From positions 19,907 through 83,906 of the forward strand of contig CAYZZF010000001.1 of the NCBI GenBank assembly GCA_964483115.1: 64,000 bases of DNA, in the 5' to 3' direction. The notes beneath the pieces are model-generated. The model did no database searches and was not told the DNA's origin. It saw nothing but the letters and a program-made list of their open reading frames with translations. The DNA is from an uncultured Gammaproteobacteria bacterium. Its GTDB lineage: Bacteria > Patescibacteriota > Microgenomatia > Levybacterales > UBA12049. Positions 1 to 64,000 of the stretch are shown one piece after another. Made by a program: the position numbers and the translations under genes. Numbering within the stretch: position 1 is the stretch's first letter; every line of letters starts with the position of its first letter.

Positions 1-1389
1 ATTTCCGATTTTGGAATTACGGTATCACAGGCAAGCTGGATTGCTACCGCGTATATCATTGCAAATGCGATTTTTGTCCCAATTTTTGGAAAACTGGGGG
101 ATTTGACAGGAAGGAAACCATTATATCTTTTTGGGATTGTCGGATTTGTTGTTTCATCGATGTTGGCAGGACTCTCTTCAAACCTTCAGATGCTTATAAT
201 CTTTAGGATTTTACAGGCGATTACCGTTTCCATAGACTATCCTTTGGCACTTTCGATTATAGCTTTTACTTTTGAGGATAGAGGAAGAAGAGCACAGGCG
301 ATGGGGCTTTGGTCTGCAGTTTTCGGTGTTGCAGTAGTATTTGGCCCACTTATAGGAGGGCCTCTTATAGATAGTTTTTCTTGGAGGTCAATATTTTATA
401 TCAATGTTCCCTTAGGAGCACTGGCAACTTTTATGGCCTGGAGGTTTATTGAAGAGCCGGTACAAAAGATAAAAGGGATTAAAAATTTTGATGTGTGGGG
501 TTCGATACTTTTGGGATTAGCTCTGGGCGCATTGGTTTTAGTATTGGATCAAGGACAGAGTTGGGGATGGATAAGTTTCAATAGTATAATTTTCTATCTA
601 GTGACTGTCTTATCGTTAGTTCTTTTCGTCTTTATAGAAAAAAGACAGATTGAACCTATTGTAGACCTTAAATTTTTTAGAATCACCGAATTTACAGCGT
701 CTTTGATAGTCTCTTTCATAACTTTTATGGGCTTAATCGGAGGAATATTCCTTCTCCCTCTTTTCGTTCAGACTTATCTTGGGTACGATGTTACCAAATC
801 AGGATATTTATTCATACCGATGGCTATAGGAATGTTGATGTCTGCCCAGGTCGGCGCAAGACTTTCAGTCAGATTTCTACCAAGATACGTTGTAATGGTA
901 GGACTTTTATGGGCATCTTTCATACTTTATCTTTTTTCTAGCATAGACTTAACTTGGTCATTTGTTCATATAGCAATTCTATTATTCTTTTTCGCTGTGG
1001 GTCTTGGTTTTACTTTTGCGCCCTTAACAAATGCGGCCATATCAAGCGTCCCTATGCAAGAGGTAGGAGTAGCTTCTTCTATTCTTGCGTTGGCTCGAAA
1101 CATAGCTGGTGCATTCGGAATTGCTATCTTTGCCACAATTCTTACAAATAGCGCAAGTTCCGCAATAGTTAATGTACAAAAATATACTATTATTAATAAT
1201 TTTGACCCAAATATATTAAGACAAGCCGCATACCTTATGGTGATTAAGGCAAATTTAGTTTCTTTTAGTACAGTATTTTTTTATTCTATGATATTTACCT
1301 TAATAGGTGCTGGTGCTGCGTTTCTTCTTAGAGAACCAAGAAAAGATTACGAAGGCAAAATAGAATTTTCAAGCCAAGGAACAATGTAG
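1..1389 (+). CDS. MFS transporter, DHA2 (EmrB/QacA-like) efflux permease; 5' end lies outside the window
   Basis: The reading frame is open from base 1. It shows the MFS motif GKLGDLTGRKP followed by more than 10 hydrophobic helices. The ORF-track start at 103 is an internal Met. Confidence 0.75.
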   Translation: MSDFGITVSQASWIATAYIIANAIFVPIFGKLGDLTGRKPLYLFGIVGFVVSSMLAGLSSNLQMLIIFRILQAITVSIDYPLALSIIAFTFEDRGRRAQAMGLWSAVFGVAVVFGPLIGGPLIDSFSWRSIFYINVPLGALATFMAWRFIEEPVQKIKGIKNFDVWGSILLGLALGALVLVLDQGQSWGWISFNSIIFYLVTVLSLVLFVFIEKRQIEPIVDLKFFRITEFTASLIVSFITFMGLIGGIFLLPLFVQTYLGYDVTKSGYLFIPMAIGMLMSAQVGARLSVRFLPRYVVMVGLLWASFILYLFSSIDLTWSFVHIAILLFFFAVGLGFTFAPLTNAAISSVPMQEVGVASSILALARNIAGAFGIAIFATILTNSASSAIVNVQKYTIINNFDPNILRQAAYLMVIKANLVSFSTVFFYSMIFTLIGAGAAFLLREPRKDYEGKIEFSSQGTM

Positions 1390-1451
1390 TATAATTAAAG
1401 CCTGCATTTTCCATTATTCCAAGTATTTCGCTGATTATAAAGGTACTTACT

Positions 1452-2411
1452 ATGCATAAGGAACAAGAATCAAAAAAATCTAATAAAATTCTTAAAGTTA
1501 GTTCTTTAGGAGGTATTGTGCTAGCATTTAGCGCAATCATGTTCGGATCTACCGATAGAGAAGACAATAATGTATATCGTCCTTCAATCGTTATTACACC
1601 ATCAATTTCAGACTTAGACAAACCAAATGTAGAAGTTAGAAAGATGCCTACTCTGGATCCCCGTAATCTTTTAGGGCCGGATTCTTTGTTATCTCGTCCT
1701 CCAACTGAGTCTCCAGCCGAGATTCCCGCGGCGACCCCAACCGAAACCACTTCCTTGGAACTTAAATTAGATAGAATATCCAGTTTAATTTCTGATTTAT
1801 CAATAATTTTACCAAGAGCGGTAGAACCTTTAACCCCGGCTGAAGAACAAAATATTACGGATATTTTATCACGTTATTTTAACCTTAAGATTACCGCAGA
1901 ACTTGACGGGAAAAGATTAGACAGAAACTATGGTATTATTGGTAAAGAGCAACATCTTCCTCGTTACCCTGGAGACTCTATTGATACACATTTTGATAAT
2001 GAGGAAGATGTAAGACAATTCATGCAAGTTGATATGTCATCCAATCTGGGTGCATGGGGATATTTTGCTCCGTCCCGCGCACAAATGACCAAGCAGGATA
2101 GCGAGCGCGAAAAGTATTACATTGCAGTACAAACCTTTTTATCTCCCGGTTTTAATGAGCATGTTGCGGAATATTACAATTTTTTCAAATACAGAAAAAT
2201 ACTTGTTGTTAATCCCCAAAACGGGAAAGCTGTGGTTGCAGTAATTGGCGATTCCGGTCCTGCTACTTGGACAGGAAAACAGATTGGCGGTTCGCCGGAA
2301 GTTATGAGCTATTTGGAAAGATTGGATGGAGCGGAGCGCGGACCTGTTCTCTACTTTTTTGTTGATGATCCTCAGGACAAAGTGCCTCTAGGCCCAATTA
2401 CTACACAATAA
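1452..2411 (+). CDS. membrane-anchored/secreted protein with a Pro/Thr-rich linker and a C-terminal RlpA-like double-psi beta-barrel (lytic-transglycosylase/expansin-like) domain
   Basis: Has an N-terminal hydrophobic anchor and a PTESPAEIPAATPTETT linker. The C-terminus KILVVNPQNGKAVVAVIGDSGP...IGGSPEVMSYL matches the RlpA/DPBB core (V-N-x-NG-K-x-V-V-x-I-x-D-x-GP). There is an AAAGG Shine-Dalgarno 8 nt upstream of the ATG. Confidence 0.45.
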   Translation: MHKEQESKKSNKILKVSSLGGIVLAFSAIMFGSTDREDNNVYRPSIVITPSISDLDKPNVEVRKMPTLDPRNLLGPDSLLSRPPTESPAEIPAATPTETTSLELKLDRISSLISDLSIILPRAVEPLTPAEEQNITDILSRYFNLKITAELDGKRLDRNYGIIGKEQHLPRYPGDSIDTHFDNEEDVRQFMQVDMSSNLGAWGYFAPSRAQMTKQDSEREKYYIAVQTFLSPGFNEHVAEYYNFFKYRKILVVNPQNGKAVVAVIGDSGPATWTGKQIGGSPEVMSYLERLDGAERGPVLYFFVDDPQDKVPLGPITTQ

Positions 2412-2425
2412 CTATGAAGTTGTGA

Positions 2426-3370
2426 TTACTGTGCCTTTTGGAAAAAATCCCAGACCAGGTGGGTTAATTTATCCCCCAATTCATATCTGTCCGTATCATA
2501 CATATATATATCTTCTGCTTCATCAGATTGAGCCATAAAGCTAACAGCATATACTCCTTTTTCTGTAACAACTAAACCGGCATCAACTAAAATATTATCA
2601 AGCCAGCCGGGTTTATGGAAAACTTTTGCTTCATCTTCGAAATAAATTATTTTAACCGTGGGGAGTTGAGCATAGGAAAGAGCAAGTTCTGTAAACTCTT
2701 GAGAGAGAATTTCTCCTTGATAAAGTTTAATCCAAAATAAATTTAAGTCATTAGTTGTAGAATAGTTTTCTCCATAGCCCAAATAAGGATAGTCATCACT
2801 TCCGTCACTAAATCCATTATAAAAACCACTGTCCTGCATTCCCAACTGCGAAACAAAATTATGAAGTTTTTCAAGTCCAGTTTTCACGATTAACTCATCT
2901 GTTGCGGAATTGTCAGATTCTTCCATCATTTGTCTAATTAGAAAATCAATATTAGTGTCTAAAGCATAAAGTCCGACTTGCACATCTTTTAAAACTGAAG
3001 CAAGAACCAAGCTCTTAATTGCAGATGCCGGATAAAATTGTAAGTCCCCATTAATAGAAATTGATTCTTGACTATTCAGATCAGTAATAGAAATTGCCGC
3101 TGTTCCAGAAAACTGTTTAATCTCTTTTTGAAGATTATTTTTAAGTTCCTCCCATTCTCCGGTATTAAAGATTTCAAGTGGAGTAGATGAGGAGGACATT
3201 GGGTTTAACTCTGGAATTGACGTTGGAGTAACGATTGTAGGATAAGATACTCGTTTACTTTCTCTATCAGTACATCCAGATAAACCAGCAGTAGTTATCA
3301 GTACCAAGCTTCCTAAAAAAGAAGTAGTTTTAAATACTCTAGATTTTCTTGTTTCTTGCTCTTTAGACAT
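2426..3370 (-). CDS. class A beta-lactamase-fold serine hydrolase lipoprotein
   Basis: Signal peptide plus lipobox (LSGC). Carries the S-x-x-K motif (SAIKS), and the stretch MMEESDNSATDELIVKTGLEKLHNFVSQLGM aligns with the TEM SDN-loop region (MSDNTAANLLL...LTAFLHNMGD). A KPG triad stands in for KTG. Confidence 0.6.
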   Translation of the reverse strand: MSKEQETRKSRVFKTTSFLGSLVLITTAGLSGCTDRESKRVSYPTIVTPTSIPELNPMSSSSTPLEIFNTGEWEELKNNLQKEIKQFSGTAAISITDLNSQESISINGDLQFYPASAIKSLVLASVLKDVQVGLYALDTNIDFLIRQMMEESDNSATDELIVKTGLEKLHNFVSQLGMQDSGFYNGFSDGSDDYPYLGYGENYSTTNDLNLFWIKLYQGEILSQEFTELALSYAQLPTVKIIYFEDEAKVFHKPGWLDNILVDAGLVVTEKGVYAVSFMAQSDEAEDIYMYDTDRYELGDKLTHLVWDFFQKAQ

Positions 3371-3426
3371 ACAGATAATTTTATATGAGCTTTTCGTTAT
3401 CTTCCTTTAAACTTATAACTTTATAT

Positions 3427-4374
3427 TTATTTTATTCCTTCTCTCATTGTAATCATTTGCCAATTATTGGCATTTGCAGCTCCTATAATAGATGGAAGTG
3501 CAATTATATCATCAGGAATAGCATGTTGAAGAATAATGGTTCCTTGAAAAAAATTTTCAAATACGTTTCCAAGAATGTAGTTTATAGCGTCTTGATCAGT
3601 TCTTGGATATACTCGCCATCCGTTTGAATCTGAAGACCACATTGCAACCTTTAAACCTAGTTCCCCGCAAACTTTTAAAAGAAGAGGATTTTGATAGCCA
3701 AATATACCAGCACCGCCGGGTGGCCTTAAAAAGTACTGCCTGTAATCGCCCCCTACAGCTTCTTGTACAGCTTCTTGTTGTTTTAATATCTGATATCTTA
3801 TTTCATCTTCTGAAATATTTTCTAGCCATTCATGACTCCATGTATGATTTTCAATTGCATGCCCTTGCGCAACAGCTCTTTTATAGAGTTCTGGAGCAAA
3901 TCCTATAGTTCTACCGACTGGGTAGAATGTAAGATGTACATTATATTTTTGAGCAACATCAAGAGCTTGTTCTACTTGTGCGGGGTCCCAACCGTCATCA
4001 ATGGTAAGATATATTTGAGGTTTGTCTGCATTCCCTCTCCATACCACCTCTGCCGGTTTTGGTACTTCGATAGAAGCCGTGGGTTCGGGGGTAGGTTCTG
4101 GTATTGGTGTAGATTTAGGAGTAGAAGTTGATTCTGGAGTAGGTGATGGTTCTGGTGTTTTTGGCATAAGTTCCGAAATAGAAGTTGGTGTAGAAGCAAA
4201 AGGAGGTGCTTGATTACGACCTAGAAGTGGGTTAGGTGCATCTGGCTTTTCTGGCATGCCACAAGCGATTGTTATCAATCCTATACTTGTCGAGAGCGCA
4301 CCTTTTAAAATTTGTCGCCTAGAAAACTGCCGATTAAATATAAAGGTTTTTCGAATTTCTTTGTTGTTGCCCAT
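3427..4374 (-). CDS. polysaccharide deacetylase (CE4/NodB domain) lipoprotein with a Tat-type signal and a Pro/Thr linker
   Basis: NodB motifs TIDDG, HTWSH and LRPPGG. Leader contains SRRQILKG (twin-arginine motif) and ITIACG. Linker is TPEPSPTPESTSTPKSTPIPEPTPEPT. I chose the internal ATG at 4372-4374 because the longer ORF starts with TTG at 4416. Confidence 0.75.
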   Translation of the reverse strand: MGNNKEIRKTFIFNRQFSRRQILKGALSTSIGLITIACGMPEKPDAPNPLLGRNQAPPFASTPTSISELMPKTPEPSPTPESTSTPKSTPIPEPTPEPTASIEVPKPAEVVWRGNADKPQIYLTIDDGWDPAQVEQALDVAQKYNVHLTFYPVGRTIGFAPELYKRAVAQGHAIENHTWSHEWLENISEDEIRYQILKQQEAVQEAVGGDYRQYFLRPPGGAGIFGYQNPLLLKVCGELGLKVAMWSSDSNGWRVYPRTDQDAINYILGNVFENFFQGTIILQHAIPDDIIALPSIIGAANANNWQMITMREGIK

Positions 4375-4522
4375 ATTAGGGCAGCGTTTTATAGGATAAT
4401 AGATGGATACTATCAAATTACAGTCAATACGTCAAGGCCACAGCTTGACAAAGGTAATAGATCTATGATATTAAATTATTCAACTGTCTCAAAACTTCTA
4501 CGTTTCTGACTGCCCCAAAAAA

Positions 4523-5755
4523 ATGAAAAAAGAACGTAATTCTTCAGTTAAAAATTCTACTATTCCAGAAAACCTTTACAGGTCTAAGTTTTTAGAAGCT
4601 GTAAAGATTGTTTCCGACTCAAAAAATAAACTAGGTTTTATGCGCAAATTGGCAATTAGAGCCGCTATTTTGGCTCCAGCCTTTCTCTATGCTGCCTGTG
4701 CTGCAAGAGGCAATAACGATGAGGATTCTTTACCAAAATCATTCGCGAGTAATATCCCAAACGCAGCAAGTATTTTTGAGCCATCTCCTAGTCCAACTTT
4801 TGAAATCGTTTCTACACCAACTCCAACACCTGAATTAACTCTTGAGCCGACTCCACAACCAATCCCAAGTCCTACTCCTGAGCCAACGTTAGAGCCAACC
4901 CCAGAACCACCACAGGTTGATCTAAGTATTTGTCAACCCCAAGATACAAAGAAGGAAGGAACGCTCTATGTTACACCCAATATAGGTGTTAAAAAGAGAG
5001 TTTTTCCTTCTTTAGACTCGGTTTTTAATGGAGGAACTGCTTTAAATACAGAGCTTCTAATTGAATGTGAGAGAGATACCGATGGAGGGGTATGGTTTAG
5101 AGTTAATAGTTCTTACGGGGAATTTTGGATATCACAGCTTTATACAAGCAATGAACCGGTTTCAGTTCCGACACAGACGACATACACAGTACCACCAGAT
5201 AATTCCCGGTCGGAAATTAGACCAGGTGACGGCAACAAGATTATTCTGACATTTGATGATTCAGGGATGATGGAACAGATACTTGATATCTTAGACAGTT
5301 ACGGTGCCAAAGCCATTTTCTTCCCTACAGGTGACTATGCGAACAGTGTGCCCGATATTATACAGCGAGCCGAAAAAGAAGGCCATCTTGTCTGTAATCA
5401 CACAAAAGATCACGCAGATTTAACAACGCTTTCAGGTGAAGGAGTAAAGGAGGAAATTTTAGGTGGTGCTGGTGTGGGCGAATGTAATTTTCTTAGGCCT
5501 CCGTACGGGGCACACAATAATTTTGTTGATTCTATTGCAGAGAGTCTTGGTTATACAATTTTTATGTGGGATATAGATACAATGGATTGGGCAAGGCGCT
5601 ATCCCGGTGGTGATCAAGAGATTTTGAATATTGCATTATCCCAAGCTTATCCGGGTGCTGTCATATTGATGCACATGCACGTTCCTAATACAATAATTGC
5701 GCTTCCAGCAATACTTAAGGGATTAAAAGATGCTGGCTACGAATTACATTGGTAA
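4523..5755 (+). CDS. polysaccharide deacetylase (CE4/NodB domain) with a Pro/Thr linker and an SH3b-like middle domain
   Basis: NodB motifs LTFDDSG, HTKDHAD and LRPPYGA. Linker is TPTPTPELTLEPTPQPIPSPTPEPTLEPTPEPP. Hydrophobic leader ends in YAAC. An alternative start at the Met at 4640 (MRKLAIRAAIL) is possible. Confidence 0.75.
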   Translation: MKKERNSSVKNSTIPENLYRSKFLEAVKIVSDSKNKLGFMRKLAIRAAILAPAFLYAACAARGNNDEDSLPKSFASNIPNAASIFEPSPSPTFEIVSTPTPTPELTLEPTPQPIPSPTPEPTLEPTPEPPQVDLSICQPQDTKKEGTLYVTPNIGVKKRVFPSLDSVFNGGTALNTELLIECERDTDGGVWFRVNSSYGEFWISQLYTSNEPVSVPTQTTYTVPPDNSRSEIRPGDGNKIILTFDDSGMMEQILDILDSYGAKAIFFPTGDYANSVPDIIQRAEKEGHLVCNHTKDHADLTTLSGEGVKEEILGGAGVGECNFLRPPYGAHNNFVDSIAESLGYTIFMWDIDTMDWARRYPGGDQEILNIALSQAYPGAVILMHMHVPNTIIALPAILKGLKDAGYELHW

Positions 5756-5799
5756 GGTTGGTCTCCAAATTGTGTTGAGAATTTTTTTCTAGTATAATT

Positions 5800-6561
5800 T
5801 TGAATGTGGATAGAGTTTTTCTTTCTATTGTGGTCCCCTCTTATAATGAAATGGCAAATCTTCAAAAAGGAGTCTTAGATAAGGTTGCACATTTTTTAGA
5901 AAAACAAAAGTATCGGTATGAAGTTATTATTGTTGATGATGGGTCTACGGATGGAAGTGTGGAGTTTGTCGAAAACTTTATAAAAGATAACATAAACTTT
6001 AAAATTATTAAAGATAATCATCTTGGTAAAGCAGGAGCAGTGACTGATGGAGTACTTGAAGCAAGGGGTGAATATATACTTTTTGCCGATATGGATCAGG
6101 CAACCCCAATTGAGGAAATCGATAAACTCCTACCGCCTTTGAGAAACGGTTTTGATATTGCAATTGGTTCAAGACATTCCCAAAGGAAAGGTGCTCCCTG
6201 GACAAGACTTATTATGGCGAAAGGTATGATATTTCTCAGAACTTTGTTAATCGGCATTTCGGGAATTTCTGATACTCAATGTGGGTTTAAAATGTTTAGA
6301 CACGATATTGCAAAAAAACTTTTCGAGAAGATAAAAAATATTCATAAGGGTTTTAAAGAAATATCCGGATCTAATGTATCTGCAGGATTTGACATCGAGC
6401 TTTTGTATTTAGCACAGAAGCTAGGTTATAAGATTAAAGAGGTCTCCGTAAATTGGCTTTATGTTGAAACGCGAAGAGTAAATCCTGTAAGAGATTCGAT
6501 CGATGGTTTACTAGATCTTATTGGAATTAAGATTAATTCTATAAAAGGAATCTACAAATAG
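5800..6561 (+). CDS. GT2 polyprenyl-phosphate sugar synthase (DPM1/GtrB/CsbB-like)
   Basis: LSIVVPSYNE, IVDDGSTDGS, the DxD element ADMDQ and TQCGFKMFR, which are typical of dolichyl-phosphate mannose/glucose synthases. Confidence 0.75.
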   Translation: MNVDRVFLSIVVPSYNEMANLQKGVLDKVAHFLEKQKYRYEVIIVDDGSTDGSVEFVENFIKDNINFKIIKDNHLGKAGAVTDGVLEARGEYILFADMDQATPIEEIDKLLPPLRNGFDIAIGSRHSQRKGAPWTRLIMAKGMIFLRTLLIGISGISDTQCGFKMFRHDIAKKLFEKIKNIHKGFKEISGSNVSAGFDIELLYLAQKLGYKIKEVSVNWLYVETRRVNPVRDSIDGLLDLIGIKINSIKGIYK

Positions 6562-6562
6562 A

Positions 6563-7753
6563 ATGTCAAATCTCAAATCTCAAATCTCAAATCTCAAAAC
6601 TTTGGCATCTTTTTATTTGATAACAATTATTGCTTTATTCTTTTATTCTTTTACCCAAGTTGACTTAAATCTTACCTTGTCCAGGTGGTCTGTTTGGCAG
6701 GTAATTGAGAAATTTTTTCAGCATATAGGTTATTTTAACCGGCCACTCTCAACAAGTTTCTTTATTGCAATTATTGCATCGTTGTTTATCTTTTACATGA
6801 TATTTCTTTTCCTTTCTTACAAAAATAAGATTAGTGAAAAACAGGTATGGTATTTAATTATATTAACAGCTGTAATTTTATTATTTTCCTACAATGCATT
6901 TTCTTACGATTTATTCAACTATATCTTTGATGCAAAAATAATAACTTATTACCGTCAAAATCCGTATTTGCATCGTGCCCTTGATTTTCCTGCTGACCCG
7001 ATGCTTTCTTTTATGCGTTGGACGCATAGGTTTTATCCATACGGTCCGGTTTGGCTTGTCTTAACAGTTCCTCTATCGTTTGTTGGGTTTAATCACTTTC
7101 TTCCTACTTTTTTTCTTTTTAAGTTTCTCGGAGTCTTGAGTTTTCTAGGAACAGCCTTTTTTATAGGAAGGATTCTGCGCAAGATTTCTCCAGAAGATAA
7201 AATTTTTGGACTTATTCTTTTTGCATTTAACCCCCTAGTTATTATAGAAGGATTAGTATCGGCACATAATGATATGCCTATGATGTTTTTTGCCATATTG
7301 TCGCTATATCTCTTTTTAGAGAGGAAACATTTTTATTCATTTGTATCACTTCTTTTATCAATTGGGATTAAGTTTGCTACGGCATTTATAATTCCCGTTT
7401 ATGTTTATTTGCTTTTTAAGAGAAGACAAAAAGAGATCAACTGGAACAAAATCTTTATTTCGATAATTTTGCTTATGATTGTACCTATTATTATTGCAAC
7501 AATTAGGACCAATTTCCAACCATGGTATTTACTATATGTTCTGTCATTTACAGCTTTTATCAAAAAAAGTTTCTATGTGATTATTCCAGTTATCGTTTTA
7601 TCCTTTTTTTCTCTTTTAGAATATGTTCCTTTTCTATATCTTGGGAATTGGAATCCGCCGGTGCCGTTTATATTAAATTTGATTATGGTTATCTCAATTA
7701 TCGTCTCGATAGTTTTAATTATCGGCTGGAGATTTAGGCAAAAATATGCTTAA
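6563..7753 (+). CDS. polytopic membrane protein (about 10 TM), putative GT-C/DUF2029-like glycosyltransferase
   Basis: Hydrophobicity pattern. It is coupled 1 nt after the upstream DPM1-like gene. It begins with an in-frame (TCAAATC)x4 tract. Confidence 0.45.
   Translation: MSNLKSQISNLKTLASFYLITIIALFFYSFTQVDLNLTLSRWSVWQVIEKFFQHIGYFNRPLSTSFFIAIIASLFIFYMIFLFLSYKNKISEKQVWYLIILTAVILLFSYNAFSYDLFNYIFDAKIITYYRQNPYLHRALDFPADPMLSFMRWTHRFYPYGPVWLVLTVPLSFVGFNHFLPTFFLFKFLGVLSFLGTAFFIGRILRKISPEDKIFGLILFAFNPLVIIEGLVSAHNDMPMMFFAILSLYLFLERKHFYSFVSLLLSIGIKFATAFIIPVYVYLLFKRRQKEINWNKIFISIILLMIVPIIIATIRTNFQPWYLLYVLSFTAFIKKSFYVIIPVIVLSFFSLLEYVPFLYLGNWNPPVPFILNLIMVISIIVSIVLIIGWRFRQKYA
6566..6600 (+). repeat. (TCAAATC)x4 perfect plus one variant unit, in-frame immediately after the ATG of the CDS at 6563
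   Basis: Read directly: tcaaatc tcaaatc tcaaatc tcaaatc tcaaaac. Encodes SNLKSQISNLKT. Confidence 0.95.
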
Positions 7754-9278
7754 CTATTGGTATAATCTTTTTATGATAGTCAAAAAATACAGGTTTGAAA
7801 TTATTGCTGGTATCGCAATTTTTGTACTTTACTTTGTAACTCGCCTGTACAATATCATGTCTCTTCCAATTTTCACCGATGAGGCTATTTATACTCGATG
7901 GTCTCAGATTGCAAGATTTGATGCAAGCTGGCGATTTATTTCTTTGACAGACGGCAAACAGCCACTTTTTGTCTGGCTTAATATGACGGTGATGAGAATT
8001 ATTCGTGATCCTTTAATGGCAGGAAGAATAGTCTCGGTTTTTGCAGGATTTTTTACAATGCTCGGGCTTTTCTTTTTGGGCAATGAAATATTTAAAAATC
8101 GCTCCATAGGAATTTTATCTGCCACTGTCTATATTATTTTTCCGTTTGCTCTCGTTTACGACCGGATGGCACTTTATGACACTTTAGTGGGAACTTTTAC
8201 TGTCTGGAGCTTGTATTTTGAAATCCTTTTAATAAGGTATATTCGTCTTGATGTAGCATTAATTCTGGGAATAATACTGGGCGGCGGAGTTCTCACTAAG
8301 ACTTCAGGATTTTTTAATATCTATCTTGCTCCTTTTTTACTTCTTATTTTTGATTGGGGGAGCAAAAATAAATTAAAAAAATTAATAAAGTGGGCAGTAC
8401 TTATGGTCGTTGCTGTTATTCTTGCCTATGGATATTATTCTATTTTAAGACTCTCGCCTTTTTTCTACATCATAAATGAAAAAAATACAATTTTTATTTA
8501 TTCTTTTCGTGATTGGCTTTCTCACCCGTTTAATTTTTTCATAGGTAATATTAGAGGACTTTGGGATTGGTTTATAACATATATCACCTGGCCTTTTTTT
8601 ATTCTTATAATTTTATCTTTTTTCATTTCGCTAAAATTCACAAGAGAAAAAATTATTCTTGTAATTTGGTTTACTGTTCCTTTTGTCGCTCTTGCTCTTT
8701 TTGGAAGAGTCTTGTATCCCAGATTTATTCTTTTTATGACCTTGTCGCTCATTCCTCTTATAGCATTTTCCCTCACTGAAATATTTAAAATTTTGAAAAA
8801 TAAATATATATTGGTTGCACTTCTAATAGTCTTTTCTGTCCTGGCAATTCGGTCTGACTATCTAGTCCTCTCCGATTTTGCAAAAGCCCCGATTCCTCAG
8901 TCAGATCTTGGCCAGTATATAAATGATTGGCCCTCAGGGGGAGGAATAAGAGAGATAATTAATTATCTCTTGGATGAATCAAAAAAGGGTAAAATTTATG
9001 TTGCGTCACTTGGAACTTTTGGGTCTCTTCCCACATATTCCGTTGAAATTTATTTAGGAGATGATAAGAATATCGAAAAACGAGGAATATATCCTATTCC
9101 TGCAGAGATTCCTAAAGATTTAATTGAGAAGTCTAAAATAATGCCTACTTTTGTGCTTTTCTCAAATCAACATGAATTTGAAAAAGCTATTAAAAACTGG
9201 CCAATCTATCCTGTTATTGAGTACAAAAAAGGAATTAAAGATTCCTACTCAAGGCTATACAGGGTCCAATCAATCTAA
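7746..9278 (+). CDS. GT-C membrane glycosyltransferase, PMT/ArnT (GT39/GT83)-like
   Basis: Many TM helices. A TDEAIYTRWS loop-1 DE motif sits near the N-terminus. Confidence 0.55.
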   Translation: MLNYWYNLFMIVKKYRFEIIAGIAIFVLYFVTRLYNIMSLPIFTDEAIYTRWSQIARFDASWRFISLTDGKQPLFVWLNMTVMRIIRDPLMAGRIVSVFAGFFTMLGLFFLGNEIFKNRSIGILSATVYIIFPFALVYDRMALYDTLVGTFTVWSLYFEILLIRYIRLDVALILGIILGGGVLTKTSGFFNIYLAPFLLLIFDWGSKNKLKKLIKWAVLMVVAVILAYGYYSILRLSPFFYIINEKNTIFIYSFRDWLSHPFNFFIGNIRGLWDWFITYITWPFFILIILSFFISLKFTREKIILVIWFTVPFVALALFGRVLYPRFILFMTLSLIPLIAFSLTEIFKILKNKYILVALLIVFSVLAIRSDYLVLSDFAKAPIPQSDLGQYINDWPSGGGIREIINYLLDESKKGKIYVASLGTFGSLPTYSVEIYLGDDKNIEKRGIYPIPAEIPKDLIEKSKIMPTFVLFSNQHEFEKAIKNWPIYPVIEYKKGIKDSYSRLYRVQSI

Positions 9279-9286
9279 AATTTCAT

Positions 9287-11665
9287 ATGTTTTACAAAAA
9301 ACTTAAGGATCTATTCCTTAAGAATAGTTACTGTTTTTTGTTTCTCGTCATTGTCCTTTTTTTCTTCAGACCGGTGTTTATAGGTAAAATTCCTTTTCCA
9401 GGCGATCTTTTGATAAATGAAAACCCATATAAAACATTAGAAAGCTATCCAAATAAAGCCCAAGGAGCGGATGTTATAAAAGAAATATACCCCTGGAGAT
9501 TTTTTTCTATAAATCAAATAAAAAATGGCGATATTCCGTTTTGGAATCCTCATAATTTTTCTGGAAATCCGCAGCTTGCAAATTTTCAAACTGCAATTTT
9601 TTACCCTTTTAATATTTTATATTTCATATTTTCTTTTAATACTGCTTGGACAATTATTATTATGCTTCAGCCATTCTTAGCAGCCATATTTATGTATTTG
9701 TTTTTGTCAAAAGGACTGCTTCTTAAGAAATTCACTTCTTTTATTGGGGGAATTGTTTTTGCTTTTTCATCGTATATGATAGTTTGGCTTGAGTATGGGA
9801 ACATTGGGAGTACTTTATTGTGGCTTCCGCTAGCATTATTATTTACTAAATGGATTTTAGATAAACCATCTATTTTTAATTTTTTGTCATTGACATTTAC
9901 TCTAACTTTCAGCATTCTTGCAGGTTATATACAAGGAGTTTTTTATATTTATGTACTTTGCTTTTTTTACTTTTTATTTTTGTTAGTATTTGAAAGAAAA
10001 AAGAAAATAAAAATACGGAACATATCTATATTTTTAATTAGCATAATATTGCCAATTTTTCTATCGGCGTTCCAGTTTTTACCGACCTACAAATTATTTC
10101 TTAATTCAACAAGAGGAAGTTATTCAATTTCCCAAATATCCAATTTACTTTTACCATCGTTTTATTGGATTACGGCTTTTGCATCTGATTTTTTCGGCAA
10201 CCCAGCAACGCGTAATTATTGGATCAGTGGGACTTATATAGAAAGAGTGATGTATGTTGGTGTACCGATTATTTTTTTTGCTTTCTACGGAGTATCCAAA
10301 TCAAAAATTTTAGAAAAAAGATTTTTTTTAGTCTTGGGCACTTTGTCTTTGATATTAGCAACTAATCTGCCGCTTGTTAAATTTTTCTATCTTATACCTT
10401 TACCTGTAATATCAACCACTGTGCCAACAAGAGAGCTAAGTATTTTTATATTCAGTCTTATCGTCTTATCTTCGATGGGTATAGATTACTGGCTTATTAA
10501 TAAAGAGAATAAGAGCAAAATTTCCATAATTTTTTTGTTAATTTATGTAGCAATTTGGCTTGCAGTAATCATTTTATCCAAGTTAGGACCGGTGAATTAT
10601 CAATATCTGCAAATAACGCGACACAATCTTATTTTACCGAGTTTTTTAGCGATCGCGACGATAATAGTTTTTTACCTTAAAAGAAAAGCAAAAACATTAG
10701 GTTTAATTTTTCTTACTTTAATTGTTATTCTTGATTTGTTATATTTTTTCAATAAAATCACACCATTTTCTCCTACTACTTTTGTTTACCCAAAGACCTC
10801 AGTTGTCTCGTTTTTACAGAAAAATGCTGGGATTAATAGGTTTTGGGGTTATGGATCTGCTTATATTCCCGCTAATTTCCAGACCATTGACGGCACGTAT
10901 TCTCCAGAGGGCAATGATCCATTACATATAGAGTCTTACGGGCAACTTCTTGCTTCATCAGCAAAGGGTACGCTACCAAACGTCTTGCCAAGACCAGATG
11001 CAAATATTGTGCCGGGATTTGGAACTAATGATTTAAAAAATAATTATTACAGACAAAGAATTATTAATCTTTTGGGAGTTAAATATATATTGAATAAAAA
11101 TGATAGTCTTTTGAAAGAATATGTGCCTGACTATGATACCTTTGCGCAAAATTATTATAAGCTAGTTTGGCAGGATTCCCCTTGGCAGATTTATGAAAAT
11201 AAAAATGCTCTTCCAAGGTTTTTTATGACAGGAAGCTATGTTATTATTAAGGATAAAAATTCCGTAATTTCAGCCATTTACAACAAAAATCTTGATTTAC
11301 AAAAAACTTTAATTTTAGAAGAAAAACCATCAATGTCAATAGACGGAGATTCTTTAGGTATCGCAAAACTTTTATCTTATACGCCTAACAAAGTCTCATT
11401 TTCTACAAAAAGTAATGGTAACAGTCTTTTATTTCTATCCGATAATTATTGGGATGAATGGCAGGCACTTATTGACAACAAGCCCGTAAAAACATATATT
11501 GCTGATTATTCTTTTAGAGCAGTTGAGGTGCCTAAAGGCCAGCATACTTTTGTATTTTCTTACAATCCTGCCTCTTTTTTTCTTGGACTTAAAATATCAT
11601 CAATCAGTCTTTTAATTCTAATACTGATACCTTTATGGATAAAAAAATATGGTAAAGAAATATAA
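9287..11665 (+). CDS. yfhO: YfhO-family GT-C membrane glycosyltransferase
   Basis: Signature YPW-x(6-12)-PxWNP-x-xFSG-P-x-AN-x-Q-x-A-x-FYP (IYPWRFFSINQIKNGDIPFWNPHNFSGNPQLANFQTAIFYP). Length 792 aa with a C-terminal extracytoplasmic domain. Confidence 0.75.
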   Translation: MFYKKLKDLFLKNSYCFLFLVIVLFFFRPVFIGKIPFPGDLLINENPYKTLESYPNKAQGADVIKEIYPWRFFSINQIKNGDIPFWNPHNFSGNPQLANFQTAIFYPFNILYFIFSFNTAWTIIIMLQPFLAAIFMYLFLSKGLLLKKFTSFIGGIVFAFSSYMIVWLEYGNIGSTLLWLPLALLFTKWILDKPSIFNFLSLTFTLTFSILAGYIQGVFYIYVLCFFYFLFLLVFERKKKIKIRNISIFLISIILPIFLSAFQFLPTYKLFLNSTRGSYSISQISNLLLPSFYWITAFASDFFGNPATRNYWISGTYIERVMYVGVPIIFFAFYGVSKSKILEKRFFLVLGTLSLILATNLPLVKFFYLIPLPVISTTVPTRELSIFIFSLIVLSSMGIDYWLINKENKSKISIIFLLIYVAIWLAVIILSKLGPVNYQYLQITRHNLILPSFLAIATIIVFYLKRKAKTLGLIFLTLIVILDLLYFFNKITPFSPTTFVYPKTSVVSFLQKNAGINRFWGYGSAYIPANFQTIDGTYSPEGNDPLHIESYGQLLASSAKGTLPNVLPRPDANIVPGFGTNDLKNNYYRQRIINLLGVKYILNKNDSLLKEYVPDYDTFAQNYYKLVWQDSPWQIYENKNALPRFFMTGSYVIIKDKNSVISAIYNKNLDLQKTLILEEKPSMSIDGDSLGIAKLLSYTPNKVSFSTKSNGNSLLFLSDNYWDEWQALIDNKPVKTYIADYSFRAVEVPKGQHTFVFSYNPASFFLGLKISSISLLILILIPLWIKKYGKEI

Positions 11666-13211
11666 TTTGATATTTATATTACTGGTAATTTTGGCTGCAA
11701 TACCGAGCGTTTTAGCTCTTTTTCATCCCGGGTTTTTCCAAACTGCTGATGGGACGTGGATGATTATTAGATTTTCAGCTTTTCATCAAGCGCTTCGTGA
11801 TGGTCAATTTCCTGTAAGGTTTTTAGGGAGGCTAAACTTCGGATATGGTTACCCAGTTGCGGATTTTTTATATCCGGGGTTTATGTATCTTGCGGAAATT
11901 CCAAAAGTTTTGGGTTTTGGGTTTATCAATTCCATAAAAATCATTTTGGGATTATCTATAATTACGTCAGCTATTTTTGTTTACTTTTGGCTGGCAAAGT
12001 TATTCGATCGTTTATCAAGCCTTCTGGGCGCACTTATATATATTTACGTTCCCTACTATTTATATGATCTTTATAACCGTGGATCAGTTGGAGAAGTTCT
12101 TGCCCTTTCGGTGGTCCCATTTATTCTTTGGCAAATAGAAAGAAAGAGTTTTTTTTGGACAACCGTAGGCTTAGGATTTTTAGTACTTTCGCATAATACT
12201 CTTGCAGTTTTATTTTTACCTCTTATAATATTCTACCTTACTCTTGATGTCTTAAACTCCTCAAATAAACGGGTGCTAATATATCGATATGCTAGTATGT
12301 TGGCGCTGGGTTTGGGATTAGCATCTTTTTTTTGGTTGCCTGCTATTTTTGATTTACAATATACAATTTTTCAAAAAACTCCTATTTCTGATTTTAATAT
12401 GTATTTTGTAGGTATAAATTTAATAGGCTTTTCTACATTATTTATTTTTTTGTTGACTTTTGTACTATTTTTAATCGGGAAAATTAAGTTTTCAAAACAT
12501 CGGTTGACAGTGTTACTGTTTATTATCGGAATTATTTCTGTATTTTTCGCAACTTCGTTAAGTGTTCCATTATGGAAAATTCTTCCAGTTTCTTTTATTC
12601 AGTTTCCTTTTCGGTTTTTATCGATCGCTATATTATGTGCGGCTTTTCTCGTAGCCTTCGCAATTTCGGTTTTACCAAATAGGGCAAAAATCATAATGGT
12701 ATTGCTTATCTTTGTTCTTGCATTTTTATCATCAAAATCTTATTTGATTCCATCCCAATTCTTTGAGAGGGATGATCTTTATTATTCAACTAATGAAGGA
12801 ACAACTACAGTGCAAAATGAATATATGCCAAAATGGGTAAAGAATCAGCCCAATCAACATTTTAAAGAGAAAGTAGAACTAATAGAAGGAAAAGCAAATA
12901 TAAATAATTTAGATTATAATTCTAAACAAGTGGTGTTTGATATTAATTCTTCGGGAAACTCAAAAGTCAGGATAAATACAATTTATTTTCCAGGCTGGAA
13001 GTCCACTATCGATGGAAATCCGTCCAATATTGAATACACCAACGACCGGGGGGTCATAGATCTGTCGGTTCCAAAAGGAGAACACAAAATAAAACTCAAG
13101 TTTTCAGAAACCCCTCTTCGCCTTTTAGCAGATCTTATCTCCTTATTTAGTCTAATAATCTTAATTGGTATTACATTAAAAGCAGTTTATATCCATAGGG
13201 TGTCAAGCTAA
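11649..13211 (+). CDS. polytopic membrane protein, GT-C-like family A (possibly PTPS-related membrane protein family), paralog 1
   Basis: N-terminus LFHPGFF..DG...R..EF..ALRDGQFPVR....NFGYGYP is conserved with the CDSs at 13332 and 39704. The C-terminal beta-sandwich-like tail (YFPGWK...VPKGEHKIKL) matches the others. I cannot confirm the family assignment without a search. Confidence 0.5.
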   Translation: MVKKYNLIFILLVILAAIPSVLALFHPGFFQTADGTWMIIRFSAFHQALRDGQFPVRFLGRLNFGYGYPVADFLYPGFMYLAEIPKVLGFGFINSIKIILGLSIITSAIFVYFWLAKLFDRLSSLLGALIYIYVPYYLYDLYNRGSVGEVLALSVVPFILWQIERKSFFWTTVGLGFLVLSHNTLAVLFLPLIIFYLTLDVLNSSNKRVLIYRYASMLALGLGLASFFWLPAIFDLQYTIFQKTPISDFNMYFVGINLIGFSTLFIFLLTFVLFLIGKIKFSKHRLTVLLFIIGIISVFFATSLSVPLWKILPVSFIQFPFRFLSIAILCAAFLVAFAISVLPNRAKIIMVLLIFVLAFLSSKSYLIPSQFFERDDLYYSTNEGTTTVQNEYMPKWVKNQPNQHFKEKVELIEGKANINNLDYNSKQVVFDINSSGNSKVRINTIYFPGWKSTIDGNPSNIEYTNDRGVIDLSVPKGEHKIKLKFSETPLRLLADLISLFSLIILIGITLKAVYIHRVSS

Positions 13212-13226
13212 TCCACCCTTAGGGTG
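13205..13226 (+). promoter_or_regulatory. conserved post-stop motif AAGCTAATCCACCCTTAGGGTG (copy 1), a small hairpin CACCC-tta-GGGTG
   Basis: 15 of 15 nt identical to the copy at 24210-24232. Both copies overlap or follow a stop codon and precede a GT-C gene. Confidence 0.4.
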
Positions 13227-13315
13227 TCTTGGGGTGCCTTGCGATTACACTTAGCACTTTACAGCTAAACGTTGAGTTAGCTAAAATTCTATTTTATAAC
13301 TAGTTGAATTGTCTA

Positions 13316-13321
13316 TATAAT
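13316..13321 (+). promoter_or_regulatory. TATAAT -10-like hexamer 10 nt upstream of the ATG at 13332
   Basis: gtctatataatacgagttagtATG. There is no clear -35 or Shine-Dalgarno, so this may be a short-leader transcript. Confidence 0.25.
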
Positions 13322-13331
13322 ACGAGTTAGT

Positions 13332-15077
13332 ATGAATTTTTTGAAAAAGTATCTAGGACTTCTAGTGGTTATTTTTCTTTCGATACCCTCTATTCTTTCT
13401 CTTTTTCACCCTGGGTTTTTCCCAATGCATGATGATACGCAAGTGGCGAGAGTTTTTGAGATAGGGAAGGCACTAAGAGATGGAATGTTTCCCGTGCGCT
13501 GGGTTGCAGATCTTGGATATGGATATGGTTACCCAATTTTTAATTTTTATGCACCGCTTGCTTATTATTTTGGAGGACTTCTAAGTATTTTAGGGTTTAA
13601 CGCACTTACCTCAACGAAAATTATGATGGGAACAGGAATTCTACTTTCAGGTATTTTTATGTATTTTTTTGCTCAGGAATTGTTTGGGAAGCTTGGAGGA
13701 GTAGTTTCAGGGTTATTTTATGTTTATGCGCCATATCATGCTGTTGATGTTTATGTTAGGGGCGATGTTGCGGAATTCTGGGCATACGCATTTATACCTT
13801 TAATGTTTCTTGGATTCTACAAATTAATCTCAAATCTTCCGCCTCGCAGCCAGACGAGTAAATCTAAAAACTTGAGATGGGTAATTGTTGGAGCGATTGG
13901 ATTTGCGGGAATTGTTCTATCTCATAATTTAACAGCTATGATGATAATACCATTTTTAATAATTATTCTATTATTCTATTGCTTCGTCGCTTTTAGAAAC
14001 AAGAACCTATTTACTATTTACTATTTACTATTTACTATTTTTTTGGGTTTACTTTTGTCTGCCTTTTATTGGTTACCTGCTCTTTTTGAAATGAAATCTA
14101 CAAATGTACTATCTCAAATTGGAGGAGGGGCAAATTTTCGAGATCACTTTGTTTGTTGGCAGCAGCTTTGGAGCTCTCCTTGGGGTTTTGGAGGTTCAAC
14201 CTCAGGGTGTATTGATGGAATATCTTTTATGGTTGGTAAATTATATATACTTATGTCTACAGCCGCAATTGTCTTAGCAACTTCTTTAATAAATAAAAAT
14301 TTAATCAGAAAAAAAGATAATAGCAAGATATTTTTTATTTTATTTTCAATTTTTGGACTGCTCGTTTCAGTATTCTTGACACTTGAAATATCTAAACCTG
14401 TTTGGGAGTTAATTTTCCCTATGGCATTTTTGCAATACCCATGGAGATTTCTTCTATTTACTTCGTTTTTTACTTCAGTTCTTGCCGGAGCGCTTTTCTG
14501 GTTTTTACGAATTTTATTTTATAAGTTTAGGCACTTTAATACTATATATTATTTAAGCGCAGTAATTGTGATCTTAGCTCTTATTTACCTTAACGCAAAA
14601 CTTTTTATACCACAAATAATTATTAACAAAAATAACAATGATTACACAAATAATGTTGCTCTCAAGTGGATCGCCTCAAAAATATCCGATGAGTATATGC
14701 CAAAAAACTTTAATAAACCTAAATCAGAAAACCAGATTGTAAATAACAAAATATTACCCGCAGAATCTAGTGTAAAAATTTTATACGGCGTTCAAGATAC
14801 TAAAAGTTTACAAGCTTTTATCGATGTTCCTAAAGATACAAAAGTTAAGATAAACACCGCCTTTTTTCCCGCATGGACTGCTTTTGTAGATGGTAAAAAA
14901 GCTGAGCTGTATGCAACAAATCAAGGAGTGAACATTTTTATGTCTTCGGGAAAACATACATTTAATATGGAGTTTATAGAAACGCCGATAGAAAAATTGG
15001 CTAATTTTATCTCTCTTACTGGCTTATTTATACTTATTATTGGTATAATTCCTCTAAAGAGAAGCCTATATAAATGA
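13332..15077 (+). CDS. polytopic membrane protein, GT-C-like family A, paralog 2
   Basis: Same N-terminal signature (LFHPGFFPMHDDT...GMFPVRWVADLGYGYGYP). Contains an in-frame (CTATTTA)x4 tract. Confidence 0.5.
   Translation: MNFLKKYLGLLVVIFLSIPSILSLFHPGFFPMHDDTQVARVFEIGKALRDGMFPVRWVADLGYGYGYPIFNFYAPLAYYFGGLLSILGFNALTSTKIMMGTGILLSGIFMYFFAQELFGKLGGVVSGLFYVYAPYHAVDVYVRGDVAEFWAYAFIPLMFLGFYKLISNLPPRSQTSKSKNLRWVIVGAIGFAGIVLSHNLTAMMIIPFLIIILLFYCFVAFRNKNLFTIYYLLFTIFLGLLLSAFYWLPALFEMKSTNVLSQIGGGANFRDHFVCWQQLWSSPWGFGGSTSGCIDGISFMVGKLYILMSTAAIVLATSLINKNLIRKKDNSKIFFILFSIFGLLVSVFLTLEISKPVWELIFPMAFLQYPWRFLLFTSFFTSVLAGALFWFLRILFYKFRHFNTIYYLSAVIVILALIYLNAKLFIPQIIINKNNNDYTNNVALKWIASKISDEYMPKNFNKPKSENQIVNNKILPAESSVKILYGVQDTKSLQAFIDVPKDTKVKINTAFFPAWTAFVDGKKAELYATNQGVNIFMSSGKHTFNMEFIETPIEKLANFISLTGLFILIIGIIPLKRSLYK
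14007..14041 (+). repeat. (CTATTTA)x4 perfect plus one variant unit, in-frame in the family-A gene at 13332
   Basis: Read directly: ctattta x4 then ctatttt. Encodes LFTIYYLLFTIF. Confidence 0.95.
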
Positions 15078-15811
15078 AAGATAAGACTTTAGAAATAACA
15101 CTCCCTGTTTACAACGAAGAAAAAGAATTAGAAAAAAATATTTTAATTCTTTATAAATTTTGTACCGATTCGCTAAAAAGTTATGACTGGAATATAACCG
15201 TAGTGGACAATGCCTCAAATGATAAAACTTCTGTTGTTGGCGCTAAGCTAGCAAAAGAAAAAGAAAGGATTGAATATTTAAGACTTGATCATAAAGGAAG
15301 AGGTAGAGCTGTTAAAAGGGCATGGAGCCAGTCAGGTAAAGACTTCTGTTTTTATATGGATTTGGATCTTTCAACAAATCTTGTCCACCTGCCTAGAATT
15401 CTGAAAGCCTTAGAAAACGGTTTTGATATCGGAGTAGGTTCAAGACTTGCAAAGGGCGCAAAAGTTGAAGGAAGAACAATAGTTCGTGAGTTTATCTCAA
15501 GAGTTTTAAACTTCTTTTTTATTCGTTTTCTCTTCGGGACCCATTTTACCGATGCTCAATGCGGTTTTAAAGGAGTAACAAGAAAAGTTGTGGTTGAGCT
15601 AATTCCAAAAATTCAGGACAGTGGCTGGTTTTTTGATGGAGAGCTTCTAATTGTTGCCGAAAAAAGTGGTTATAAGATTTATGAAGAGCCTATTCATTGG
15701 ATTGATAATCCTGGTTCCACAGTCAGGCTTTATTCTACAATATTTGGAGACATCAAGGCTATTTTAAGACTGCTTTTGACAAAACCTTGGGTGCAAAAGC
15801 ACAAAATCTAA
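15074..15811 (+). CDS. GT2 polyprenyl-phosphate sugar synthase (DPM1/GtrB-like)
   Basis: LEITLPVYNEE, VVDNASNDKT, a DxD element and AQCGFKGV. Overlaps the upstream GT-C gene by 4 nt. Confidence 0.7.
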   Translation: MKDKTLEITLPVYNEEKELEKNILILYKFCTDSLKSYDWNITVVDNASNDKTSVVGAKLAKEKERIEYLRLDHKGRGRAVKRAWSQSGKDFCFYMDLDLSTNLVHLPRILKALENGFDIGVGSRLAKGAKVEGRTIVREFISRVLNFFFIRFLFGTHFTDAQCGFKGVTRKVVVELIPKIQDSGWFFDGELLIVAEKSGYKIYEEPIHWIDNPGSTVRLYSTIFGDIKAILRLLLTKPWVQKHKI

Positions 15812-15822
15812 GCCCTTTATTT

Positions 15823-17277
15823 ATGGAAGAAATTGATGTCTCACTTATTACAAAAAGATCTATCCGTGGAGTTTTTGCTTTAGTTTATCGTACTTTTACA
15901 ATACAGTTGATAGGGTTTGTTGCAAATTTTTTATTAACTATCTTTTTGTCCCCGTCTATTTTTGGAGTTTTTTTTGTGGTGTCGGCGGCAATCGCTTTTT
16001 TGTCATATTTTTCAGACATCGGACTTGCTGCAGCACTTATTCAGAAAAAAGAGACAATTACACAGGAAGAGCTTCGTACTACATTTACGATTCAGCAGAT
16101 TCTTGTAATAGGAGTTGTTCTGGTTGCACTAGGTCTATCAAAATTTGTAGGTTCTTTTTACCAATTGCACAGTGATGGAGTTTTGCTTTTTCAGGCTCTA
16201 GTTTTTGCTTTTTTCCTTTCGTCTCTTAAAACAATTCCATCAATTATTTTAGAGCGGAATCTTGATTTTCAAAGACTGGTTATCCCACAAGTCGTTGAAA
16301 ATCTTTTTTTTAATGTTGTAGCTGTGGCTCTAGCCATCAAAGGTTTCGGAGTTACAAGTTTTACTTTTGCAGTATTAGCACGAGGGATTTCTGGAGTTAT
16401 TGCAATTTATTTGATAAGTCCATGGAAAATTAGACTTGGCTTCTCCAAAAAATCAGCCTCAAGACTTCTGTCTTTTGGTATTCCTTTTCAAGCGAATAGT
16501 TTTTTGGCTCTTATTAAAGACGACCTTCTTATTGTTTATCTTGGTAAGATTTTGCCGATTGCTCAAGTTGGTTATATAGGCTTTGCTCAGAAATGGGCTT
16601 TTACGCCTCTTAGACTTATAATGGATAATGTTATACGTATCACTTTTCCTTCTTTTTCAAGACTGCAGCAAAATAAAGAGGTTCTTGGTAAAGCTTTGGA
16701 AAAGTCAATATTTGCAGTATGTTTTTTTATTTTTCCTTCTCTTACAGGGCTTGTAATTCTTGCGCCTTATTTTGTAAACCTTATACCAAAATATACTAAA
16801 TGGGAGCCTGCGCTTTTTTCTCTTGCATTTTTTGCTCTCAATGCAGGATTATCTTCTATATCAACTCCACTGACCAATGTCCTTTCAGCAATTGGTAAGA
16901 TTAAGACAACTTTATATCTTATGGTTTTTTGGACAATTCTAACATGGGTATTAACGCCTATTTCCATATTTACATTAGGATTTAACGGCGTTTCTATAGC
17001 ATCTTTTGTTATTGCAACTTCGGTAGTTATTGTAGTTTACTTAGTAAGAAGACATATAGATTTTAATGTCTTAAGTACTGTAAGATATCCACTTTTTTCC
17101 TCAGTTATTATGGGAACCATGCTATATTTTGTAAGCCCATTGGTAATCAAAAATTTACTTACATTAATAGTTATAATTATCTTGGGTGCTATACTATATT
17201 TTGCAGCAGTCTTTATTTTTGCAAGAAAACAAATATTGTCTGATATACGGTTTGTTCGAAAAAATTTAACAGAATAA
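15823..17277 (+). CDS. polysaccharide/oligosaccharide flippase, Wzx/MOP superfamily
   Basis: About 14 TM. The N-terminal region is typical of polysaccharide biosynthesis (Wzx) proteins. The ORF-track start 15787 overlaps the upstream gene by 25 nt, so I prefer the ATG at 15823 (MEEIDV). Confidence 0.6.
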   Translation: MEEIDVSLITKRSIRGVFALVYRTFTIQLIGFVANFLLTIFLSPSIFGVFFVVSAAIAFLSYFSDIGLAAALIQKKETITQEELRTTFTIQQILVIGVVLVALGLSKFVGSFYQLHSDGVLLFQALVFAFFLSSLKTIPSIILERNLDFQRLVIPQVVENLFFNVVAVALAIKGFGVTSFTFAVLARGISGVIAIYLISPWKIRLGFSKKSASRLLSFGIPFQANSFLALIKDDLLIVYLGKILPIAQVGYIGFAQKWAFTPLRLIMDNVIRITFPSFSRLQQNKEVLGKALEKSIFAVCFFIFPSLTGLVILAPYFVNLIPKYTKWEPALFSLAFFALNAGLSSISTPLTNVLSAIGKIKTTLYLMVFWTILTWVLTPISIFTLGFNGVSIASFVIATSVVIVVYLVRRHIDFNVLSTVRYPLFSSVIMGTMLYFVSPLVIKNLLTLIVIIILGAILYFAAVFIFARKQILSDIRFVRKNLTE

Positions 17278-17280
17278 TTT

Positions 17281-18192
17281 ATGATCAGATTTTCTGTTGT
17301 TATAACTGCATATAATGAGGAAAATAAGATTGAAGAATGTCTTAAATCTGTCGGGTTTGCTGATGAGATAATTTTGATTAACAATTCCTCAACCGATAAA
17401 ACAATTGAAATTGCCAAAAGATACACATCAAATATCTTTACAAAACCAAATTATCCAATGCTAAACATTAACAAGAATTTTGGTTTTTCAAAGGCAAATG
17501 GAGAATGGATTTTAAACTTAGACGCTGATGAGAGAGTCACTCCGGAATTGGAAAAAGAAATTAAATCTGAAATCCAACAGCCAAAGTCCGAAATAAATGG
17601 ATATTGGATTCCAAGAAAAAATATTATTTTTGGCAAGTGGATCAAACATACGGGTTGGTATCCGGACCATCAGCTGAGGCTTTTTAAGAAAGGAAAAGGG
17701 CAGTTCCCCGAGAAGCATATTCATGAAATGATTAAACTTACCGGAAAAACAAACTATCTAAAAAATCCAATACTTCATTATAATTATGAAACTATCGAGC
17801 AGTTTTTAAATAAACTGATTAATATTTATACCCCGAATGAAGCAGAGCAACTGCTTGCGAATGGGTATATTCTTGATCTAAGAGATGCAATAAGATTCCC
17901 GGCACGTGAGTTCGTAAGCCGTTTTTTCGCAAGAGAAGGCTATAAAGATGGGTTTCATGGTTTAATACTATCTCTTCTTATGGCCTTTTATCATTTTGTA
18001 GTCTTTGTCAATATTTGGCAAAAAGAGGGTTTTAAGAGTATTGAGGATAAAGACTTACTGAAAGATATAGAAGATGAATTTAGGAAGACAAATAAAGAAT
18101 TGTTTTTTTGGTTTTCTAAAGAGAAGATGAAGACAGTTAAGAGCCCTTTTAGGAGATTAATTTACCGTGCTATCCAGAAACTTACTTTATGA
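17281..18192 (+). CDS. GT2 glycosyltransferase (WaaE/KdtX-like subgroup)
   Basis: FSVVITAYNEE...ADEIILINNSSTDKT. Paralogous to the CDSs at 19100 and 41352. Confidence 0.65.
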   Translation: MIRFSVVITAYNEENKIEECLKSVGFADEIILINNSSTDKTIEIAKRYTSNIFTKPNYPMLNINKNFGFSKANGEWILNLDADERVTPELEKEIKSEIQQPKSEINGYWIPRKNIIFGKWIKHTGWYPDHQLRLFKKGKGQFPEKHIHEMIKLTGKTNYLKNPILHYNYETIEQFLNKLINIYTPNEAEQLLANGYILDLRDAIRFPAREFVSRFFAREGYKDGFHGLILSLLMAFYHFVVFVNIWQKEGFKSIEDKDLLKDIEDEFRKTNKELFFWFSKEKMKTVKSPFRRLIYRAIQKLTL

Positions 18193-19103
18193 GAAATATT
18201 TTTATTTCTATCGTAAATTTTAATGGTAGAAAAAATACTCTTGAGTGCCTGAATTCTATCAAAAAACTTGCACAAACAAACTTCAAATTGCAGGTTGTCT
18301 TAGTCGATAATGGATCAAGGGAAGCTCTTAAAATCGATGAGACTTATCTAGAAGCTATCCCTTTAAAAATTATTAAAAATAAAGATAACTTAGGTTTTTC
18401 AGGCGGACATAATACAGGAATTAAATACGCCATTTCTCGCAATGCAGATTATATCTTGATTTTAAACAATGATACTGTTGTTGATAAAAATTTAATTTTG
18501 GAGCTTACTAAAACTTTTAATAATAATGACGTTGGAATTGCTGCGCCAAAAATCTATTTTGCCCCTGGATTTGAATTCCATAAGAAAAGATACAAGAAAG
18601 AAGATTTAGGCAAGGTAATTTGGTATGCAGGAGGAGATATGGATTGGAAAAACGTTATTGGCAGACATCGAGGGGTTGACGAGGTGGACTACGGTCAGTA
18701 TGATAAGGCTTTGGAAATAGATTATGCAAGCGGCGCATGCTTTCTTATCAAAAAAAATGTAATAGAGCAGGTTGGTATGCTTGATGAAAAATATTTTCTC
18801 TACTACGAAGATAGCGATCTATCCTGGAGGGTCAAAAAGGCAGGATGTAAAGTTGCCTACGTCCCAACTGCTTTTCTTTGGCACAAAAATGCAGCATCAG
18901 TAGGCGGTTCAGGATCGAGTCTTCAGGATTATTACATAACTCGAAATCGTCTTTTATTTGGTATTAGGTATGCTCCTTTCAAATCAAAACTTGCACTTTT
19001 ACAGGAGAGCTTAAATTTATCAATCAAAGGACGACGGTGGCAAAAAAGAGGAGTTTTGGATTTCTATTTAGGGAAATTTGGGAAAGGGAGTTATTCAATA
19101 TGA
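18189..19103 (+). CDS. GT2 glycosyltransferase (rhamnosyltransferase-like)
   Basis: ISIVNFNG, VDNGS, LNNDTVV and DYASGACFLIKK. Overlaps the upstream gene as ATGA. Confidence 0.65.
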   Translation: MRNIFISIVNFNGRKNTLECLNSIKKLAQTNFKLQVVLVDNGSREALKIDETYLEAIPLKIIKNKDNLGFSGGHNTGIKYAISRNADYILILNNDTVVDKNLILELTKTFNNNDVGIAAPKIYFAPGFEFHKKRYKKEDLGKVIWYAGGDMDWKNVIGRHRGVDEVDYGQYDKALEIDYASGACFLIKKNVIEQVGMLDEKYFLYYEDSDLSWRVKKAGCKVAYVPTAFLWHKNAASVGGSGSSLQDYYITRNRLLFGIRYAPFKSKLALLQESLNLSIKGRRWQKRGVLDFYLGKFGKGSYSI

Positions 19104-19873
19104 ATAAAATATCAGCTATAGTTATTGCAAAGAATGAAGAGGATATGATTGTAGATTGCCTTGAGTCTCTTACTTTTTGCGATGAAATTATTGTTATCGA
19201 TAACGGTTCAATCGATAGAACAAGAGATATCGCAAAGAAGATTGGTGCGAAAGTTTTTGAATACAAATCAAACGATTTTTCGCAGTTAAGGAATTTTGGA
19301 CTAAGCAAAACAACAGGCAATTGGATTTTATATGTTGATGCAGATGAAAGAATCTCGTCTCCTCTGGCAGACGAGATTCAATTCAAAATTCAAAATTCCC
19401 CCGCCTCTCCAAGCGAAGTGGAGCAGGTAAAATTCAAAATTTATAGATTGAAGAGAAAAAATTTTTACCTTGGGAATAATGAATGGCCTTATATTGAGAG
19501 ACTGGAAAGATTATTCAAAAAGGAAAGTCTTAAAGGCTGGAAAGGAAAATTACATGAAAGTCCTATTGTGGAGGGCAAAATAGGTGAGCTCGACGGATTT
19601 TTACTTCACTATACGCATATGAACCTTGCATCAATAGTAAATAAAACAATCGAATGGTCGAAGATTGAAGCAGAATTAAGGCTTAAAGCAGGGCATCCCA
19701 AAATGACATGGTGGCGTTTTCCGCGTGTTATGCTTTCTGCTTTTTTGGATTCTTATATTAAACAGGGAGGGTGGAGAGTGGGAACAGCAGGACTTATCGA
19801 AAGTATTTACCAGTCATTTAGCATATTTATAACCTACGCAAGACTTTGGGAAATGCAGAATAAGAAAAAGTAG
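19100..19873 (+). CDS. GT2 glycosyltransferase (WaaE/KdtX-like subgroup)
   Basis: ISAIVIAKNEEDMIVDCLESLTFCDEIIVIDNGSIDRT. I chose the ATG at 19100 (ATGA overlap with the upstream stop) rather than the ORF-track start 19037. Confidence 0.65.
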   Translation: MNKISAIVIAKNEEDMIVDCLESLTFCDEIIVIDNGSIDRTRDIAKKIGAKVFEYKSNDFSQLRNFGLSKTTGNWILYVDADERISSPLADEIQFKIQNSPASPSEVEQVKFKIYRLKRKNFYLGNNEWPYIERLERLFKKESLKGWKGKLHESPIVEGKIGELDGFLLHYTHMNLASIVNKTIEWSKIEAELRLKAGHPKMTWWRFPRVMLSAFLDSYIKQGGWRVGTAGLIESIYQSFSIFITYARLWEMQNKKK

Positions 19874-19946
19874 ACTAAATCACTAGAAGATAATAAAAAT
19901 AAAAATATTTGTAAGCCCATTAATTCCGCAGTATAATTCAAAATAA

Positions 19947-20513
19947 ATGAATCAGAATCAGCCGAAAGAAGAAATAGAAAAACTTATTGCTAGGTACAAA
20001 CAACTAAAGTCTTCTGGGAAAGCCAAAAGCTACACAGAGGAAGCCACAAAAAAAGATTTCGTCCTTCCCTTATTTAAGCTTTTAGATTGGAAGGTGGAGG
20101 AAGATGAAGTATCCGCAGAAGAATATATTAAGTCGTCAGGAAAGGCAGATTGCGGTTTTTATCTGACTGATAGAATCCAGTTCTATTTAGAGACAAAACA
20201 GTTAAAAGCTGATTTAGATAAGGAAGAATATGCTAATCAAACAATTAGGTATTCCTTCAATAAGGGCGCTACTTGGGCAGTTCTAGCTAATTTTGAAAGC
20301 ATTAAAGTTTTTAATGCGCAAGGTCTTTTTAAATATTTAGGCGATAAATTATATTTTGAAATAAAGTATTATTCAGAGTATTAAGATCGTTTTGATCAGT
20401 TGTGGTTATTATCAAGGGAGTCATTCAGCAACGATATAATTGATAAAGAAGGTAAAAAAATAGGTAAAAAGATACAAAAAGTCCCAATAACAGAGCAGCT
20501 TTATATCAAGTAG
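19947..20513 (+). pseudogene. remnant of a restriction-enzyme gene (HsdR N-terminal-like domain) with an in-frame TAA, truncated after about 190 codons
   Basis: TEEATKKDFVLPLFKLLDW resembles the HSDR_N domain. The frame continues in phase through a TAA at 20382-20384 (...DRFDQLWLLSRESF...) to a TAG at 20511. Confidence 0.4.
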
Positions 20514-20514
20514 T

Positions 20515-22854
20515 ATGTTTAAAAATTTTATTTTGAGGTTTTGGCCGGTTATTTTTATTTTTTTAATCTGGTTTATTTTTTCAAGTCCTTATTTTCTTAA
20601 AAATAGAGTCCCGTTCGCTTCGACTTATCAAGTTAATTTTTTTCCTCCTTGGAGCGCTTACCCCCAGTTTGCGGGTCCGGTTAAAAATAATGCAATGCCT
20701 GATGTTATTACTCAAATTTACCCATGGAAGCATTTTACAATAGAAACTTATAAACAAGGCCATATCCCTCTTTGGAATCCCTATAGTTTTTCAGGAACCC
20801 CACATCTTGCAAATTATCAGTCAGCAGTACTTTCCTCATTTAATTTATTGTTTTTTATAATGCCTTTTGTTGATGCATGGAGCATTCTTGTCCTTCTTCA
20901 ACCTCTTTTAGCTGGTATTTTTATGTATTTATTTACCAGAAGTCTTGAGAGGAGTAAATTTGCAAGCCTTATCGCATCTATCTCGTTTATGTTTTCTGGA
21001 TTTATTACTGTTTGGATGGGTTATGCGACTTTAGGATACGCCATTTTATTTTTACCTCTTTGCCTTTTTGCAATAGAAAAATATTATAAGACAGCCAAGT
21101 TCAAGTTCTTAATTCTACTTTCTATAACTATTCCCCTATCTTTCTTCAGCGGTCATTTCCAAATTAGCTTATATTTTTTAGCGACAATCTTTATTTACGT
21201 TATTTATAAATTTATCACTACTAAAAATATACATAATACTTTATATGTAATACTTTATACTTTTTTTGGTCTGCTTTTGGCAATGCCGCAGCTACTCCCA
21301 TCAATAGAGTTCTATTCTCAATCATTCAGAAGTAAATTATTCCAGATACAAGAAGCAATTCCTTGGCAATATATCCCAACATTTTTAGCTCCTGATTTTT
21401 TCGGCAACCCTGTTACTAGAAATGATTGGTTCGGACATTATGCCGAATGGAATGGTTATATAGGAGTTTTACCTATAATGCTTGCTTTTTATAGTATTTT
21501 AGGTAAAAAAAAAGTTCAAACACTTTTTTTATTCATTTTTGGCATTATCACCATTTTTTTGGCGTTTAATACACCCTTATTAAATCTTATCATAAATCTT
21601 CATATACCTGTTTTATCTACCAGTGCCGCAAGCAGAATTATAGTTATCTATAGTTTTCTTTTTACTACCTTGTCAGCTTTTGGGTTTGATCAACTTATTA
21701 AAGATATAAAATATGGAAATTTGAAGAAAATCATTATTTGGTTTGTTGCATTTTTATTAGTTTTTATAGTTTTATGGGCGATAGTTATTTTAAAATTATT
21801 TATACCGGCCGAACGAATTATCGTTGCTAGACAAAATCTTATTCTACCAACACTTATTTTTCTTGTTTCTTATTTCTTAATTTTTATCGGAGTTGTTTTT
21901 AGAAGATACAGTAAAAACTCCCTTTTTATATTGTCACTTTCTATAATTTTAATTTTTGTCGTTTCTTTTGATATGCTCAGATTTACGTTAAAATGGCAAG
22001 CTTTCGACCCTAAAAATTTAGTTTTTCCTGATGTTAAAACTACTAGGGAATTCTCTAAAATTTTAGGATACGAACGAGTGTTAGGCAATCTTGAAGGAGA
22101 AGATACTGTTTATTATAGCATTCCCTCTGTTGATGGATACGATGCTTTGTACATTAAAAGATATGGTGAATTTATAGCTTCGCTTGACAATGGAAAAATT
22201 AAAGAATCTTACCGTTCTGTAGTCGCTTTTCCAAAAAATGGTATATATACCCCAAAAGCAATTAACCTTTTAGGAATTAAATATATTATCCATAAGGTAG
22301 CCGATAATAATAAAGCTTGGGCTTTCCCGTTTGGGTCTTATCCAAAGGGAAACTTTAATCTTATTTATGATGACGGCAGGTATCAAATTTTTGAAAACAA
22401 AACTGTTTTTCCCCGCGTGTTTTTAGTAGGCGAGTATAAAGTTATTACAGACCCTCAAAAGATTATTGATACAATGTTTAGTGATAATTTTAATTTAAAG
22501 AAAGAAATTGTCTTAGAAAAAGACCCGGGTATTAAGAAAACAAAACAAGATATAGGCAGTGCAAATATTACCAATTACAGTCCAGATCAAATAGATATTG
22601 ATGTTGCCGTAAATAATCAAGGGCTGCTTTTTTTGTCTGATAGCTATTACAGAGACTGGAAAGCCGAGATTGATGGGGTAGATACACCGATTTATAGAGC
22701 TGATTATACTTTTAGAGCAATTAAGGTTCCTTCAGGAAAGCACATAATTAGATTTATTTATGACCCAAAGAGTTTTAGATTAGGAATCTATCTAGCAGTT
22801 TTGGGGATAATTCTTATTTTAGTACTAGTACCTAGGCATGATCCCAAAATTTAA
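20515..22854 (+). CDS. yfhO: YfhO-family GT-C membrane glycosyltransferase (paralog)
   Basis: QIYPWKHFTIETYKQGHIPLWNPYSFSGTPHLANYQSAVLS. Confidence 0.75.
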   Translation: MFKNFILRFWPVIFIFLIWFIFSSPYFLKNRVPFASTYQVNFFPPWSAYPQFAGPVKNNAMPDVITQIYPWKHFTIETYKQGHIPLWNPYSFSGTPHLANYQSAVLSSFNLLFFIMPFVDAWSILVLLQPLLAGIFMYLFTRSLERSKFASLIASISFMFSGFITVWMGYATLGYAILFLPLCLFAIEKYYKTAKFKFLILLSITIPLSFFSGHFQISLYFLATIFIYVIYKFITTKNIHNTLYVILYTFFGLLLAMPQLLPSIEFYSQSFRSKLFQIQEAIPWQYIPTFLAPDFFGNPVTRNDWFGHYAEWNGYIGVLPIMLAFYSILGKKKVQTLFLFIFGIITIFLAFNTPLLNLIINLHIPVLSTSAASRIIVIYSFLFTTLSAFGFDQLIKDIKYGNLKKIIIWFVAFLLVFIVLWAIVILKLFIPAERIIVARQNLILPTLIFLVSYFLIFIGVVFRRYSKNSLFILSLSIILIFVVSFDMLRFTLKWQAFDPKNLVFPDVKTTREFSKILGYERVLGNLEGEDTVYYSIPSVDGYDALYIKRYGEFIASLDNGKIKESYRSVVAFPKNGIYTPKAINLLGIKYIIHKVADNNKAWAFPFGSYPKGNFNLIYDDGRYQIFENKTVFPRVFLVGEYKVITDPQKIIDTMFSDNFNLKKEIVLEKDPGIKKTKQDIGSANITNYSPDQIDIDVAVNNQGLLFLSDSYYRDWKAEIDGVDTPIYRADYTFRAIKVPSGKHIIRFIYDPKSFRLGIYLAVLGIILILVLVPRHDPKI

Positions 22855-23068
22855 GTTCTTCTAGTTTCATTTTCTTTTTTGCAAAAGCAAAAAGATAGAC
22901 AATTTCAAGCACCCCAATAGAATTAACAATTAAAAGTACAATAAACCAATTTCTTTGGTCTTGTTTTGATGACTTCCATAAAGCAAGACCTTTCCACAAA
23001 AGAGACCAGAGAAAAACAATAAAAATGGCCACTGGGGGAACTTGATTGAACTGACCAAAATAGTTCAT
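22832..23068 (-). CDS. small 2-TM membrane protein (78 aa)
   Basis: MNYFGQFNQVPPVAIFIVFLW...; the Met at 23068 was chosen because the longer ORF (to 23413) would overlap the downstream GT4 gene by 280 nt. Confidence 0.35.
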   Translation of the reverse strand: MNYFGQFNQVPPVAIFIVFLWSLLWKGLALWKSSKQDQRNWFIVLLIVNSIGVLEIVYLFAFAKKKMKLEELKFWDHA

Positions 23069-23132
23069 GTTTAGAGAATAACATAGAGTAAAGAGCTTTG
23101 CAAGAGGTAGAAAAGTTGATAGAATTAAGACT

Positions 23133-24203
23133 ATGAAGATCGGGATTTTCGATCCATATCTTGATACATTAGGAGGCGGAGAAAAATATATATTTTCAAT
23201 TGTAAAATGCTTAGCAGAAAATAATGATGTTTTTATATTTTGGAAGGTAGATGATGAGCGTAAGATAAAAAGTAGAGCAGAAGAGCGTTTTGGTGTTGAC
23301 CTTTCCGGAATAAGATTTACAGATAATATCTTTGATAAAAATACTTCATTTATTAAGCGAATGTTAAGGACTAGAAATTTCGATGTCATTATATTTTTAA
23401 GCAATGGCAGCATTCCACTTCTACTGGCGAAGAAAAATATTTTGCTTTTTCAGTTTCCTGTGAATTGGGTAGATGGAAAAAAATTTCTAACCAGACTAAA
23501 GTTAAGAAAAATCAATAAAGTAATTTGTTATTCTAATTTTGTTAAAAATTATCTTGATAAGACTTTCTTAATTAATAGCTTGGTTTTGTCTCCTTATGTT
23601 GAAGAAATAGGTTTTAAATATTCAAAAAAAGAAAATATTATTTTGACAGTAGGACGTTTTACAAAATCTATAAATACAAAAAAACAAGAAGTTTTAATTG
23701 ATGCCTTTAAAAAAGTTTATAAAAAAGAATTTATCGGATGGAAGCTCTTTGTTATTGGTTCTGTTCTACCTGGTGATATTTCTTATGTGAAAGATTTAAA
23801 AAATAGAACAAGAGATTTTCCAATTGAGGTATTGGAAAATGTTTCAATATCAGAGATAAATAATTATTATAAAAGAGCCAAAATTTATTGGCATGCTTCA
23901 GGATTTGGCGAAAATTTGGAAAAGCATCCGGAGCGTGCTGAACATTTTGGAATATCAACCGTTGAGGCAATGATGGCAGGTTCTGTTCCTGTTGTGATAA
24001 AGGAAGGAGGACAGAAGGAAATTATTGATGATGGGGAAAATGGATTTTTGTGGAGTAGTTTGGACGAATTAATAAAAAAAACAAAATCATTAATGGAAGA
24101 TAGAAAGTTATGGATGAAGATGTCTGAGGAAGCAGTTAAAAAAGCAAAGACATTTAGTGAGGATAGATTTTGTAAAGAGCTCTCAAAACTTATCAATACT
24201 TGA
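23133..24203 (+). CDS. GT4 (GT-B fold) glycosyltransferase
   Basis: C-terminal HFGISTVEAMMAGSVPVV...EGG (E-x7-E-like region). Confidence 0.7.
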   Translation: MKIGIFDPYLDTLGGGEKYIFSIVKCLAENNDVFIFWKVDDERKIKSRAEERFGVDLSGIRFTDNIFDKNTSFIKRMLRTRNFDVIIFLSNGSIPLLLAKKNILLFQFPVNWVDGKKFLTRLKLRKINKVICYSNFVKNYLDKTFLINSLVLSPYVEEIGFKYSKKENIILTVGRFTKSINTKKQEVLIDAFKKVYKKEFIGWKLFVIGSVLPGDISYVKDLKNRTRDFPIEVLENVSISEINNYYKRAKIYWHASGFGENLEKHPERAEHFGISTVEAMMAGSVPVVIKEGGQKEIIDDGENGFLWSSLDELIKKTKSLMEDRKLWMKMSEEAVKKAKTFSEDRFCKELSKLINT

Positions 24204-24209
24204 TGTGTT

Positions 24210-24232
24210 AAGCTAATCCACCCTAAAGGTGG
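24210..24232 (+). promoter_or_regulatory. conserved post-stop motif AAGCTAATCCACCCTAAAGGTGG (copy 2), a hairpin CCACC-ctaaa-GGTGG
   Basis: Second copy of the same motif. Runs into the TTG start of the YfhO gene at 24234. Confidence 0.4.
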
Positions 24233-24233
24233 T

Positions 24234-26558
24234 TTGGTAGTTATGAAGAAAAAATTACCGTATTTTTTAATTATAACAATTTCTATTTTATTTTTCTGGC
24301 AATTTATCTTTAAGGAGTTCTTACCTATTCCTTCGGACACCATTGTTGGACTTTATCATCCTTTTCGTGACTTTTACGCAAAAGATTATCCAAGAGGCAT
24401 TCCGTTTAAGAATTATTTAATTACAGATCCCGTAAGAGAACAGTATCCGTGGAGATATTTAACCATTAATATTGAAAAAAAAATTAATTTGCCGTTATGG
24501 AATCCATATAATTTTGCAGGAACACCGCTTCTTGCCAATTATCAATCTGGCGCATTTTATCCCTTAAATATACTGTTCTTCTTTATGTCATTTTATAAAG
24601 CATGGAGTATTCTTATATTTTTTGAGCCTCTTTTGGCAGGATTTTTTTTGTATCTCTATCTTGATAATTTAAGATTAAATAAATGGGCAAGCTTTTTTGG
24701 ATCGTTATCCTTGATGTTTTCTGGTTTTTTTGTTGCCTGGATGGAATGGGGAACTGTAATTAATACCGTACTGTGGTTGCCACTTATATTGCTATCGATA
24801 GATAAAATATTTAAAAATCAACAGATCTTAAATTTAAAATCTCAGATCTCAAAACTACAACTTAAATCTCAAAATCTAATAACTTGGAGTTTAATTTTCA
24901 TTTTTTCAATTAGTTCTTCTTTTTTGGCTGGGCATCTTCAAATTTTCTTTTACCTTTTTATTGTCACAACGCTATATATTCTTGCTCGGTGGTTGCAGCT
25001 ACAACAAAGAAATTCAAAATTTTTACTTATATTCTTAGTTTCTTATATTTTATTTTTTATATTGACTTCAATTCAATGGATTCCAACTTTTCAATTTATC
25101 CTTCGTTCAGCGCGAAATGTTGATCAGCTACCTTTCCAGAATTCTGGATGGTTTATTCCTTGGCAAAACCTTATTCAGTTTATTGCCCCTGATTTTTTTG
25201 GAAACCCTACGACTCTTAATTATTGGGGAATTTGGAACTATGGGGAATTCGTTGGCTATATAGGTATCTTACCTATTATTATGGCTCTATTTTCTTTATT
25301 TTTTCGTCATGATAGAAAAACTTTGTTTTTTGGAAGTATATTTTTTCTGTCTCTTATCTTTTCTCTTCCGACGATCTTTGCGAATCTTCCATTTTTACTT
25401 CAAATCCCCTTTATTGATACTGCACAGCCGACCAGACTCTTATTTATAACAGATTTTTCTCTTGCCGTTCTTGCGGCTTTTGGTTTTGATTATTTTCTAA
25501 GGACAAAAAGCAAAAAAGAGATCTTATATCCTTTAGGTTTTATAGCAATCTTTTTTTCACTTTTATGGGTCTTTGTTCTATTTGGAGTTTATATAACAAG
25601 GCTGGTTTCGCAAGAGAATTTATTTGTTGCAAAACACAATCTCATTTTACCTACAAGTATATTTTTGATGCTAAGCCTATTTATTTTCATATTGTCGTTT
25701 CTTAAAAAGCTCAGTAAAAATGTCATTCTAATAGTGTATATTATCATAGTGGGCTTGACTGTTTTCGATTTATTGAGATTTAGTTTTAAGTTTACCCCAT
25801 TTATAAAAAGACAATATCTTTTTCCAACTACAAAGACGCTTTCTTTTCTTGAAAAACAAAAAGGGAATTTTAGGATTATGACAACAGACTCAAAAATCCT
25901 GCCGCCCAATTTTTCTATTATGTACAATTTACAAAGTATTGATGGTTACGATCCTTTATATCTTAAAAGATATGCAGAACTTATTGCCGCATTAGAGAGA
26001 GGACGGCCCGATATAGCTCCACCTTTTGGATTTAACAGAATTATTACGCCGCATAATTATTCATCAAAAATTATAGATCTTTTAGGAGTGAAATATATAT
26101 TAAGTCTTTCTGATATTTCCTCAAGTAGCCTTGTTAAAATTTTTCAAGAAGGTCAGACAAAAGTCTATAAAAATTTAAACGCTTTACCCCGGTCATTCTT
26201 CGTTAATCAAGTTAGGTTAACAAAGAATAAGAATGAAACAATAGAAGAAATGTTTAGAAAAGATTTTGATCCGTTAGAAACAGCAATAGTCGAAAATTTC
26301 CAAAGTGTCCTATCTATTCCATTTCTAGGGTGGAATAGGGGGAAGGCAGAAATTACTAATTATTCTGAAAATGAAATTATAATTAGAACAGAAAATAAAG
26401 GTGAAGGGTTCTTGGTTTTAGTTGATAGTTATTATCCTACATGGCATGCATTTATCGATGGAAAAGAGACAAAAATTTTTTTAACTGACTATAATTTTAG
26501 AGGCATAATTGTTCCAGAAGGGAAACATCAGGTTGTTTTTTATAATTCATTATTATGA
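24234..26558 (+). CDS. yfhO: YfhO-family GT-C membrane glycosyltransferase (paralog)
   Basis: EQYPWRYLT...LPLWNPYNFAGTPLLANYQSGAFYP. TTG start at 24234, or ATG at 24243. Contains a degenerate heptamer tract. Confidence 0.7.
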   Translation: MVVMKKKLPYFLIITISILFFWQFIFKEFLPIPSDTIVGLYHPFRDFYAKDYPRGIPFKNYLITDPVREQYPWRYLTINIEKKINLPLWNPYNFAGTPLLANYQSGAFYPLNILFFFMSFYKAWSILIFFEPLLAGFFLYLYLDNLRLNKWASFFGSLSLMFSGFFVAWMEWGTVINTVLWLPLILLSIDKIFKNQQILNLKSQISKLQLKSQNLITWSLIFIFSISSSFLAGHLQIFFYLFIVTTLYILARWLQLQQRNSKFLLIFLVSYILFFILTSIQWIPTFQFILRSARNVDQLPFQNSGWFIPWQNLIQFIAPDFFGNPTTLNYWGIWNYGEFVGYIGILPIIMALFSLFFRHDRKTLFFGSIFFLSLIFSLPTIFANLPFLLQIPFIDTAQPTRLLFITDFSLAVLAAFGFDYFLRTKSKKEILYPLGFIAIFFSLLWVFVLFGVYITRLVSQENLFVAKHNLILPTSIFLMLSLFIFILSFLKKLSKNVILIVYIIIVGLTVFDLLRFSFKFTPFIKRQYLFPTTKTLSFLEKQKGNFRIMTTDSKILPPNFSIMYNLQSIDGYDPLYLKRYAELIAALERGRPDIAPPFGFNRIITPHNYSSKIIDLLGVKYILSLSDISSSSLVKIFQEGQTKVYKNLNALPRSFFVNQVRLTKNKNETIEEMFRKDFDPLETAIVENFQSVLSIPFLGWNRGKAEITNYSENEIIIRTENKGEGFLVLVDSYYPTWHAFIDGKETKIFLTDYNFRGIIVPEGKHQVVFYNSLL
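24827..24878 (+). repeat. degenerate 7-nt periodic tract (cttaaat ttaaaat ctcagat ctcaaaa ctacaac ttaaatc tcaaaat) in the YfhO gene at 24234
   Basis: Read directly: 7-nt periodicity of [ct]t[ca]aaat-like units. Encodes LNLKSQISKLQLKSQN. Confidence 0.7.
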
Positions 26559-27502
26559 ACGTAAGCATTATTATTCCAAATTATAATGGAGAAAAGCTTT
26601 TAAAGAAAAATTTGCCGGAGGTTTTTAAAGCAGCAGTTAATTATAAAAATGGGGAAGTAGAAATTATTTTTGTTGACGATGGCTCCATTGATAAAAGTAC
26701 AACTTTTATCAAATCTCAAATCTCAAAACTCAAGACTCAAAACTTCGAATTGAAACTTCTTAAAAACCAGAAAAATCTTGGGTTTTCATCGACGGTAAAT
26801 CATGGGGCAAGAGAAGCAAAAGGAGATATTTTGGTTTTGCTGAATACAGATGTTATTCCGGAGAAAAATTTCCTGGAGCCATTGATAGAGCATTTTAAAG
26901 ATAATGATGTATTTGCGGTTGGGTGCATGGATAAAAGTGTTGAGGACAATCAAGTCATTTTAAGAGGTAGAGGTATTGGAAAATGGCAAAGAGGATTTTT
27001 GGTTCATGAAAGGGGGGAGGTTAATAAAAACAATACTCTTTGGGTAAGTGGCGGGAGCGGAGCTTTTAGAAAATCAATTTGGGATAAGCTTTCTGGGCTT
27101 AATGAGCTTTATAATCCATTTTACTACGAAGATATTGATTTATCCTACAGGGCTCTTAAGTCAGGATATAAATTATTGTTTGAACCCGACAGCGTAGCTT
27201 TGCACGAACATCAAAAAGGTATAATAAGAAGAAAATATTCAAACTTTAAAGTAAAGACAATTGCATATAAAAATCAATTTATTTTTGTTTGGGAGAATGC
27301 TACAGATATTGATATTCAATTTTTACATTTTTTATGGTTACCATACCATTTTATTAAGGCTGTTATAAGATTAGATTGGGCCTTTTTTCTTGGTTTTTTT
27401 GAAGCTTTTATTTTACTGCCGAAGGTTATAAAATTTAGTTTTAAGGCGCAAAAATTATTTATTAAATCAGATAAGGAAGTGGTGAAAGAATTTGAAAAAT
27501 GA
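26555..27502 (+). CDS. GT2 glycosyltransferase
   Basis: VSIIIPNYNGEKLL, FVDDGSIDKS and LLNTDVIPE. Has a heptamer tract inserted between DDGS and the NLGFS motif. Confidence 0.7.
   Translation: MNVSIIIPNYNGEKLLKKNLPEVFKAAVNYKNGEVEIIFVDDGSIDKSTTFIKSQISKLKTQNFELKLLKNQKNLGFSSTVNHGAREAKGDILVLLNTDVIPEKNFLEPLIEHFKDNDVFAVGCMDKSVEDNQVILRGRGIGKWQRGFLVHERGEVNKNNTLWVSGGSGAFRKSIWDKLSGLNELYNPFYYEDIDLSYRALKSGYKLLFEPDSVALHEHQKGIIRRKYSNFKVKTIAYKNQFIFVWENATDIDIQFLHFLWLPYHFIKAVIRLDWAFFLGFFEAFILLPKVIKFSFKAQKLFIKSDKEVVKEFEK
26709..26743 (+). repeat. (TCAAATC)x2 plus three variant units, in-frame in the GT2 gene at 26555
   Basis: tcaaatc tcaaatc tcaaaac tcaagac tcaaaac. Confidence 0.85.
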
Positions 27503-28215
27503 AATTATCAATTATAATGCCTGTTTTTAATGAGGAGAAAACAATACGAGATATTCTTGGAAAAGTGGTTGCTGTAGATATCCAAGGTGTTAGCAAAGAA
27601 ATTATTGTTGTTGATGACGGATCGACTGATGCTAGCGCATCTCAAATCTCAAATCTCAAATCTCAAAACTTAAATTTTAAATTTATACAACATAAAAAAA
27701 ATATGGGGAAAGGAGCAGCTGTTAGGGCAGGAATTGAAAATTCGACAGGGGATTATATCATAATTCAAGATGCGGATTTGGAATATGAGCCAAATGATAT
27801 AAAAAAACTTATTGCGCCAGTTCAAAAGGGCCAAGCACAGGTTGTATATGGGACAAGACTTAATCGCCTGCCGAATTTTACAAGAGATGAGAGAACCTTT
27901 CTTTTTCTGCTGCACTATCTTGGTAACAGATTCTTAAGTCTTGTAACAAGCATTTTATACAGACAGTGGATTACCGATATGGAAACCTGCTATAAACTTT
28001 TTCCCAAAAAAGCTTTAGAGAAAGTAAAACTTAATTCTAGAAGATTTGATTTTGAACCGGAAATCACTTCTAAGTTACTTAAGAAAGAGTATAAAATTTT
28101 AGAAGTACCAATCGTAACTAAACCTAGGGGATACGATGAAGGGAAAAAACTTCACACAATAAGGGATGGATCTATAGCTTTATGGACATTAATAAAATAC
28201 AGATTTATCGATTAA
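27499..28215 (+). CDS. GT2 polyprenyl-phosphate sugar synthase (DPM1/GtrB-like)
   Basis: LSIIMPVFNEE, VVDDGSTDAS and IQDADLEYEP. Has an (ATCTCAA)x4 tract after DDGSTDAS. Confidence 0.7.
   Translation: MKLSIIMPVFNEEKTIRDILGKVVAVDIQGVSKEIIVVDDGSTDASASQISNLKSQNLNFKFIQHKKNMGKGAAVRAGIENSTGDYIIIQDADLEYEPNDIKKLIAPVQKGQAQVVYGTRLNRLPNFTRDERTFLFLLHYLGNRFLSLVTSILYRQWITDMETCYKLFPKKALEKVKLNSRRFDFEPEITSKLLKKEYKILEVPIVTKPRGYDEGKKLHTIRDGSIALWTLIKYRFID
27639..27685 (+). repeat. (ATCTCAA)x4 perfect plus degenerate units, in-frame in the GT2 gene at 27499
   Basis: atctcaa x4 then aacttaa attttaa. Encodes SQISNLKSQNLNFK. Confidence 0.95.
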
Positions 28216-28218
28216 TTT

Positions 28219-29706
28219 ATGGAAAAGATTAGATCATTTATTAAGGAACATTGGTTTGGAATCTGCATTTTTTTAATTATCATTTTGGCTTCATTCCTTG
28301 ACTTTTATAATTATGACAGTCGCTGGGCATTGGCCCATGATCAGGCAAGGGATGCTATAGTTGCAAGGGAGGCTTTAAGGCAGCATAGAGTTCCAACACT
28401 TGGACCATTTTCACAAGCAGGTTCTTTTGTGATGGGTCCTTTATGGTATTGGGAAATAGGAGTGGCGACAGCTATTTATCCAAATGCCGTATTAACTCCA
28501 TGGATTATCCTAACTTTATCTTATATTGTATCTGTCTATTTGATGATTTTAATTGGGAAAGATTTAGGTGGAAAATGGCTGGGTTTGATTATTGGATTTT
28601 TTACTGCAATTTCCCCATCCCTAATTGCACAAAGCGGGAATTTAACAAATCCTTCGGGCGTTGCGATCTTTTCAGTGCTTTCTGTCTTGTTTGCTATTAA
28701 ATACATAAAAACTAAAAGAAATATTTATTTATTTTTAATTCCTTTTTTTGTATCCCTTGCTATAAATATTCATTTACAAGCAATAGGTTTGATAACGCTT
28801 ATACCAGTTGTTTTGATTGTTCAAAGACCCAATCTTAAAAGCATACCATTATTGCTTGCTGGATTTATTCTGCCCTTTGTACCTTTAATCATTTTTGACT
28901 TAAATCATAATTTTTATGACACAAGAGCTTTACTCGATTATTATTTTTTCGGTCAATATAAAATATATAATCCAAATAGATGGTTAACTTATGTTGGGCT
29001 ATATTGGCCTTCAGCCTGGGCATATGTTATTGGGGGGCAAAAGATACTGGGTTATTTTTCAATTGTACTTGTATCAGTAGTTACAGTCTATCTATTTTTA
29101 AAAAGAAAAATAGAGAAACCTTTGCTTTTTGTCATCCTAACTTTCCTTTTAATTTTTGTTATTTTACGGTACTATCGTGGGGTAAGGTTTGATAGTTATC
29201 TAATTTTTGCTCATCCCTTTGTGCTAATTTTGACAGGTTGGGCAACTTATAACTTAATTAAATTTAATAAAATATTAGGCCTTTTATTAGTTATACTATT
29301 AATAATAGGAAGCATGAAGATAAATTTATTAAATATTTTTAATAGTACTAATTATGCTTTAATCCAAGCAAAAGATTGGGAGAGAGTTTTGGCAAAAACT
29401 TATCCTGGTAAGAAATTCAAAATTTATGACTATAGACAAAAATATGGAAGTAATACACTGCCTTTAAGTCTTTATATGAGTTCAAAAAATAAAATAAGTG
29501 ACAATGGAATTAAAATAGGATTGGCAGTTGCAACATCAAGTTCTGACTTTGTCCATCCAGTTGTTTTTGGAGAGATAGGGCGATATCAATTATTTAATTT
29601 AGATAGTTCAACCAGCGGTGAGTTATCCAAAGAAGGATGGTTTCTCGTTAATCCAAGTACTGTCTATCAGGCAACCGAAGAGTGGTATTATGGTAAAAAA
29701 TTATGA
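28219..29706 (+). CDS. GT-C membrane glycosyltransferase (PMT_2-like)
   Basis: Polytopic. N-terminal loop DQARDAIVAREAL...PTLGPF. Confidence 0.45.
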   Translation: MEKIRSFIKEHWFGICIFLIIILASFLDFYNYDSRWALAHDQARDAIVAREALRQHRVPTLGPFSQAGSFVMGPLWYWEIGVATAIYPNAVLTPWIILTLSYIVSVYLMILIGKDLGGKWLGLIIGFFTAISPSLIAQSGNLTNPSGVAIFSVLSVLFAIKYIKTKRNIYLFLIPFFVSLAINIHLQAIGLITLIPVVLIVQRPNLKSIPLLLAGFILPFVPLIIFDLNHNFYDTRALLDYYFFGQYKIYNPNRWLTYVGLYWPSAWAYVIGGQKILGYFSIVLVSVVTVYLFLKRKIEKPLLFVILTFLLIFVILRYYRGVRFDSYLIFAHPFVLILTGWATYNLIKFNKILGLLLVILLIIGSMKINLLNIFNSTNYALIQAKDWERVLAKTYPGKKFKIYDYRQKYGSNTLPLSLYMSSKNKISDNGIKIGLAVATSSSDFVHPVVFGEIGRYQLFNLDSSTSGELSKEGWFLVNPSTVYQATEEWYYGKKL

Positions 29707-30929
29707 GAAAAATTTCACTTGATTCAATTTTGCTTTTTGCACTTGTTGTTCCTTTTATCATGACTTATAGAATAAGTCCTAAAGAAACTCCTTATTGGCT
29801 TTTTGGGTTTATTTTTTTAGGGCTTCTTATTTATATAATTTTAGATTTCATAAAACTAAAAGAAAAATTATATTTCTTACTAAAACACAGCTTACTTTGG
29901 GTGCTCATAGTAGTGGTTATAGGAAGTGCATATATTTCCGCTATTATTGTGCGACATCAAACCTCTCCTATCTATAATATTAACGATATAATAATTCAGC
30001 AAGAATCCGCAATACGATTTTTACTTCATGGTAAAAATCCCTACGCTATTACATATTTTGGAACTCCGCTTGAAAAATGGAATTATTCAGATACAGAACT
30101 TAATCCGGCTCTTTATCATTTTGTTATGCAACCTTTTTATTTACTTTTTGCAACTCCTTTTTATCTTTTTTTCGGTCATATTGTTGGATTTTTTGATGGG
30201 CGCATACCTTTGTTATTCTTATTTTTCGTGCTATTGGTAATGGCAGATAAGCTTGTAAAGGAACGATCTAAAAAACTTGAATTTTTAATATTGCTGGCCT
30301 TTAATCCGGCTACCCTTGGTTATTTTCTTGAAGGAAGAGATGATATTTTTATGTTTACTTTTTTATTTACTGCCCTCTTTTTGCTTCATAAGAAGAAAGA
30401 TTTATTAGCTGGAATTTTTATGGCGCTTGCTTTTTCCATAAAACAATCAGCTTGGCCACTTTTTCCGTTTTATTTTGTCTATCTTTATTTTAAAAACAAA
30501 AATCTCAAAAAAACTATTATATCTCTAATTCCGTTTGCTGCAACTTTTTCTGTAATCGTTCTACCATTTTTTTTCTGGAATCCAAATGCATATCTTTCAA
30601 GCACCATATTTTATCTTTCTGGAAATACGGCGCACAGTTATCCGATTTCAGGATATGGATTAGGAGCGCTCCTTAATCAGCTAGGTTTTATAAAAGATGT
30701 GCATTCCTATTATCCTTTTTGGCTCTGGCAGCTTTTGATAGGATTGCCATTTTTAATTTGGTTAGTCAATTGGCAAAAAAAAGAAAATAGCATTTCAAGA
30801 CTTATAATAGTCTATGGACTCTTTCTTTTTGTATTTTGGTATTTGTCTCGCTATTTTAACAACAGCCACCTTGGTTATCTATCAATGATTTTTATAACTG
30901 CCTATTTCTGGCCAGAAAGTAATAAATAG
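29703..30929 (+). CDS. polytopic membrane protein, putative GT-C (DUF2029/GT87-like)
   Basis: Hydrophobicity. Overlaps the upstream gene by 4 nt. Confidence 0.35.
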   Translation: MRKISLDSILLFALVVPFIMTYRISPKETPYWLFGFIFLGLLIYIILDFIKLKEKLYFLLKHSLLWVLIVVVIGSAYISAIIVRHQTSPIYNINDIIIQQESAIRFLLHGKNPYAITYFGTPLEKWNYSDTELNPALYHFVMQPFYLLFATPFYLFFGHIVGFFDGRIPLLFLFFVLLVMADKLVKERSKKLEFLILLAFNPATLGYFLEGRDDIFMFTFLFTALFLLHKKKDLLAGIFMALAFSIKQSAWPLFPFYFVYLYFKNKNLKKTIISLIPFAATFSVIVLPFFFWNPNAYLSSTIFYLSGNTAHSYPISGYGLGALLNQLGFIKDVHSYYPFWLWQLLIGLPFLIWLVNWQKKENSISRLIIVYGLFLFVFWYLSRYFNNSHLGYLSMIFITAYFWPESNK

Positions 30930-32713
30930 GAAGATAAAGGTCTGATAGATTTTATTATATCATCAATTACTTTTTTATCGCATTTGTTTTTAACTACGAT
31001 ACAACTTACTTTTATTTTTCCATTGGTAAGTTTTTTAACAGAGACTTTATAGCCATCTCCATTTAATAAAATTTCACCATCGACTTGTTTAGCACTCCAA
31101 TGCTCTGGATAAAAAAATCTTATTTTAGCTTGTCCATAAACATATTCTTTCTTAAAATTCTTCGAAAGATAATCTTGGTAAATTAATTTATATATTCGTT
31201 CAAATTGTGGATTGGCTTTGTTTTTTTTGGCAAGCTTATCCAAACTTTCAAGAGTTGGTAGATTCCTAGAATAATAAGAGAGGAGTTCTTGTTCTACTCT
31301 GGGATCACGGGTTCCTTCTTGTAGTTTTTGTTCTAATTCTTCTGCTCTTTTTTCATTTTCATTGCCGTAAAGTATGCGGCCAAGTGGTAAGTAACCATAT
31401 AAATAATTTAGAGGAATATAACTTGAAAGAAACATCTGGTTATAATCTGGATAGCTTTGTAAGCCCTTCAATCTATTTTTTACAATCCTTTCTGATGAAA
31501 GAAAAGTGGCACCATAATCTCCTTTTAACCCTCCCAAACTATTTATTAAGCTAAAAAAAGCACCATTGAATAAAATAGAAGTTAAGACTAATGTAAGAAA
31601 CAAGAGTATTGCCAGCGATTTAACAATTAAATTTTTCTTTTCAATAAAAAAAATAAAAGAAGTTGCTAGAAAAATAAACAAAAGTGGTAGAAGAATTATA
31701 AAATAATGCATAAGAGGGTCAATTTTTAAAAGAAAATATATTATCGGTAAGGTTATGCTTGCATAGGCCAAGAAAGAAACTTTTTTAAATTTTTTAATAA
31801 AGACTAAAAGACCGAAAGGCAAAAGTAGATATTCAAGATAAAACACTTTCCTTAATTGAAAAATAATGGGAAATTTTTCTGAAAAAGTTAATAAATCATT
31901 TCCCATTACAAAATTGAAATTTCCTTGACTAGTAATTTGGAGAGGTCTTAAAAATATAGAAAAATTGTAAAAAGCACTTAATCTATTATTTGCTAAGACA
32001 ATGGTCTTAAAATCAGGGAAACTACTTGAGATTTCATAAACAAAATAAGGGATTAAAGGAGACAACCCTATCAATAAGCCCAAAAAGGTATATTTTAAAT
32101 TTAATTTGACCTTTTGAAACAGAAGAAAGATTGTAATAATACTAATAAAGATAATACTTGTTTGATGGAGCTCTATAAGAAATAGAGCAACTGCTGTATA
32201 TATCAGCCAATAGAACGTTTTTCTTTCCAGAACTAGTTTATGCAGGCTATAAAATAAAGGAACAAAAAATGGTGCTAATAAATCTTGGGTCCAAATTTTT
32301 CTTGAGTAAAGGATTGCCCATGGGGAAAAAGCAAAAAGAATAGTTGAAATTAAGGCTATCCTTATTCCGTAATAACGTTTTATTATTAAAAACAAAAATC
32401 CAATACTTAGCGAATTTATAAGTCCTATAAAAAAAGAAATTCCTCTTGGATCAAGGGTTATAAGAGTAAAGGGAAAAAGAAGATAATTAAAAAAAGGGGG
32501 GTTTAAGATTCCAACGCTTGAAACTGTTCCTCCTGGGGTAAATGGATGACCAAATAAAGGTCTTGAGGAAAGAAGCAAATTTACTGCTTCATCAGTTTTG
32601 AACTCAATAAGATTAAGGTTGGTTAAACGGAAAACCAAAGATGCAAGAAAAATAATTGCAAATAATAAAAAAGTTTGAGAAAAAAATAGCTTGTTAACTT
32701 TTTTTATTAGCAC
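30902..32713 (-). CDS. GT-C membrane glycosyltransferase (ArnT/PMT-like) with a C-terminal soluble domain
   Basis: EFKTDEAVN DE-motif loop and more than 12 TM. One of only two long minus-strand genes in the cluster. Confidence 0.5.
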   Translation of the reverse strand: MLIKKVNKLFFSQTFLLFAIIFLASLVFRLTNLNLIEFKTDEAVNLLLSSRPLFGHPFTPGGTVSSVGILNPPFFNYLLFPFTLITLDPRGISFFIGLINSLSIGFLFLIIKRYYGIRIALISTILFAFSPWAILYSRKIWTQDLLAPFFVPLFYSLHKLVLERKTFYWLIYTAVALFLIELHQTSIIFISIITIFLLFQKVKLNLKYTFLGLLIGLSPLIPYFVYEISSSFPDFKTIVLANNRLSAFYNFSIFLRPLQITSQGNFNFVMGNDLLTFSEKFPIIFQLRKVFYLEYLLLPFGLLVFIKKFKKVSFLAYASITLPIIYFLLKIDPLMHYFIILLPLLFIFLATSFIFFIEKKNLIVKSLAILLFLTLVLTSILFNGAFFSLINSLGGLKGDYGATFLSSERIVKNRLKGLQSYPDYNQMFLSSYIPLNYLYGYLPLGRILYGNENEKRAEELEQKLQEGTRDPRVEQELLSYYSRNLPTLESLDKLAKKNKANPQFERIYKLIYQDYLSKNFKKEYVYGQAKIRFFYPEHWSAKQVDGEILLNGDGYKVSVKKLTNGKIKVSCIVVKNKCDKKVIDDIIKSIRPLSSYLLLSGQK

Positions 32714-32834
32714 ATCGTATAAGATTTAGTTAGTACAATAAACCTATTGTAGAGACTTTAGTAATCATTATCAATGAAGAAATCGTTCAATTTTGTTGCC
32801 GGTTATGATAAATAAAAATTGAGATTAAGTAATT

Positions 32835-34568
32835 TTACTCAAGTTTAGTAATAAATGTAACACAAAACTTCTTTTCAGGTAGATCTTCTACATTAAAATC
32901 ACTAAGAGATAAATTTTCAGGGTATCTTCTAAAATTATATTTACTACATATTTTATCGTTAAATATTTTATAAATCTCTCCTCCATCTGAAAGTCTTGCA
33001 ATAGTTAAATTTTTTGCCGTTTTATCTACTGTCTTACAATTAAAGTCACGCTCGGCAATTAGGACAGTATTTTTTTCTAATTTTTTTGGGCATGAACCAA
33101 AGACAACGTTATCATATCTGAATTGGTAGTTATTTATATTTTGTGCTATTAAATTTGCACTTTTTGAATTGTAGTTATTGGTATAGAATAAATACTGTCT
33201 AAAAAGAGAAGGAATTATTTTGCTGTTTTTGTTTGTTAAAACGAATACTTTTTGTCCATTATTTTCTGCAGACTTAATGTATTTTGAAACTACTCTGTTT
33301 GAAAAACCAAAGCCTTCAGAATTGTAGACTGGATTTCTAAATAAATATATATACATAAAATTGGCAACAGACAGAGAATAAAAAATGATCAATAACAGAG
33401 TTATTGTCCTTTTATATTTAGCAATAGTTTGGGAGTCTAAAAAATACCATATTCCAAAACCTGTAATAATTATTAAAAAAGGAAACGCAAGAGATGACCT
33501 TATTGGGTAGGATGTTCCAACATTGCTTAAAACAGACGGTAAAGGTGTGATTAGGAGCATACTAAGGAAAAGAAAAAAAACTTCTTTATATTTTCTGTAA
33601 AGCCCATAGAATCCTATAATCAAGAAAATTATATCAAGGTAATAAAACATTCCATGATTCCAGATAGAGAAAGTAGATCTTGAATCACCATATGAAAACA
33701 AAAATTGACTAGAATAAAAGCCTAAGAATTTATTTATGGAATCCTGACTAATCAATGTTAATTTATTTGAAAATAAATTGCTTAGCGGATTTTCTATTGT
33801 GTTTTTTCTTGCTTCATTCACAGCTTGTGCTGTCTTGCCGAGATTTAAAATGCTTATCTCAGACAGTCTTGCAGATGTAGCCGTGCGCATAGAAACAAAG
33901 AAATAAAAAATAGTAGCTAAAGACAAGAGGAGTACAATGACATATTGGAAAGTATACTTCTTTTTATAAATATATTTCCAGACAAACAGTATTGCAATGA
34001 TGACAAATGGTATAAATATAATTTTTGTACCGATATAAGTATAAAATCCCAAGAATAGAAAAGGGAAGGAAAAAATAATTTTCCAGCCTTTTTTTATCAA
34101 TAAGATATAAAAACTTAATAAGAAAAAGAATACAGCCAGAGGTGCATCAAAAGAGGTTCTACCAAAGTATATAGACCAAGGATTAATTGCTGCAACAAGA
34201 CCAATTATAAATGCCTGTTTTTCTCCAAACAGTCTTTTTCCTACTAAATATAAAACAATTATCAGTAAAACACTAGATAATGCATAAGGAAAACGCGCGG
34301 CTAAAAGAGAAAAATTTAAAGCCCCTATAAAAGGAGCAATTAAGATATAAGGTAATTCGGCTTTTGGGTTTTCATAGGGAGGAATAGTAAGCGAAAAAGG
34401 AGACCATGTTTGACTGATGTCTTTTCCTGTTAAGAATATTGATTTGGCATTCAATATATAATCTAGTTCATCGTCACTTATTCCAATTGGAATTCTGTCT
34501 AGTAAAGATAGGCGAAGAACTAAAGAAAGGGAAATTATTGCAAAAAGAGGGAGAAATTTAATTTTCAT
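32835..34568 (-). CDS. GT-C membrane glycosyltransferase (ArnT/PMT-like)
   Basis: GISDDELDY DE-motif. Polytopic. Confidence 0.5.
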   Translation of the reverse strand: MKIKFLPLFAIISLSLVLRLSLLDRIPIGISDDELDYILNAKSIFLTGKDISQTWSPFSLTIPPYENPKAELPYILIAPFIGALNFSLLAARFPYALSSVLLIIVLYLVGKRLFGEKQAFIIGLVAAINPWSIYFGRTSFDAPLAVFFFLLSFYILLIKKGWKIIFSFPFLFLGFYTYIGTKIIFIPFVIIAILFVWKYIYKKKYTFQYVIVLLLSLATIFYFFVSMRTATSARLSEISILNLGKTAQAVNEARKNTIENPLSNLFSNKLTLISQDSINKFLGFYSSQFLFSYGDSRSTFSIWNHGMFYYLDIIFLIIGFYGLYRKYKEVFFLFLSMLLITPLPSVLSNVGTSYPIRSSLAFPFLIIITGFGIWYFLDSQTIAKYKRTITLLLIIFYSLSVANFMYIYLFRNPVYNSEGFGFSNRVVSKYIKSAENNGQKVFVLTNKNSKIIPSLFRQYLFYTNNYNSKSANLIAQNINNYQFRYDNVVFGSCPKKLEKNTVLIAERDFNCKTVDKTAKNLTIARLSDGGEIYKIFNDKICSKYNFRRYPENLSLSDFNVEDLPEKKFCVTFITKLE

Positions 34569-34616
34569 TCGTTTTTAATTATGATATCATACTAATGTTG
34601 TTTATTTCCAAACTTT

Positions 34617-36302
34617 GTGAAGAGAACTAATTTTATCTTAATTTTTATTATTATAGTAGCCGCTTTTTTACGCTTTTATCAACTTGGGACAAATCCTCCT
34701 TCATTGACCTGGGATGAAGTGGCCTGGGGATATAATGCTTACTCTTTGGGACTTGATGGGAAAGATGAATTTGACAGATTTTTACCCGTTGATTATTTAG
34801 AGTCATTTGGGGATTTTAAGCCTCCTGTTTATGCATATCTAGATGTCATTCCGATAAAATTATTTGGACTCACCACCTTTGCGGTGAGATTCCCCTCTGC
34901 TTTTTTTGGCGTTCTTACGGTTTTACTAACTTATTTTTTGGTAAAAAGAATATTCTATAATTCAAAAAATAAAGAACTTTATGCTTTATTCTCCACTTTT
35001 ATTCTTGCAATATCTCCTTGGCATATTTTGCTCTCTCGTGCGGCATTTGAGGCAAACGTTGCATCATTTTTCATCGTAATGGGCATGTTTCTTTTTTTCA
35101 AGGCAATATCTCAAGGTGTAGCCTCTATATCACCTCGGAGGTGGGGTTATATTTACACCTTAGGATTTTTTCTTATCTTGTCTGTTATCTCTTTTATTCT
35201 TTCTATGTATACTTTTAGCACCGCAAGAATTATTGCTCCTCTTTTAATTATAATTTTAGCAGTAGGTTTTAGAAAAGAGCTTCTTTCGCGAAAAAAAGAA
35301 ATAGCTCTTGCAATTATTCTCGGATTTTTTTTGCTATTGCCACTTATAAATTTTTTATTTACACCAGCTGCAAGTCTTAGGTTTAGAGAGGTAAATATTT
35401 TTTCCGATATAGCTGTTATTGAGAATACAAATCAGGAAATTACCAATGATAATGATGCTATTTGGTCAAAAGTAATTCACAATAGACGCTTTGCTTATGC
35501 TGTATCTTATTTCAGACATTATTTTGATAATTTAAGTCCAAGCTTTCTTTTTATAAAAGGAGATGGAAATCCTAAGTTTTCAACTCAAACAGTTGGAGAA
35601 ATGTACTTATGGGATTTGCCATTTTTCATTGTTGGTGTTTTTCTGCTTATTAAAAGAAAAGAAGGCAATTGGTGGATTATTCCCGCTTGGCTTATCTTAG
35701 GAATAATTCCTGCCGCGACTGCTCGTGAAACCCCCCATGCTTTAAGAATCGAAGCAACACTTCCGACTTTCCAAACCATAACCGCAATTGGAGTAAGTTC
35801 GTTTATAATCTGGATAAAGAATCTAAGACTAAAAAAATATTTTAAATCTTTAATTGTCATTTTTATATTTTCATTTTTAATTTTTAATTTTGTATATTTT
35901 TATCATGATTATTTTGCGCATTATTCAAGAATTTATTCGGGAGAATGGCAGTATGGATACAGAGATTCAATTGAGTATGTAAAAAGCGTTCAAAATCAAT
36001 ATGACGAAATCCGCATTACAAATAAATTGGGAAGACCATATATATATTATCTATTTTATACAAATACAAACCCTAAGATATTTAGAAAAACTGCACAAAT
36101 TAAAAGAGATTCTTTTGGATTTGTGACCATCCGCGGATTTTCTAAATATCGTTTTTCGGACAGTCTTTTGTCAATAAAAGATAAAGCAAGGAGAGTCCTT
36201 TATATCGATATTCCAGCAAGAGTTCCAAAAAAAGTAGAGATTTTGAAATCGTTTTACTTACTTAACGGAGAGAAAATGCTGGTTGCCTATAGAGAAAATT
36301 GA
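34617..36302 (+). CDS. GT-C membrane glycosyltransferase (ArnT/PMT_2-like), first of three tandem paralogs
   Basis: GTNPPSLTWDEVAWGYNAYSL...DEFDRFLPV...FKPPVYAYL. GTG start. Confidence 0.6.
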   Translation: MKRTNFILIFIIIVAAFLRFYQLGTNPPSLTWDEVAWGYNAYSLGLDGKDEFDRFLPVDYLESFGDFKPPVYAYLDVIPIKLFGLTTFAVRFPSAFFGVLTVLLTYFLVKRIFYNSKNKELYALFSTFILAISPWHILLSRAAFEANVASFFIVMGMFLFFKAISQGVASISPRRWGYIYTLGFFLILSVISFILSMYTFSTARIIAPLLIIILAVGFRKELLSRKKEIALAIILGFFLLLPLINFLFTPAASLRFREVNIFSDIAVIENTNQEITNDNDAIWSKVIHNRRFAYAVSYFRHYFDNLSPSFLFIKGDGNPKFSTQTVGEMYLWDLPFFIVGVFLLIKRKEGNWWIIPAWLILGIIPAATARETPHALRIEATLPTFQTITAIGVSSFIIWIKNLRLKKYFKSLIVIFIFSFLIFNFVYFYHDYFAHYSRIYSGEWQYGYRDSIEYVKSVQNQYDEIRITNKLGRPYIYYLFYTNTNPKIFRKTAQIKRDSFGFVTIRGFSKYRFSDSLLSIKDKARRVLYIDIPARVPKKVEILKSFYLLNGEKMLVAYREN

Positions 36303-38026
36303 TGTTTGGGTTGAAAATGAATAAAAAAATTGTTTATCTTTGTCTTTTTTTGATTATTATTACTGCCTCAATATTAAGATTATGGCAGTTAGGAAATGTT
36401 CCGCCTTCTCCAGATTGGGATGAGGCTGCTCTTGGGTATAATGCATATTCGATTTTACATACAGGCCGCGACGAGTATGGAAAGTTATTGCCGATTGTAC
36501 TTAGGTCATTTGATGATTATAAGCCTGCTTTATATGCATATTTAGTCATTCCATTTATCAAAATAATTGGTCTAAATGTAGTCGCGGTAAGATTACCTTC
36601 AGTAATCTTTGGCATACTGACTGTTATTGCAACATATTTCTTGGTTAAAGAATTACTCGGCGAAAAACTCAAAGCTCAAAATGCAAATCTCAAAATTGTA
36701 ACTCAAAACTCAAAAGTTGAACCACTTGCTCTTTTAACAGCGTTTTTACTTGCAATTTCTCCCTGGCACATCCAATTTTCAAGAATTGCGTTCGAATCAA
36801 ATGTTGGTCTTGCATTTAATGTTTTCTTTGTATTTTTCTTTCTCAAAGGTCTTAAAAAACCATGGTTGCTTATTTTATCTGCTTTCTTTATGGGAATAAA
36901 TATATATGTCTATCAGAGTGAAAAAGTTTTTACCCCGCTTTTACTTTTAGCGCTTGTCGTGATATTTAGAAAAGAGCTTTTTTCTATTCCTAAAAAATAT
37001 ATTATTTATGCAGTAGTTATTGGTATTTTGGTGTTTTTACCAATGGCAGGATATATCATTAGCAACAAAAACGTTTTTGAAAGAGCGCAAGGAGTCAGTA
37101 TCTTTGCAGAGTCCTCACAGCTTTTGGAAGAAAATTCTAAAAAACTTCTTGTTGATAGGCAAAACAATGATTTCTTAGGTCTCATACTAGATAACCGCCG
37201 TATCGTTTTTGCCAAAGAGATTATATCAGGATATGTTTCGCACTTTAATCTTAATTGGCTTTTTATAACTGGTGATATTGCAAGGCATCATGCTCCTAAT
37301 ATGGGACTTTTGTATCTTTTCGAATTACCATTCTTGTTTGTTGGTATCTATGAGTTGATTTTTGGTAAGTTTGATAAAAAAATAAAGTTTTTAATATTTT
37401 CGTGGTTTCTTATTGCACCTATACCAGCGTCAATTACAAGTGGAGTGCCTCATGCGGTTAGGTCCCTCAATTTTCTTCCCATGTTCCAAATATTTATAGC
37501 ATTAGGAATAGTTAGCAGTATTGCTTTAATTTCAAATTTTAAATTTAAAATTTTAAATTTTAAAATATGGAAACTATTTGCTATTTGCTATTTGCTATTT
37601 GCTATTTTTAATTTTTTATATTATTTAGACCAATATTTTGTTCAGCTTAATTATTTTAACTCAAAAGATTGGCAGTATGGCTATAAACAAACAATAGATA
37701 CCGTTAAGCAGATAGAAGTAAAATATAAAAAAATTATTGTATCTAACCAGCCATATTTAGATCAGTCTTATATGTTTTTTCTCTTTTACTTAAAATACCC
37801 ACCCGAATTGTATCAGAAAGAATCAAAATTTGCTTCTGGGGGTTTTAGAGAAAATCATAAATTTGGAAAATTTGAATTTAGGCCATTTAATTTTGAAAAT
37901 GAAAAAGAAACAGAAGTTTTGTATATAGGAAGACCGCTTGATTTTCCGCAAAATGACTTAGGACAAGTAAAAACCATAAATTTTTTAGATGGAACTCCGG
38001 CAATAAAAATGGTTGAAAGATTATGA
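36299..38026 (+). CDS. GT-C membrane glycosyltransferase (ArnT/PMT_2-like), second tandem paralog
   Basis: GNVPPSPDWDEAALGYNAYSIL...DEYGKLLPI...YKPALYAYL. Carries a degenerate heptamer tract plus (AAATTTT)x4 and (CTATTTG)x4 tracts. Confidence 0.6.
   Translation: MMFGLKMNKKIVYLCLFLIIITASILRLWQLGNVPPSPDWDEAALGYNAYSILHTGRDEYGKLLPIVLRSFDDYKPALYAYLVIPFIKIIGLNVVAVRLPSVIFGILTVIATYFLVKELLGEKLKAQNANLKIVTQNSKVEPLALLTAFLLAISPWHIQFSRIAFESNVGLAFNVFFVFFFLKGLKKPWLLILSAFFMGINIYVYQSEKVFTPLLLLALVVIFRKELFSIPKKYIIYAVVIGILVFLPMAGYIISNKNVFERAQGVSIFAESSQLLEENSKKLLVDRQNNDFLGLILDNRRIVFAKEIISGYVSHFNLNWLFITGDIARHHAPNMGLLYLFELPFLFVGIYELIFGKFDKKIKFLIFSWFLIAPIPASITSGVPHAVRSLNFLPMFQIFIALGIVSSIALISNFKFKILNFKIWKLFAICYLLFAIFNFLYYLDQYFVQLNYFNSKDWQYGYKQTIDTVKQIEVKYKKIIVSNQPYLDQSYMFFLFYLKYPPELYQKESKFASGGFRENHKFGKFEFRPFNFENEKETEVLYIGRPLDFPQNDLGQVKTINFLDGTPAIKMVERL
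36665..36714 (+). repeat. degenerate 7-nt periodic tract (aaactca aagctca aaatgca aatctca aaattgt aactcaa aactcaa) in the GT-C gene at 36299
   Basis: Read directly. Confidence 0.75.
37534..37608 (+). repeat. two adjacent heptamer tracts, (AAATTT[T/A])x4 then (CTATTTG)x4 plus one variant unit, in-frame in the GT-C gene at 36299
   Basis: aaatttt aaattta aaatttt aaatttt ... ctatttg x4 ctatttt. Encodes FKILNFKIWKLFAICYLLFAIF. Confidence 0.9.
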
Positions 38027-39714
38027 GAAATCTTAAGATTCTTTTTCTTTTAAGTATTATTCTTTTGGCCGTATTCTTACGTTTTTATAAATTAAATACC
38101 GTTCCACCGAGTGCCTCTTTAGACGAGGCAAGCATTGGTTTTAATGCTTACTCAATTCTTCAAACAGGAGAGGATGAGTACGGATATAAATTTCCCATTC
38201 TTCTCAGAGCTTACGATGATTGGCGCCCTGCGCTTTACGTTTATCTTGTCATTCCATTTGTAAAAATTTTTGGTCTTGATGCTATATCGGTGCGCTTACC
38301 TTCGGTGATTCTTTCAGTTCTAACTATTTTAGCAACTTATTTTTTGGTAAAAAAACTTTTTAAACTCAAAACTCAAAACTCAAAACTCAAAAATACAATT
38401 CAAAATTCAAAAGAATCAGAAATTAGTAGTTTGAGATTAGAAATTTTAGCTTTGCTTTCAATAGGATTGTTCGCGATATCCCCATTGAGTGTATATATTT
38501 CAAGACTTGGCCACGAAGCAAATCTAGGACTATTTTTTGTTGTTTTTGGAATTTTATTTTTTCTGCTTTCGCAAAGAAAAAAAACGTTTCTTATTCTTTC
38601 TGCAATTTTTTTTGCTCTATCTTTATATTCATATCAGAGTGAAAAAATATTTGCCCCGCTTATAGTTATTGCTCTGGGTATTATATACAGAAAAGAGCTT
38701 TATAAGATAAAAAAAACTCTTTTACTATCTATTGTTATAGGATTATTAATTTCGATTCCAATTTTAGCTGCTTCTTTTTCTCCGCAAGCGCTTATTAGAT
38801 TTAAAGGAACCAGCGCATTTGATGCTTCTAATCCTTTATATAGTCAAAGCGCAAAACGTCTTCTTATAAGTCGGCAGAAGAGCGATATTATTGGTGAGGT
38901 TCTAAACAATAGACGAATAACAAGCGTATATATTTTTATTTCCCAATATTTTTCAAATTTTAATCCGCAATGGATTTTTGAGAATCGTGGAAACGAATCA
39001 TTTAAAGCGCCAGGAGTTGGACTTTTATATTTTTGGGAGGCTCCGTTTCTTTTGGTTGGGATATTTTCCCTTTTCAAAAATAAATATTCATCAAAGACAA
39101 AAGCTGTTGTCGCTTCTTGGGCTCTAATAGCTTTTGTTGCTCCTTCTATAACAACTCAAGCCCCTCATGCTATGAGATCTTACAATGTATTGCCAATACC
39201 TCAGATTTTGATTGGCCTTGGGATCCTTGAAATGGGTAAATTCTTCCCTAAAAAGCTTGGAATTATTTTGCTTGCCATTTTAGTGGTTTCTCAACTTTAC
39301 TACTTCTTTAATCAATATTTTTTTGTTTTTCCAAGAACGGAATCATCTTCATTTCAATATGCTTTATCAAATGTAATGCCTTATGTTTCTAGAGTCAAAA
39401 ATAAATATAAAACTGTTGTAATTTCAAATAGGGATAACTTATACCAATCTTATATGTTTTATCTTTTTTATACTAGATATAAGCCAACATTGTATTTAGG
39501 AAACGGAGGTACTGTATCTGGCGGATTTGCTCAAACGCATAAAATTGACAATCTTTTGTTTAAGCCCATTTCTTTTAAAGATAATGCAATAGAAGGGAAA
39601 ACCCTTTATGTAGGTAATCCTTCGGATTTTCCAAAATCCGAAGCTAGTCTTCTTATGTTTGAAAACCTTGATGGAAAACCTGCCGTAGAAGTGGTATCAA
39701 AAAATGAAAATTAA
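38023..39714 (+). CDS. GT-C membrane glycosyltransferase (ArnT/PMT_2-like), third tandem paralog
   Basis: NTVPPSASLDEASIGFNAYSIL...DEYGYKFPI...WRPALYVYL. Carries an (AAACTCA)x4 tract. Confidence 0.6.
   Translation: MRNLKILFLLSIILLAVFLRFYKLNTVPPSASLDEASIGFNAYSILQTGEDEYGYKFPILLRAYDDWRPALYVYLVIPFVKIFGLDAISVRLPSVILSVLTILATYFLVKKLFKLKTQNSKLKNTIQNSKESEISSLRLEILALLSIGLFAISPLSVYISRLGHEANLGLFFVVFGILFFLLSQRKKTFLILSAIFFALSLYSYQSEKIFAPLIVIALGIIYRKELYKIKKTLLLSIVIGLLISIPILAASFSPQALIRFKGTSAFDASNPLYSQSAKRLLISRQKSDIIGEVLNNRRITSVYIFISQYFSNFNPQWIFENRGNESFKAPGVGLLYFWEAPFLLVGIFSLFKNKYSSKTKAVVASWALIAFVAPSITTQAPHAMRSYNVLPIPQILIGLGILEMGKFFPKKLGIILLAILVVSQLYYFFNQYFFVFPRTESSSFQYALSNVMPYVSRVKNKYKTVVISNRDNLYQSYMFYLFYTRYKPTLYLGNGGTVSGGFAQTHKIDNLLFKPISFKDNAIEGKTLYVGNPSDFPKSEASLLMFENLDGKPAVEVVSKNEN
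38362..38410 (+). repeat. (AAACTCA)x4 perfect plus three degenerate units, in-frame in the GT-C gene at 38023
   Basis: aaactca x4 then aaaatac aattcaa aattcaa. Encodes KLKTQNSKLKNTIQNSK. Confidence 0.95.
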
Positions 39715-41335
39715 GTATTTAATTTTTCTTATATTGCTTTGTGTTATCCCTATAATCTCGTTATTCCACAGCGGATTGCCAATTACTCATGATGGACAGG
39801 ATCATGTGGCAAGAATTGCCAATTTTTATCAAAATTTAAAAGAAGGTGTAATTATTCCTCGCTGGGCGGGAAATCTAAATTGGGGATATGGCCATCCTAT
39901 TTTGGAGTTTTTGTATCCGCTCCCATCATATATCGCATCCCTGTTCCATTTTATAGGATTTTCTTTGGTTGATTCTACAAAGATAGTTTTTGGCCTTTCT
40001 ATGGTTTCGTCTTTGATATTTATGTACTTGTGGTTATCCTCTTTTCTTTCAAGGAATTCTGCTATTTTAGGCGCAGTTTTATATGCTTATGCACCTTATA
40101 GATTTGTCGACCTTTATGTAAGAGGAGACATAGGTGAGAATTTAGCTTTTGCATTTATTCCATTAGTTCTCCTTTTTATTTATAGAATTTCTAAAGAAAA
40201 AAATTTCAATAATGTTCTTTTTGGAGGGATATCTCTTGCCTTTCTAATTCTTTCCCACAACGCAGTAAGCCTTATATTTATACCGTTTATCCTTTTTTAT
40301 ACACTTTTTTTAATCGCAAAAGATAAAAACAGAAAAAGAAAACTTATTTACTATTATACTATTATATTAGTATTAGGTTTTGCTTTATCTGCCTTTTTTT
40401 GGATTCCAGGTCTTTTTGAAGCAAAATACACACTTAGAAATATTGTAACAAAAGGCGCGTATTTAGAAAGATTTGTAAATTTAAAAGATTTAATTTACGG
40501 TTCATGGAAATACGACATCACAGGTCAATTTACCGTTCAAGTTGGAATCATCAATTGGTTATCATTAATAGTTTCTCCAATTGTTGGATTTTATCTTTAC
40601 AAAAAAACCAATAAGGATTATATATTAATCTTGGGTCTTATTATTTATACTCTTATTGCTATATTTTTGATGCTTCCTGTCTCTAACTTTATTTGGTCAA
40701 GAATTATGCTTTTGCAAAACTTTCAATTTCCCTGGCGATTTTTGGCAATAACTATTTTTACAACTGCTGTTCTAGGAGCTTTTTTTGTTTCACTTATTCC
40801 TCAAAAATTTCAGATTTGGTTTTCGCTAGTTCTTATAGCTTTGATTTTGATTCTTAGTAAAGATTACATAAAGCCTAAAGGATATCTTTATAAACCAGAA
40901 AGTTTTTACACAGGAATTTATAAGGGAACTACAGATACAGGTGAGAGTGCACCAATTTGGTCTGTGAGATTTATGGAAAAAGAGCCAAAAGCGCATCTGG
41001 AAGTAGTGGATGGCGAGGCTAAAATAACAGAGATAAAAAGAACCTCAATTTATCACGAGTATAAGATAGCGGCAAGAAAGAAAACGATGTTTTTGGAGAA
41101 TACTTTATATTTTCCGGGTTGGCAAATAATTGCCAACAACAATCCTGTACAAATCGAATTTCAAAATCCACAATATAGAGGGCTTATGACTTTTGTTCTT
41201 GGAAAAGGCAATTATAAATTAGCGGTTCTTTATAAAGAAACAAAAGTAAGAGCTTTTGCAGATGCTATTTCTATAGTGGTATTTTTAAATATTTTGGGAC
41301 TCTTTACTTTTAAGTTTGTAAAAGTTAAATTTTAA
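39704..41335 (+). CDS. polytopic membrane protein, GT-C-like family A, paralog 3
   Basis: LFHSGLPITHDGQDHVARIANF...GVIIPRWAGNLNWGYGHP plus the C-terminal tail motif. Confidence 0.5.
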   Translation: MKIKYLIFLILLCVIPIISLFHSGLPITHDGQDHVARIANFYQNLKEGVIIPRWAGNLNWGYGHPILEFLYPLPSYIASLFHFIGFSLVDSTKIVFGLSMVSSLIFMYLWLSSFLSRNSAILGAVLYAYAPYRFVDLYVRGDIGENLAFAFIPLVLLFIYRISKEKNFNNVLFGGISLAFLILSHNAVSLIFIPFILFYTLFLIAKDKNRKRKLIYYYTIILVLGFALSAFFWIPGLFEAKYTLRNIVTKGAYLERFVNLKDLIYGSWKYDITGQFTVQVGIINWLSLIVSPIVGFYLYKKTNKDYILILGLIIYTLIAIFLMLPVSNFIWSRIMLLQNFQFPWRFLAITIFTTAVLGAFFVSLIPQKFQIWFSLVLIALILILSKDYIKPKGYLYKPESFYTGIYKGTTDTGESAPIWSVRFMEKEPKAHLEVVDGEAKITEIKRTSIYHEYKIAARKKTMFLENTLYFPGWQIIANNNPVQIEFQNPQYRGLMTFVLGKGNYKLAVLYKETKVRAFADAISIVVFLNILGLFTFKFVKVKF

Positions 41336-41351
41336 AGGTATTATACGAATT

Positions 41352-42179
41352 ATGAGAGAAACTCTGTCTGTTGTCTTGGCAACATACAACGAGGAAGGAA
41401 ATCTGAAAAAATGCCTTGATTCTGCCAAAGATTTAGCCGATGAAATTATTGTAGTTGATGGATTTTCAACTGATAGGACGGTTGAGATAGCAAAAAATTA
41501 TGGTGCTAGGATAAAGGTAACAACAAATAAGCCTAACTTTCATATCAATAAACAAATGGCAATTGATATGGCAATTTGCGATTGGATTCTTCAGCTTGAC
41601 GCGGACGAACGAGTTACACCGGAACTTAAAGAGGAAATACTAAAAATATTGACTTATGACTTAGGACCTAAGACTGAAGACCTAAGCCATAAATCAGAAG
41701 TCGTAAGCCCGAATGGTTATTGGATGCCAAGAAAAAATTGGTTCTTAGGAAGATTTCTTATGAAAGGCGGGCAATATCCGGATTACACCTTAAGACTTTA
41801 TAGAAGAGGTAAAGGAAGACTCCCGCAAAAAGATGTTCACGAGCAAGCAGAGGTTGAAGGAAAAGTTGGTTATCTTAAAAATGCTCTCTTGCATTACCCA
41901 TATAAAAATTTTTCGCACTACCTTTCTAAATGGGGTAATTATAATGATTTTTTCGCTCCGCAGATAAGGGAAGAGCAGAAAAACAAAAATATTATTCAAA
42001 AAATTTTTTATGGGTTAGGGTATATTTTTGTAAAACCGATTTATTGGTTCTTGATTACATATGTAAGACATAAAGGTTTTATAGATAGCTGGCAGGGTTT
42101 TGTTTTTTCTCTTTTCTCTTCCCTCAGATTTCCTGTATCATATATTAAGTATTTAGGACTGAGGACGATAAGACAATGA
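41352..42179 (+). CDS. GT2 glycosyltransferase (WaaE/KdtX-like subgroup)
   Basis: LSVVLATYNEEGNLKKCLDSAKDLADEIIVVDGFSTDRT. Confidence 0.65.
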   Translation: MRETLSVVLATYNEEGNLKKCLDSAKDLADEIIVVDGFSTDRTVEIAKNYGARIKVTTNKPNFHINKQMAIDMAICDWILQLDADERVTPELKEEILKILTYDLGPKTEDLSHKSEVVSPNGYWMPRKNWFLGRFLMKGGQYPDYTLRLYRRGKGRLPQKDVHEQAEVEGKVGYLKNALLHYPYKNFSHYLSKWGNYNDFFAPQIREEQKNKNIIQKIFYGLGYIFVKPIYWFLITYVRHKGFIDSWQGFVFSLFSSLRFPVSYIKYLGLRTIRQ

Positions 42180-42523
42180 GAAACAGATTTGAGGAACTTG
42201 ACGTTTATAAAAAGGCGCATCTTTTAGTTCTTAAAATTTACAAAATAACTGAAAAATTTCCTAAGTCAGAAATATTGGGTTTAATAAGTCAAATAAGAAG
42301 AGCATCTATATCTGTAGTCGCGAATATAATGAAAGGAAACACAAGAAGCTATAAAAAAGAATTTATTAAGTTTTTATATCTTTCTAGGGGTTTGTTATAA
42401 GAAGTTAAATATTACTTTATTCTTGGATTAAATTTAAAGTATATTAGCAAAAATGATTGCGATAAGCTTTAAGAAAAATCAGAAAAAGTTGGTAAAATGT
42501 TATCAGGTTTAATAAAATATTGA
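42176..42523 (+). pseudogene. four-helix-bundle protein (23S rRNA intervening-sequence protein family) with two in-frame TAA nonsense codons
   Basis: FPKSEILGLISQIRRASISVVANI...FLYLSRG matches the family core. The frame continues in phase through TAA (42398-42400) and TAA (42470-42472) to a TGA at 42521, restoring the expected length of about 115 aa (…EVKYYFILGLNLKYI…KMLSGLIKY). Confidence 0.5.
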
Positions 42524-42562
42524 AAAATAATTCTTAGGTCATAAGTCCTAAGCCATAGATTT

Positions 42563-43552
42563 ATGAGAATTTTACTTACCGGCGGCGCAGGATATATTGG
42601 TAGTTTTGTGGTAAAAAGACTTCTTGAAAAAGGAGACGAGGTTATAGTTTTGGATAGTCTTGAGAGAGGAGAGGAAAGAAATATAGACAAAAGGGCAATT
42701 TTTATAAAGGCAAATCTGTGGGATCGAGACAAGTTGGAGGACGCGTTTAGAAAATACAATTTCGAAGCAGTAATGCATTTTGCAGGCTTAATTTCTATGG
42801 AAGAGTCTATGGAAAATCCTGGAATCTATTTCTATAACAATACAGGAGGGTCACTAGAATTAATTGAACATGCAACTAAAAATAATGTAAAATATTTTAT
42901 TTTCTCTTCAACTGCTGGTGTTTACGGAAATCCAATAAAAACCCCAATCCCAGAAGATCATCCTACAAACCCCACAAATCCCTATGGAGAAAGCAAGCTT
43001 ATGGTTGAAAAAATCCTTCCCTGGTATAACAGAATTTATGGATTAAATTTTATAAGCCTTCGATATTTTAATGCTGCAGGAGCATCTTTAGATGGTTCAA
43101 TGGGGGAAGGTCATGATCCTGAAACACATATAATTCCTTTGGCAATAAAAGCAGCTTTAGAAAATAAAGAATTTACACTTTATGGCGATAACTATAATAC
43201 AAAAGATGGGACATGCATTAGAGATTATATACATGTAATAGACCTTGTAGAATTTCATATATTAGCTCTTGAAAAATTAAAGAAAGAGCAAGGAGGTTTC
43301 TTTTATAATGTCGGAACAGGACAAGGTTATTCTAATAGAGAAGTTATTGAAATGATAAAAAAAGTTTCAGGTATTGGGTTAAAAGTTAAAATTGCCGCAA
43401 GAAGACCTGGGGATGCAGAAGTATTAATTGCTGATCCAACAAAGATTAAAAATGAACTTGGCTTTAACCCCAGATATTCAGATTTAGAAACGATAATTAA
43501 AACTGCATGGAAATGGTACAAAAATAGTTCAAACCTCAAAATTGAAAATTAA
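42563..43552 (+). CDS. galE: UDP-glucose 4-epimerase
   Basis: MRILLTGGAGYIGS Rossmann N-terminus, a YxxxK element (YGESK) and an extended-SDR fold throughout. Confidence 0.85.
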   Translation: MRILLTGGAGYIGSFVVKRLLEKGDEVIVLDSLERGEERNIDKRAIFIKANLWDRDKLEDAFRKYNFEAVMHFAGLISMEESMENPGIYFYNNTGGSLELIEHATKNNVKYFIFSSTAGVYGNPIKTPIPEDHPTNPTNPYGESKLMVEKILPWYNRIYGLNFISLRYFNAAGASLDGSMGEGHDPETHIIPLAIKAALENKEFTLYGDNYNTKDGTCIRDYIHVIDLVEFHILALEKLKKEQGGFFYNVGTGQGYSNREVIEMIKKVSGIGLKVKIAARRPGDAEVLIADPTKIKNELGFNPRYSDLETIIKTAWKWYKNSSNLKIEN

Positions 43553-43862
43553 AAATGAGACATTATTATTAAACAAGCTAATTCTACGAGATATGTTTTT
43601 CAAACATATCTTAAGAGTATATGGTTATATTATTAACATAGTATATTTTTTTGGTTGGTATGCTATTGTAGATAATAGGCCCTCATTGTTAGAGCCTACA
43701 AAAAATGGGTTAATTAAACTGACTGTTTTAAGAGGGAAATATAATATCGAAGTTAAATTTGTAAAAACTCCTGTCAGAAAATTTTCAGATACGGTTTCTT
43801 TATTATCATTCTTAATACTTTTAATAATTCTTGTAAAAGCTGTATATTTAAAACAGGTATGA
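43542..43862 (+). pseudogene. orphan C-terminal fragment of a family-A GT-C membrane protein
   Basis: YFFGWYAIVDNRPSLLEPTKNGLIKLTVLRGKYNIEVKFVKTPVRKF...LLIILVKAVYLKQV aligns with the last 90 aa of the CDS at 11649 (YFPGWKSTIDGNPSNIEYTNDRGVIDLSVPKGEHKIKLKFSETPLRLL...ITLKAVYIHRV). The upstream 450 aa are absent. Confidence 0.45.
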
Positions 43863-44917
43863 ATATAGCAATAGATATCTCGCCCCTTAAGAGCGGACAT
43901 TTTTTACAACACAGAGTTAGAGGAACAGGTTTTTATATAGATAATTTAAAAAGATCATTAATGAAATATTTTCCAGACAATAAATACACTTTTTTTACTC
44001 GAGGAGAAAAACTGTCCAAAGATATAGACTTAGTTCACTATCCTTATTTTGAGCCATTTTTTTTGACACTTCCTCTAGTTAAAAATCGCAAATCAGCTAT
44101 TACAATTCATGATTTGACTCCTCTTGTTTTTTCAAATGCTTTTCCAAGAGGAATAAGAGGAGAAATTAAATGGCAAATTCAAAAAAAACTTTTGGAAAGA
44201 GCAGATGTAATTATTACAGATTCAGAATGTTCAAAAAAAGACATTACTAGGTATACTGGTATACCTGACAAAAAAATTAATGTCGTTTATCTTGCAGCAG
44301 GAGAACAGTTTAAAAGAATCAAGAATCAAGAATCAAGAATCAGGGATCTGAAAACAAAATATGGATTGCCTGAAAGGTTCGTACTCTATGTAGGCGATGT
44401 TACCTGGAATAAAAATCTGCCAAGGCTGATCGAAGCGATAAAAAAGATTAATGCTACTTTGGTTATGACTGGCAGGACTTTAGCAAGTAAAGATTTTGAC
44501 CGCAATAATCCTTGGAACCAAGATCTAGTTCGGGTTCAAGAATTGGCAAAAGACGATAAAAGAATTATCCGCTTGGATTTTGTTCCGACAGGAGATTTAG
44601 TCTTTCTCTACAATATGGCCACTGTCTTTGCAATGCCCAGCTTATATGAGGGGTTTGGCTTGCCGATTCTCGAGGCTATGAGCTGCGGTTGCCCTGTTGT
44701 AACATCAAAAGAGGGTTCTTTGGAAGAAATTGCAAAAGATGCAGCTTTTTATGTAGATGCATATAATGTCGAAAGCATTGCAAAAGGGATTAAACAATTA
44801 TTTGCAAGCGACAGCCTGAGAAGAGAATTTTCAAAAAAAGGACTGGAACAGGCGAAAAAATTTTCATGGAAAAAAACAGCAGAAGATACTTTAAAAGTAT
44901 ATAAGAAAGTATTGTAA
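43859..44917 (+). CDS. GT4 (GT-B fold) glycosyltransferase
   Basis: EGFGLPILEAMSCGCPVVTSKEGSLEEI. Carries an (AAGAATC)x4 tract. Confidence 0.7.
   Translation: MNIAIDISPLKSGHFLQHRVRGTGFYIDNLKRSLMKYFPDNKYTFFTRGEKLSKDIDLVHYPYFEPFFLTLPLVKNRKSAITIHDLTPLVFSNAFPRGIRGEIKWQIQKKLLERADVIITDSECSKKDITRYTGIPDKKINVVYLAAGEQFKRIKNQESRIRDLKTKYGLPERFVLYVGDVTWNKNLPRLIEAIKKINATLVMTGRTLASKDFDRNNPWNQDLVRVQELAKDDKRIIRLDFVPTGDLVFLYNMATVFAMPSLYEGFGLPILEAMSCGCPVVTSKEGSLEEIAKDAAFYVDAYNVESIAKGIKQLFASDSLRREFSKKGLEQAKKFSWKKTAEDTLKVYKKVL
44314..44341 (+). repeat. (AAGAATC)x4 perfect, in-frame in the GT4 gene at 43859
   Basis: aagaatc x4. Encodes KNQESRIRD. Confidence 0.95.
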
Positions 44918-46224
44918 TGAATTTAATAAAAAGTCTTATTAACCATGAGTTGATAAGCGGAAGTTCTTACATATTTATTGGTTCAATGGTAGCCAATGTT
45001 TTGGCATTTCTTCTTAATCTTTTTTTGGCAAGAAACCTTTCGTATGCAGATTACTCCATATTTGCGTCCCTTTTGTCTGTAATCACATTAGCATCCATAC
45101 CGGCGGGGTCGATTAGCACTATTATTGTAAAATTTGCCACGCATTATTTTGTAAAGGAGGAAAACGAAAAACTTAAACAGCTTTATTTGACATTTTTCAA
45201 AATGATTTTGGGGATTTCAATTCTTATTATTGTTTTGTTTCTTGCCCTGTCGGTTCCAATTTTAAATTATTTGAATTTGGATAATGTCTGGTACGTTATT
45301 ATAACAGGATTTGCCATATCTTCATTTTATTTAAATGCGTTAAATACGGCATTTCTTCAAAGCCTTCTTAAATTTGGTTTTATTTCTTTTTTGAACGCAT
45401 TTGGAGGAGTAGTAAAACTTGCCTTTGGTATTTTGTTGGCTATTTTGGGTTATCGGGCTTTTAGCGGTTTATGGTCTGTTTTTTTTATGACTCTTGGGAT
45501 GTTTTTTCTTGCATTTATCCCACTTTCAAAGATTTTGAGTGCTAAATCAACAGTTAAAAAGGTGAGTTTAAACACAAGAGAGATTTTTTTATACGCTGTT
45601 CCAACTTTCACAACCGTGCTTTTTCTAACGTCGTTTACATCAACAGACGTAATTTTGGTAAAGCATTTTTTTGAGCCACGGCTCGCGGGTTTTTATGCAG
45701 GGCTTTCATTAATAGGCAAGGTAATTTTTTATTTTACATTTCCAATCCCAGTGGTGATGTTTCCACTCCTTGTTAAAAGACATTCAACAGGCAGAGAATT
45801 TGTGAACCTTTTTTATCTTGCTCTTTTTTTGGTAATGTTTCCATCGATTGCAATCACTGCATTTTATTTTATAAGACCCGAGTTTGTCATTAATTTTTTC
45901 CTAGGCGGAAGGGAATATTTGTATGTTGCAAAATACCTTGGAGTCTTTGGTTTATACCTTACCGTTTTTAGTATGGTAAACGTATGCGTCAATTTCTTTC
46001 TTTCTTTAAATAAAACAAAAATAGCCTTTTTTGTTATCCCGGCTGCAATTCTACAAATTATTTTAATATATTTTTATCACTCAAATTTTTACCAGGTTAT
46101 AGGAGTATCCCTTTTTGTTTCAAGCGTGCTTTTGGTTTTGCTTTTGATCGCCTTTTTTAGAAATTACTGGAGTTTTGGAGAAATAAAGGAAAGGATAGCA
46201 TTTTTAACGAACCCTTCAGTTTAG
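44917..46224 (+). CDS. oligosaccharide flippase (Wzx-like, MOP superfamily)
   Basis: 12-14 TM. The N-terminal region is typical of O-unit flippases. Confidence 0.55.
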   Translation: MNLIKSLINHELISGSSYIFIGSMVANVLAFLLNLFLARNLSYADYSIFASLLSVITLASIPAGSISTIIVKFATHYFVKEENEKLKQLYLTFFKMILGISILIIVLFLALSVPILNYLNLDNVWYVIITGFAISSFYLNALNTAFLQSLLKFGFISFLNAFGGVVKLAFGILLAILGYRAFSGLWSVFFMTLGMFFLAFIPLSKILSAKSTVKKVSLNTREIFLYAVPTFTTVLFLTSFTSTDVILVKHFFEPRLAGFYAGLSLIGKVIFYFTFPIPVVMFPLLVKRHSTGREFVNLFYLALFLVMFPSIAITAFYFIRPEFVINFFLGGREYLYVAKYLGVFGLYLTVFSMVNVCVNFFLSLNKTKIAFFVIPAAILQIILIYFYHSNFYQVIGVSLFVSSVLLVLLLIAFFRNYWSFGEIKERIAFLTNPSV

Positions 46225-46235
46225 TTCATGAAATA

Positions 46236-46802
46236 TTGTATAATCGATTTATGGAATTTGTCACCCTTAAAAATAAAGACAAAATAAGGCTTATCGAAAA
46301 TGTTTTAATCTATCCTCTAAAAATAAATCAAGATGAATCTGGTGGTATTTTGGTAGAAACACTTAGAACTGATTGGCCACAAATCTATGGTCCTAAGCGA
46401 GAGTTTTTTATGCAATATTACTCAATTACTCCAAGTGGCAAGGCCCGAGATGAAAATGTCTGGCATTATCACCCAAACTATCAAGAAGACAGATTTGTAG
46501 TTGCTCAAGGCGAAATTATTGTTGCAGTCGCAGACCAAAGAGAAAATTCTTTCACCAACGGATTTTTAAATCTTTTTTATATGCAGGGAAATAAAGATCC
46601 CTACATTTTGCTAGTTCCCAAAAGAACCCTTCATGGATTTATGGTTGTCTCAAAAGAGCCAGTCATCTTATTAAATTACCCAACAGGTCTTTATAATCCG
46701 AAAGAGGAAGGAAGAGTCCCTTATGAGAAGGCGAATGTAAAATTTGAAGATGGCTCGGAATTTTCATGGAACAAAGTTAGAGAGTTCTTCCTTCAAAAAT
46801 AA
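46236..46802 (+). CDS. cupin-fold NDP-sugar epimerase/isomerase (dTDP-4-dehydrorhamnose 3,5-epimerase RmlC-like)
   Basis: 188 aa. Cupin core VWHYHPNYQEDRFVVAQGEIIVAVAD. Sits immediately upstream of rmlD. Confidence 0.45.
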   Translation: MYNRFMEFVTLKNKDKIRLIENVLIYPLKINQDESGGILVETLRTDWPQIYGPKREFFMQYYSITPSGKARDENVWHYHPNYQEDRFVVAQGEIIVAVADQRENSFTNGFLNLFYMQGNKDPYILLVPKRTLHGFMVVSKEPVILLNYPTGLYNPKEEGRVPYEKANVKFEDGSEFSWNKVREFFLQK

Positions 46803-47659
46803 TGAAAATACTTTTAATTGGAAAGAATGGACAGTTGGGCAGCGAAATTGATAAGCAATCACATGAAAGAGCATATAAGACTTATGCATTTGGACATGAG
46901 GAGCTCGATATTACTGATTTTGAAAAAGTTAGATCTAAAATTGAATTATTAAAGCCGAATATAGTGATAAATGCCTCTGCTCTTAACAATGTTTCTTTAT
47001 GCGAAGAACAACTGGGAGACGCATTTCTAATAAATGCCAGTTCATTAAAGCCGATCGTACAATTCTGTTTTGAGAAGAATATAAAATTTGTGCACTATTC
47101 AACGGATTATGTTTTTGACGGACTTAAAGGTTCACCTTATAAAGAAGATGATAAGCCTAATCCTTTACAAATTTACGGTCTATCAAAACTTGTAGGAGAA
47201 TACGTTGTCTTAAATTACTCAAATACGGGAGTTATAATTAGAACTTGCGGAGTTTATGGAAAAAAAGAAGGAAGTATGTCTAAGAAAGGTAATTTTGCTT
47301 TAAAAATTTTAGAACAAGCAAAAGATAAAGATTCAATTGAAGTAGCTAGTGAGCAGATCGTTAATCCGACTTATGCAGTCGATTTGGCAAAAGCCACATT
47401 TGAGCTTTTAGTCCACAAAGATGTCAGTGGTATCTATCATTTAGCAAGTCAGGGATATTGTTCATGGGCACGGTTCGCAAGCGAAATTATAAAAATAAGA
47501 AAGCTTCGGACTAAAATAATTCCGGTTAACAGAAAAGGAATTTTAGGTTCATTAAGAAGACCATTTTTTTCCGCACTTGACAATACGAGAGCAGCAAGAT
47601 TTGGAATAAAACTTCCCCCATGGCAAGACGCAATAAAAAGATATATAGTCAGTCTTTGA
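46802..47659 (+). CDS. rmlD: dTDP-4-dehydrorhamnose reductase
   Basis: MKILLIGKNGQLG...HYSTDYVFDG.KGSPYKEDD.PNPLQIYGLSK is the RmlD substrate-binding signature. Confidence 0.8.
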   Translation: MKILLIGKNGQLGSEIDKQSHERAYKTYAFGHEELDITDFEKVRSKIELLKPNIVINASALNNVSLCEEQLGDAFLINASSLKPIVQFCFEKNIKFVHYSTDYVFDGLKGSPYKEDDKPNPLQIYGLSKLVGEYVVLNYSNTGVIIRTCGVYGKKEGSMSKKGNFALKILEQAKDKDSIEVASEQIVNPTYAVDLAKATFELLVHKDVSGIYHLASQGYCSWARFASEIIKIRKLRTKIIPVNRKGILGSLRRPFFSALDNTRAARFGIKLPPWQDAIKRYIVSL

Positions 47660-47670
47660 AAATAAAATAA

Positions 47671-48426
47671 ATGAGAAGAAAAAGACTTCTGTCTATTGTT
47701 ATCCCTGTCGGAAGACAAGAAAGAACTATTGTAAAAGACATTAAGAGTATAGATGAAACTCTTTCTCAACTTAACTGTCGCCATGAAATCATCGTAGTTG
47801 CGGATGGGTTTTTGGATAGGATATATGAGATTCTTAACAAACAGAAAAGAACAAACAAAAATCTTAAAGTACTAGGTTATGAAGAAAATCATGGTAAAGG
47901 ATATGCGGTTAAATATGGAATGCTTAAGGCAAAAGGAGATATCGTGGGTTTTATTGATGCAGGGATGGATATTGATCCTTCGGAAATATCCATCGCCTTG
48001 GATCTGATGGACTGGAATAATGCGGATATTGTCATCGGCAGCAAACTTCATCCTGAATCAAAAGTGAACTATCCATTAGTTAGGAAGGTTCTTTCCTGGG
48101 GTTACCGGACTCTAGCTCATACTTTGTTTGGATTTAAGGTTCGTGATACTCAGGTTGGGCTTAAGCTTTTTAAAAGACAAGTTGCTTACGATATTTTCTC
48201 CAGAATTCTGGTTAAGAGTTTTGCTTTTGATGTTGAAGTTTTGGCAGTTGCATATGCATTTGGATATCATAGAATTTACGAGTCGCCTATTAAATTAAAT
48301 TTTAAAAACGCCAGCACAATTACATCCTTAAATTTTTGGAGGATAATCTTTTGGATGCTTTGGGATACAGCCGCAGTTTTCTACAGATTAAAAATACTTC
48401 ATTATTATGATAGAATTGAAAAATAA
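47671..48426 (+). CDS. GT2 glycosyltransferase (DPM1-like)
   Basis: LSIVIPV, IIVVADG, a DAGMD DxD element and the NHGKGYA motif. Confidence 0.6.
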   Translation: MRRKRLLSIVIPVGRQERTIVKDIKSIDETLSQLNCRHEIIVVADGFLDRIYEILNKQKRTNKNLKVLGYEENHGKGYAVKYGMLKAKGDIVGFIDAGMDIDPSEISIALDLMDWNNADIVIGSKLHPESKVNYPLVRKVLSWGYRTLAHTLFGFKVRDTQVGLKLFKRQVAYDIFSRILVKSFAFDVEVLAVAYAFGYHRIYESPIKLNFKNASTITSLNFWRIIFWMLWDTAAVFYRLKILHYYDRIEK

Positions 48427-48429
48427 ATT

Positions 48430-49464
48430 ATGACTAAAAATGTTCTTATTATTGGAGGGGCAGGTTTTATCGGTATAAACTGCGCATCTTATTATTTATT
48501 AAAGGGTGACAAAGTTACAATTTTTGACAACTTTTCAAGAGAAGGAAGTAGGAAAAATATAGAATGGTTGAAAGGTGAATTTACAGATAAGAAAGTTAAT
48601 ATAATAATAGGAGATATAAGACATGATTTACATAAACTTGAAAAATTAATAAAATCTGCGGATTTGATTTTTCATTTGGCAGCGCAGGTTGCCGTAACCA
48701 GTTCAGTTGAAAATCCCCGGGAGGATTTTGAAATAAACGCCTTGGGTACTTTTAATGTGTTGGAAGCTGTAAGAAAATCTGCAAGCAAAGCCGTTTTAAT
48801 TTACAGTTCCACAAACAAGGTATATGGAGGATTAGAGGACCTAAAAATTGCAGAAGGGAAAACAAGGTATAAATTTAAAAATTTGCCAAATGGAGTTTCA
48901 GAGGAAAGGAGTTTGGATTTTCATTCGCCGTATGGTTGCAGCAAGGGTACGGCAGACCAGTATGTAAGAGATTACGCAAGGATTTACGGCCTTAATACAA
49001 TAGTTTTCAGACAGTCTTGCATTTACGGTCCGCATCAATTTGGCATAGAGGATCAGGGGTGGGTTGCCTGGTTTATTATTGCTCTAACATTAGGGAAAAA
49101 AATAACAATTTACGGAAACGGAAAACAAGTAAGGGATTTATTGTACGTTGATGATTTGATTAGTGCCTACGACATAGCTGCAAAAAATATTAAAAAAACA
49201 AAAGGACAGATTTATAACATAGGCGGAGGGATAAAAAACACTATTTCTATATGGTACGACTTTAAGCCTATTTTAGAGAAATTGTTTAACAGAAAGTTAT
49301 CTCCCAATTTTTCTAAGTGGAGGCCGGGCGACCAGCCGATTTATGTCTCAGATATCAGAAAAGCCAAGAAAGATTTCGGATGGGAGCCAAAAGTGGAAGT
49401 AAAGGAAGGAATAAAAAAACTCTATGATTGGGTTTTGTCAAACAGGAATTTGTTTAATGCTTAA
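48430..49464 (+). CDS. NDP-sugar epimerase of the CDP-paratose 2-epimerase (RfbE/Tyv) family
   Basis: VTIFDNFSREGSRKNIEWL, IYSSTNKVYGG and LDFHSPYGCSKGTADQYVRDYARIYGLNTIVFRQS...DQGWVAWF closely parallel Salmonella RfbE. Confidence 0.65.
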   Translation: MTKNVLIIGGAGFIGINCASYYLLKGDKVTIFDNFSREGSRKNIEWLKGEFTDKKVNIIIGDIRHDLHKLEKLIKSADLIFHLAAQVAVTSSVENPREDFEINALGTFNVLEAVRKSASKAVLIYSSTNKVYGGLEDLKIAEGKTRYKFKNLPNGVSEERSLDFHSPYGCSKGTADQYVRDYARIYGLNTIVFRQSCIYGPHQFGIEDQGWVAWFIIALTLGKKITIYGNGKQVRDLLYVDDLISAYDIAAKNIKKTKGQIYNIGGGIKNTISIWYDFKPILEKLFNRKLSPNFSKWRPGDQPIYVSDIRKAKKDFGWEPKVEVKEGIKKLYDWVLSNRNLFNA

Positions 49465-50570
49465 TGGAAATTCTTATCTTAAACTGGAAAGATGTTAAAA
49501 ATCCCCATGCCGGCGGAGCGGAAATAATTGCCTTTGAATTTGCCAAACGTTTGGTAGAAGACGGACATAAGGTGACATTTTTTTCAAGAGCTTTTCCTAA
49601 CTGTCTAAAAGAAGAAAGGTTGGATGGCGTAAAGATAATAAGAAAAGGTAACAGATTCAGCGTTTATTTTGAAGTTTTTCTATACTACAAAAATCTTAAA
49701 AATAAACCAGATAGGGTAATAGACATGATAAATACACTTTGCTGGCAAACCCCTCTGTATGTACCTAAAAAAAATCGGATAGCTTACGTAAATCAGTTGG
49801 CAAAGGAAGTTTTTTTCTTTGAATTGTCAAGGCCTTTATCATACATAGCATATTTTTTAGAGGAATTACAGTATTTAACCTACAGGAATACAAGGTTTTT
49901 ATGCTATTCGGAAAGCACAAAAAAAGATTTGCAGGAATTTGGGATTAAAGGAAAAAATATAAGCATATTTTCTATGGGTTTGGATCATCAAAGGTATAAA
50001 AAAAACGGCAAGAAAACAAAGTACCCATTATTTATATATGTGGGAAGATTAGTAAGAATGAAGCGGGTGGATTTTTGCATAAGGGCTTTTTACGATGTTA
50101 TTAAAAAACATAAAAACGCAAAACTGGTAATTGTGGGGAACGGGCCTGACGAGAATAGGCTTTTTGACTTGACTAAAAAACTCAAACTTTCGAAAAATAT
50201 AGTTTTTGTAAATAAAAATAATTTTTTTCTCAAAAAACATAAAAATGACGTAAAAGTAAAACTTATGCAAGAAGCCTGGTGTTTACTTCTCCCCTCCGTT
50301 AAAGAAGGGTGGGGAATGGTGGTAACCGAAGCAGCAGCCTGCGGAACGCCGTCAATAGTTACTAACGTAACAGGGCTTAGGGATTCGGTTATAAAAGATA
50401 AGACAGGCCTGGTTTTATCGGAAAAACCGCCAATAAAAGAATTTTCAGATGCAATAATCAGAGTCATTGAGGATAATGGCTTAAGAGAAAGATTATCAAA
50501 AGAAGCCGTTTTATGGGCCGAAAATTTTAACTGGGACAAAAGTTACAAAGAATTTAAAAAATTAATATGA
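49464..50570 (+). CDS. GT4 (GT-B fold) glycosyltransferase
   Basis: EGWGMVVTEAAACGTPSIVTNVTGLRD. Confidence 0.7.
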   Translation: MEILILNWKDVKNPHAGGAEIIAFEFAKRLVEDGHKVTFFSRAFPNCLKEERLDGVKIIRKGNRFSVYFEVFLYYKNLKNKPDRVIDMINTLCWQTPLYVPKKNRIAYVNQLAKEVFFFELSRPLSYIAYFLEELQYLTYRNTRFLCYSESTKKDLQEFGIKGKNISIFSMGLDHQRYKKNGKKTKYPLFIYVGRLVRMKRVDFCIRAFYDVIKKHKNAKLVIVGNGPDENRLFDLTKKLKLSKNIVFVNKNNFFLKKHKNDVKVKLMQEAWCLLLPSVKEGWGMVVTEAAACGTPSIVTNVTGLRDSVIKDKTGLVLSEKPPIKEFSDAIIRVIEDNGLRERLSKEAVLWAENFNWDKSYKEFKKLI

Positions 50571-51397
50571 AGACTAATCCTTTAATATCGGTTATTGTTA
50601 GTACAAAAAACGAAGAAAAAAATATAAATAGTTGTTTAAAAAGCATAAAAAACCAAACATATAAAAACTTAGAAATAATTGTTGTTGATAATAACTCGCA
50701 GGATAAAACAGTTAAAATTGCTAAAAAATACACAAAATTGGTTTTTAATAAAGGCCCGGAAAGAAGCGCGCAGAGAAACTTCGGGGTATTAAAAGCAAAA
50801 GGGAAATATTTCTTATTTATTGACAGCGATATGGAACTATCAAAAGAAGTTGTAGAGGACTGTATTCAACTAGTTGAAAATTATAAAACAGTAGGAGGAG
50901 TGATTATTCCGGAAGAGTCAGTCGGCGAAGGATTTTGGACAAAATGTAAAGCCTTAGAAAGGAGTTTTTATATTGGAATTGACTGGATAGAGGCTCCCAG
51001 ATTTTTTTCTAAAAAGATATTTAATGAATTTAAAGGATACGACGAAAAGCAGACCGGGACTGAAGATTATGACTTGCCGCAGAGGATAAAACAAAGAATG
51101 GGAGAGAAATCAATTTCAAGAGTAAATAGTTTTATATATCACCATGAAGGGAGATTAAAACTTTGGTATACGCTGAAAAAAAAATATTACTACGCAAAAA
51201 CCGCTAATGTATACGCAAAAAAGAAATCAAATAAGGCATATTTTAATAAACAGGCAAATATCTTAGAAAGATACAAATTATTTTTTTCAAGACCTAAAAA
51301 ATTATTTAAAAATCCATTAGTTGGATTGGGTATGCTTTTTATGAAAACCACAGAGTTTGCCGCGGGAGGGTTAGGTTATTTTCTTTCGACTTTTTAA
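50567..51397 (+). CDS. GT2 glycosyltransferase
   Basis: ISVIVSTKNEE...IIVVDNNSQDKT and a DSD element. Confidence 0.65.
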   Translation: MKTNPLISVIVSTKNEEKNINSCLKSIKNQTYKNLEIIVVDNNSQDKTVKIAKKYTKLVFNKGPERSAQRNFGVLKAKGKYFLFIDSDMELSKEVVEDCIQLVENYKTVGGVIIPEESVGEGFWTKCKALERSFYIGIDWIEAPRFFSKKIFNEFKGYDEKQTGTEDYDLPQRIKQRMGEKSISRVNSFIYHHEGRLKLWYTLKKKYYYAKTANVYAKKKSNKAYFNKQANILERYKLFFSRPKKLFKNPLVGLGMLFMKTTEFAAGGLGYFLSTF

Positions 51398-51436
51398 AAT
51401 ATTGTATTTTAAAATGGTTTATATATAATTGAGTTT

Positions 51437-52618
51437 ATGATTAAGCTTATCAAATCAACATTTTATAAAGAAAAAGAAACAAAGAAAAAGCTTGTTGAAT
51501 TTATAAACAGTGCCAGCCAGCTAAGTATTGGCAAGGAGTGCAAAAAATTTGAAGAAAATTTCGCCAAATGGCAGAAAAGAAAATATTGCGTTTTTGTAAA
51601 CAGCGGAAGTTCCGCAAATCTTGCTGTAGTTCAATCTCTTTTAAACCTTGGGAAAATTAAAAAGGGTGATTATGTAGGTTTTTCTGCGGTTACATGGTCA
51701 ACAAACGTTATGCCTCTTATTCAGCTTGGGCTCAATCCTGTCCCGATAGATGTAGAACTTGATACTCTAAACGTATCAAGCAAAAAGCTTCTTGAAACAC
51801 TTAAAAAATATCCGATAAAAATGCTGTTTCTCACAAATTTATTAGGGTTTTGCGATGACATCGATAAAATTGTTAAGGTTTGTAAAAAGAACAAAATTAT
51901 TTTAGTAGAAGACAATTGTGAAGCATTAGGAACAGTTTATAAAGGTAAAAAACTTGGAAATTTCGGACTGGCTTCCACTTTTTCGTTTTATGTCGGTCAC
52001 CATCTGTCAACTGTCGAAGGAGGGGCGGTATGTACGGACAGCTCCGAGTTTGAAACCATGCTTCAGATGGTAAGAGCTCATGGTTGGGATAGAAACCTAA
52101 CAAAGCAAAAACAACTTAAAATAAGAATAAAACATAATGTCAATTCAACTTTTTACTCAAGGTACACCTTTTACGATTTGGGTTACAACTTAAGGACAAC
52201 GGAGATAAACGGTTTTATTGGCAATATTCAGCTTAAATACACAGATGAAATTATTGAAAAAAGACGGGATAATTTTTTAAGATTAGCGTCCCCAATTTAT
52301 AAAATAAAAGATAAGTATTATCCTCTTAAATACGATCATATCGAGCTTCTTTCTAATTTTGCAGTGCCAGTTATCTGTAAGTCAAAAAAAATAAGGGATA
52401 AGTTGGTTGAGAAATGCAAAGACAAAGTAGAGATCAGGCCGATTGTCGGGGGAGATATGGTTGTCCAGCCGTTTTTTAAAAAATACATGCCCGATGTTGT
52501 AAAAAATTTCAACAATTCAAATGCCAGACTTGTTCACGAGCAGGGACTTTACTTTGGAAACAATCCAGAATTGACAAAAAAAGAAATTGACGAAATTGTA
52601 GAAATATTTACAAAGTAA
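51437..52618 (+). CDS. PLP-dependent NDP-4-keto-6-deoxyhexose 3-dehydratase of the DegT family (ColD/E1-like, His in place of the Schiff-base Lys)
   Basis: SGSSANL and LVEDNCEALGT are DegT-family elements. FSFYVGHHLSTVEGGAV has His where aminotransferases carry Lys, as in RfbH/ColD. The CxC...C Fe-S motif of E1 is absent, and 393 aa fits ColD. Confidence 0.55.
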   Translation: MIKLIKSTFYKEKETKKKLVEFINSASQLSIGKECKKFEENFAKWQKRKYCVFVNSGSSANLAVVQSLLNLGKIKKGDYVGFSAVTWSTNVMPLIQLGLNPVPIDVELDTLNVSSKKLLETLKKYPIKMLFLTNLLGFCDDIDKIVKVCKKNKIILVEDNCEALGTVYKGKKLGNFGLASTFSFYVGHHLSTVEGGAVCTDSSEFETMLQMVRAHGWDRNLTKQKQLKIRIKHNVNSTFYSRYTFYDLGYNLRTTEINGFIGNIQLKYTDEIIEKRRDNFLRLASPIYKIKDKYYPLKYDHIELLSNFAVPVICKSKKIRDKLVEKCKDKVEIRPIVGGDMVVQPFFKKYMPDVVKNFNNSNARLVHEQGLYFGNNPELTKKEIDEIVEIFTK

Positions 52619-52619
52619 T

Positions 52620-53597
52620 ATGAATAATTTTTGGAAAGATAAAAAAGTTTTGATAACAGGCGGAGCAGGTTTTATAGGAAGCCATTTAGTTGAAAAATTA
52701 GTTAAAAGAAAAGCCAAAGTTTCGGTTTTGGATAACCTTGTAAGTGGTTCATTGGATAATCTTAAAAGTGTTGAAAAACAGATTAAATTTATTAAGGGCG
52801 ACTGCGCAAATTTAGAAGTTGCGCAGAAAACCTGCAGAAGGCAGGATGTGGTAATGAATTTGGCTGCCAGAGTAGGAGGAATTGAGTATAACAGAACGCA
52901 TCATGCAACTATGTTTAAGGACAATCTTCCGATAGAAGCTACAATGATAGAAGCAGCAAGGCTTGAGAGGGTGGAGAGGTTTTTGGTGGTTTCTTCGGCG
53001 TGCGTTTATCCGCATGATTGCTCAATACCAACTCCTGAATCGGAAGGATTTTTAGACGAACCCGAGCCGACAAACGGAGGCTACGGCTGGGCAAAAAGAA
53101 TGGGAGAAAAATTAGGAGAATACTATGCGAAGGAGTTTGGAATGAAGGTTGGGATAGTCAGGCCTTATAATTGCTACGGGCCCCGAGATCATTTTGAACC
53201 TGATAAGTCGCACGTAATTCCTGCTCTTATCAAAAGAGTTTTTGACGGGGAAAATCCGGTTAAAGTTTGGGGAAGCGGTAGTCAGACAAGAGCCTTTTTA
53301 TATGTAGAAGATTTGGCAGAAGGTATGATACTGGCAATAGAAAAGTATACAAAACCAGACCCGATTAATTTAGGAACAGACGAGGAAATTTCCATAAAAG
53401 ATTTAATAAAAAAAATAATTGAAATAAGCAAGAAAAGTGTAAAGGTTGAGTTTGATACAACAAAACCGGACGGGAGCCCAAGGAGAAACAGTAACAATAA
53501 AAAGGCAGTGGAAAAAATCGGTTTTAAGCCGACCATAAAACTTAATGAAGGTCTTAGAAAAACAATAAATTGGTATAAAGAATACGCCAACTTATGA
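52620..53597 (+). CDS. GDP-4-keto-6-deoxyhexose 3,5-epimerase/4-reductase (GDP-L-fucose synthase Fcl / GDP-L-colitose synthase ColC-like)
   Basis: LAARVGGI, VSSACVYP, EPTNGGYGWAKRMGE (YxxxK), VRPYNCYGPRDHFEPDKSHVIPALI, VWGSGSQTRAFLYVEDLA and TKPDGSPRR all parallel E. coli Fcl. Confidence 0.65.
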   Translation: MNNFWKDKKVLITGGAGFIGSHLVEKLVKRKAKVSVLDNLVSGSLDNLKSVEKQIKFIKGDCANLEVAQKTCRRQDVVMNLAARVGGIEYNRTHHATMFKDNLPIEATMIEAARLERVERFLVVSSACVYPHDCSIPTPESEGFLDEPEPTNGGYGWAKRMGEKLGEYYAKEFGMKVGIVRPYNCYGPRDHFEPDKSHVIPALIKRVFDGENPVKVWGSGSQTRAFLYVEDLAEGMILAIEKYTKPDPINLGTDEEISIKDLIKKIIEISKKSVKVEFDTTKPDGSPRRNSNNKKAVEKIGFKPTIKLNEGLRKTINWYKEYANL

Positions 53598-54739
53598 GCC
53601 TCAAAAATTCCACCTTTGTTATTGTAACGCACGTTTACGCAACTGGACCGGCCTTCCGGCTTGAGGAATATCTTCAAAAAAAAATAAAAAATCTGATATT
53701 CATCGGACATGCTTTTTCTTACACAAAAGACACGCGTTCTTTTTTAAAAATTTATAAAAACGGAAAACTTATCAAGGAAACTAAATTTAGAAAGTGGAAA
53801 GGTCCGGAATTATCTTTTTATTTTAAAGATATTTTTTTGACAATTTGGTGGGTATTAAAATTTGCTCCAAAAGTCGATTACTTTGTAGGGGTGGACAACC
53901 TGAATGCTTTTAGCGGACATACTTTAAAATTGATAGGTAAAGTAAGGCACATAATTTTTTATACTATAGATTATATACCCAACCGTTTTGAAAATAAAAC
54001 GTTAAACTATATTTATCATTTTCTTGACAGACTAGCGGTAAGAAAAAGCGATAAAGTCTGGAACCTTTCTGCGATAATGGTAAAAGAAAGGGAAAAAAGA
54101 GGCGTTGAAGTTAATTGTCGGGATAAACAAATAGTTGTCCCCATTGGTACGGATATTCCAAGCAAAATATTAAATTTCAAGAATATAGACAGATACAAAA
54201 TAGTTTTTATGGGACATCTTAGAGAGGGACAGGGAGTTGAGCTTTTGCTGGAGGCGATGCCTGATGTTATAAAAAAAATTCCAAAGGCTCATTTTTTTAT
54301 CATTGGCGGTGGACCATTAGGGGATAAGTACAAAAAAATTGCGGATAGGAAAAGACTTACAAGGCATGTCAAGTTTTCAGGTTTTGTTAAGGAGTATTCA
54401 GACGTAGAGAAACTTTTAAAAGATTCTGCAGTTGCTGTTGCACCGTATGTTGACGATGATAGAACTTATACTAGATACACAGACCCTGGAAAGCCTAAAG
54501 ATTATTTGGCAAGTGGTTTACCCGTTGTTATAACAAAAGTTCCCCAGGTTGCATACGAGATAGAAAAAAATAAATGCGGAATTGCAATAAGCGATAATAA
54601 AAAAGAGCTAACGGAAGCGCTTGTAAAACTATTAACGGATGATAAAATGCTTTCCGAGTTTAGAAAGAACGCCTTAAAAATGGCCAAAAAATATACTTGG
54701 GACAAAATTTTTGCTAAAGCATTAAAAGAAACACTGTGA
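53594..54739 (+). CDS. GT4 (GT-B fold) glycosyltransferase
   Basis: GHLREGQGVELLLEAM...DYLASGLPVVIT. Confidence 0.6.
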   Translation: MSLKNSTFVIVTHVYATGPAFRLEEYLQKKIKNLIFIGHAFSYTKDTRSFLKIYKNGKLIKETKFRKWKGPELSFYFKDIFLTIWWVLKFAPKVDYFVGVDNLNAFSGHTLKLIGKVRHIIFYTIDYIPNRFENKTLNYIYHFLDRLAVRKSDKVWNLSAIMVKEREKRGVEVNCRDKQIVVPIGTDIPSKILNFKNIDRYKIVFMGHLREGQGVELLLEAMPDVIKKIPKAHFFIIGGGPLGDKYKKIADRKRLTRHVKFSGFVKEYSDVEKLLKDSAVAVAPYVDDDRTYTRYTDPGKPKDYLASGLPVVITKVPQVAYEIEKNKCGIAISDNKKELTEALVKLLTDDKMLSEFRKNALKMAKKYTWDKIFAKALKETL

Positions 54740-55761
54740 AAAAATTAGTTTCCGTAATTATTGTTAATTGGAATGGGAAGAGGTTCTTAAAGGAATGTTT
54801 ATCATCCTTATTTGCACAAGACTACAAAAATATTGAAGTTATTTTTGTAGATAATGCGTCTACGGATGATTCTGTTGACTATGTTAAGAAAAATTTTCCA
54901 AAAACAAAGATAGTTTCAAACAAGAAAAATCTAGGTTTTGCAGAAGGTAATAATATCGGGTATAAAAATGCAACAGGCGATTATATTTTATTTTTAAATA
55001 ACGATACCAAGGTTACAAAAAGTTTTTTAACGGAATTGGTAAAAGTTTTGGAAAGTGATAAAAAAATAGGAGGAGTGCAAAGTAAAATTTTGTTAATGGA
55101 CGACCCGACCCGGCTTGATTCAGTAGGTGCATTTTTAACAAACACCGGCTTTTTGTACCACTACGGTATAGCAAAAAAAGATTCTCCGAAATACAATAAA
55201 CAGATTGACATATATTCCGCAAAAGGGGCTTGCATGATTTTTAAAAGAGAAGTGTTGGAAAAAATAAAAGTAGACGGGGAAATTTTTGACAGCCGATATT
55301 TTGTATATTTTGAAGAAACAGATATGTGTCACCGAATTTGGCTAGCGGGATACAAAATTGTTTTTGTCCCTAAATCAGTTGTTTATCATAAAATGGGCGG
55401 CACAAGCGCAAAACTTGATAATGCGTTTGTTCAATATCACTCATTTAAAAACAGAATAAATTCTTATATCAAGAATTTAGGAACATTGGAACTATTAAAA
55501 ATTCTACCGCTTCATATTTTAATGTGCGAAGCGTTTGCGCTAATACTTCTTATAAAATTAAAATTTTCTTTATTTCTCTCAATCCAGAAAGCAATAGTCT
55601 GGAATCTAGCAGTTCTAAATGCAACCTTAATTAAAAGAAAGCAAATACAAAAATATATAAGAGAGGTAAACGACATGCGTTTGCTACATAAAGTTTTAAG
55701 AAACGTTAGGTTTACTTATTACTACCATTTATTCGGCGGGCTTAAGAATTACAATGAATAG
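54736..55761 (+). CDS. GT2 glycosyltransferase
   Basis: VSVIIVNWNGKRFLKECLSSL...FVDNASTDDS...LNNDT. Confidence 0.7.
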   Translation: MKKLVSVIIVNWNGKRFLKECLSSLFAQDYKNIEVIFVDNASTDDSVDYVKKNFPKTKIVSNKKNLGFAEGNNIGYKNATGDYILFLNNDTKVTKSFLTELVKVLESDKKIGGVQSKILLMDDPTRLDSVGAFLTNTGFLYHYGIAKKDSPKYNKQIDIYSAKGACMIFKREVLEKIKVDGEIFDSRYFVYFEETDMCHRIWLAGYKIVFVPKSVVYHKMGGTSAKLDNAFVQYHSFKNRINSYIKNLGTLELLKILPLHILMCEAFALILLIKLKFSLFLSIQKAIVWNLAVLNATLIKRKQIQKYIREVNDMRLLHKVLRNVRFTYYYHLFGGLKNYNE

Positions 55762-56998
55762 AAAAAATAAAATTGCCTTTATTACACCAATTTATCTGCC
55801 TGCAAATTTAACGGGCTCTTCAGGAATAATTAGGGAAATTTCGGAATATCTAGCAAAAATAGGTTTTGATGTTTCTATTATTACCTCTAATGCTTTAACT
55901 GGTAGATATTGGTATGATCCAATCTTTGGTAAAAAAATTGATAAAAAATTTGAGAAGATCAATGGTGTAAAAGTGTTTCGACTTTCCTGCAATCAATTTA
56001 TTTCCAGTTCTTGTTTTATTCTGGTTAGGTATCTGAATTTTTTATTGTCTCAAAAGCTTTTAGATAAACTAGAAATTATATCAAATGGCCCATTTCTAAA
56101 TGGGTTAGGAAGCATCTTAGCAAAAGAGAAATTTGATATTATCCACTCTTCACCATTTCCTTTGAATATTAACAGGCAAGTAGTTAGCGAAATAAAAAAA
56201 CTTGATAATAAACCAAAACTAATTTTTACCCCCTTTTTGCATACGGAATTGAAAGAATTTAAAAATCCAGAACTTGCTAAGATTATTTCTAATGCGGATA
56301 TAGTACATGTAGTTACTAATGCAGAAAAGTTGTATGTAGAAAAAAAATTAAATCTGAAAAATAAAAAAATTGTGGTAATAGCATTATTTATTAATTTCAA
56401 AAAGCTTAGTCCTATTGAAAAATTGAACGAAGATATTAAAAGATTCAAAGATAAATATAAACTCAACGGTAAGAAAATAGTTCTATTTGCAGGCATTAAG
56501 GGATACATGAAGGGCGCAATTACTCTTCTTAATGTAATAAATGAGATATATAGAAAAAATTCCTCTTACGTCTTAATAACTATTGGTAATGATACTCCTG
56601 AGTGGGTGAAAGAAAAAAAGAAGATTAATCCTAAATTTCTTTTGGACTTTGGATATGTTGATGATAAAACTAAAGAAATCATTTTTTCAGCCTGCGATGT
56701 ATTTTGTATGCCCTCGATTAGTGAATCCTTTGGGTTAACCTATCTTGAAGCGTGGCATAAGAAAAAAATGGTTATTGGAGCTTATGTGCCTGCTGTTAGA
56801 GAAATTATAACCAAAGCAAAAGGTGGTTTGCTTGTAAAATTTAATGACTCTAAAGATCTCCAGCTAAAAATTTATGAATCCTTTAAGAAAAATAACAATT
56901 CTTCAAGAATGGGCATGAATGGCTATAAATATTTGCTTAAAAACTACGAAAACTTAAAAATCTTTGATAAATATAGTAAGTTATTTTCTATAAGCTAA
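55754..56998 (+). CDS. GT4 (GT-B fold) glycosyltransferase
   Basis: SESFGLTYLEAWHKKKMVIGAYVPAVREII. Confidence 0.6.
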   Translation: MNRKNKIAFITPIYLPANLTGSSGIIREISEYLAKIGFDVSIITSNALTGRYWYDPIFGKKIDKKFEKINGVKVFRLSCNQFISSSCFILVRYLNFLLSQKLLDKLEIISNGPFLNGLGSILAKEKFDIIHSSPFPLNINRQVVSEIKKLDNKPKLIFTPFLHTELKEFKNPELAKIISNADIVHVVTNAEKLYVEKKLNLKNKKIVVIALFINFKKLSPIEKLNEDIKRFKDKYKLNGKKIVLFAGIKGYMKGAITLLNVINEIYRKNSSYVLITIGNDTPEWVKEKKKINPKFLLDFGYVDDKTKEIIFSACDVFCMPSISESFGLTYLEAWHKKKMVIGAYVPAVREIITKAKGGLLVKFNDSKDLQLKIYESFKKNNNSSRMGMNGYKYLLKNYENLKIFDKYSKLFSIS

Positions 56999-57002
56999 TA
57001 TC

Positions 57003-58214
57003 ATGAAAGTTGCTTTGTTATTTTATTCATTAACAATAAAAGGGGGGGGTTCAAGGCAGTTTTTACAATTAGCCAACTACCTACAAGATAAAGGCAACGA
57101 AGTAACTGTTTTTGCAATAGAATACAATTCCAGAGAATGTTTTCCGGAGCTTTGTAAAAAATTAAATATAATATCTCTTAATAAGGATAAGGAATTTTTT
57201 AACCACTCACAAGATTTTTCCATAAAGGAACAAATAAGAAATTTCTTTCTCGTATTTAAACTGGGATATTTAGTTTCCAAATATGATTTTCGTCTTTTAA
57301 ATCCTCATGAGTGGCCGGCTAGTTGGGCAGCGGTGGTAGCGAAGTTATTAAAATTAGGTAAACCTAAAATAATTTGGATGTGTAATGATTTATGGCATGT
57401 ATATAATCCCTACATAAAAAATTATAGCCTTAACTTCAAACTTAGAAGGATGCTTGATGTTTTTGTTACTAAGTATTTTGTTAATGACATAGTGGTTCTA
57501 GACAACAGAATTAAAAAATTGGTAAAGATTTTTTATAAAAAAAACGCAAAAGTGGTAAGAAGTGGAATTGATATCAAAAATTTTTTGTCTTTTAAGCATT
57601 CTGACTATAAAAACAAAACGATTAGAAAAAAATTAGGCATAGGAAGTCACGAATGTTTACTTATGTCTTTTGGTATTTTTTATCCTCAGAGAAGGTTTGA
57701 GGATGCAATTTTATCGGTCAAAAGTGTTAAAGATGACTTAAAAGTAAAAAAAGATTTTAAATATGCGATAATAGGGTCCAACAAGAGAGATCCTGATTAT
57801 TTTAATAAGATTAAATTAATGACTAATGAATATAAACTTGATAATTCTGTAAAATTTATTACAAGTTCGGTTAGTGATAAAGAATTGTTGTATTTTTACG
57901 ATTCATGTGACGTATTTATTTTTCCTAATGATAAGCAAACTTGGGGGTTGGCTGTAATAGAGGCAATGGCATTGGGAAAACCCTGTGTGGTATCTACAGG
58001 GTCGGGTGTTTCAGAGGTGCTTACCAATGAAGAAAATGCTCTTCTTGTGAAACCTAGAAACCCATCTCAACTGGCTTTAGCTTTAAAAAAACTCATCGAA
58101 AATACTGAAGATAGAAAAAAAATTGGAATTAACGGTAAAAAGCTTGTTTTATCCAATTTCTCTTGGGAAAAATATTCTTCAGGCATGTTAAATATCATGA
58201 GTAAATATGTCTAA
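57003..58214 (+). CDS. GT4 (GT-B fold) glycosyltransferase
   Basis: QTWGLAVIEAMALGKPCVVSTGSGVSEVL. Carries a G8 homopolymer at codons 13-15. Confidence 0.65.
   Translation: MKVALLFYSLTIKGGGSRQFLQLANYLQDKGNEVTVFAIEYNSRECFPELCKKLNIISLNKDKEFFNHSQDFSIKEQIRNFFLVFKLGYLVSKYDFRLLNPHEWPASWAAVVAKLLKLGKPKIIWMCNDLWHVYNPYIKNYSLNFKLRRMLDVFVTKYFVNDIVVLDNRIKKLVKIFYKKNAKVVRSGIDIKNFLSFKHSDYKNKTIRKKLGIGSHECLLMSFGIFYPQRRFEDAILSVKSVKDDLKVKKDFKYAIIGSNKRDPDYFNKIKLMTNEYKLDNSVKFITSSVSDKELLYFYDSCDVFIFPNDKQTWGLAVIEAMALGKPCVVSTGSGVSEVLTNEENALLVKPRNPSQLALALKKLIENTEDRKKIGINGKKLVLSNFSWEKYSSGMLNIMSKYV
57042..57049 (+). repeat. G8 homopolymer in the first 15 codons of the GT4 gene at 57003
   Basis: aaa ggg ggg ggt encodes KGGG. 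It is the only long G/C homopolymer I saw in this AT-rich window. Confidence 0.9.
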
Positions 58215-61200
58215 TAAGATAAAAAGCGCAATAAATTTGTTAATATTGTTTGCAATTTCAATACCATTTTTATGGTTTAAGAACGGTTATTTTATAGCTT
58301 GGGCCGATGGAACTTTACCACTTAGGCCCCTTAAGTATCTGGAAACACTAATATATATGTGGTCTGGTATTCCAAATAGTGGCAACCCGAATGTTGTTTC
58401 TCCTACCGCATTTATTTTATTTGGACCACTTTACTTGGTAAACTTTGTCGTTTTTCACTTTAACGTGGTTTCTTTACAAAAGATTTTCTTCTCTTTATGG
58501 TTATTTTTACCAATTCTAGCAACTCTTCTTTTGTATAACTATTTGTTTAAAGCAGATACAAAAAAATATCTATACATTTTTTTTGCAATTTTATTCTACT
58601 CATTCAACCTGTATCGCGCGGGAATGTTTGGCGATGTTGCTAATATGTCAATTTATGCGGCAGAGCCATTAGTCCTCCTTTTAGTAATTAAAGCAGTAAA
58701 TGAAAACAAAAACTTTTTAAAATATTCGATACTGATTGCCTTATCTTCTCTTATTGCCTCCGGAGCAGGCGCTAATCCGCCTATGTACGCAGTGTTTTTA
58801 CTACCGCCCCTTTTATATATTTTTCTAATATTAATTGAAAGTTTTATTAAAAAAAATTTCTTATCTAAATTTTACTCAATAGCAAAATTTATTGTTCTTT
58901 CCACTTTTATGTTTTTACTTGTAAATGCTTATTGGATTTTGCCATTTCTCTATCAATATCTGGGAGTCGCCGCGTCAAGCGGTTTAAAAGGAGCTAATCT
59001 TCTAGATTGGAGTTTAGGGACAAGTTCTGTAACAAGCCTTGCCAATATCATAAGAATGCAGGGGGCGTGGGATTGGTATTCGGGTGTCGGAAGCGATCCG
59101 TATGTCCCGTATGCAGCAAATTACCAGAATAACCCCGTTTTATTGTTTTTAGGTTTTTTGCTTCCTATTCTCGCCTTTGTGGCTGTTTATTTTGTCCGAA
59201 ACAGATATACAATATTTTTTACGCTTATTACTCTAATTGGAATTATTTTTAGCCAAGGATCGCATTCTCCTTTTGGGCCAATTTACAATTTTTTAACGGC
59301 TCGCCTTCCACTTTTTTGGATGTTTAGAAGCAGCTGGTATAAATTTAGTTTTTTGGTTGCGCTTGGCTATAGTTTTCTTGGAGCAGTGTCGGTTGCATAT
59401 ATTTTTGACATTTTGATTAAGCAAAAAAGAAAATTTCTAAATTTAAAATTAGCATACGCATTTCTTGTTTTTGTTATTGCGGGAACCCTAATTTATGCAT
59501 ATCCGTTTATAGACGGAGAAAAATTTCCAAAACCCGGCGTCCATAAAATTTTACCGGCAAGTCACATAAAAGTCCCGGATTATGTTTATAAATCTGCAGA
59601 TTGGATAAACAATCAAAAGGAAACTTTTAGAACTTTTGTATTTCCTAATATGCCTTCCTTTATCTATACTTGGGATTTTAACGGCCTGACCGATGTTTCT
59701 TTTTATCTTTATGATAAAGGAGAATTATTTACGTCAAATCAGGTGGGGACAACCGGATTGGGGAATTCTGTCGGCGATATTAATTCTCAAATATATAATG
59801 GAATTTATTTTAATGACTATGCTAATGCGCTAAGACTGGCAGGAATTTTGGGCGCAAAGTATTTGGTCGAGCGAAAAGACATAAGATATAATTTTTATGG
59901 AGGATACGATTCTCCCGCATTTGTTAACAAACAATTGCAAAATGCGCAAGGTTTAAAGCAGACAAATACCTTTGGAGAATGGAATTTCTACAAACTTTCG
60001 AATAATTACTTTTTACCCCTCTTTTATGTGCCAGAAAATTTAACTTATTCGGAATCTAGTGTATCTTCGATCGGAGATATATTAACTTTAAGTGATTCTC
60101 TAAAACAGCAAATTCTATTCTCCGATTTTAAAAATAACAGAGAAAATGTCGAAATTAGACCGTTAATAAATAATTATGTGCTAAAAGCAAATTGCATATT
60201 GTGTAAAAGCAATGGCCTAAAAGAAATAGAAGACAAAATTCAAATGCCTTTTGTGCAACTTTTGCCCGATTCTCCGTTTTACTTCTTGGTAAAAAACAAA
60301 GAGCAGAAACAACTCGCTACCTATAAGGGATTGCCTGATAAGGAGATTAGTCTTAATTTAGATTTATCTAATAGAAGGCTGGTAGAATTATCAAAAGTTT
60401 TGACAAGAGAGCAAAAAGATAATTCTGATACATTAATTAAAAATTTAATACAAAAATATAAAAATCATATTCAAGAAGCATTAGGTAAAATAAATAATCT
60501 TTCCGGAATTGAAAAAAATGAGAAACTAATAGAAATACTTGCCTATCTGAAAGTCCAAGACAAATTTTTAGAATTGTTGCCGGACACAGATAAAATTCCG
60601 CAATCTTTACTGCAGGACTTGTCTGTTTTTATTAGCGACACATTGAATAACTTAAGGTCTGAGATTTGGATGACGACAGAGAATACGGATGAAAAATTAT
60701 TTTTCAATATTAATGAAGACGGGAATTATTCTTTTAATATAAAAAATTCTCCGACCCCACCCTCAAAAATATTAATAGATGGAACAGAATACATAAAGGT
60801 AAAAGACATTCAGCTTACAAAAGGAACGCATAAGCTGGAATTAATCTATCCGCAGCCAGATAATCTTCTTGTCGCAGATAACGCTTCATCAAGCGGAGAG
60901 TTTGTTTTAAACTATGGAGAAAAGAAAACATTCGCAGTTAAGAGTTTCGACTATAAAAATACTTACTTAATAAAATTTGAATATAAAGTTTCAGAAGGAA
61001 AGGCGCCTAATATTATACTAGCTCAAGATAACGATCAAAAAGACTGGGACGGAAATTACAGCAGAACTTTGAATTCGGTTCTAAACGGTGACGGAAAATG
61101 GCATACATTTGAGTATGCTTTTACGCCAAACTTGGGAGCAAAAAACGCTTTTTTGCAATTTTATTCGTCCGGTTTTGATTATTCGCAAAGTAAATTTTCA

Positions 61201-61764
61201 ATAGAAAATTTTAATATTATCAACACTTTTGTCCCAGATGTATATTTAATAAAGAACATAAACCCCGTGCAGAATCTTATTCCTGGTATAACTTTTACAA
61301 AAATTAATCCTACGGAGTATATACTTAATATAAGTGATGCACAAAAACCGTTTATTCTAAATTTCGGAGAAAATTACGACAACGGTTGGAAAGCATACAT
61401 TGTTCAAAGTCGAAATTTCCGCCAAGAGCGAAGCTCGCCAGATGCGGCAAAATTAAAAAGTAAAAATAAAAACATTGTTGCAAGTTATTTTAATGGCAAA
61501 ATTAAGGAGTTGGGACCAGAAAATAATTTTATCGATAACAATTTTATCTCAACGCTTTTTTCAAAATCTGTATCCGAAGAAAATCATTTGAAAACAAACG
61601 GTTATGCAAACGGTTGGATAATAGACAAAAAAGGAGACTACGATATAATAATTCAGTATTGGCCGCAGAGACTATTTTATTTAGGCAGTACAATTTCATT
61701 TTTTAGCGTGGTCAGTTTATTAATTATTTTAGTTTTTAAAGCTATTAGTCATGAAAAAAATTAA
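58207..61764 (+). CDS. large (1185 aa) membrane protein: N-terminal polytopic GT-C-like domain, a roughly 700-aa extracytoplasmic beta-rich/carbohydrate-binding-like region and a C-terminal TM anchor
   Basis: About 12 N-terminal TM helices, then a long hydrophilic region, then a final TM (LFYLGSTISFFSVVSLLIILVF). The layout recalls AftD-type arabinofuranosyltransferases, but I cannot confirm that. Confidence 0.4.
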   Translation: MSNKIKSAINLLILFAISIPFLWFKNGYFIAWADGTLPLRPLKYLETLIYMWSGIPNSGNPNVVSPTAFILFGPLYLVNFVVFHFNVVSLQKIFFSLWLFLPILATLLLYNYLFKADTKKYLYIFFAILFYSFNLYRAGMFGDVANMSIYAAEPLVLLLVIKAVNENKNFLKYSILIALSSLIASGAGANPPMYAVFLLPPLLYIFLILIESFIKKNFLSKFYSIAKFIVLSTFMFLLVNAYWILPFLYQYLGVAASSGLKGANLLDWSLGTSSVTSLANIIRMQGAWDWYSGVGSDPYVPYAANYQNNPVLLFLGFLLPILAFVAVYFVRNRYTIFFTLITLIGIIFSQGSHSPFGPIYNFLTARLPLFWMFRSSWYKFSFLVALGYSFLGAVSVAYIFDILIKQKRKFLNLKLAYAFLVFVIAGTLIYAYPFIDGEKFPKPGVHKILPASHIKVPDYVYKSADWINNQKETFRTFVFPNMPSFIYTWDFNGLTDVSFYLYDKGELFTSNQVGTTGLGNSVGDINSQIYNGIYFNDYANALRLAGILGAKYLVERKDIRYNFYGGYDSPAFVNKQLQNAQGLKQTNTFGEWNFYKLSNNYFLPLFYVPENLTYSESSVSSIGDILTLSDSLKQQILFSDFKNNRENVEIRPLINNYVLKANCILCKSNGLKEIEDKIQMPFVQLLPDSPFYFLVKNKEQKQLATYKGLPDKEISLNLDLSNRRLVELSKVLTREQKDNSDTLIKNLIQKYKNHIQEALGKINNLSGIEKNEKLIEILAYLKVQDKFLELLPDTDKIPQSLLQDLSVFISDTLNNLRSEIWMTTENTDEKLFFNINEDGNYSFNIKNSPTPPSKILIDGTEYIKVKDIQLTKGTHKLELIYPQPDNLLVADNASSSGEFVLNYGEKKTFAVKSFDYKNTYLIKFEYKVSEGKAPNIILAQDNDQKDWDGNYSRTLNSVLNGDGKWHTFEYAFTPNLGAKNAFLQFYSSGFDYSQSKFSIENFNIINTFVPDVYLIKNINPVQNLIPGITFTKINPTEYILNISDAQKPFILNFGENYDNGWKAYIVQSRNFRQERSSPDAAKLKSKNKNIVASYFNGKIKELGPENNFIDNNFISTLFSKSVSEENHLKTNGYANGWIIDKKGDYDIIIQYWPQRLFYLGSTISFFSVVSLLIILVFKAISHEKN

Positions 61765-62131
61765 TATTTCTTTTACAGAAGCTAAAAATTACTTTATTTT
61801 TCACCAGCCGCATTTTTTATTCTTATTAATATTTGGATTAACATTATTGCTTTTTTCGACTCTGCCGTATTTCAATATAATACTCGTGCCGGAATTAATA
61901 ATAACATTTTTCTTTTTAATGTCTGTAATTGTTTTTAAGTTTAATGAGACTAAAATTTTTTATTCCGCCTTAGGATTATTAATATTAATTCCATTCTTCT
62001 TCAGTATCAAAAATAATTTTCTTGCTGAAAAAACAGGAGACATCGCATTTTTTATATTGATTATCGGATTTTTAAAGAGTTTTTGGAGATACTTAAAAGA
62101 GATAAAAACAAGAAGTGAAAAACTATTTTAA
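61751..62131 (+). CDS. small 4-TM membrane protein (GtrA-like size class)
   Basis: 126 aa with four hydrophobic helices, embedded between GT-C genes. Confidence 0.3.
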   Translation: MKKINISFTEAKNYFIFHQPHFLFLLIFGLTLLLFSTLPYFNIILVPELIITFFFLMSVIVFKFNETKIFYSALGLLILIPFFFSIKNNFLAEKTGDIAFFILIIGFLKSFWRYLKEIKTRSEKLF

Positions 62132-64000
62132 ATTATTTCTATTTGTATTTATTTTATTAACGCTAACAGTTTTTAAAAATTGGTTTTTTTTAAATCCCCT
62201 TTCTTCGGGTGACTGGAGTTATAACTTCAGCGAGTCTATAAAAACTTTTACAATTTTTCCTTACTCTTGGTTTTTTAACTTAAATGCAGGACTTGGGGGC
62301 ACAAGCCTTTTTATTTTGTCTTTGAGTTCTTATTTTTTATTTACAACATCTTTTTTGTTTAATTTTTTCAAAATTCCCTGGGTTTTAATAGAAAGATTGG
62401 TCTGGTTTTGGCCGTTTTTATTAATTTCTGCTTTCTCCTCTTATTTTTTGTTTAAAAAATTATTTTCTGAAAAGTTCGCATTACTCTCATCTTTTATTTT
62501 TCTTTTTAACTCCTACATCTTAATGATCGTCGGAGGCGGGCAAATGGGTGTAGCATTTGCTTATGCCATGGCTCCGCTAGTTTTATATGTTTTTATTAAA
62601 ACCATTGATTTTTTTAATTTTTCAAAAAATAATATTCAATTTTCAATTTTCAATTTTCAATTACCTTTACTTTCAGGGTTATTATTTTCAATTCTGGTTT
62701 TGTTTGATTTAAGGATTGCGTATATATGCATAACTTCCGTAATGCTGTATTTGGTATTAAATATAAAGTATAAAGTATCAAAAAATAACTTTTTGCGTAT
62801 CTTAAATTTAATTTCTTATTCTTTGATAATTCCGGCGGTAATTACATTTCTTTTGAATTCTTTTTGGATAATTCCGTTGATAGCAGGCGGGAAAAATCCA
62901 CTTGTAGAACTAGGCAGTGTTTACAGCTCTTTAGAGTCGGTTAAATTTTTCAGTTTTGCTAAATTTGAGAATTCTATCGGACTTCTGCATCCAAATTGGC
63001 CGGAGAATATTTTCGGAAAAGTCGGTTTTATGAGACCTGAGTTTCTATTTCTACCAGTACTTGCTTATGCAAGTCTGTTTTTTGCAGCAAAGATTAAAGA
63101 TTCAAGATTAAAGACTTATGTTATTTATTTTGCGTTATTAGGGTTAATCGGAGCTTTTTTGGCAAAAGGGGTAAACGAACCTTTTGGCAGAATATACCTT
63201 TGGCTTTTTAATCATTTCACGGGATTTGTGATGTTTAGGGACCCGACTAAGTGGTACACGCTAGTTGCAGTTTCATATTCAGTTTTAATTCCATTCACTG
63301 TATGGAAGTCTTATGAGTGGTTGAAGTCGCAATCAAAATTTCAAATCTCAAATTTCAAATTTCAAATAAGGTCCAAATCTCAAATTCTCAATTTTCAAAA
63401 CTTATTTTTTTTGCTTGTTACCGGTTACTTGTTGTTCTTAATTAGACCGGCATTTTTTGGTCAATTAACAGGCACATTTAAGCCCCATGAAATTCCAAAG
63501 GATTATATAAGGCTTGAAGAATTTTTAAGCAGTAAAAAAGACTTCTTCAGAATCCTTTGGGTTCCAGAGTGGCAGCGGTTCGGTTTTTTTTCCAATAACC
63601 ACCCGGCAATAGGAGGAGGGGAGATTTTTAAGAAAGATGCAGAAAATCAGATAAAACAGCTTAAACAAAAAGGTACAGAAGGCTTGCTTGAAGATCTGTC
63701 AGTCAAGTATATTATTATTCCTTATGATTCGGAGAAAGAGATATTTCTAAGAGACAGAAAGTATGATGATAAATTGTATGAGAAGAGCATAACTGAAACT
63801 AGGAAAATTAAATGGCTCAGGGAGATTGACGGCTTTGGAAAAATCAAAGTTTTTGAAGTCCCAAATCCCAAAGATCATTTTTGGAGCCCCTCGACTAACC
63901 TTCAAGTTAAATACAGGTATGTTAATCCGACGAAATATGAAGTTTATGTAAAAAATGCAAAAAAGGGAGACTTATTAGTATTCTCGGAGGGTTTTGATAA
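62115..64000 (+). CDS. polytopic GT-C-like membrane protein, 3' end outside the window
   Basis: The frame is open from a GTG at 62115 (VKNYFKLFLFVFILL...) to the window edge (more than 628 codons, no stop) and is not in the ORF track. It has multiple TM helices followed by a hydrophilic C-terminal region, and carries two degenerate heptamer tracts. Confidence 0.5.
   Translation, partial: MKNYFKLFLFVFILLTLTVFKNWFFLNPLSSGDWSYNFSESIKTFTIFPYSWFFNLNAGLGGTSLFILSLSSYFLFTTSFLFNFFKIPWVLIERLVWFWPFLLISAFSSYFLFKKLFSEKFALLSSFIFLFNSYILMIVGGGQMGVAFAYAMAPLVLYVFIKTIDFFNFSKNNIQFSIFNFQLPLLSGLLFSILVLFDLRIAYICITSVMLYLVLNIKYKVSKNNFLRILNLISYSLIIPAVITFLLNSFWIIPLIAGGKNPLVELGSVYSSLESVKFFSFAKFENSIGLLHPNWPENIFGKVGFMRPEFLFLPVLAYASLFFAAKIKDSRLKTYVIYFALLGLIGAFLAKGVNEPFGRIYLWLFNHFTGFVMFRDPTKWYTLVAVSYSVLIPFTVWKSYEWLKSQSKFQISNFKFQIRSKSQILNFQNLFFLLVTGYLLFLIRPAFFGQLTGTFKPHEIPKDYIRLEEFLSSKKDFFRILWVPEWQRFGFFSNNHPAIGGGEIFKKDAENQIKQLKQKGTEGLLEDLSVKYIIIPYDSEKEIFLRDRKYDDKLYEKSITETRKIKWLREIDGFGKIKVFEVPNPKDHFWSPSTNLQVKYRYVNPTKYEVYVKNAKKGDLLVFSEGFD
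62636..62663 (+). repeat. (TCAATTT)x3 plus one variant unit, in-frame in the terminal GT-C-like gene
   Basis: tcaattt tcaattt tcaattt tcaatta. Confidence 0.9.
63341..63400 (+). repeat. degenerate (TCAAAT[C/T])n tract (tcaaatc tcaaatt tcaaatt tcaaata ... aaatctc aaattct caatttt) in the terminal GT-C-like gene
   Basis: Read directly. Encodes KFQISNFKFQIRSKSQILNFQN. Confidence 0.8.

Follow-up and report, generated by a model that had tools for sequence, protein, structure and literature searches.

A ColD-type 3-dehydratase and a distinct partner SDR in a very large glycosylation island of an uncultured Levybacteria-like CPR bacterium

Gene organization of the locus

The window, that is, the whole 64-kb stretch of DNA that was analyzed, contains one co-directional gene cluster at positions 42563-61764, inside which a ColD-like gene and the gene of an extended SDR, named FclW here, lie side by side. 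The cluster consists of the following features.

42563-43552, + strand: GalE (NCBIfam GalE, 402 bits, above the cut-off of 262)
43859-44917, + strand: GT4 glycosyltransferase (Pfam)
44917-46224, + strand: Wzx-like flippase (Pfam)
46236-46802, + strand: RmlC-like cupin (Pfam)
46802-47659, + strand: RmlD (NCBIfam RmlD, 251 bits, above the cut-off of 224)
47671-48426, + strand: GT2 glycosyltransferase (Pfam)
48430-49464, + strand: homolog of TyvE (CDP-tyvelose/paratose 2-epimerase, SDR1E), 344 aa (PDB matches)
49464-50570, + strand: GT4 between the TyvE homolog and the dehydratase (Pfam Glycos_transf_1, 137 bits)
50567-51397, + strand: GT2 between the TyvE homolog and the dehydratase (Pfam Glycos_transf_2, 105 bits)
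51437-52618, + strand: predicted ColD-type NDP-4-keto-6-deoxyhexose 3-dehydratase, PMP/PLP-dependent, 393 aa (Pfam DegT, PDB ColD)
52620-53597, + strand: FclW, extended SDR of the Fcl/ColC/GME superfamily, 325 aa (NCBIfam Fcl, PDB Fcl and GME)
53594-58214, + strand: four overlapping glycosyltransferase genes in the order GT4, GT2, GT4, GT4 (Pfam)
58207-61764, + strand: GT-C (AftD-like) membrane glycosyltransferase of 1185 aa with a carbohydrate-binding module (Pfam GT-C_AftD, 47 bits; CBM_4_9), end of the cluster

The FclW gene starts 2 nt past the dehydratase stop codon, and its 3' end shares 4 nt with the next GT4 gene. The four glycosyltransferase genes that follow are candidate users of a dideoxy sugar. 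The synteny GalE-GT4-Wzx-GT2-GT4-GT2-ColD-FclW recurs in two related loci (L129 and L127), and the GT4-GT2-GT4 order downstream of the pair is also found in L129. The window gave no matches in Rfam and tRNA scans. Short Logan contigs placed housekeeping genes (Lon, MarR, efflux) on the upstream flank and revealed nothing new on the downstream flank. The dehydratase and FclW form a module within a very large cell-surface glycosylation island of an uncultured Levybacteria-like CPR bacterium.

In public records, these genes are labeled only generically as "DegT aminotransferase" or "NAD-dependent epimerase", and NCBI annotation gives equally generic names to the experimentally characterized ColD and ColC of E. 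coli O55.

The product of 51437-52618 is a predicted ColD-type enzyme

The 393-aa product contains TFSFYVGHHLSTVEGG and matched Pfam DegT_DnrJ_EryC1 (PF01041) with 212 bits. The sequence-only reading had proposed a DegT-family fold with His in place of the Schiff-base Lys, and named alignment to ColD, RfbH and aminotransferases as the check; both the proposal and the check held. In HMMER and BLASTP alignments, the first His of the GHH motif, His188, fell on His188 of ColD, and it was also aligned with H220 of E1. The same column is occupied by N in PDB 3b8x (H188N), by K in PDB 2r0t (H188K), and by Lys in three paralogous DegT aminotransferases of related loci. Across 120 homolog clusters, SFYVGHH was at least 97% conserved and the His was invariant.

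The closest solved relative was E. coli ColD (PDB 2gms; 204 bits, E 2.8e-59, residues 17-390), compared with 151 bits for E1 (PDB 3bcx), and BLASTP gave 36% identity to ColD of E. coli O55 (E 6e-64). Pairwise alignment with ColD revealed that Asp159, Ser183, Trp88, Arg219, Asn248, and Arg331 are all conserved. We take Asp159, Ser183 and Trp88, and Arg219, Asn248 and Arg331, to be the cofactor and NDP-phosphate contacts of the ColD structures; the roles of ColD residues beyond His188 were reportedly described by Cook and Holden (2007/2008). The EDNCE, SGSxAN, and GYNxR motifs are likewise kept, as are the two Arg residues in WxRN and ExRP, whereas Gly is present where ColD has Ser187. The nearest known systems are ColD/WbdK, the GDP-4-keto-6-deoxy-D-mannose 3-dehydratase of E. 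coli O55 and Yersinia (PDB 2GMS, 3B8X), and the GDP-6-deoxy-4-keto-heptose C3-dehydratase of C. jejuni HS:5. The mechanism of ColD and the C. jejuni homolog has been described (PMC8987622, PMC10440746).

With E1/RfbH/AscC, the CDP-4-keto-6-deoxy-D-glucose 3-dehydrase that works with an E3 reductase (PDB 3BCX), the protein shares the fold, the His at the Lys position, and, as predicted from sequence, C3 deoxygenation. Of the [2Fe-2S] motif of E1, the C-x-C-x7-C portion is absent from it. The E1 cluster DCYCAPGCDNTC was aligned with the Cys-free segment LTK--QKQL, so that three of the four [2Fe-2S] Cys of E1 are missing, and the sole Cys in common with E1 (EDNC161E) occurs in ColD too. E1-like proteins of CPR bacteria carry DCWCDTGKDNTC. 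The NCBIfam RfbH model (NF011936) scored 224 bits, below its cut-off of 423, which places the protein outside RfbH/E1. It is close in length to ColD (388 aa) and about 45 aa shorter than E1 (437 aa). Both the lack of the E1 motif and the ColD-like length had been claimed earlier and are upheld here. No E3-like ferredoxin/FNR motif was found in the window or any related locus, and no such Pfam domain in the window. Because homology to the solved ColD is already decisive, we assign the product as a predicted ColD-type, Fe-S-independent 3-dehydratase.

FclW represents a distinct SDR subfamily

FclW includes CYGPRDHF...SHVIPAL and TKPDGSPRR, and had been described from the sequence as closely parallel to GDP-fucose synthase/ColC. 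This description stands for the superfamily, the motifs, and the catalytic set, but not for the closeness. The top family match was GDP-L-fucose synthase (NF047922), with 221.9 bits against a curated cut-off of 500. PDB Fcl (7ll6) matched with 183 bits over residues 73-323 only, and PDB GME with 156 bits over the full length. FclW scored 116 bits (29% identity) against E. coli ColC and 154 bits against Fcl, whereas ColC and Fcl scored 227 bits against each other, so that FclW is the most distant of the three. The canonical partner SDRs of gmd loci reach 320-366 bits to E. coli Fcl, compared with the 154 of FclW.

The residues SSAC (Cys127), Y155xxxK159, H198, and D38 were at least 97% conserved. 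SSAC127, Y155, K159, and H198 were aligned with Ser107, Cys109, Tyr136, Lys140, and His179 of E. coli Fcl; FclW shares with Fcl/ColC the Ser, Cys, Tyr-x3-Lys, and His residues, the SHVIPAL and KPDG(S/T)PR(R/K) motifs, and a position directly downstream of a 3-dehydratase. Unlike Fcl/ColC, FclW has a 16-residue insertion in the Rossmann fold (beta2-beta3) with an invariant Asp38 (VLDNL), as in GalE, UXS, and GME, and GGAG in place of GHRG; the short NADPH-type segment (GHRG...LRTRDE) is absent. The N-terminal half of FclW was better aligned with GME and UXS. Identity among FclW proteins was 72-83% over 120 clusters, and an NCBI protein encoded on a contig of 143,121 bp was 100% identical to FclW of the window. 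FclW is a distinct, separately conserved SDR subfamily. The invariant Asp38 points to NAD(H), in preference to NADPH, as the cofactor, i.e., an NAD-type in place of an NADPH-type site. We predict that FclW is a C5(3,5)-epimerase/C4-reductase. Since FclW falls below the Fcl equivalog cut-off and its Rossmann fold is of the tightly-bound-NAD+ kind, its net-reductase role is an assumption.

ColD-FclW adjacency was observed in all 18 independent FclW loci, namely 14 dereplicated loci selected with ColD and 4/4 selected with FclW. This speaks against mere operon packing, in which FclW would be a GME-like, redox-neutral epimerase acting on a different NDP-hexose; its VLD38NL segment does resemble the tightly-bound-NAD+ enzymes GME, GalE, and UXS. 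A related alternative is that the His enzyme has another role in vivo than that of a dehydratase, for example as an aminotransferase or epimerase, or that it is an inactive paralog. To our knowledge, a His that replaces the Lys, combined with a ColD-like active site, is diagnostic of 3-dehydratases in every characterized case, which argues against this alternative. SpnQ can transaminate when a reductase is absent, but wild-type ColD and E1 have no transaminase activity (PMC8987622). We consider it very improbable that either of these alternatives is correct.

A TyvE homolog lies upstream of the pair

The product of 48430-49464, encoded 2 kb upstream of the dehydratase, had been missed by the sequence-only reading. 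It matched TyvE of T. atlanticus (PDB 9rl0; 357 bits, E 8.6e-106) and of S. Typhi (PDB 1orr; 327 bits, E 1.1e-96), and the next family scored 136 bits. The match is full length, with STNKVYG, YGCSK, the Thr/Tyr/Lys triad, and the D-Q-G-W lid segment present. The lid reads Glu-Asp-Gln-Gly-Trp, whereas that of T. atlanticus TyvE (TaTyvE) reads Tyr-Asp-Gln-Gly-Trp, in which Tyr203/Asp204 form the cytosine lid; Tyr203 is thus replaced by Glu. Orthologs (~500 bits) are present in three other FclW-type loci (L012, L017, and L068). The physiological substrates of characterized TyvE enzymes are CDP sugars (PMC13098431), and TaTyvE converts CDP-Glc to CDP-Man (PMC7851689, PMC13098431). Unlike the setting of the characterized enzymes, the window is without E1, E3, RfbS, RfbF, and RfbG.

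Precursor genes and comparison of related loci

A phmmer search of the ORFs and a tblastn search of the 64 kb detected no homolog of Gmd, ManC, ManB, RfbF, RmlA, or GalF, in agreement with the earlier remark that gmd and ManC are missing from the window. The window contains no 4,6-dehydratase or any nucleotidyltransferase, and the ~7 kb upstream of it likewise held no gmd, manC, 4,6-dehydratase, or nucleotidyltransferase gene. In many related loci, a 311-aa SDR is encoded directly upstream of the ColD-like gene. It was considered as a hidden 4,6-dehydratase and rejected, as its STS(H/Q)VYG motif is variable and the acid/base pair is absent; judging from its sequence, it is more likely a reductase or epimerase.

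About 100 related loci were compared, among which 14 were FclW-type and 21 had a canonical Fcl/ColC-like partner SDR. Many uncultured Patescibacteria share the ColD-type module, with identities of 65-89%, and carry it within very large glycosylation islands. Complete genomes that contain an FclW cassette include OZ246394.1 (1.61 Mb), JBFOMR010000017.1, and Ga0613669_0000019. A gmd gene adjoined the pair in 12/21 Fcl/ColC-type loci but in 0/14 FclW-type loci (Fisher p 6e-4), and in none of the 4 further FclW-selected loci. Cassettes of gmd-ColD-Fcl, with 50-72% identity to the window dehydratase, were found in L023, L073, L089, L091, L097, L100, L103, and L031-L037. RfbF-like or RfbG-like genes, which resemble those of CDP-glucose synthase and of the 4,6-dehydratase, occurred in 6/14 FclW-type and 1/21 Fcl/ColC-type loci (Fisher p 0.01); here RfbF-like means a TIGR02623 match of 268 bits against a cut-off of 300, and RfbG-like the SSDKAYG signature with 223 bits against 278.

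These associations bear on the possibility that the locus encodes exactly the canonical GDP-L-colitose pathway, with FclW as a divergent ColC, and with the TyvE homolog and RmlC/RmlD serving other, unrelated sugar pathways of the island. FclW does keep the Fcl-type motifs SHVIPAL, KPDGSPRR, and S-x-C, and the ColD-then-Fcl-like order is that of gmd-colD-fcl cassettes. Its separate conservation, its different cofactor-binding segment, the closer mutual relation of ColC and Fcl, and the significantly different genomic associations argue against this possibility, which we regard as unlikely.

Another possibility is that the module acts on CDP sugars. An Fe-S-free, E3-independent ColD-type enzyme would do the E1/E3 job on CDP-4-keto-6-deoxy-D-glucose, or on a CDP-manno sugar from the TyvE-family 2-epimerase, and FclW and TyvE would lead to a tyvelose-, paratose-, or ascarylose-type sugar or to CDP-colitose. 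The TyvE homolog within the same operon, the activity of TaTyvE on CDP-Glc, and the shift from gmd to RfbF/RfbG-like genes in FclW-type loci are consistent with this; the last gives related loci the CDP-type context of E1. Two of them, L012 and L017, carry TyvE-SDR311-ColD-FclW-SDR350...RfbF-RfbG, a set that corresponds one to one with the Salmonella rfbF/G/H+I/S/E scheme, E1 being absent. However, GDP sugars are the substrates of all characterized Fe-S-free His enzymes, the window has neither RfbF nor RfbG, and genuine E1-type genes are found in CPR bacteria (L019, L041). Some gmd loci (L075, L097) likewise contain RfbF/RfbG, and these genes may feed another pathway, because RmlC adjoins them in L005 and L008. 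The dehydratases themselves also lack context-specific residues: only three positions, all conservative, differ between gmd-linked and FclW/RfbF/G-linked ColD-like proteins, and the two contexts were intermixed in a neighbor-joining tree. The nucleotide carrier (GDP or CDP) is therefore not readable from the ColD-like sequence. Among the nearest relatives of the window dehydratase, that of L001 has a partner of the gmd-linked SDR type and that of L073 adjoins gmd. We regard the CDP-sugar pathway as a tentative alternative, held at clearly less than even odds.

Discussion

We judge the pair to be a real 3,6-dideoxyhexose module, with known chemistry in an unusual cassette. Our preferred interpretation, to which we give a probability of roughly 50%, is that it is a translationally coupled module converting an NDP-4-keto-6-deoxyhexose into an activated 3,6-dideoxy-L-hexose that is used by the flanking glycosyltransferases. 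The precursor would be made by genes outside the window. By analogy with the known enzymes, the ColD-type dehydratase would form a PMP ketimine at C4, His188 would take the C4' proton, and the 3-OH would be expelled. Hydrolysis of the enamine would then yield the 4-keto-3,6-dideoxy sugar and ammonia, and L-glutamate would regenerate PMP, with no Fe-S cluster or E3 reductase involved. FclW would subsequently epimerize C5 and reduce C4 through the Cys127/His198 acid-base pair and the Ser/Tyr/Lys triad. The TyvE homolog would most likely act as a C2 epimerase, with the product or the NDP-hexose precursor as its substrate.

GDP-4-keto-6-deoxy-D-mannose is favored as the substrate, at about even odds, because gmd-linked orthologs and the dehydratase of the window are indistinguishable. 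In that case, a non-canonical partner enzyme would yield colitose or a C2/C4 isomer of this sugar. Colitose has the L-xylo and ascarylose the L-arabino configuration. Several observations argue against the coupled module as described: no gmd or manC lies within the 64 kb or ~7 kb upstream, FclW cassettes are without gmd and have RfbF- or RfbG-like genes in 6/14 loci, characterized TyvE enzymes act physiologically on CDP sugars, and FclW is below the Fcl cut-off. Compared with the ColD systems, the locus shares the fold, the similar length, His188, the lack of an Fe-S motif, and the Fcl-family gene that comes next, and differs in the 36% identity, the absence of gmd/manC/manB nearby, the other SDR subfamily, the TyvE homolog in the operon, and the CPR host. 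A colitose-type branch had been proposed from the sequence. The 3,6-dideoxyhexose branch, with a ColD-type enzyme and an Fcl-superfamily partner, is retained, but colitose itself is not established in view of the FclW subfamily, the TyvE homolog, and the 0/14 count for gmd. The 50-72% identical orthologs in gmd-colD-fcl cassettes and the lack of specificity-determining differences between contexts favor the original proposal, and we put GDP-colitose as the product at even odds at best and perhaps closer to one in three.

Surface sugars of the 3,6-dideoxyhexose kind are rare and highly antigenic, and almost all known examples come from enterobacterial O-antigens. A literature search found nothing relevant on ColD-like enzymes in CPR bacteria or on CDP sugars. 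Of the two cassettes in which the same dehydratase occurs, one combines gmd with a canonical Fcl/ColC, and the other lacks gmd and has a new SDR subfamily along with epimerases of the TyvE family and CDP-glucose genes. Owing to this split, it can be addressed by experiment which nucleotides ColD-type enzymes tolerate and what FclW does. It is conceivable, if rather doubtful, that CPR bacteria make CDP-linked 3,6-dideoxyhexoses of the tyvelose, ascarylose, or CDP-colitose type with a glutamate-recycling, Fe-S- and reductase-free ColD-type dehydratase in place of E1/E3, together with TyvE-family 2-epimerases and FclW as a previously undescribed NAD-type Fcl/GME hybrid. If so, sugar 3-dehydratases would have a fourth class of substrates, and such antigenic sugars would be reached by a route free of Fe-S clusters. 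CDP-dideoxy sugars are hard to synthesize enzymatically, and an attempt with E1/E3 failed (PMC7851689). Activity on CDP sugars would also allow their oxygen-insensitive, Fe-S-free production.

Predicted ColD-type dehydratase and its partner

Two adjoining open reading frames were confirmed.

51437-52618, + strand: ColD-like predicted sugar 3-dehydratase, 393 aa
52620-53597, + strand: FclW, partner SDR, 325 aa

The ColD-like protein, whose translation carries ...TFSFYVGHHLSTVEGG..., matched DegT_DnrJ_EryC1 in Pfam over its full length (212 bits). Among solved structures, the top match was E. coli O55 ColD/WbdK (2gms, 204 bits, E 2.8e-59), followed by E1 (3bcx, 151 bits); ordinary sugar aminotransferases scored 100 bits or less. 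With ColD and ColC of E. coli O55:H7 CB9615 as references, BLASTP revealed 36% identity to ColD (E 6e-64). The first His of GHH falls in the ColD His188 column, which holds Asn in 3b8x (H188N) and Lys in 2r0t (H188K). Lys also occupies this column in three DegT paralogs of related loci, and SFYVGHH was at least 97% conserved across 120 homolog clusters. These alignments upheld the sequence-only reading that His replaces the PLP lysine of aminotransferases. Its claim that Fe-S cysteines are missing was likewise confirmed: the stretch aligned with the E1 cysteines DCYCAPGCDNTC is LTK--QKQL, which is Cys-free, and the sole Cys common to E1 and the ColD-like protein (EDNC161E) is present in ColD too. 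Homology shows this protein to be a predicted Fe-S-free His enzyme of the ColD type. In every ColD feature testable from sequence, save linkage to gmd, the putative dehydratase agrees with ColD. In RefSeq, the characterised ColD of the CB9615 reference locus (L132:5701-7787) is labelled merely "DegT/DnrJ/EryC1/StrS family aminotransferase" and ColC "GDP-L-fucose synthase family protein"; apparently no ColD-specific or ColC-specific NCBIfam model exists.

FclW starts 2 nt past the ColD-like stop and shares its last 4 nt with the gene that follows. Its best NCBIfam family was GDP-L-fucose synthase (222 bits, cut-off 500). In the PDB, Fcl matched only from residue 73 on (183 bits) and GME over the full length (156 bits). 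FclW had been described as closely paralleling Fcl/ColC, but against the E. coli proteins it reached only 154 bits with Fcl and 116 bits with ColC (29% identity), compared to 227 bits between Fcl and ColC. The Fcl catalytic set is kept and invariant (SSAC127, Y155xxxK159, H198 in SHVIPAL, KPDGSPRR). The cofactor segment has GGAG in place of GHRG and a 16-residue insertion with an invariant Asp38 (VLDNL), the signature of NAD-binding extended SDRs (GalE, UXS, GME). Because of the sub-cut-off Fcl family score, the weak ColC and Fcl scores and the different cofactor segment, we assign FclW to a separate subfamily within the Fcl/ColC/GME group. By homology, FclW is a predicted SDR of the Fcl superfamily whose epimerase/reductase catalytic residues are all in place, and its gene is tightly coupled to the ColD-like gene in one operon.

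Gene context in the window

The window is AT-rich (G+C ~32%), and ~5.8-62 kb of it (~5800-62131, ~56 kb) forms a single co-directional glycosylation island, an unusually large share for a small CPR genome. The island encodes at least 12 GT-C-type membrane proteins (PMT_2, PTPS_related, YfhO, GT87, AftD-like) and ~20 GT2/GT4 genes; its nearest homologs are from Candidatus Levybacteria, Microgenomates and other Patescibacteria. Positions 62132-64000 (~1.9 kb) gave no ORF of at least 60 aa and no Rfam or tRNA match; the sole features there are two short tandem repeats of 7 nt (62631-62662 and 63336-63367).

15787-17277 and 44917-46224: two Wzx-like flippases, within the island
46236-47659, + strand: RmlC-like cupin (weak, 39 bits in Pfam) and RmlD
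48430-49464, + strand: TyvE homolog, 2 kb upstream of the ColD-like/FclW pair

The local order is GalE, GT4, Wzx, RmlC-like cupin, RmlD, GT2, SDR 48430-49464, GT4, GT2, ColD-like, FclW, GT4, GT2, GT4, GT4 and a 1185-aa GT-C; GalE and RmlD pass their NCBIfam equivalog cut-offs. The SDR at 48430-49464, overlooked in the sequence-only reading, matched TyvE structures (9rl0, 357 bits, E 8.6e-106; 1orr, 327 bits) far more strongly than the next family (136 bits), which marks it as a strong CDP-tyvelose 2-epimerase homolog. Assignment as a dTDP-glucose 4,6-dehydratase was rejected, as the NCBIfam score (187 bits) was below cut-off and the TyvE structures were far stronger. The lid Tyr203 of T. atlanticus TyvE (TaTyvE) is Glu in the window homolog.

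Searches of all ORFs by phmmer and of the 64 kb by tblastn detected no Gmd, ManC, ManB, RfbF, RmlA, GalF, RmlB or RfbG, in agreement with the earlier remark that gmd and manC are missing. The RmlC-like cupin and RmlD thus have no RmlA or RmlB partner in the window, and the early enzymes of the Rml branch are encoded elsewhere, as for the dideoxy branch. In many related loci, this cupin is again present upstream of the ColD-like gene.

Two cassette types in related loci

Related loci were sampled from GTDB species genomes (39), metagenomes (80) and, for several more, exact-protein look-up; neighbours were classified by phmmer against E. coli K-12, O55 and locus-derived references. ColD-like genes fell into two cassette types, set by the partner SDR. 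Type 1 pairs the ColD-like gene with an Fcl/ColC-like SDR of canonical length, which either scores 320-366 bits against E. coli Fcl or falls in an intermediate class. Its immediate neighbour is usually a bona fide gmd, at 400-577 bits against E. coli Gmd (for example in L023, L089, L091, L097, L100, L103 and L031-L037; Chitinophaga, Saccharimonadales and a Woesearchaeota MAG belong to the L031-L037 group). In Type 2, to which the window belongs, the partner is FclW. Frequent extras are a 311-aa SDR directly upstream, a TyvE ortholog, a 350-aa TyvE-related SDR downstream, an RfbF-like glucose-1-phosphate cytidylyltransferase (268 bits, cut-off 300) and an RfbG-like CDP-glucose 4,6-dehydratase (223 bits, cut-off 278, SSDKAYG signature).

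Neighbours in loci dereplicated at 90% identity with at least 10 kb of flank (14 FclW, 21 Fcl/ColC-type); Fisher p-values are indicative only, because the loci are related by descent
gmd: FclW 0/14; Fcl/ColC-type 12/21; p 6e-4
RfbF or RfbG: FclW 6/14; Fcl/ColC-type 1/21; p 0.01
311-aa SDR: FclW 5/14; Fcl/ColC-type 0/21; p 0.006

All four loci selected by FclW had a ColD-like gene immediately upstream, and none had gmd. One of the related loci, L129, shares the window's order (GalE-GT4-Wzx-GT2-GT4-GT2-ColD-FclW-GT4-GT2-GT4), yet is labelled Limnocylindrales. Many GTDB records titled "uncultured Gammaproteobacteria bacterium" (L007, L009-L012, L017, L019, L020 and others) contain loci that are syntenic with Levybacteria/Microgenomates loci and 65-74% identical to them; these titles look like placeholders or wrong taxonomy.

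The two SDRs flanking the ColD-like gene (L003:9009-9947 and L003:12197-13249) have equivalents in the FclW-type cassettes L004, L005, L006, L007, L011, L012, L017, L027 and L059. The upstream one has a variable STS(H/Q)VYG motif; the downstream one has STNKVYG, with TyvE as its best solved relatives (136 bits). The canonical Fcl/ColC-like partner at L032:11168-12106, in a gmd-colD-fcl cassette, has GSAVIYP and lacks the catalytic Cys present in Fcl, ColC and FclW.

The dehydratases themselves were not partitioned by cassette, differing at only three conservative positions (F/Y185, I/V235, A/S241). Among the nearest relatives of the window enzyme in an NJ tree is L001, of the gmd-associated partner type, and the gmd-adjoining L073 fell inside the FclW-rich part. 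A few gmd loci (L075, L097) carry RfbF and RfbG as well. In L005 and L008 an RmlC adjoins these two genes, which may therefore serve a different pathway there. Genuine E1-type enzymes, with the His and the C-x-C-x7-C motif DCWCDTGKDNTC, were found in two CPR loci, one of which (L019) also carries a ColD-type gene; no E3-like gene was detected near either.

L019:15823-17076, - strand: E1-type 3-dehydrase, 417 aa
L041:1671-2960, + strand: E1-type 3-dehydrase, 429 aa

Judged by its sequence, the window dehydratase is predicted to be one and the same enzyme as its gmd-linked counterparts; its gene context places it in a CDP-flavoured cassette without gmd.

Proposed pathway

The mechanism proposed here is modelled on enzymes already characterised, ColD and its C. 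jejuni homolog (PMC8987622, PMC10440746). An NDP-4-keto-6-deoxyhexose precursor, which must derive from genes outside the window, would form a C4 ketimine with PMP. Proton abstraction by His188 and loss of the 3-OH would follow, hydrolysis would give a 4-keto-3,6-dideoxy sugar and ammonia, and glutamate would regenerate PMP. FclW would then catalyse C5 epimerisation and C4 reduction, with NAD(H) as the probable cofactor. C2 inversion may fall to the TyvE homolog, acting either on the resulting product or on a precursor of the NDP-glucose type; TaTyvE inverts C2 of CDP-glucose (PMC7851689, PMC13098431). We give a probability of about 0.5 to GDP-4-keto-6-deoxy-D-mannose as the substrate, with a colitose-like product. 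A CDP sugar is a rather unlikely substrate, and other options take up the remainder.

TylC3-like sugar C-methyltransferases (Methyltransf_13/14) lie beside or near the ColD/Fcl pair at L134:11021-12262 and L001:6205-7443, a hint that some relatives may make branched-chain deoxysugars. The chemistry of the ColD-like/FclW module follows established 3,6-dideoxyhexose pathways; what is new is the cassette, which combines a new SDR subfamily of Fcl/GME-hybrid type with TyvE-family epimerases, lacks gmd and comes from a CPR host.

Follow-up and report, generated by a model that had tools for sequence, protein, structure and literature searches.

The window analyzed here, that is, the whole stretch of 64,000 bases, has a G+C content of 32.7%, slightly above the 30% given in an initial annotation of this DNA. 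The source organism is a bacterium of the candidate phyla radiation (CPR), Microgenomates/Roizmanbacteria-like. A homopolymer census of the window identified one single run of at least 7 G or C residues, an uninterrupted G8 formed by codons 14 and 15 and the first two bases of codon 16 (GGG GGG GG) of a putative GT4 glycosyltransferase gene (Table 1). Codon 16 is completed by a T at position 57050. The runners-up in the census were four G6 runs at positions 13048, 27012, 29032, and 32496 and one C6 run at 35731, in agreement with the initial annotation, which had singled out this run as the only one of such length in 64 kb but placed it at codons 13 to 15; codon 13 is in fact AAA (Lys). A G/C tract in the range of at least 7 to 8 bases is therefore found inside an ORF at this locus, among the two settings considered for such tracts (ORF or promoter).

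The G8 gene, which ends at a regular TAA stop codon (positions 58212 to 58214), belongs to a tightly packed surface-glycan operon within a glycan cluster that extends over more than 20 kb. It is preceded at close distance by another GT4 gene and followed by a gene for a GT-C membrane glycosyltransferase, whose start, including the ATG, shares 8 nt with the 3′ end of the G8 gene. The pair formed by the upstream GT4 gene and the G8 gene is syntenic in Roizmanbacteria and in one other relative (loci L138-L142). Many heptamer tandem arrays were also observed in the window, inside other glycan genes; they include arrays at positions 6562, 26709, 27639, 36664, 38362, and 63336.

TABLE 1 Features at and around the G8 run, in coordinates of the window
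Feature	Coordinates	Strand	Product or letters	Basis or remark
GT4 gene preceding the G8 gene	55754..56998	+	414 aa	Stop 4 nt 5′ of the ATG of the G8 gene
GT4 glycosyltransferase gene (G8 gene; predicted GT-B fold, retaining-type)	57003..58214	+	403 aa	ATG at 57003; Pfam, AlphaFold2, Foldseek
G8 homopolymer	57042..57049	+	GGGGGGGG	Letters read directly
TAG stop of the G7 (−1) allele	57070..57072	+	22 aa	In silico allele, codon walk
TAA stop of the G9 (+1) allele	57089..57091	+	29 aa	In silico allele, codon walk
AftD-like GT-C membrane glycosyltransferase gene	58207..61764	+	1185 aa	PF11847 GT-C_AftD, 1e-12

The G8 run coincides with a predicted glycine loop

The protein encoded by the G8 gene matches the Pfam families Glyco_transf_4 (PF13439; 9.4e-10, residues 14 to 191) and Glycos_transf_1 (PF00534; 9.8e-33, residues 205 to 380), both beyond the curated thresholds. 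Its AlphaFold2 model (pLDDT 94.6; pTM 0.92) consists of the two Rossmann-like domains of a GT-B fold, and Foldseek matched this model to HepE, MshA, BshA, sucrose-phosphate synthase, PimA, and WaaG with E values from 1e-21 to 1e-15, those of the first four proteins being close to 1e-21. On these sequence and domain matches, the ORF is best regarded as a genuine GT4 glycosyltransferase gene. The structures of HepE (4xso), MshA (3c4q), BshA (3mbo/2jjm), and sucrose-phosphate synthase (6kih) have in common with the model the GT-B fold (TM scores of 0.75 to 0.87), an N-terminal Gly-Gly loop at β1-α1, and a C-terminal Glycos_transf_1 domain with a conserved Glu, which is the invariant E320 at the second position of the E-x7-E motif in the G8-gene protein. 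They differ from it in overall sequence, with identities of 16 to 19%, and in the first Glu of this motif, replaced here by a Gln (Q312) that is invariant in this GT4 subfamily.

Together with the T that follows it, the G8 run encodes Gly14-Gly15-Gly16 (GGG GGG GGT). In the model, strand β1 comprises residues 2 to 10 and helix α1 residues 15 to 29, and the three glycines are located where the β1-α1 loop (residues 11 to 14) meets the first turn of α1. Gly14 to Gly16 are thus predicted to constitute the glycine-rich β1-α1 loop of the N-terminal Rossmann-like domain. In an alignment of 75 full-length homologs, the 13 nearest to the G8-gene protein have GGG at this position and almost all of the rest have G/N/S-G-G/T/A/S; Gly15 is unchanged across the 30 closest homologs. 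Consistently, the homolog profile aligned the GGG motif with the Gly-Gly of the GT4 structures 6kih (sucrose-phosphate synthase; AGGQ), 2jjm/3mbo (BshA; GGSG), and 3c48 (MshA). Conservation of the glycine motif at this site thus provides a protein-level reason for G-rich DNA at codons 14 to 16.

Homologs retain the glycine motif but not the G run

The closest relative of the G8-gene protein is the hypothetical protein COW99_00460 of Candidatus Roizmanbacteria (PIP62143.1; P0002), which is 48% identical over the full length; searches of proteins, genome contigs, and metagenome contigs returned nothing above this identity beyond the same population. The two genes resemble each other in having a GT4 partner upstream, a similar G+C content (33% in Roizmanbacteria), and a K-G-G-G motif, but the gene downstream encodes a DegT-type aminotransferase in Roizmanbacteria rather than an AftD-like GT-C protein. 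In the Roizmanbacteria ortholog, the motif is spelled GGC GGA GGG, so that no more than three G residues are consecutive. We also read the codons of the glycine motif in other populations, for which DNA of 63 homologous loci was recovered. Almost all of them retained the motif, yet a run of at least 8 at this site was seen in none; the maximum was a run of 7 in an acidobacterial locus with 53% G+C. The repeat was accordingly absent from the orthologs of relatives, as far as these 63 loci represent them, none being nearer than 48% identity. Two other GT4 genes of the window also lack long runs at the corresponding site: the paralog at positions 23133 to 24203 encodes Gly14-16 by GGA GGC GGA, and in the one at 49464 to 50570 the loop is spelled GGC GGA.

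As a background, 180 kb of other loci with less than 40% G+C contained two runs of 7 and one G8. The latter (locus L120) reads CCG GGG GGG GCA and encodes Pro-Gly-Gly-Ala at residues 18 to 21 of a 385-aa GT4 protein, so that it likewise falls on the GT4 glycine loop. This parallel may simply reflect a natural tendency of the loop to generate G runs in AT-rich genomes or, alternatively, its repeated co-option as a switch; two G8-loop cases among several dozen GT4 genes are too few to separate these two readings.

The G8 run is compatible with codon usage

The number of runs expected by chance was estimated under several null models. With independent bases, 0.05 runs of G8 or longer are expected in the window, and a first-order Markov model raises this expectation to 0.45. 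The most relevant null is synonymous-codon resampling of the 48 ORFs, which make up 94% of the window. It yielded a mean of 0.175 G/C runs of at least 8 per window, with a probability of 0.16 of obtaining at least one, and a mean of 0.83 runs of at least 7 versus the one observed. Resampling of the window thus revealed no over-representation of the tract relative to codon composition. If a run of at least 8 is additionally required to fall in codons 1 to 30 of a gene, the probability drops (P = 0.05), but this criterion is post hoc; it is also biased by the constant placement of the GT4 glycine loop at about residues 12 to 20 and by the abundance of GT4 genes in the window.

Direct codon counts led to similar figures. 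GGG accounts for 15.5% of the Gly codons in the 48 ORFs, and the window encodes seven Gly-Gly-Gly tripeptides. The spelling GGG GGG GGN, which in every case produces a run of at least 8, is expected 0.024 times per tripeptide, i.e., ∼0.17 times per window. Among 64 Gly-Gly pairs, 2 are encoded by GGG-GGG versus ∼1.5 expected, which is neither an excess nor a deficit. The G8 is real yet statistically unexceptional, and its significance depends on the null model. Extrapolated to a CPR genome of ∼1 Mb, codon usage alone would generate two to three runs of at least 8.

A one-base slip would inactivate the GT4 gene

We constructed G7 and G9 alleles in silico to assess the effect of slippage. The reading frame is preserved with G5, G8, and G11, and gain or loss of a single G exchanges the full-length for a truncated product. 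Both shifted frames stop early (Table 1), and the termination within 30 codons that the initial annotation had proposed to check was thereby confirmed for the two alleles. No start codon that could rescue either shifted frame was found 5′ of the tract in the in silico frames, and an arrangement in which upstream alternative starts render two of the three frames productive was ruled out on the same grounds. The first in-frame start past the tract is a GTG at codon 111, the use of which would delete most of the N-terminal domain. Because the shifted frames stop early and lack a rescuing start before codon 111, a slip would result in a null allele. Truncation of the G8 gene might also lower translation of the overlapping GT-C gene.

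Tract length in three assemblies

An exact-protein look-up retrieved the G8-gene product elsewhere only from Logan contigs of the sequencing runs SRR5161805 and SRR5161795. Over 9.7 kb, the SRR5161805 contig matches the window without a single difference, whereas that of SRR5161795 differs by 15 single-nucleotide polymorphisms in 6.3 kb, none of them within the GT4 gene, and represents a distinct strain variant. The G8 is in frame in all three assemblies (the window and the two contigs), which are consensus sequences from one population. The full-length ON frame is thus present in three of three, a comparison with low power for variation, given that consensus assemblies can hide minority tract lengths and that it covers two sequencing runs and one metagenome-assembled genome. 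To find further contigs with G7 or G9 alleles, the GT4 protein and the products of three neighboring genes were used as exact-protein queries, which returned the same two contigs only. Likewise, the C-terminal ORFs expected from an OFF allele (start at codon 111 or 126) gave no record in queries of which the GTG-start one began with Val, not Met.

Both Logan contigs pass through the G8 unbroken. Elsewhere, a contig break at position 27642 is accounted for by 31-mers common to two heptamer arrays, and another falls inside the array at positions 38362 to 38412. Given these breaks at heptamer arrays, interruption of contigs is a weak proxy for read-level polymorphism and was discarded as such. 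The initial annotation had named a G8 uniform in all reads and identical in related genomes as the finding that would speak against a switch. The agreement of the three assemblies points partly in this direction, at the consensus level and for one population.

Discussion

Our results identify a G8 run at the 5′ end of a predicted GT4 glycosyltransferase gene. We consider it probable that this run is an incidental product of synonymous codon choice for a conserved glycine loop, i.e., a slippage-prone site rather than a maintained switch. According to this explanation, the GT4 protein would need glycines at residues 14 to 16, which this genome happens to spell GGG GGG GGT, and the resulting G8 would be a mutational weak spot like any other G8. 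A +1 or −1 slip would then lead to a null product of 22 to 29 aa and possibly to reduced translation of the overlapping GT-C gene, so that slips would represent occasional loss-of-function mutations and not an evolved mechanism of phase variation. We favor this explanation because the tract coincides exactly with a constraint at the protein level and codon usage suffices to account for it, and also because it is neither conserved in homologs nor variable in the three assemblies. Several points count against it. A G8 in a genome of 33% GC, at the 5′ end of a putative surface-glycan glycosyltransferase gene, has the very architecture of proven switches; three consensus assemblies give little power to see variation in tract length; the heptamer arrays raise the prior for repeat-mediated switching in this organism; and the background G8 at the same loop of another GT4 gene could mean recurrent use as a switch.

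The second explanation, which we regard as possible but rather unlikely, is a genuine slipped-strand contingency locus in which G8 is the ON state of the GT4 gene and G7 and G9 are the OFF states. The tract would then gain or lose a G frequently in replication, the GT-C gene would perhaps be coswitched through translational coupling, and the population would carry surface-glycan variants that serve host attachment or phage evasion. The length of the tract is compatible with this explanation, since runs of at least 7 G/C can mediate phase variation (PMC2193922). In Campylobacter jejuni, which lacks mismatch repair, poly-G tracts including those of G8 change with a frequency of 1e-4 to 1.6e-3 per division, and most of them settle at G9-G10 (PMC8355987). 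The 5′ location of the tract, the early stops in both shifted frames with no rescue before codon 111, and the position of the gene in a large glycan cluster also fit a switch, and the heptamer arrays in other glycan genes keep this possibility alive, as does the second GT4 gene with a G8 at the same loop. MutS/MutL presence differs among CPR lineages, with both proteins missing from Saccharibacteria (PMC8406219), which would favor slippage; in our window, no mutS or mutL gene was recognized among the 25 of the 48 ORFs scanned.

A precedent for a switch of this kind is pgtA (pglA) of Neisseria gonorrhoeae, a pilin galactosyltransferase gene with a poly-G switch. The pgtA tract encodes four consecutive glycines in the middle of the gene (residues 246 to 249) and varies from 9 to 20 G among isolates; its switching was demonstrated in reporter assays, and nonvariable alleles carry GGGAGCGGGG instead (PMC2193922). 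As in pgtA, the tract described here is an intragenic poly-G read as consecutive glycines in a glycan glycosyltransferase, +1 or −1 changes truncate the enzyme, and tract-bearing and tract-free spellings exist (GGGAGCGGGG in pgtA and GGC GGA GGG in the Roizmanbacteria ortholog). In contrast to pgtA, the G8 specifies residues 14 to 16, in a loop of the catalytic cleft, it is the same in all assemblies, and its tract-free counterpart comes from a 48%-identical protein and not from an allele of the same species. Similarities also exist with the lipooligosaccharide, capsule, and flagellar-glycosylation loci of C. jejuni, where low GC content, G/C tracts of at least 8 in clustered surface-glycan genes, and ON/OFF frameshifts concur. 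C. jejuni has roughly 20 to 30 poly-G tracts per genome. The locus differs from them in that a single tract occurs in 64 kb, at the neutral expectation. More generally, poly-G and poly-C tracts are under-represented in prokaryotic coding sequences (PMC2831843).

The reference of the initial annotation to poly-G switches of Campylobacter and Neisseria is thus well founded in published work (PMC8355987, PMC2193922), and the G8 has an architecture in common with them, but it comes without their over-representation, conservation of the repeat, or observed length variation (in three assemblies). Several further observations weigh against a switch. The tract shows no change of length even in the strain variant and is missing from homologs, including the syntenic Roizmanbacteria ortholog, and its occurrence fits the expectation from codon usage (P = 0.16). 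Moreover, proven switches mostly have at least G9-G10 and vary between isolates, as in pgtA. Full-text literature searches that combined the CPR or Patescibacteria with phase variation or homopolymers found no paper joining both topics. What the initial annotation had called a contingency locus therefore keeps its observable components, i.e., the G8, its 5′ site, a GT4 gene in a surface-glycan operon, and early stops in both shifted frames, whereas the step from a slip-prone site to a switch was unsupported by our tests. Somewhat more doubtful still is the broader proposal that the G8 and the heptamer arrays constitute a multilocus "phasotype" that diversifies the surface glycan of an episymbiont, as a working switch in a CPR/Patescibacteria bacterium.

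The remaining explanations, together with any that we have not considered, have a small overall probability. A role at the RNA level, by transcriptional slippage, programmed frameshifting, or a ribosome pause or internal start at the Shine-Dalgarno-like AAGGGGG, is very improbable. AAAAGGGGGGGG does look like a strong Shine-Dalgarno sequence, but no ATG, GTG, or TTG follows in any frame within ∼20 nt downstream of the G run, which rules out an internal start there. The shifted frames both end within 30 codons and so offer no alternative product, transcriptional slippage is known mostly from A/T runs (PMC2831843), and the G run is not conserved in homologs. Least probable of all is a consensus error hiding a shorter, longer, or interrupted tract: homopolymers are error-prone in sequencing and the source is a metagenome-assembled genome, but we rejected this artifact in view of the base-for-base agreement of three assemblies, which represent at least two sequencing runs, and of the fact that G8 is the length that preserves both the 403-aa frame and the GGG motif of the homologs.

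Either way, the G8 falls within known kinds of system. If it is the incidental spelling of a glycine loop that we favor, the Gly-Gly(-Gly) loop of GT4 proteins is a natural source of 5′ G runs in the glycosyltransferase genes of AT-rich genomes, and the rule "poly-G near the start of a glycosyltransferase gene" overcalls contingency loci unless a codon-aware expectation and length variation are checked. Host attachment and phage exposure of CPR bacteria are poorly understood, hence the relevance that a real switch would have. If the locus did prove to be one, it would be the first contingency locus known from CPR bacteria, the tract would be a simple read-level marker for population heterogeneity, and surface-glycan phase variation in the style of pathogens would extend to ultra-small uncultivated CPR bacteria.

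Heptamer tandem arrays

Tandem arrays of 7-bp units (4 to 9 copies, with several arrays 100% perfect) are situated within ORFs or at ORF starts in the window, and the ORFs that bear them are mostly glycan-synthesis genes (GT2, GT4, PMT_2-type GT-C, and GT87-like). The AAATCTC-type unit is common to at least six different genes. Since 7 is not divisible by 3, gain or loss of a single unit would shift the reading frame. The heptamer arrays look to be a better candidate for a contingency locus (a phase-variable on/off site) than G8, the eight-G run near the start of a GT4 glycosyltransferase gene. Logan contigs from two sequencing runs of the same population, SRR5161805 and SRR5161795, terminate inside such arrays, at positions 27642 and 38363-38390. 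Sharing of 31-mers between the arrays at 6570 and 27639 accounts for the break at 27642. No duplicate 31-mer was found in the window for the break inside the array at 38362, so this second break stems either from another copy in the rest of the genome or from a polymorphism in length.

Coordinates of the features (window positions unless another sequence is named)
Feature	Position	Location
AAATCTC/AAACTCA-type heptamer arrays	6562-6598, 26709-26744, 27639-27675, 36664-36715, 38362-38412, 63336-63367	
Further 7-bp-unit tandem arrays	14007-14040, 37528-37564, 37574-37607, 44314-44342, 62631-62662, 63089-63114	
Second G8	L120 524-531	Metagenome contig Ga0315274_10368780, 35% G+C
Q-x7-E motif	Q312 and E320	GT4 57003-58214
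Cluster of strain differences	58950-59085	AftD-like GT-C gene, codons 248-293

The G8-bearing gene and its surroundings

A second G8 was located in L120, a metagenome locus that carries an unrelated low-GC GT4 gene, 24% identical to that of the window. There the run is spelled CCG GGG GGG GCA (Pro-Gly-Gly-Ala, residues 18 to 21 of a 385-aa ORF) and falls, as in the window, on the N-terminal glycine loop. The subfamily of the window's G8-bearing GT4 carries Q-x7-E in place of the canonical E-x7-E, the first Glu being replaced by an invariant Gln (30 homologues). The SRR5161795 strain variant differs from the window at 15 positions, 11 of which are concentrated in 136 bases of the AftD-like GT-C gene directly downstream of the G8-bearing GT4 (by codon, 7 synonymous and 3 amino acid changes), and this clustering suggests a recombined or fast-evolving patch.

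Glycan biosynthesis genes fill a large part of the window (∼5800-62131). Nearly all of the 25 ORFs scanned, out of 48, matched glycan biosynthesis families; these 25 include at least eight GT2/GT4 genes, at least six GT-C membrane proteins (PMT_2/GT87/AftD-like), dTDP-rhamnose pathway genes (RmlC/RmlD-like), several epimerase/dehydratases, and one Wzx-type flippase. This investment in glycan genes is unusually large for a small-genome CPR bacterium.
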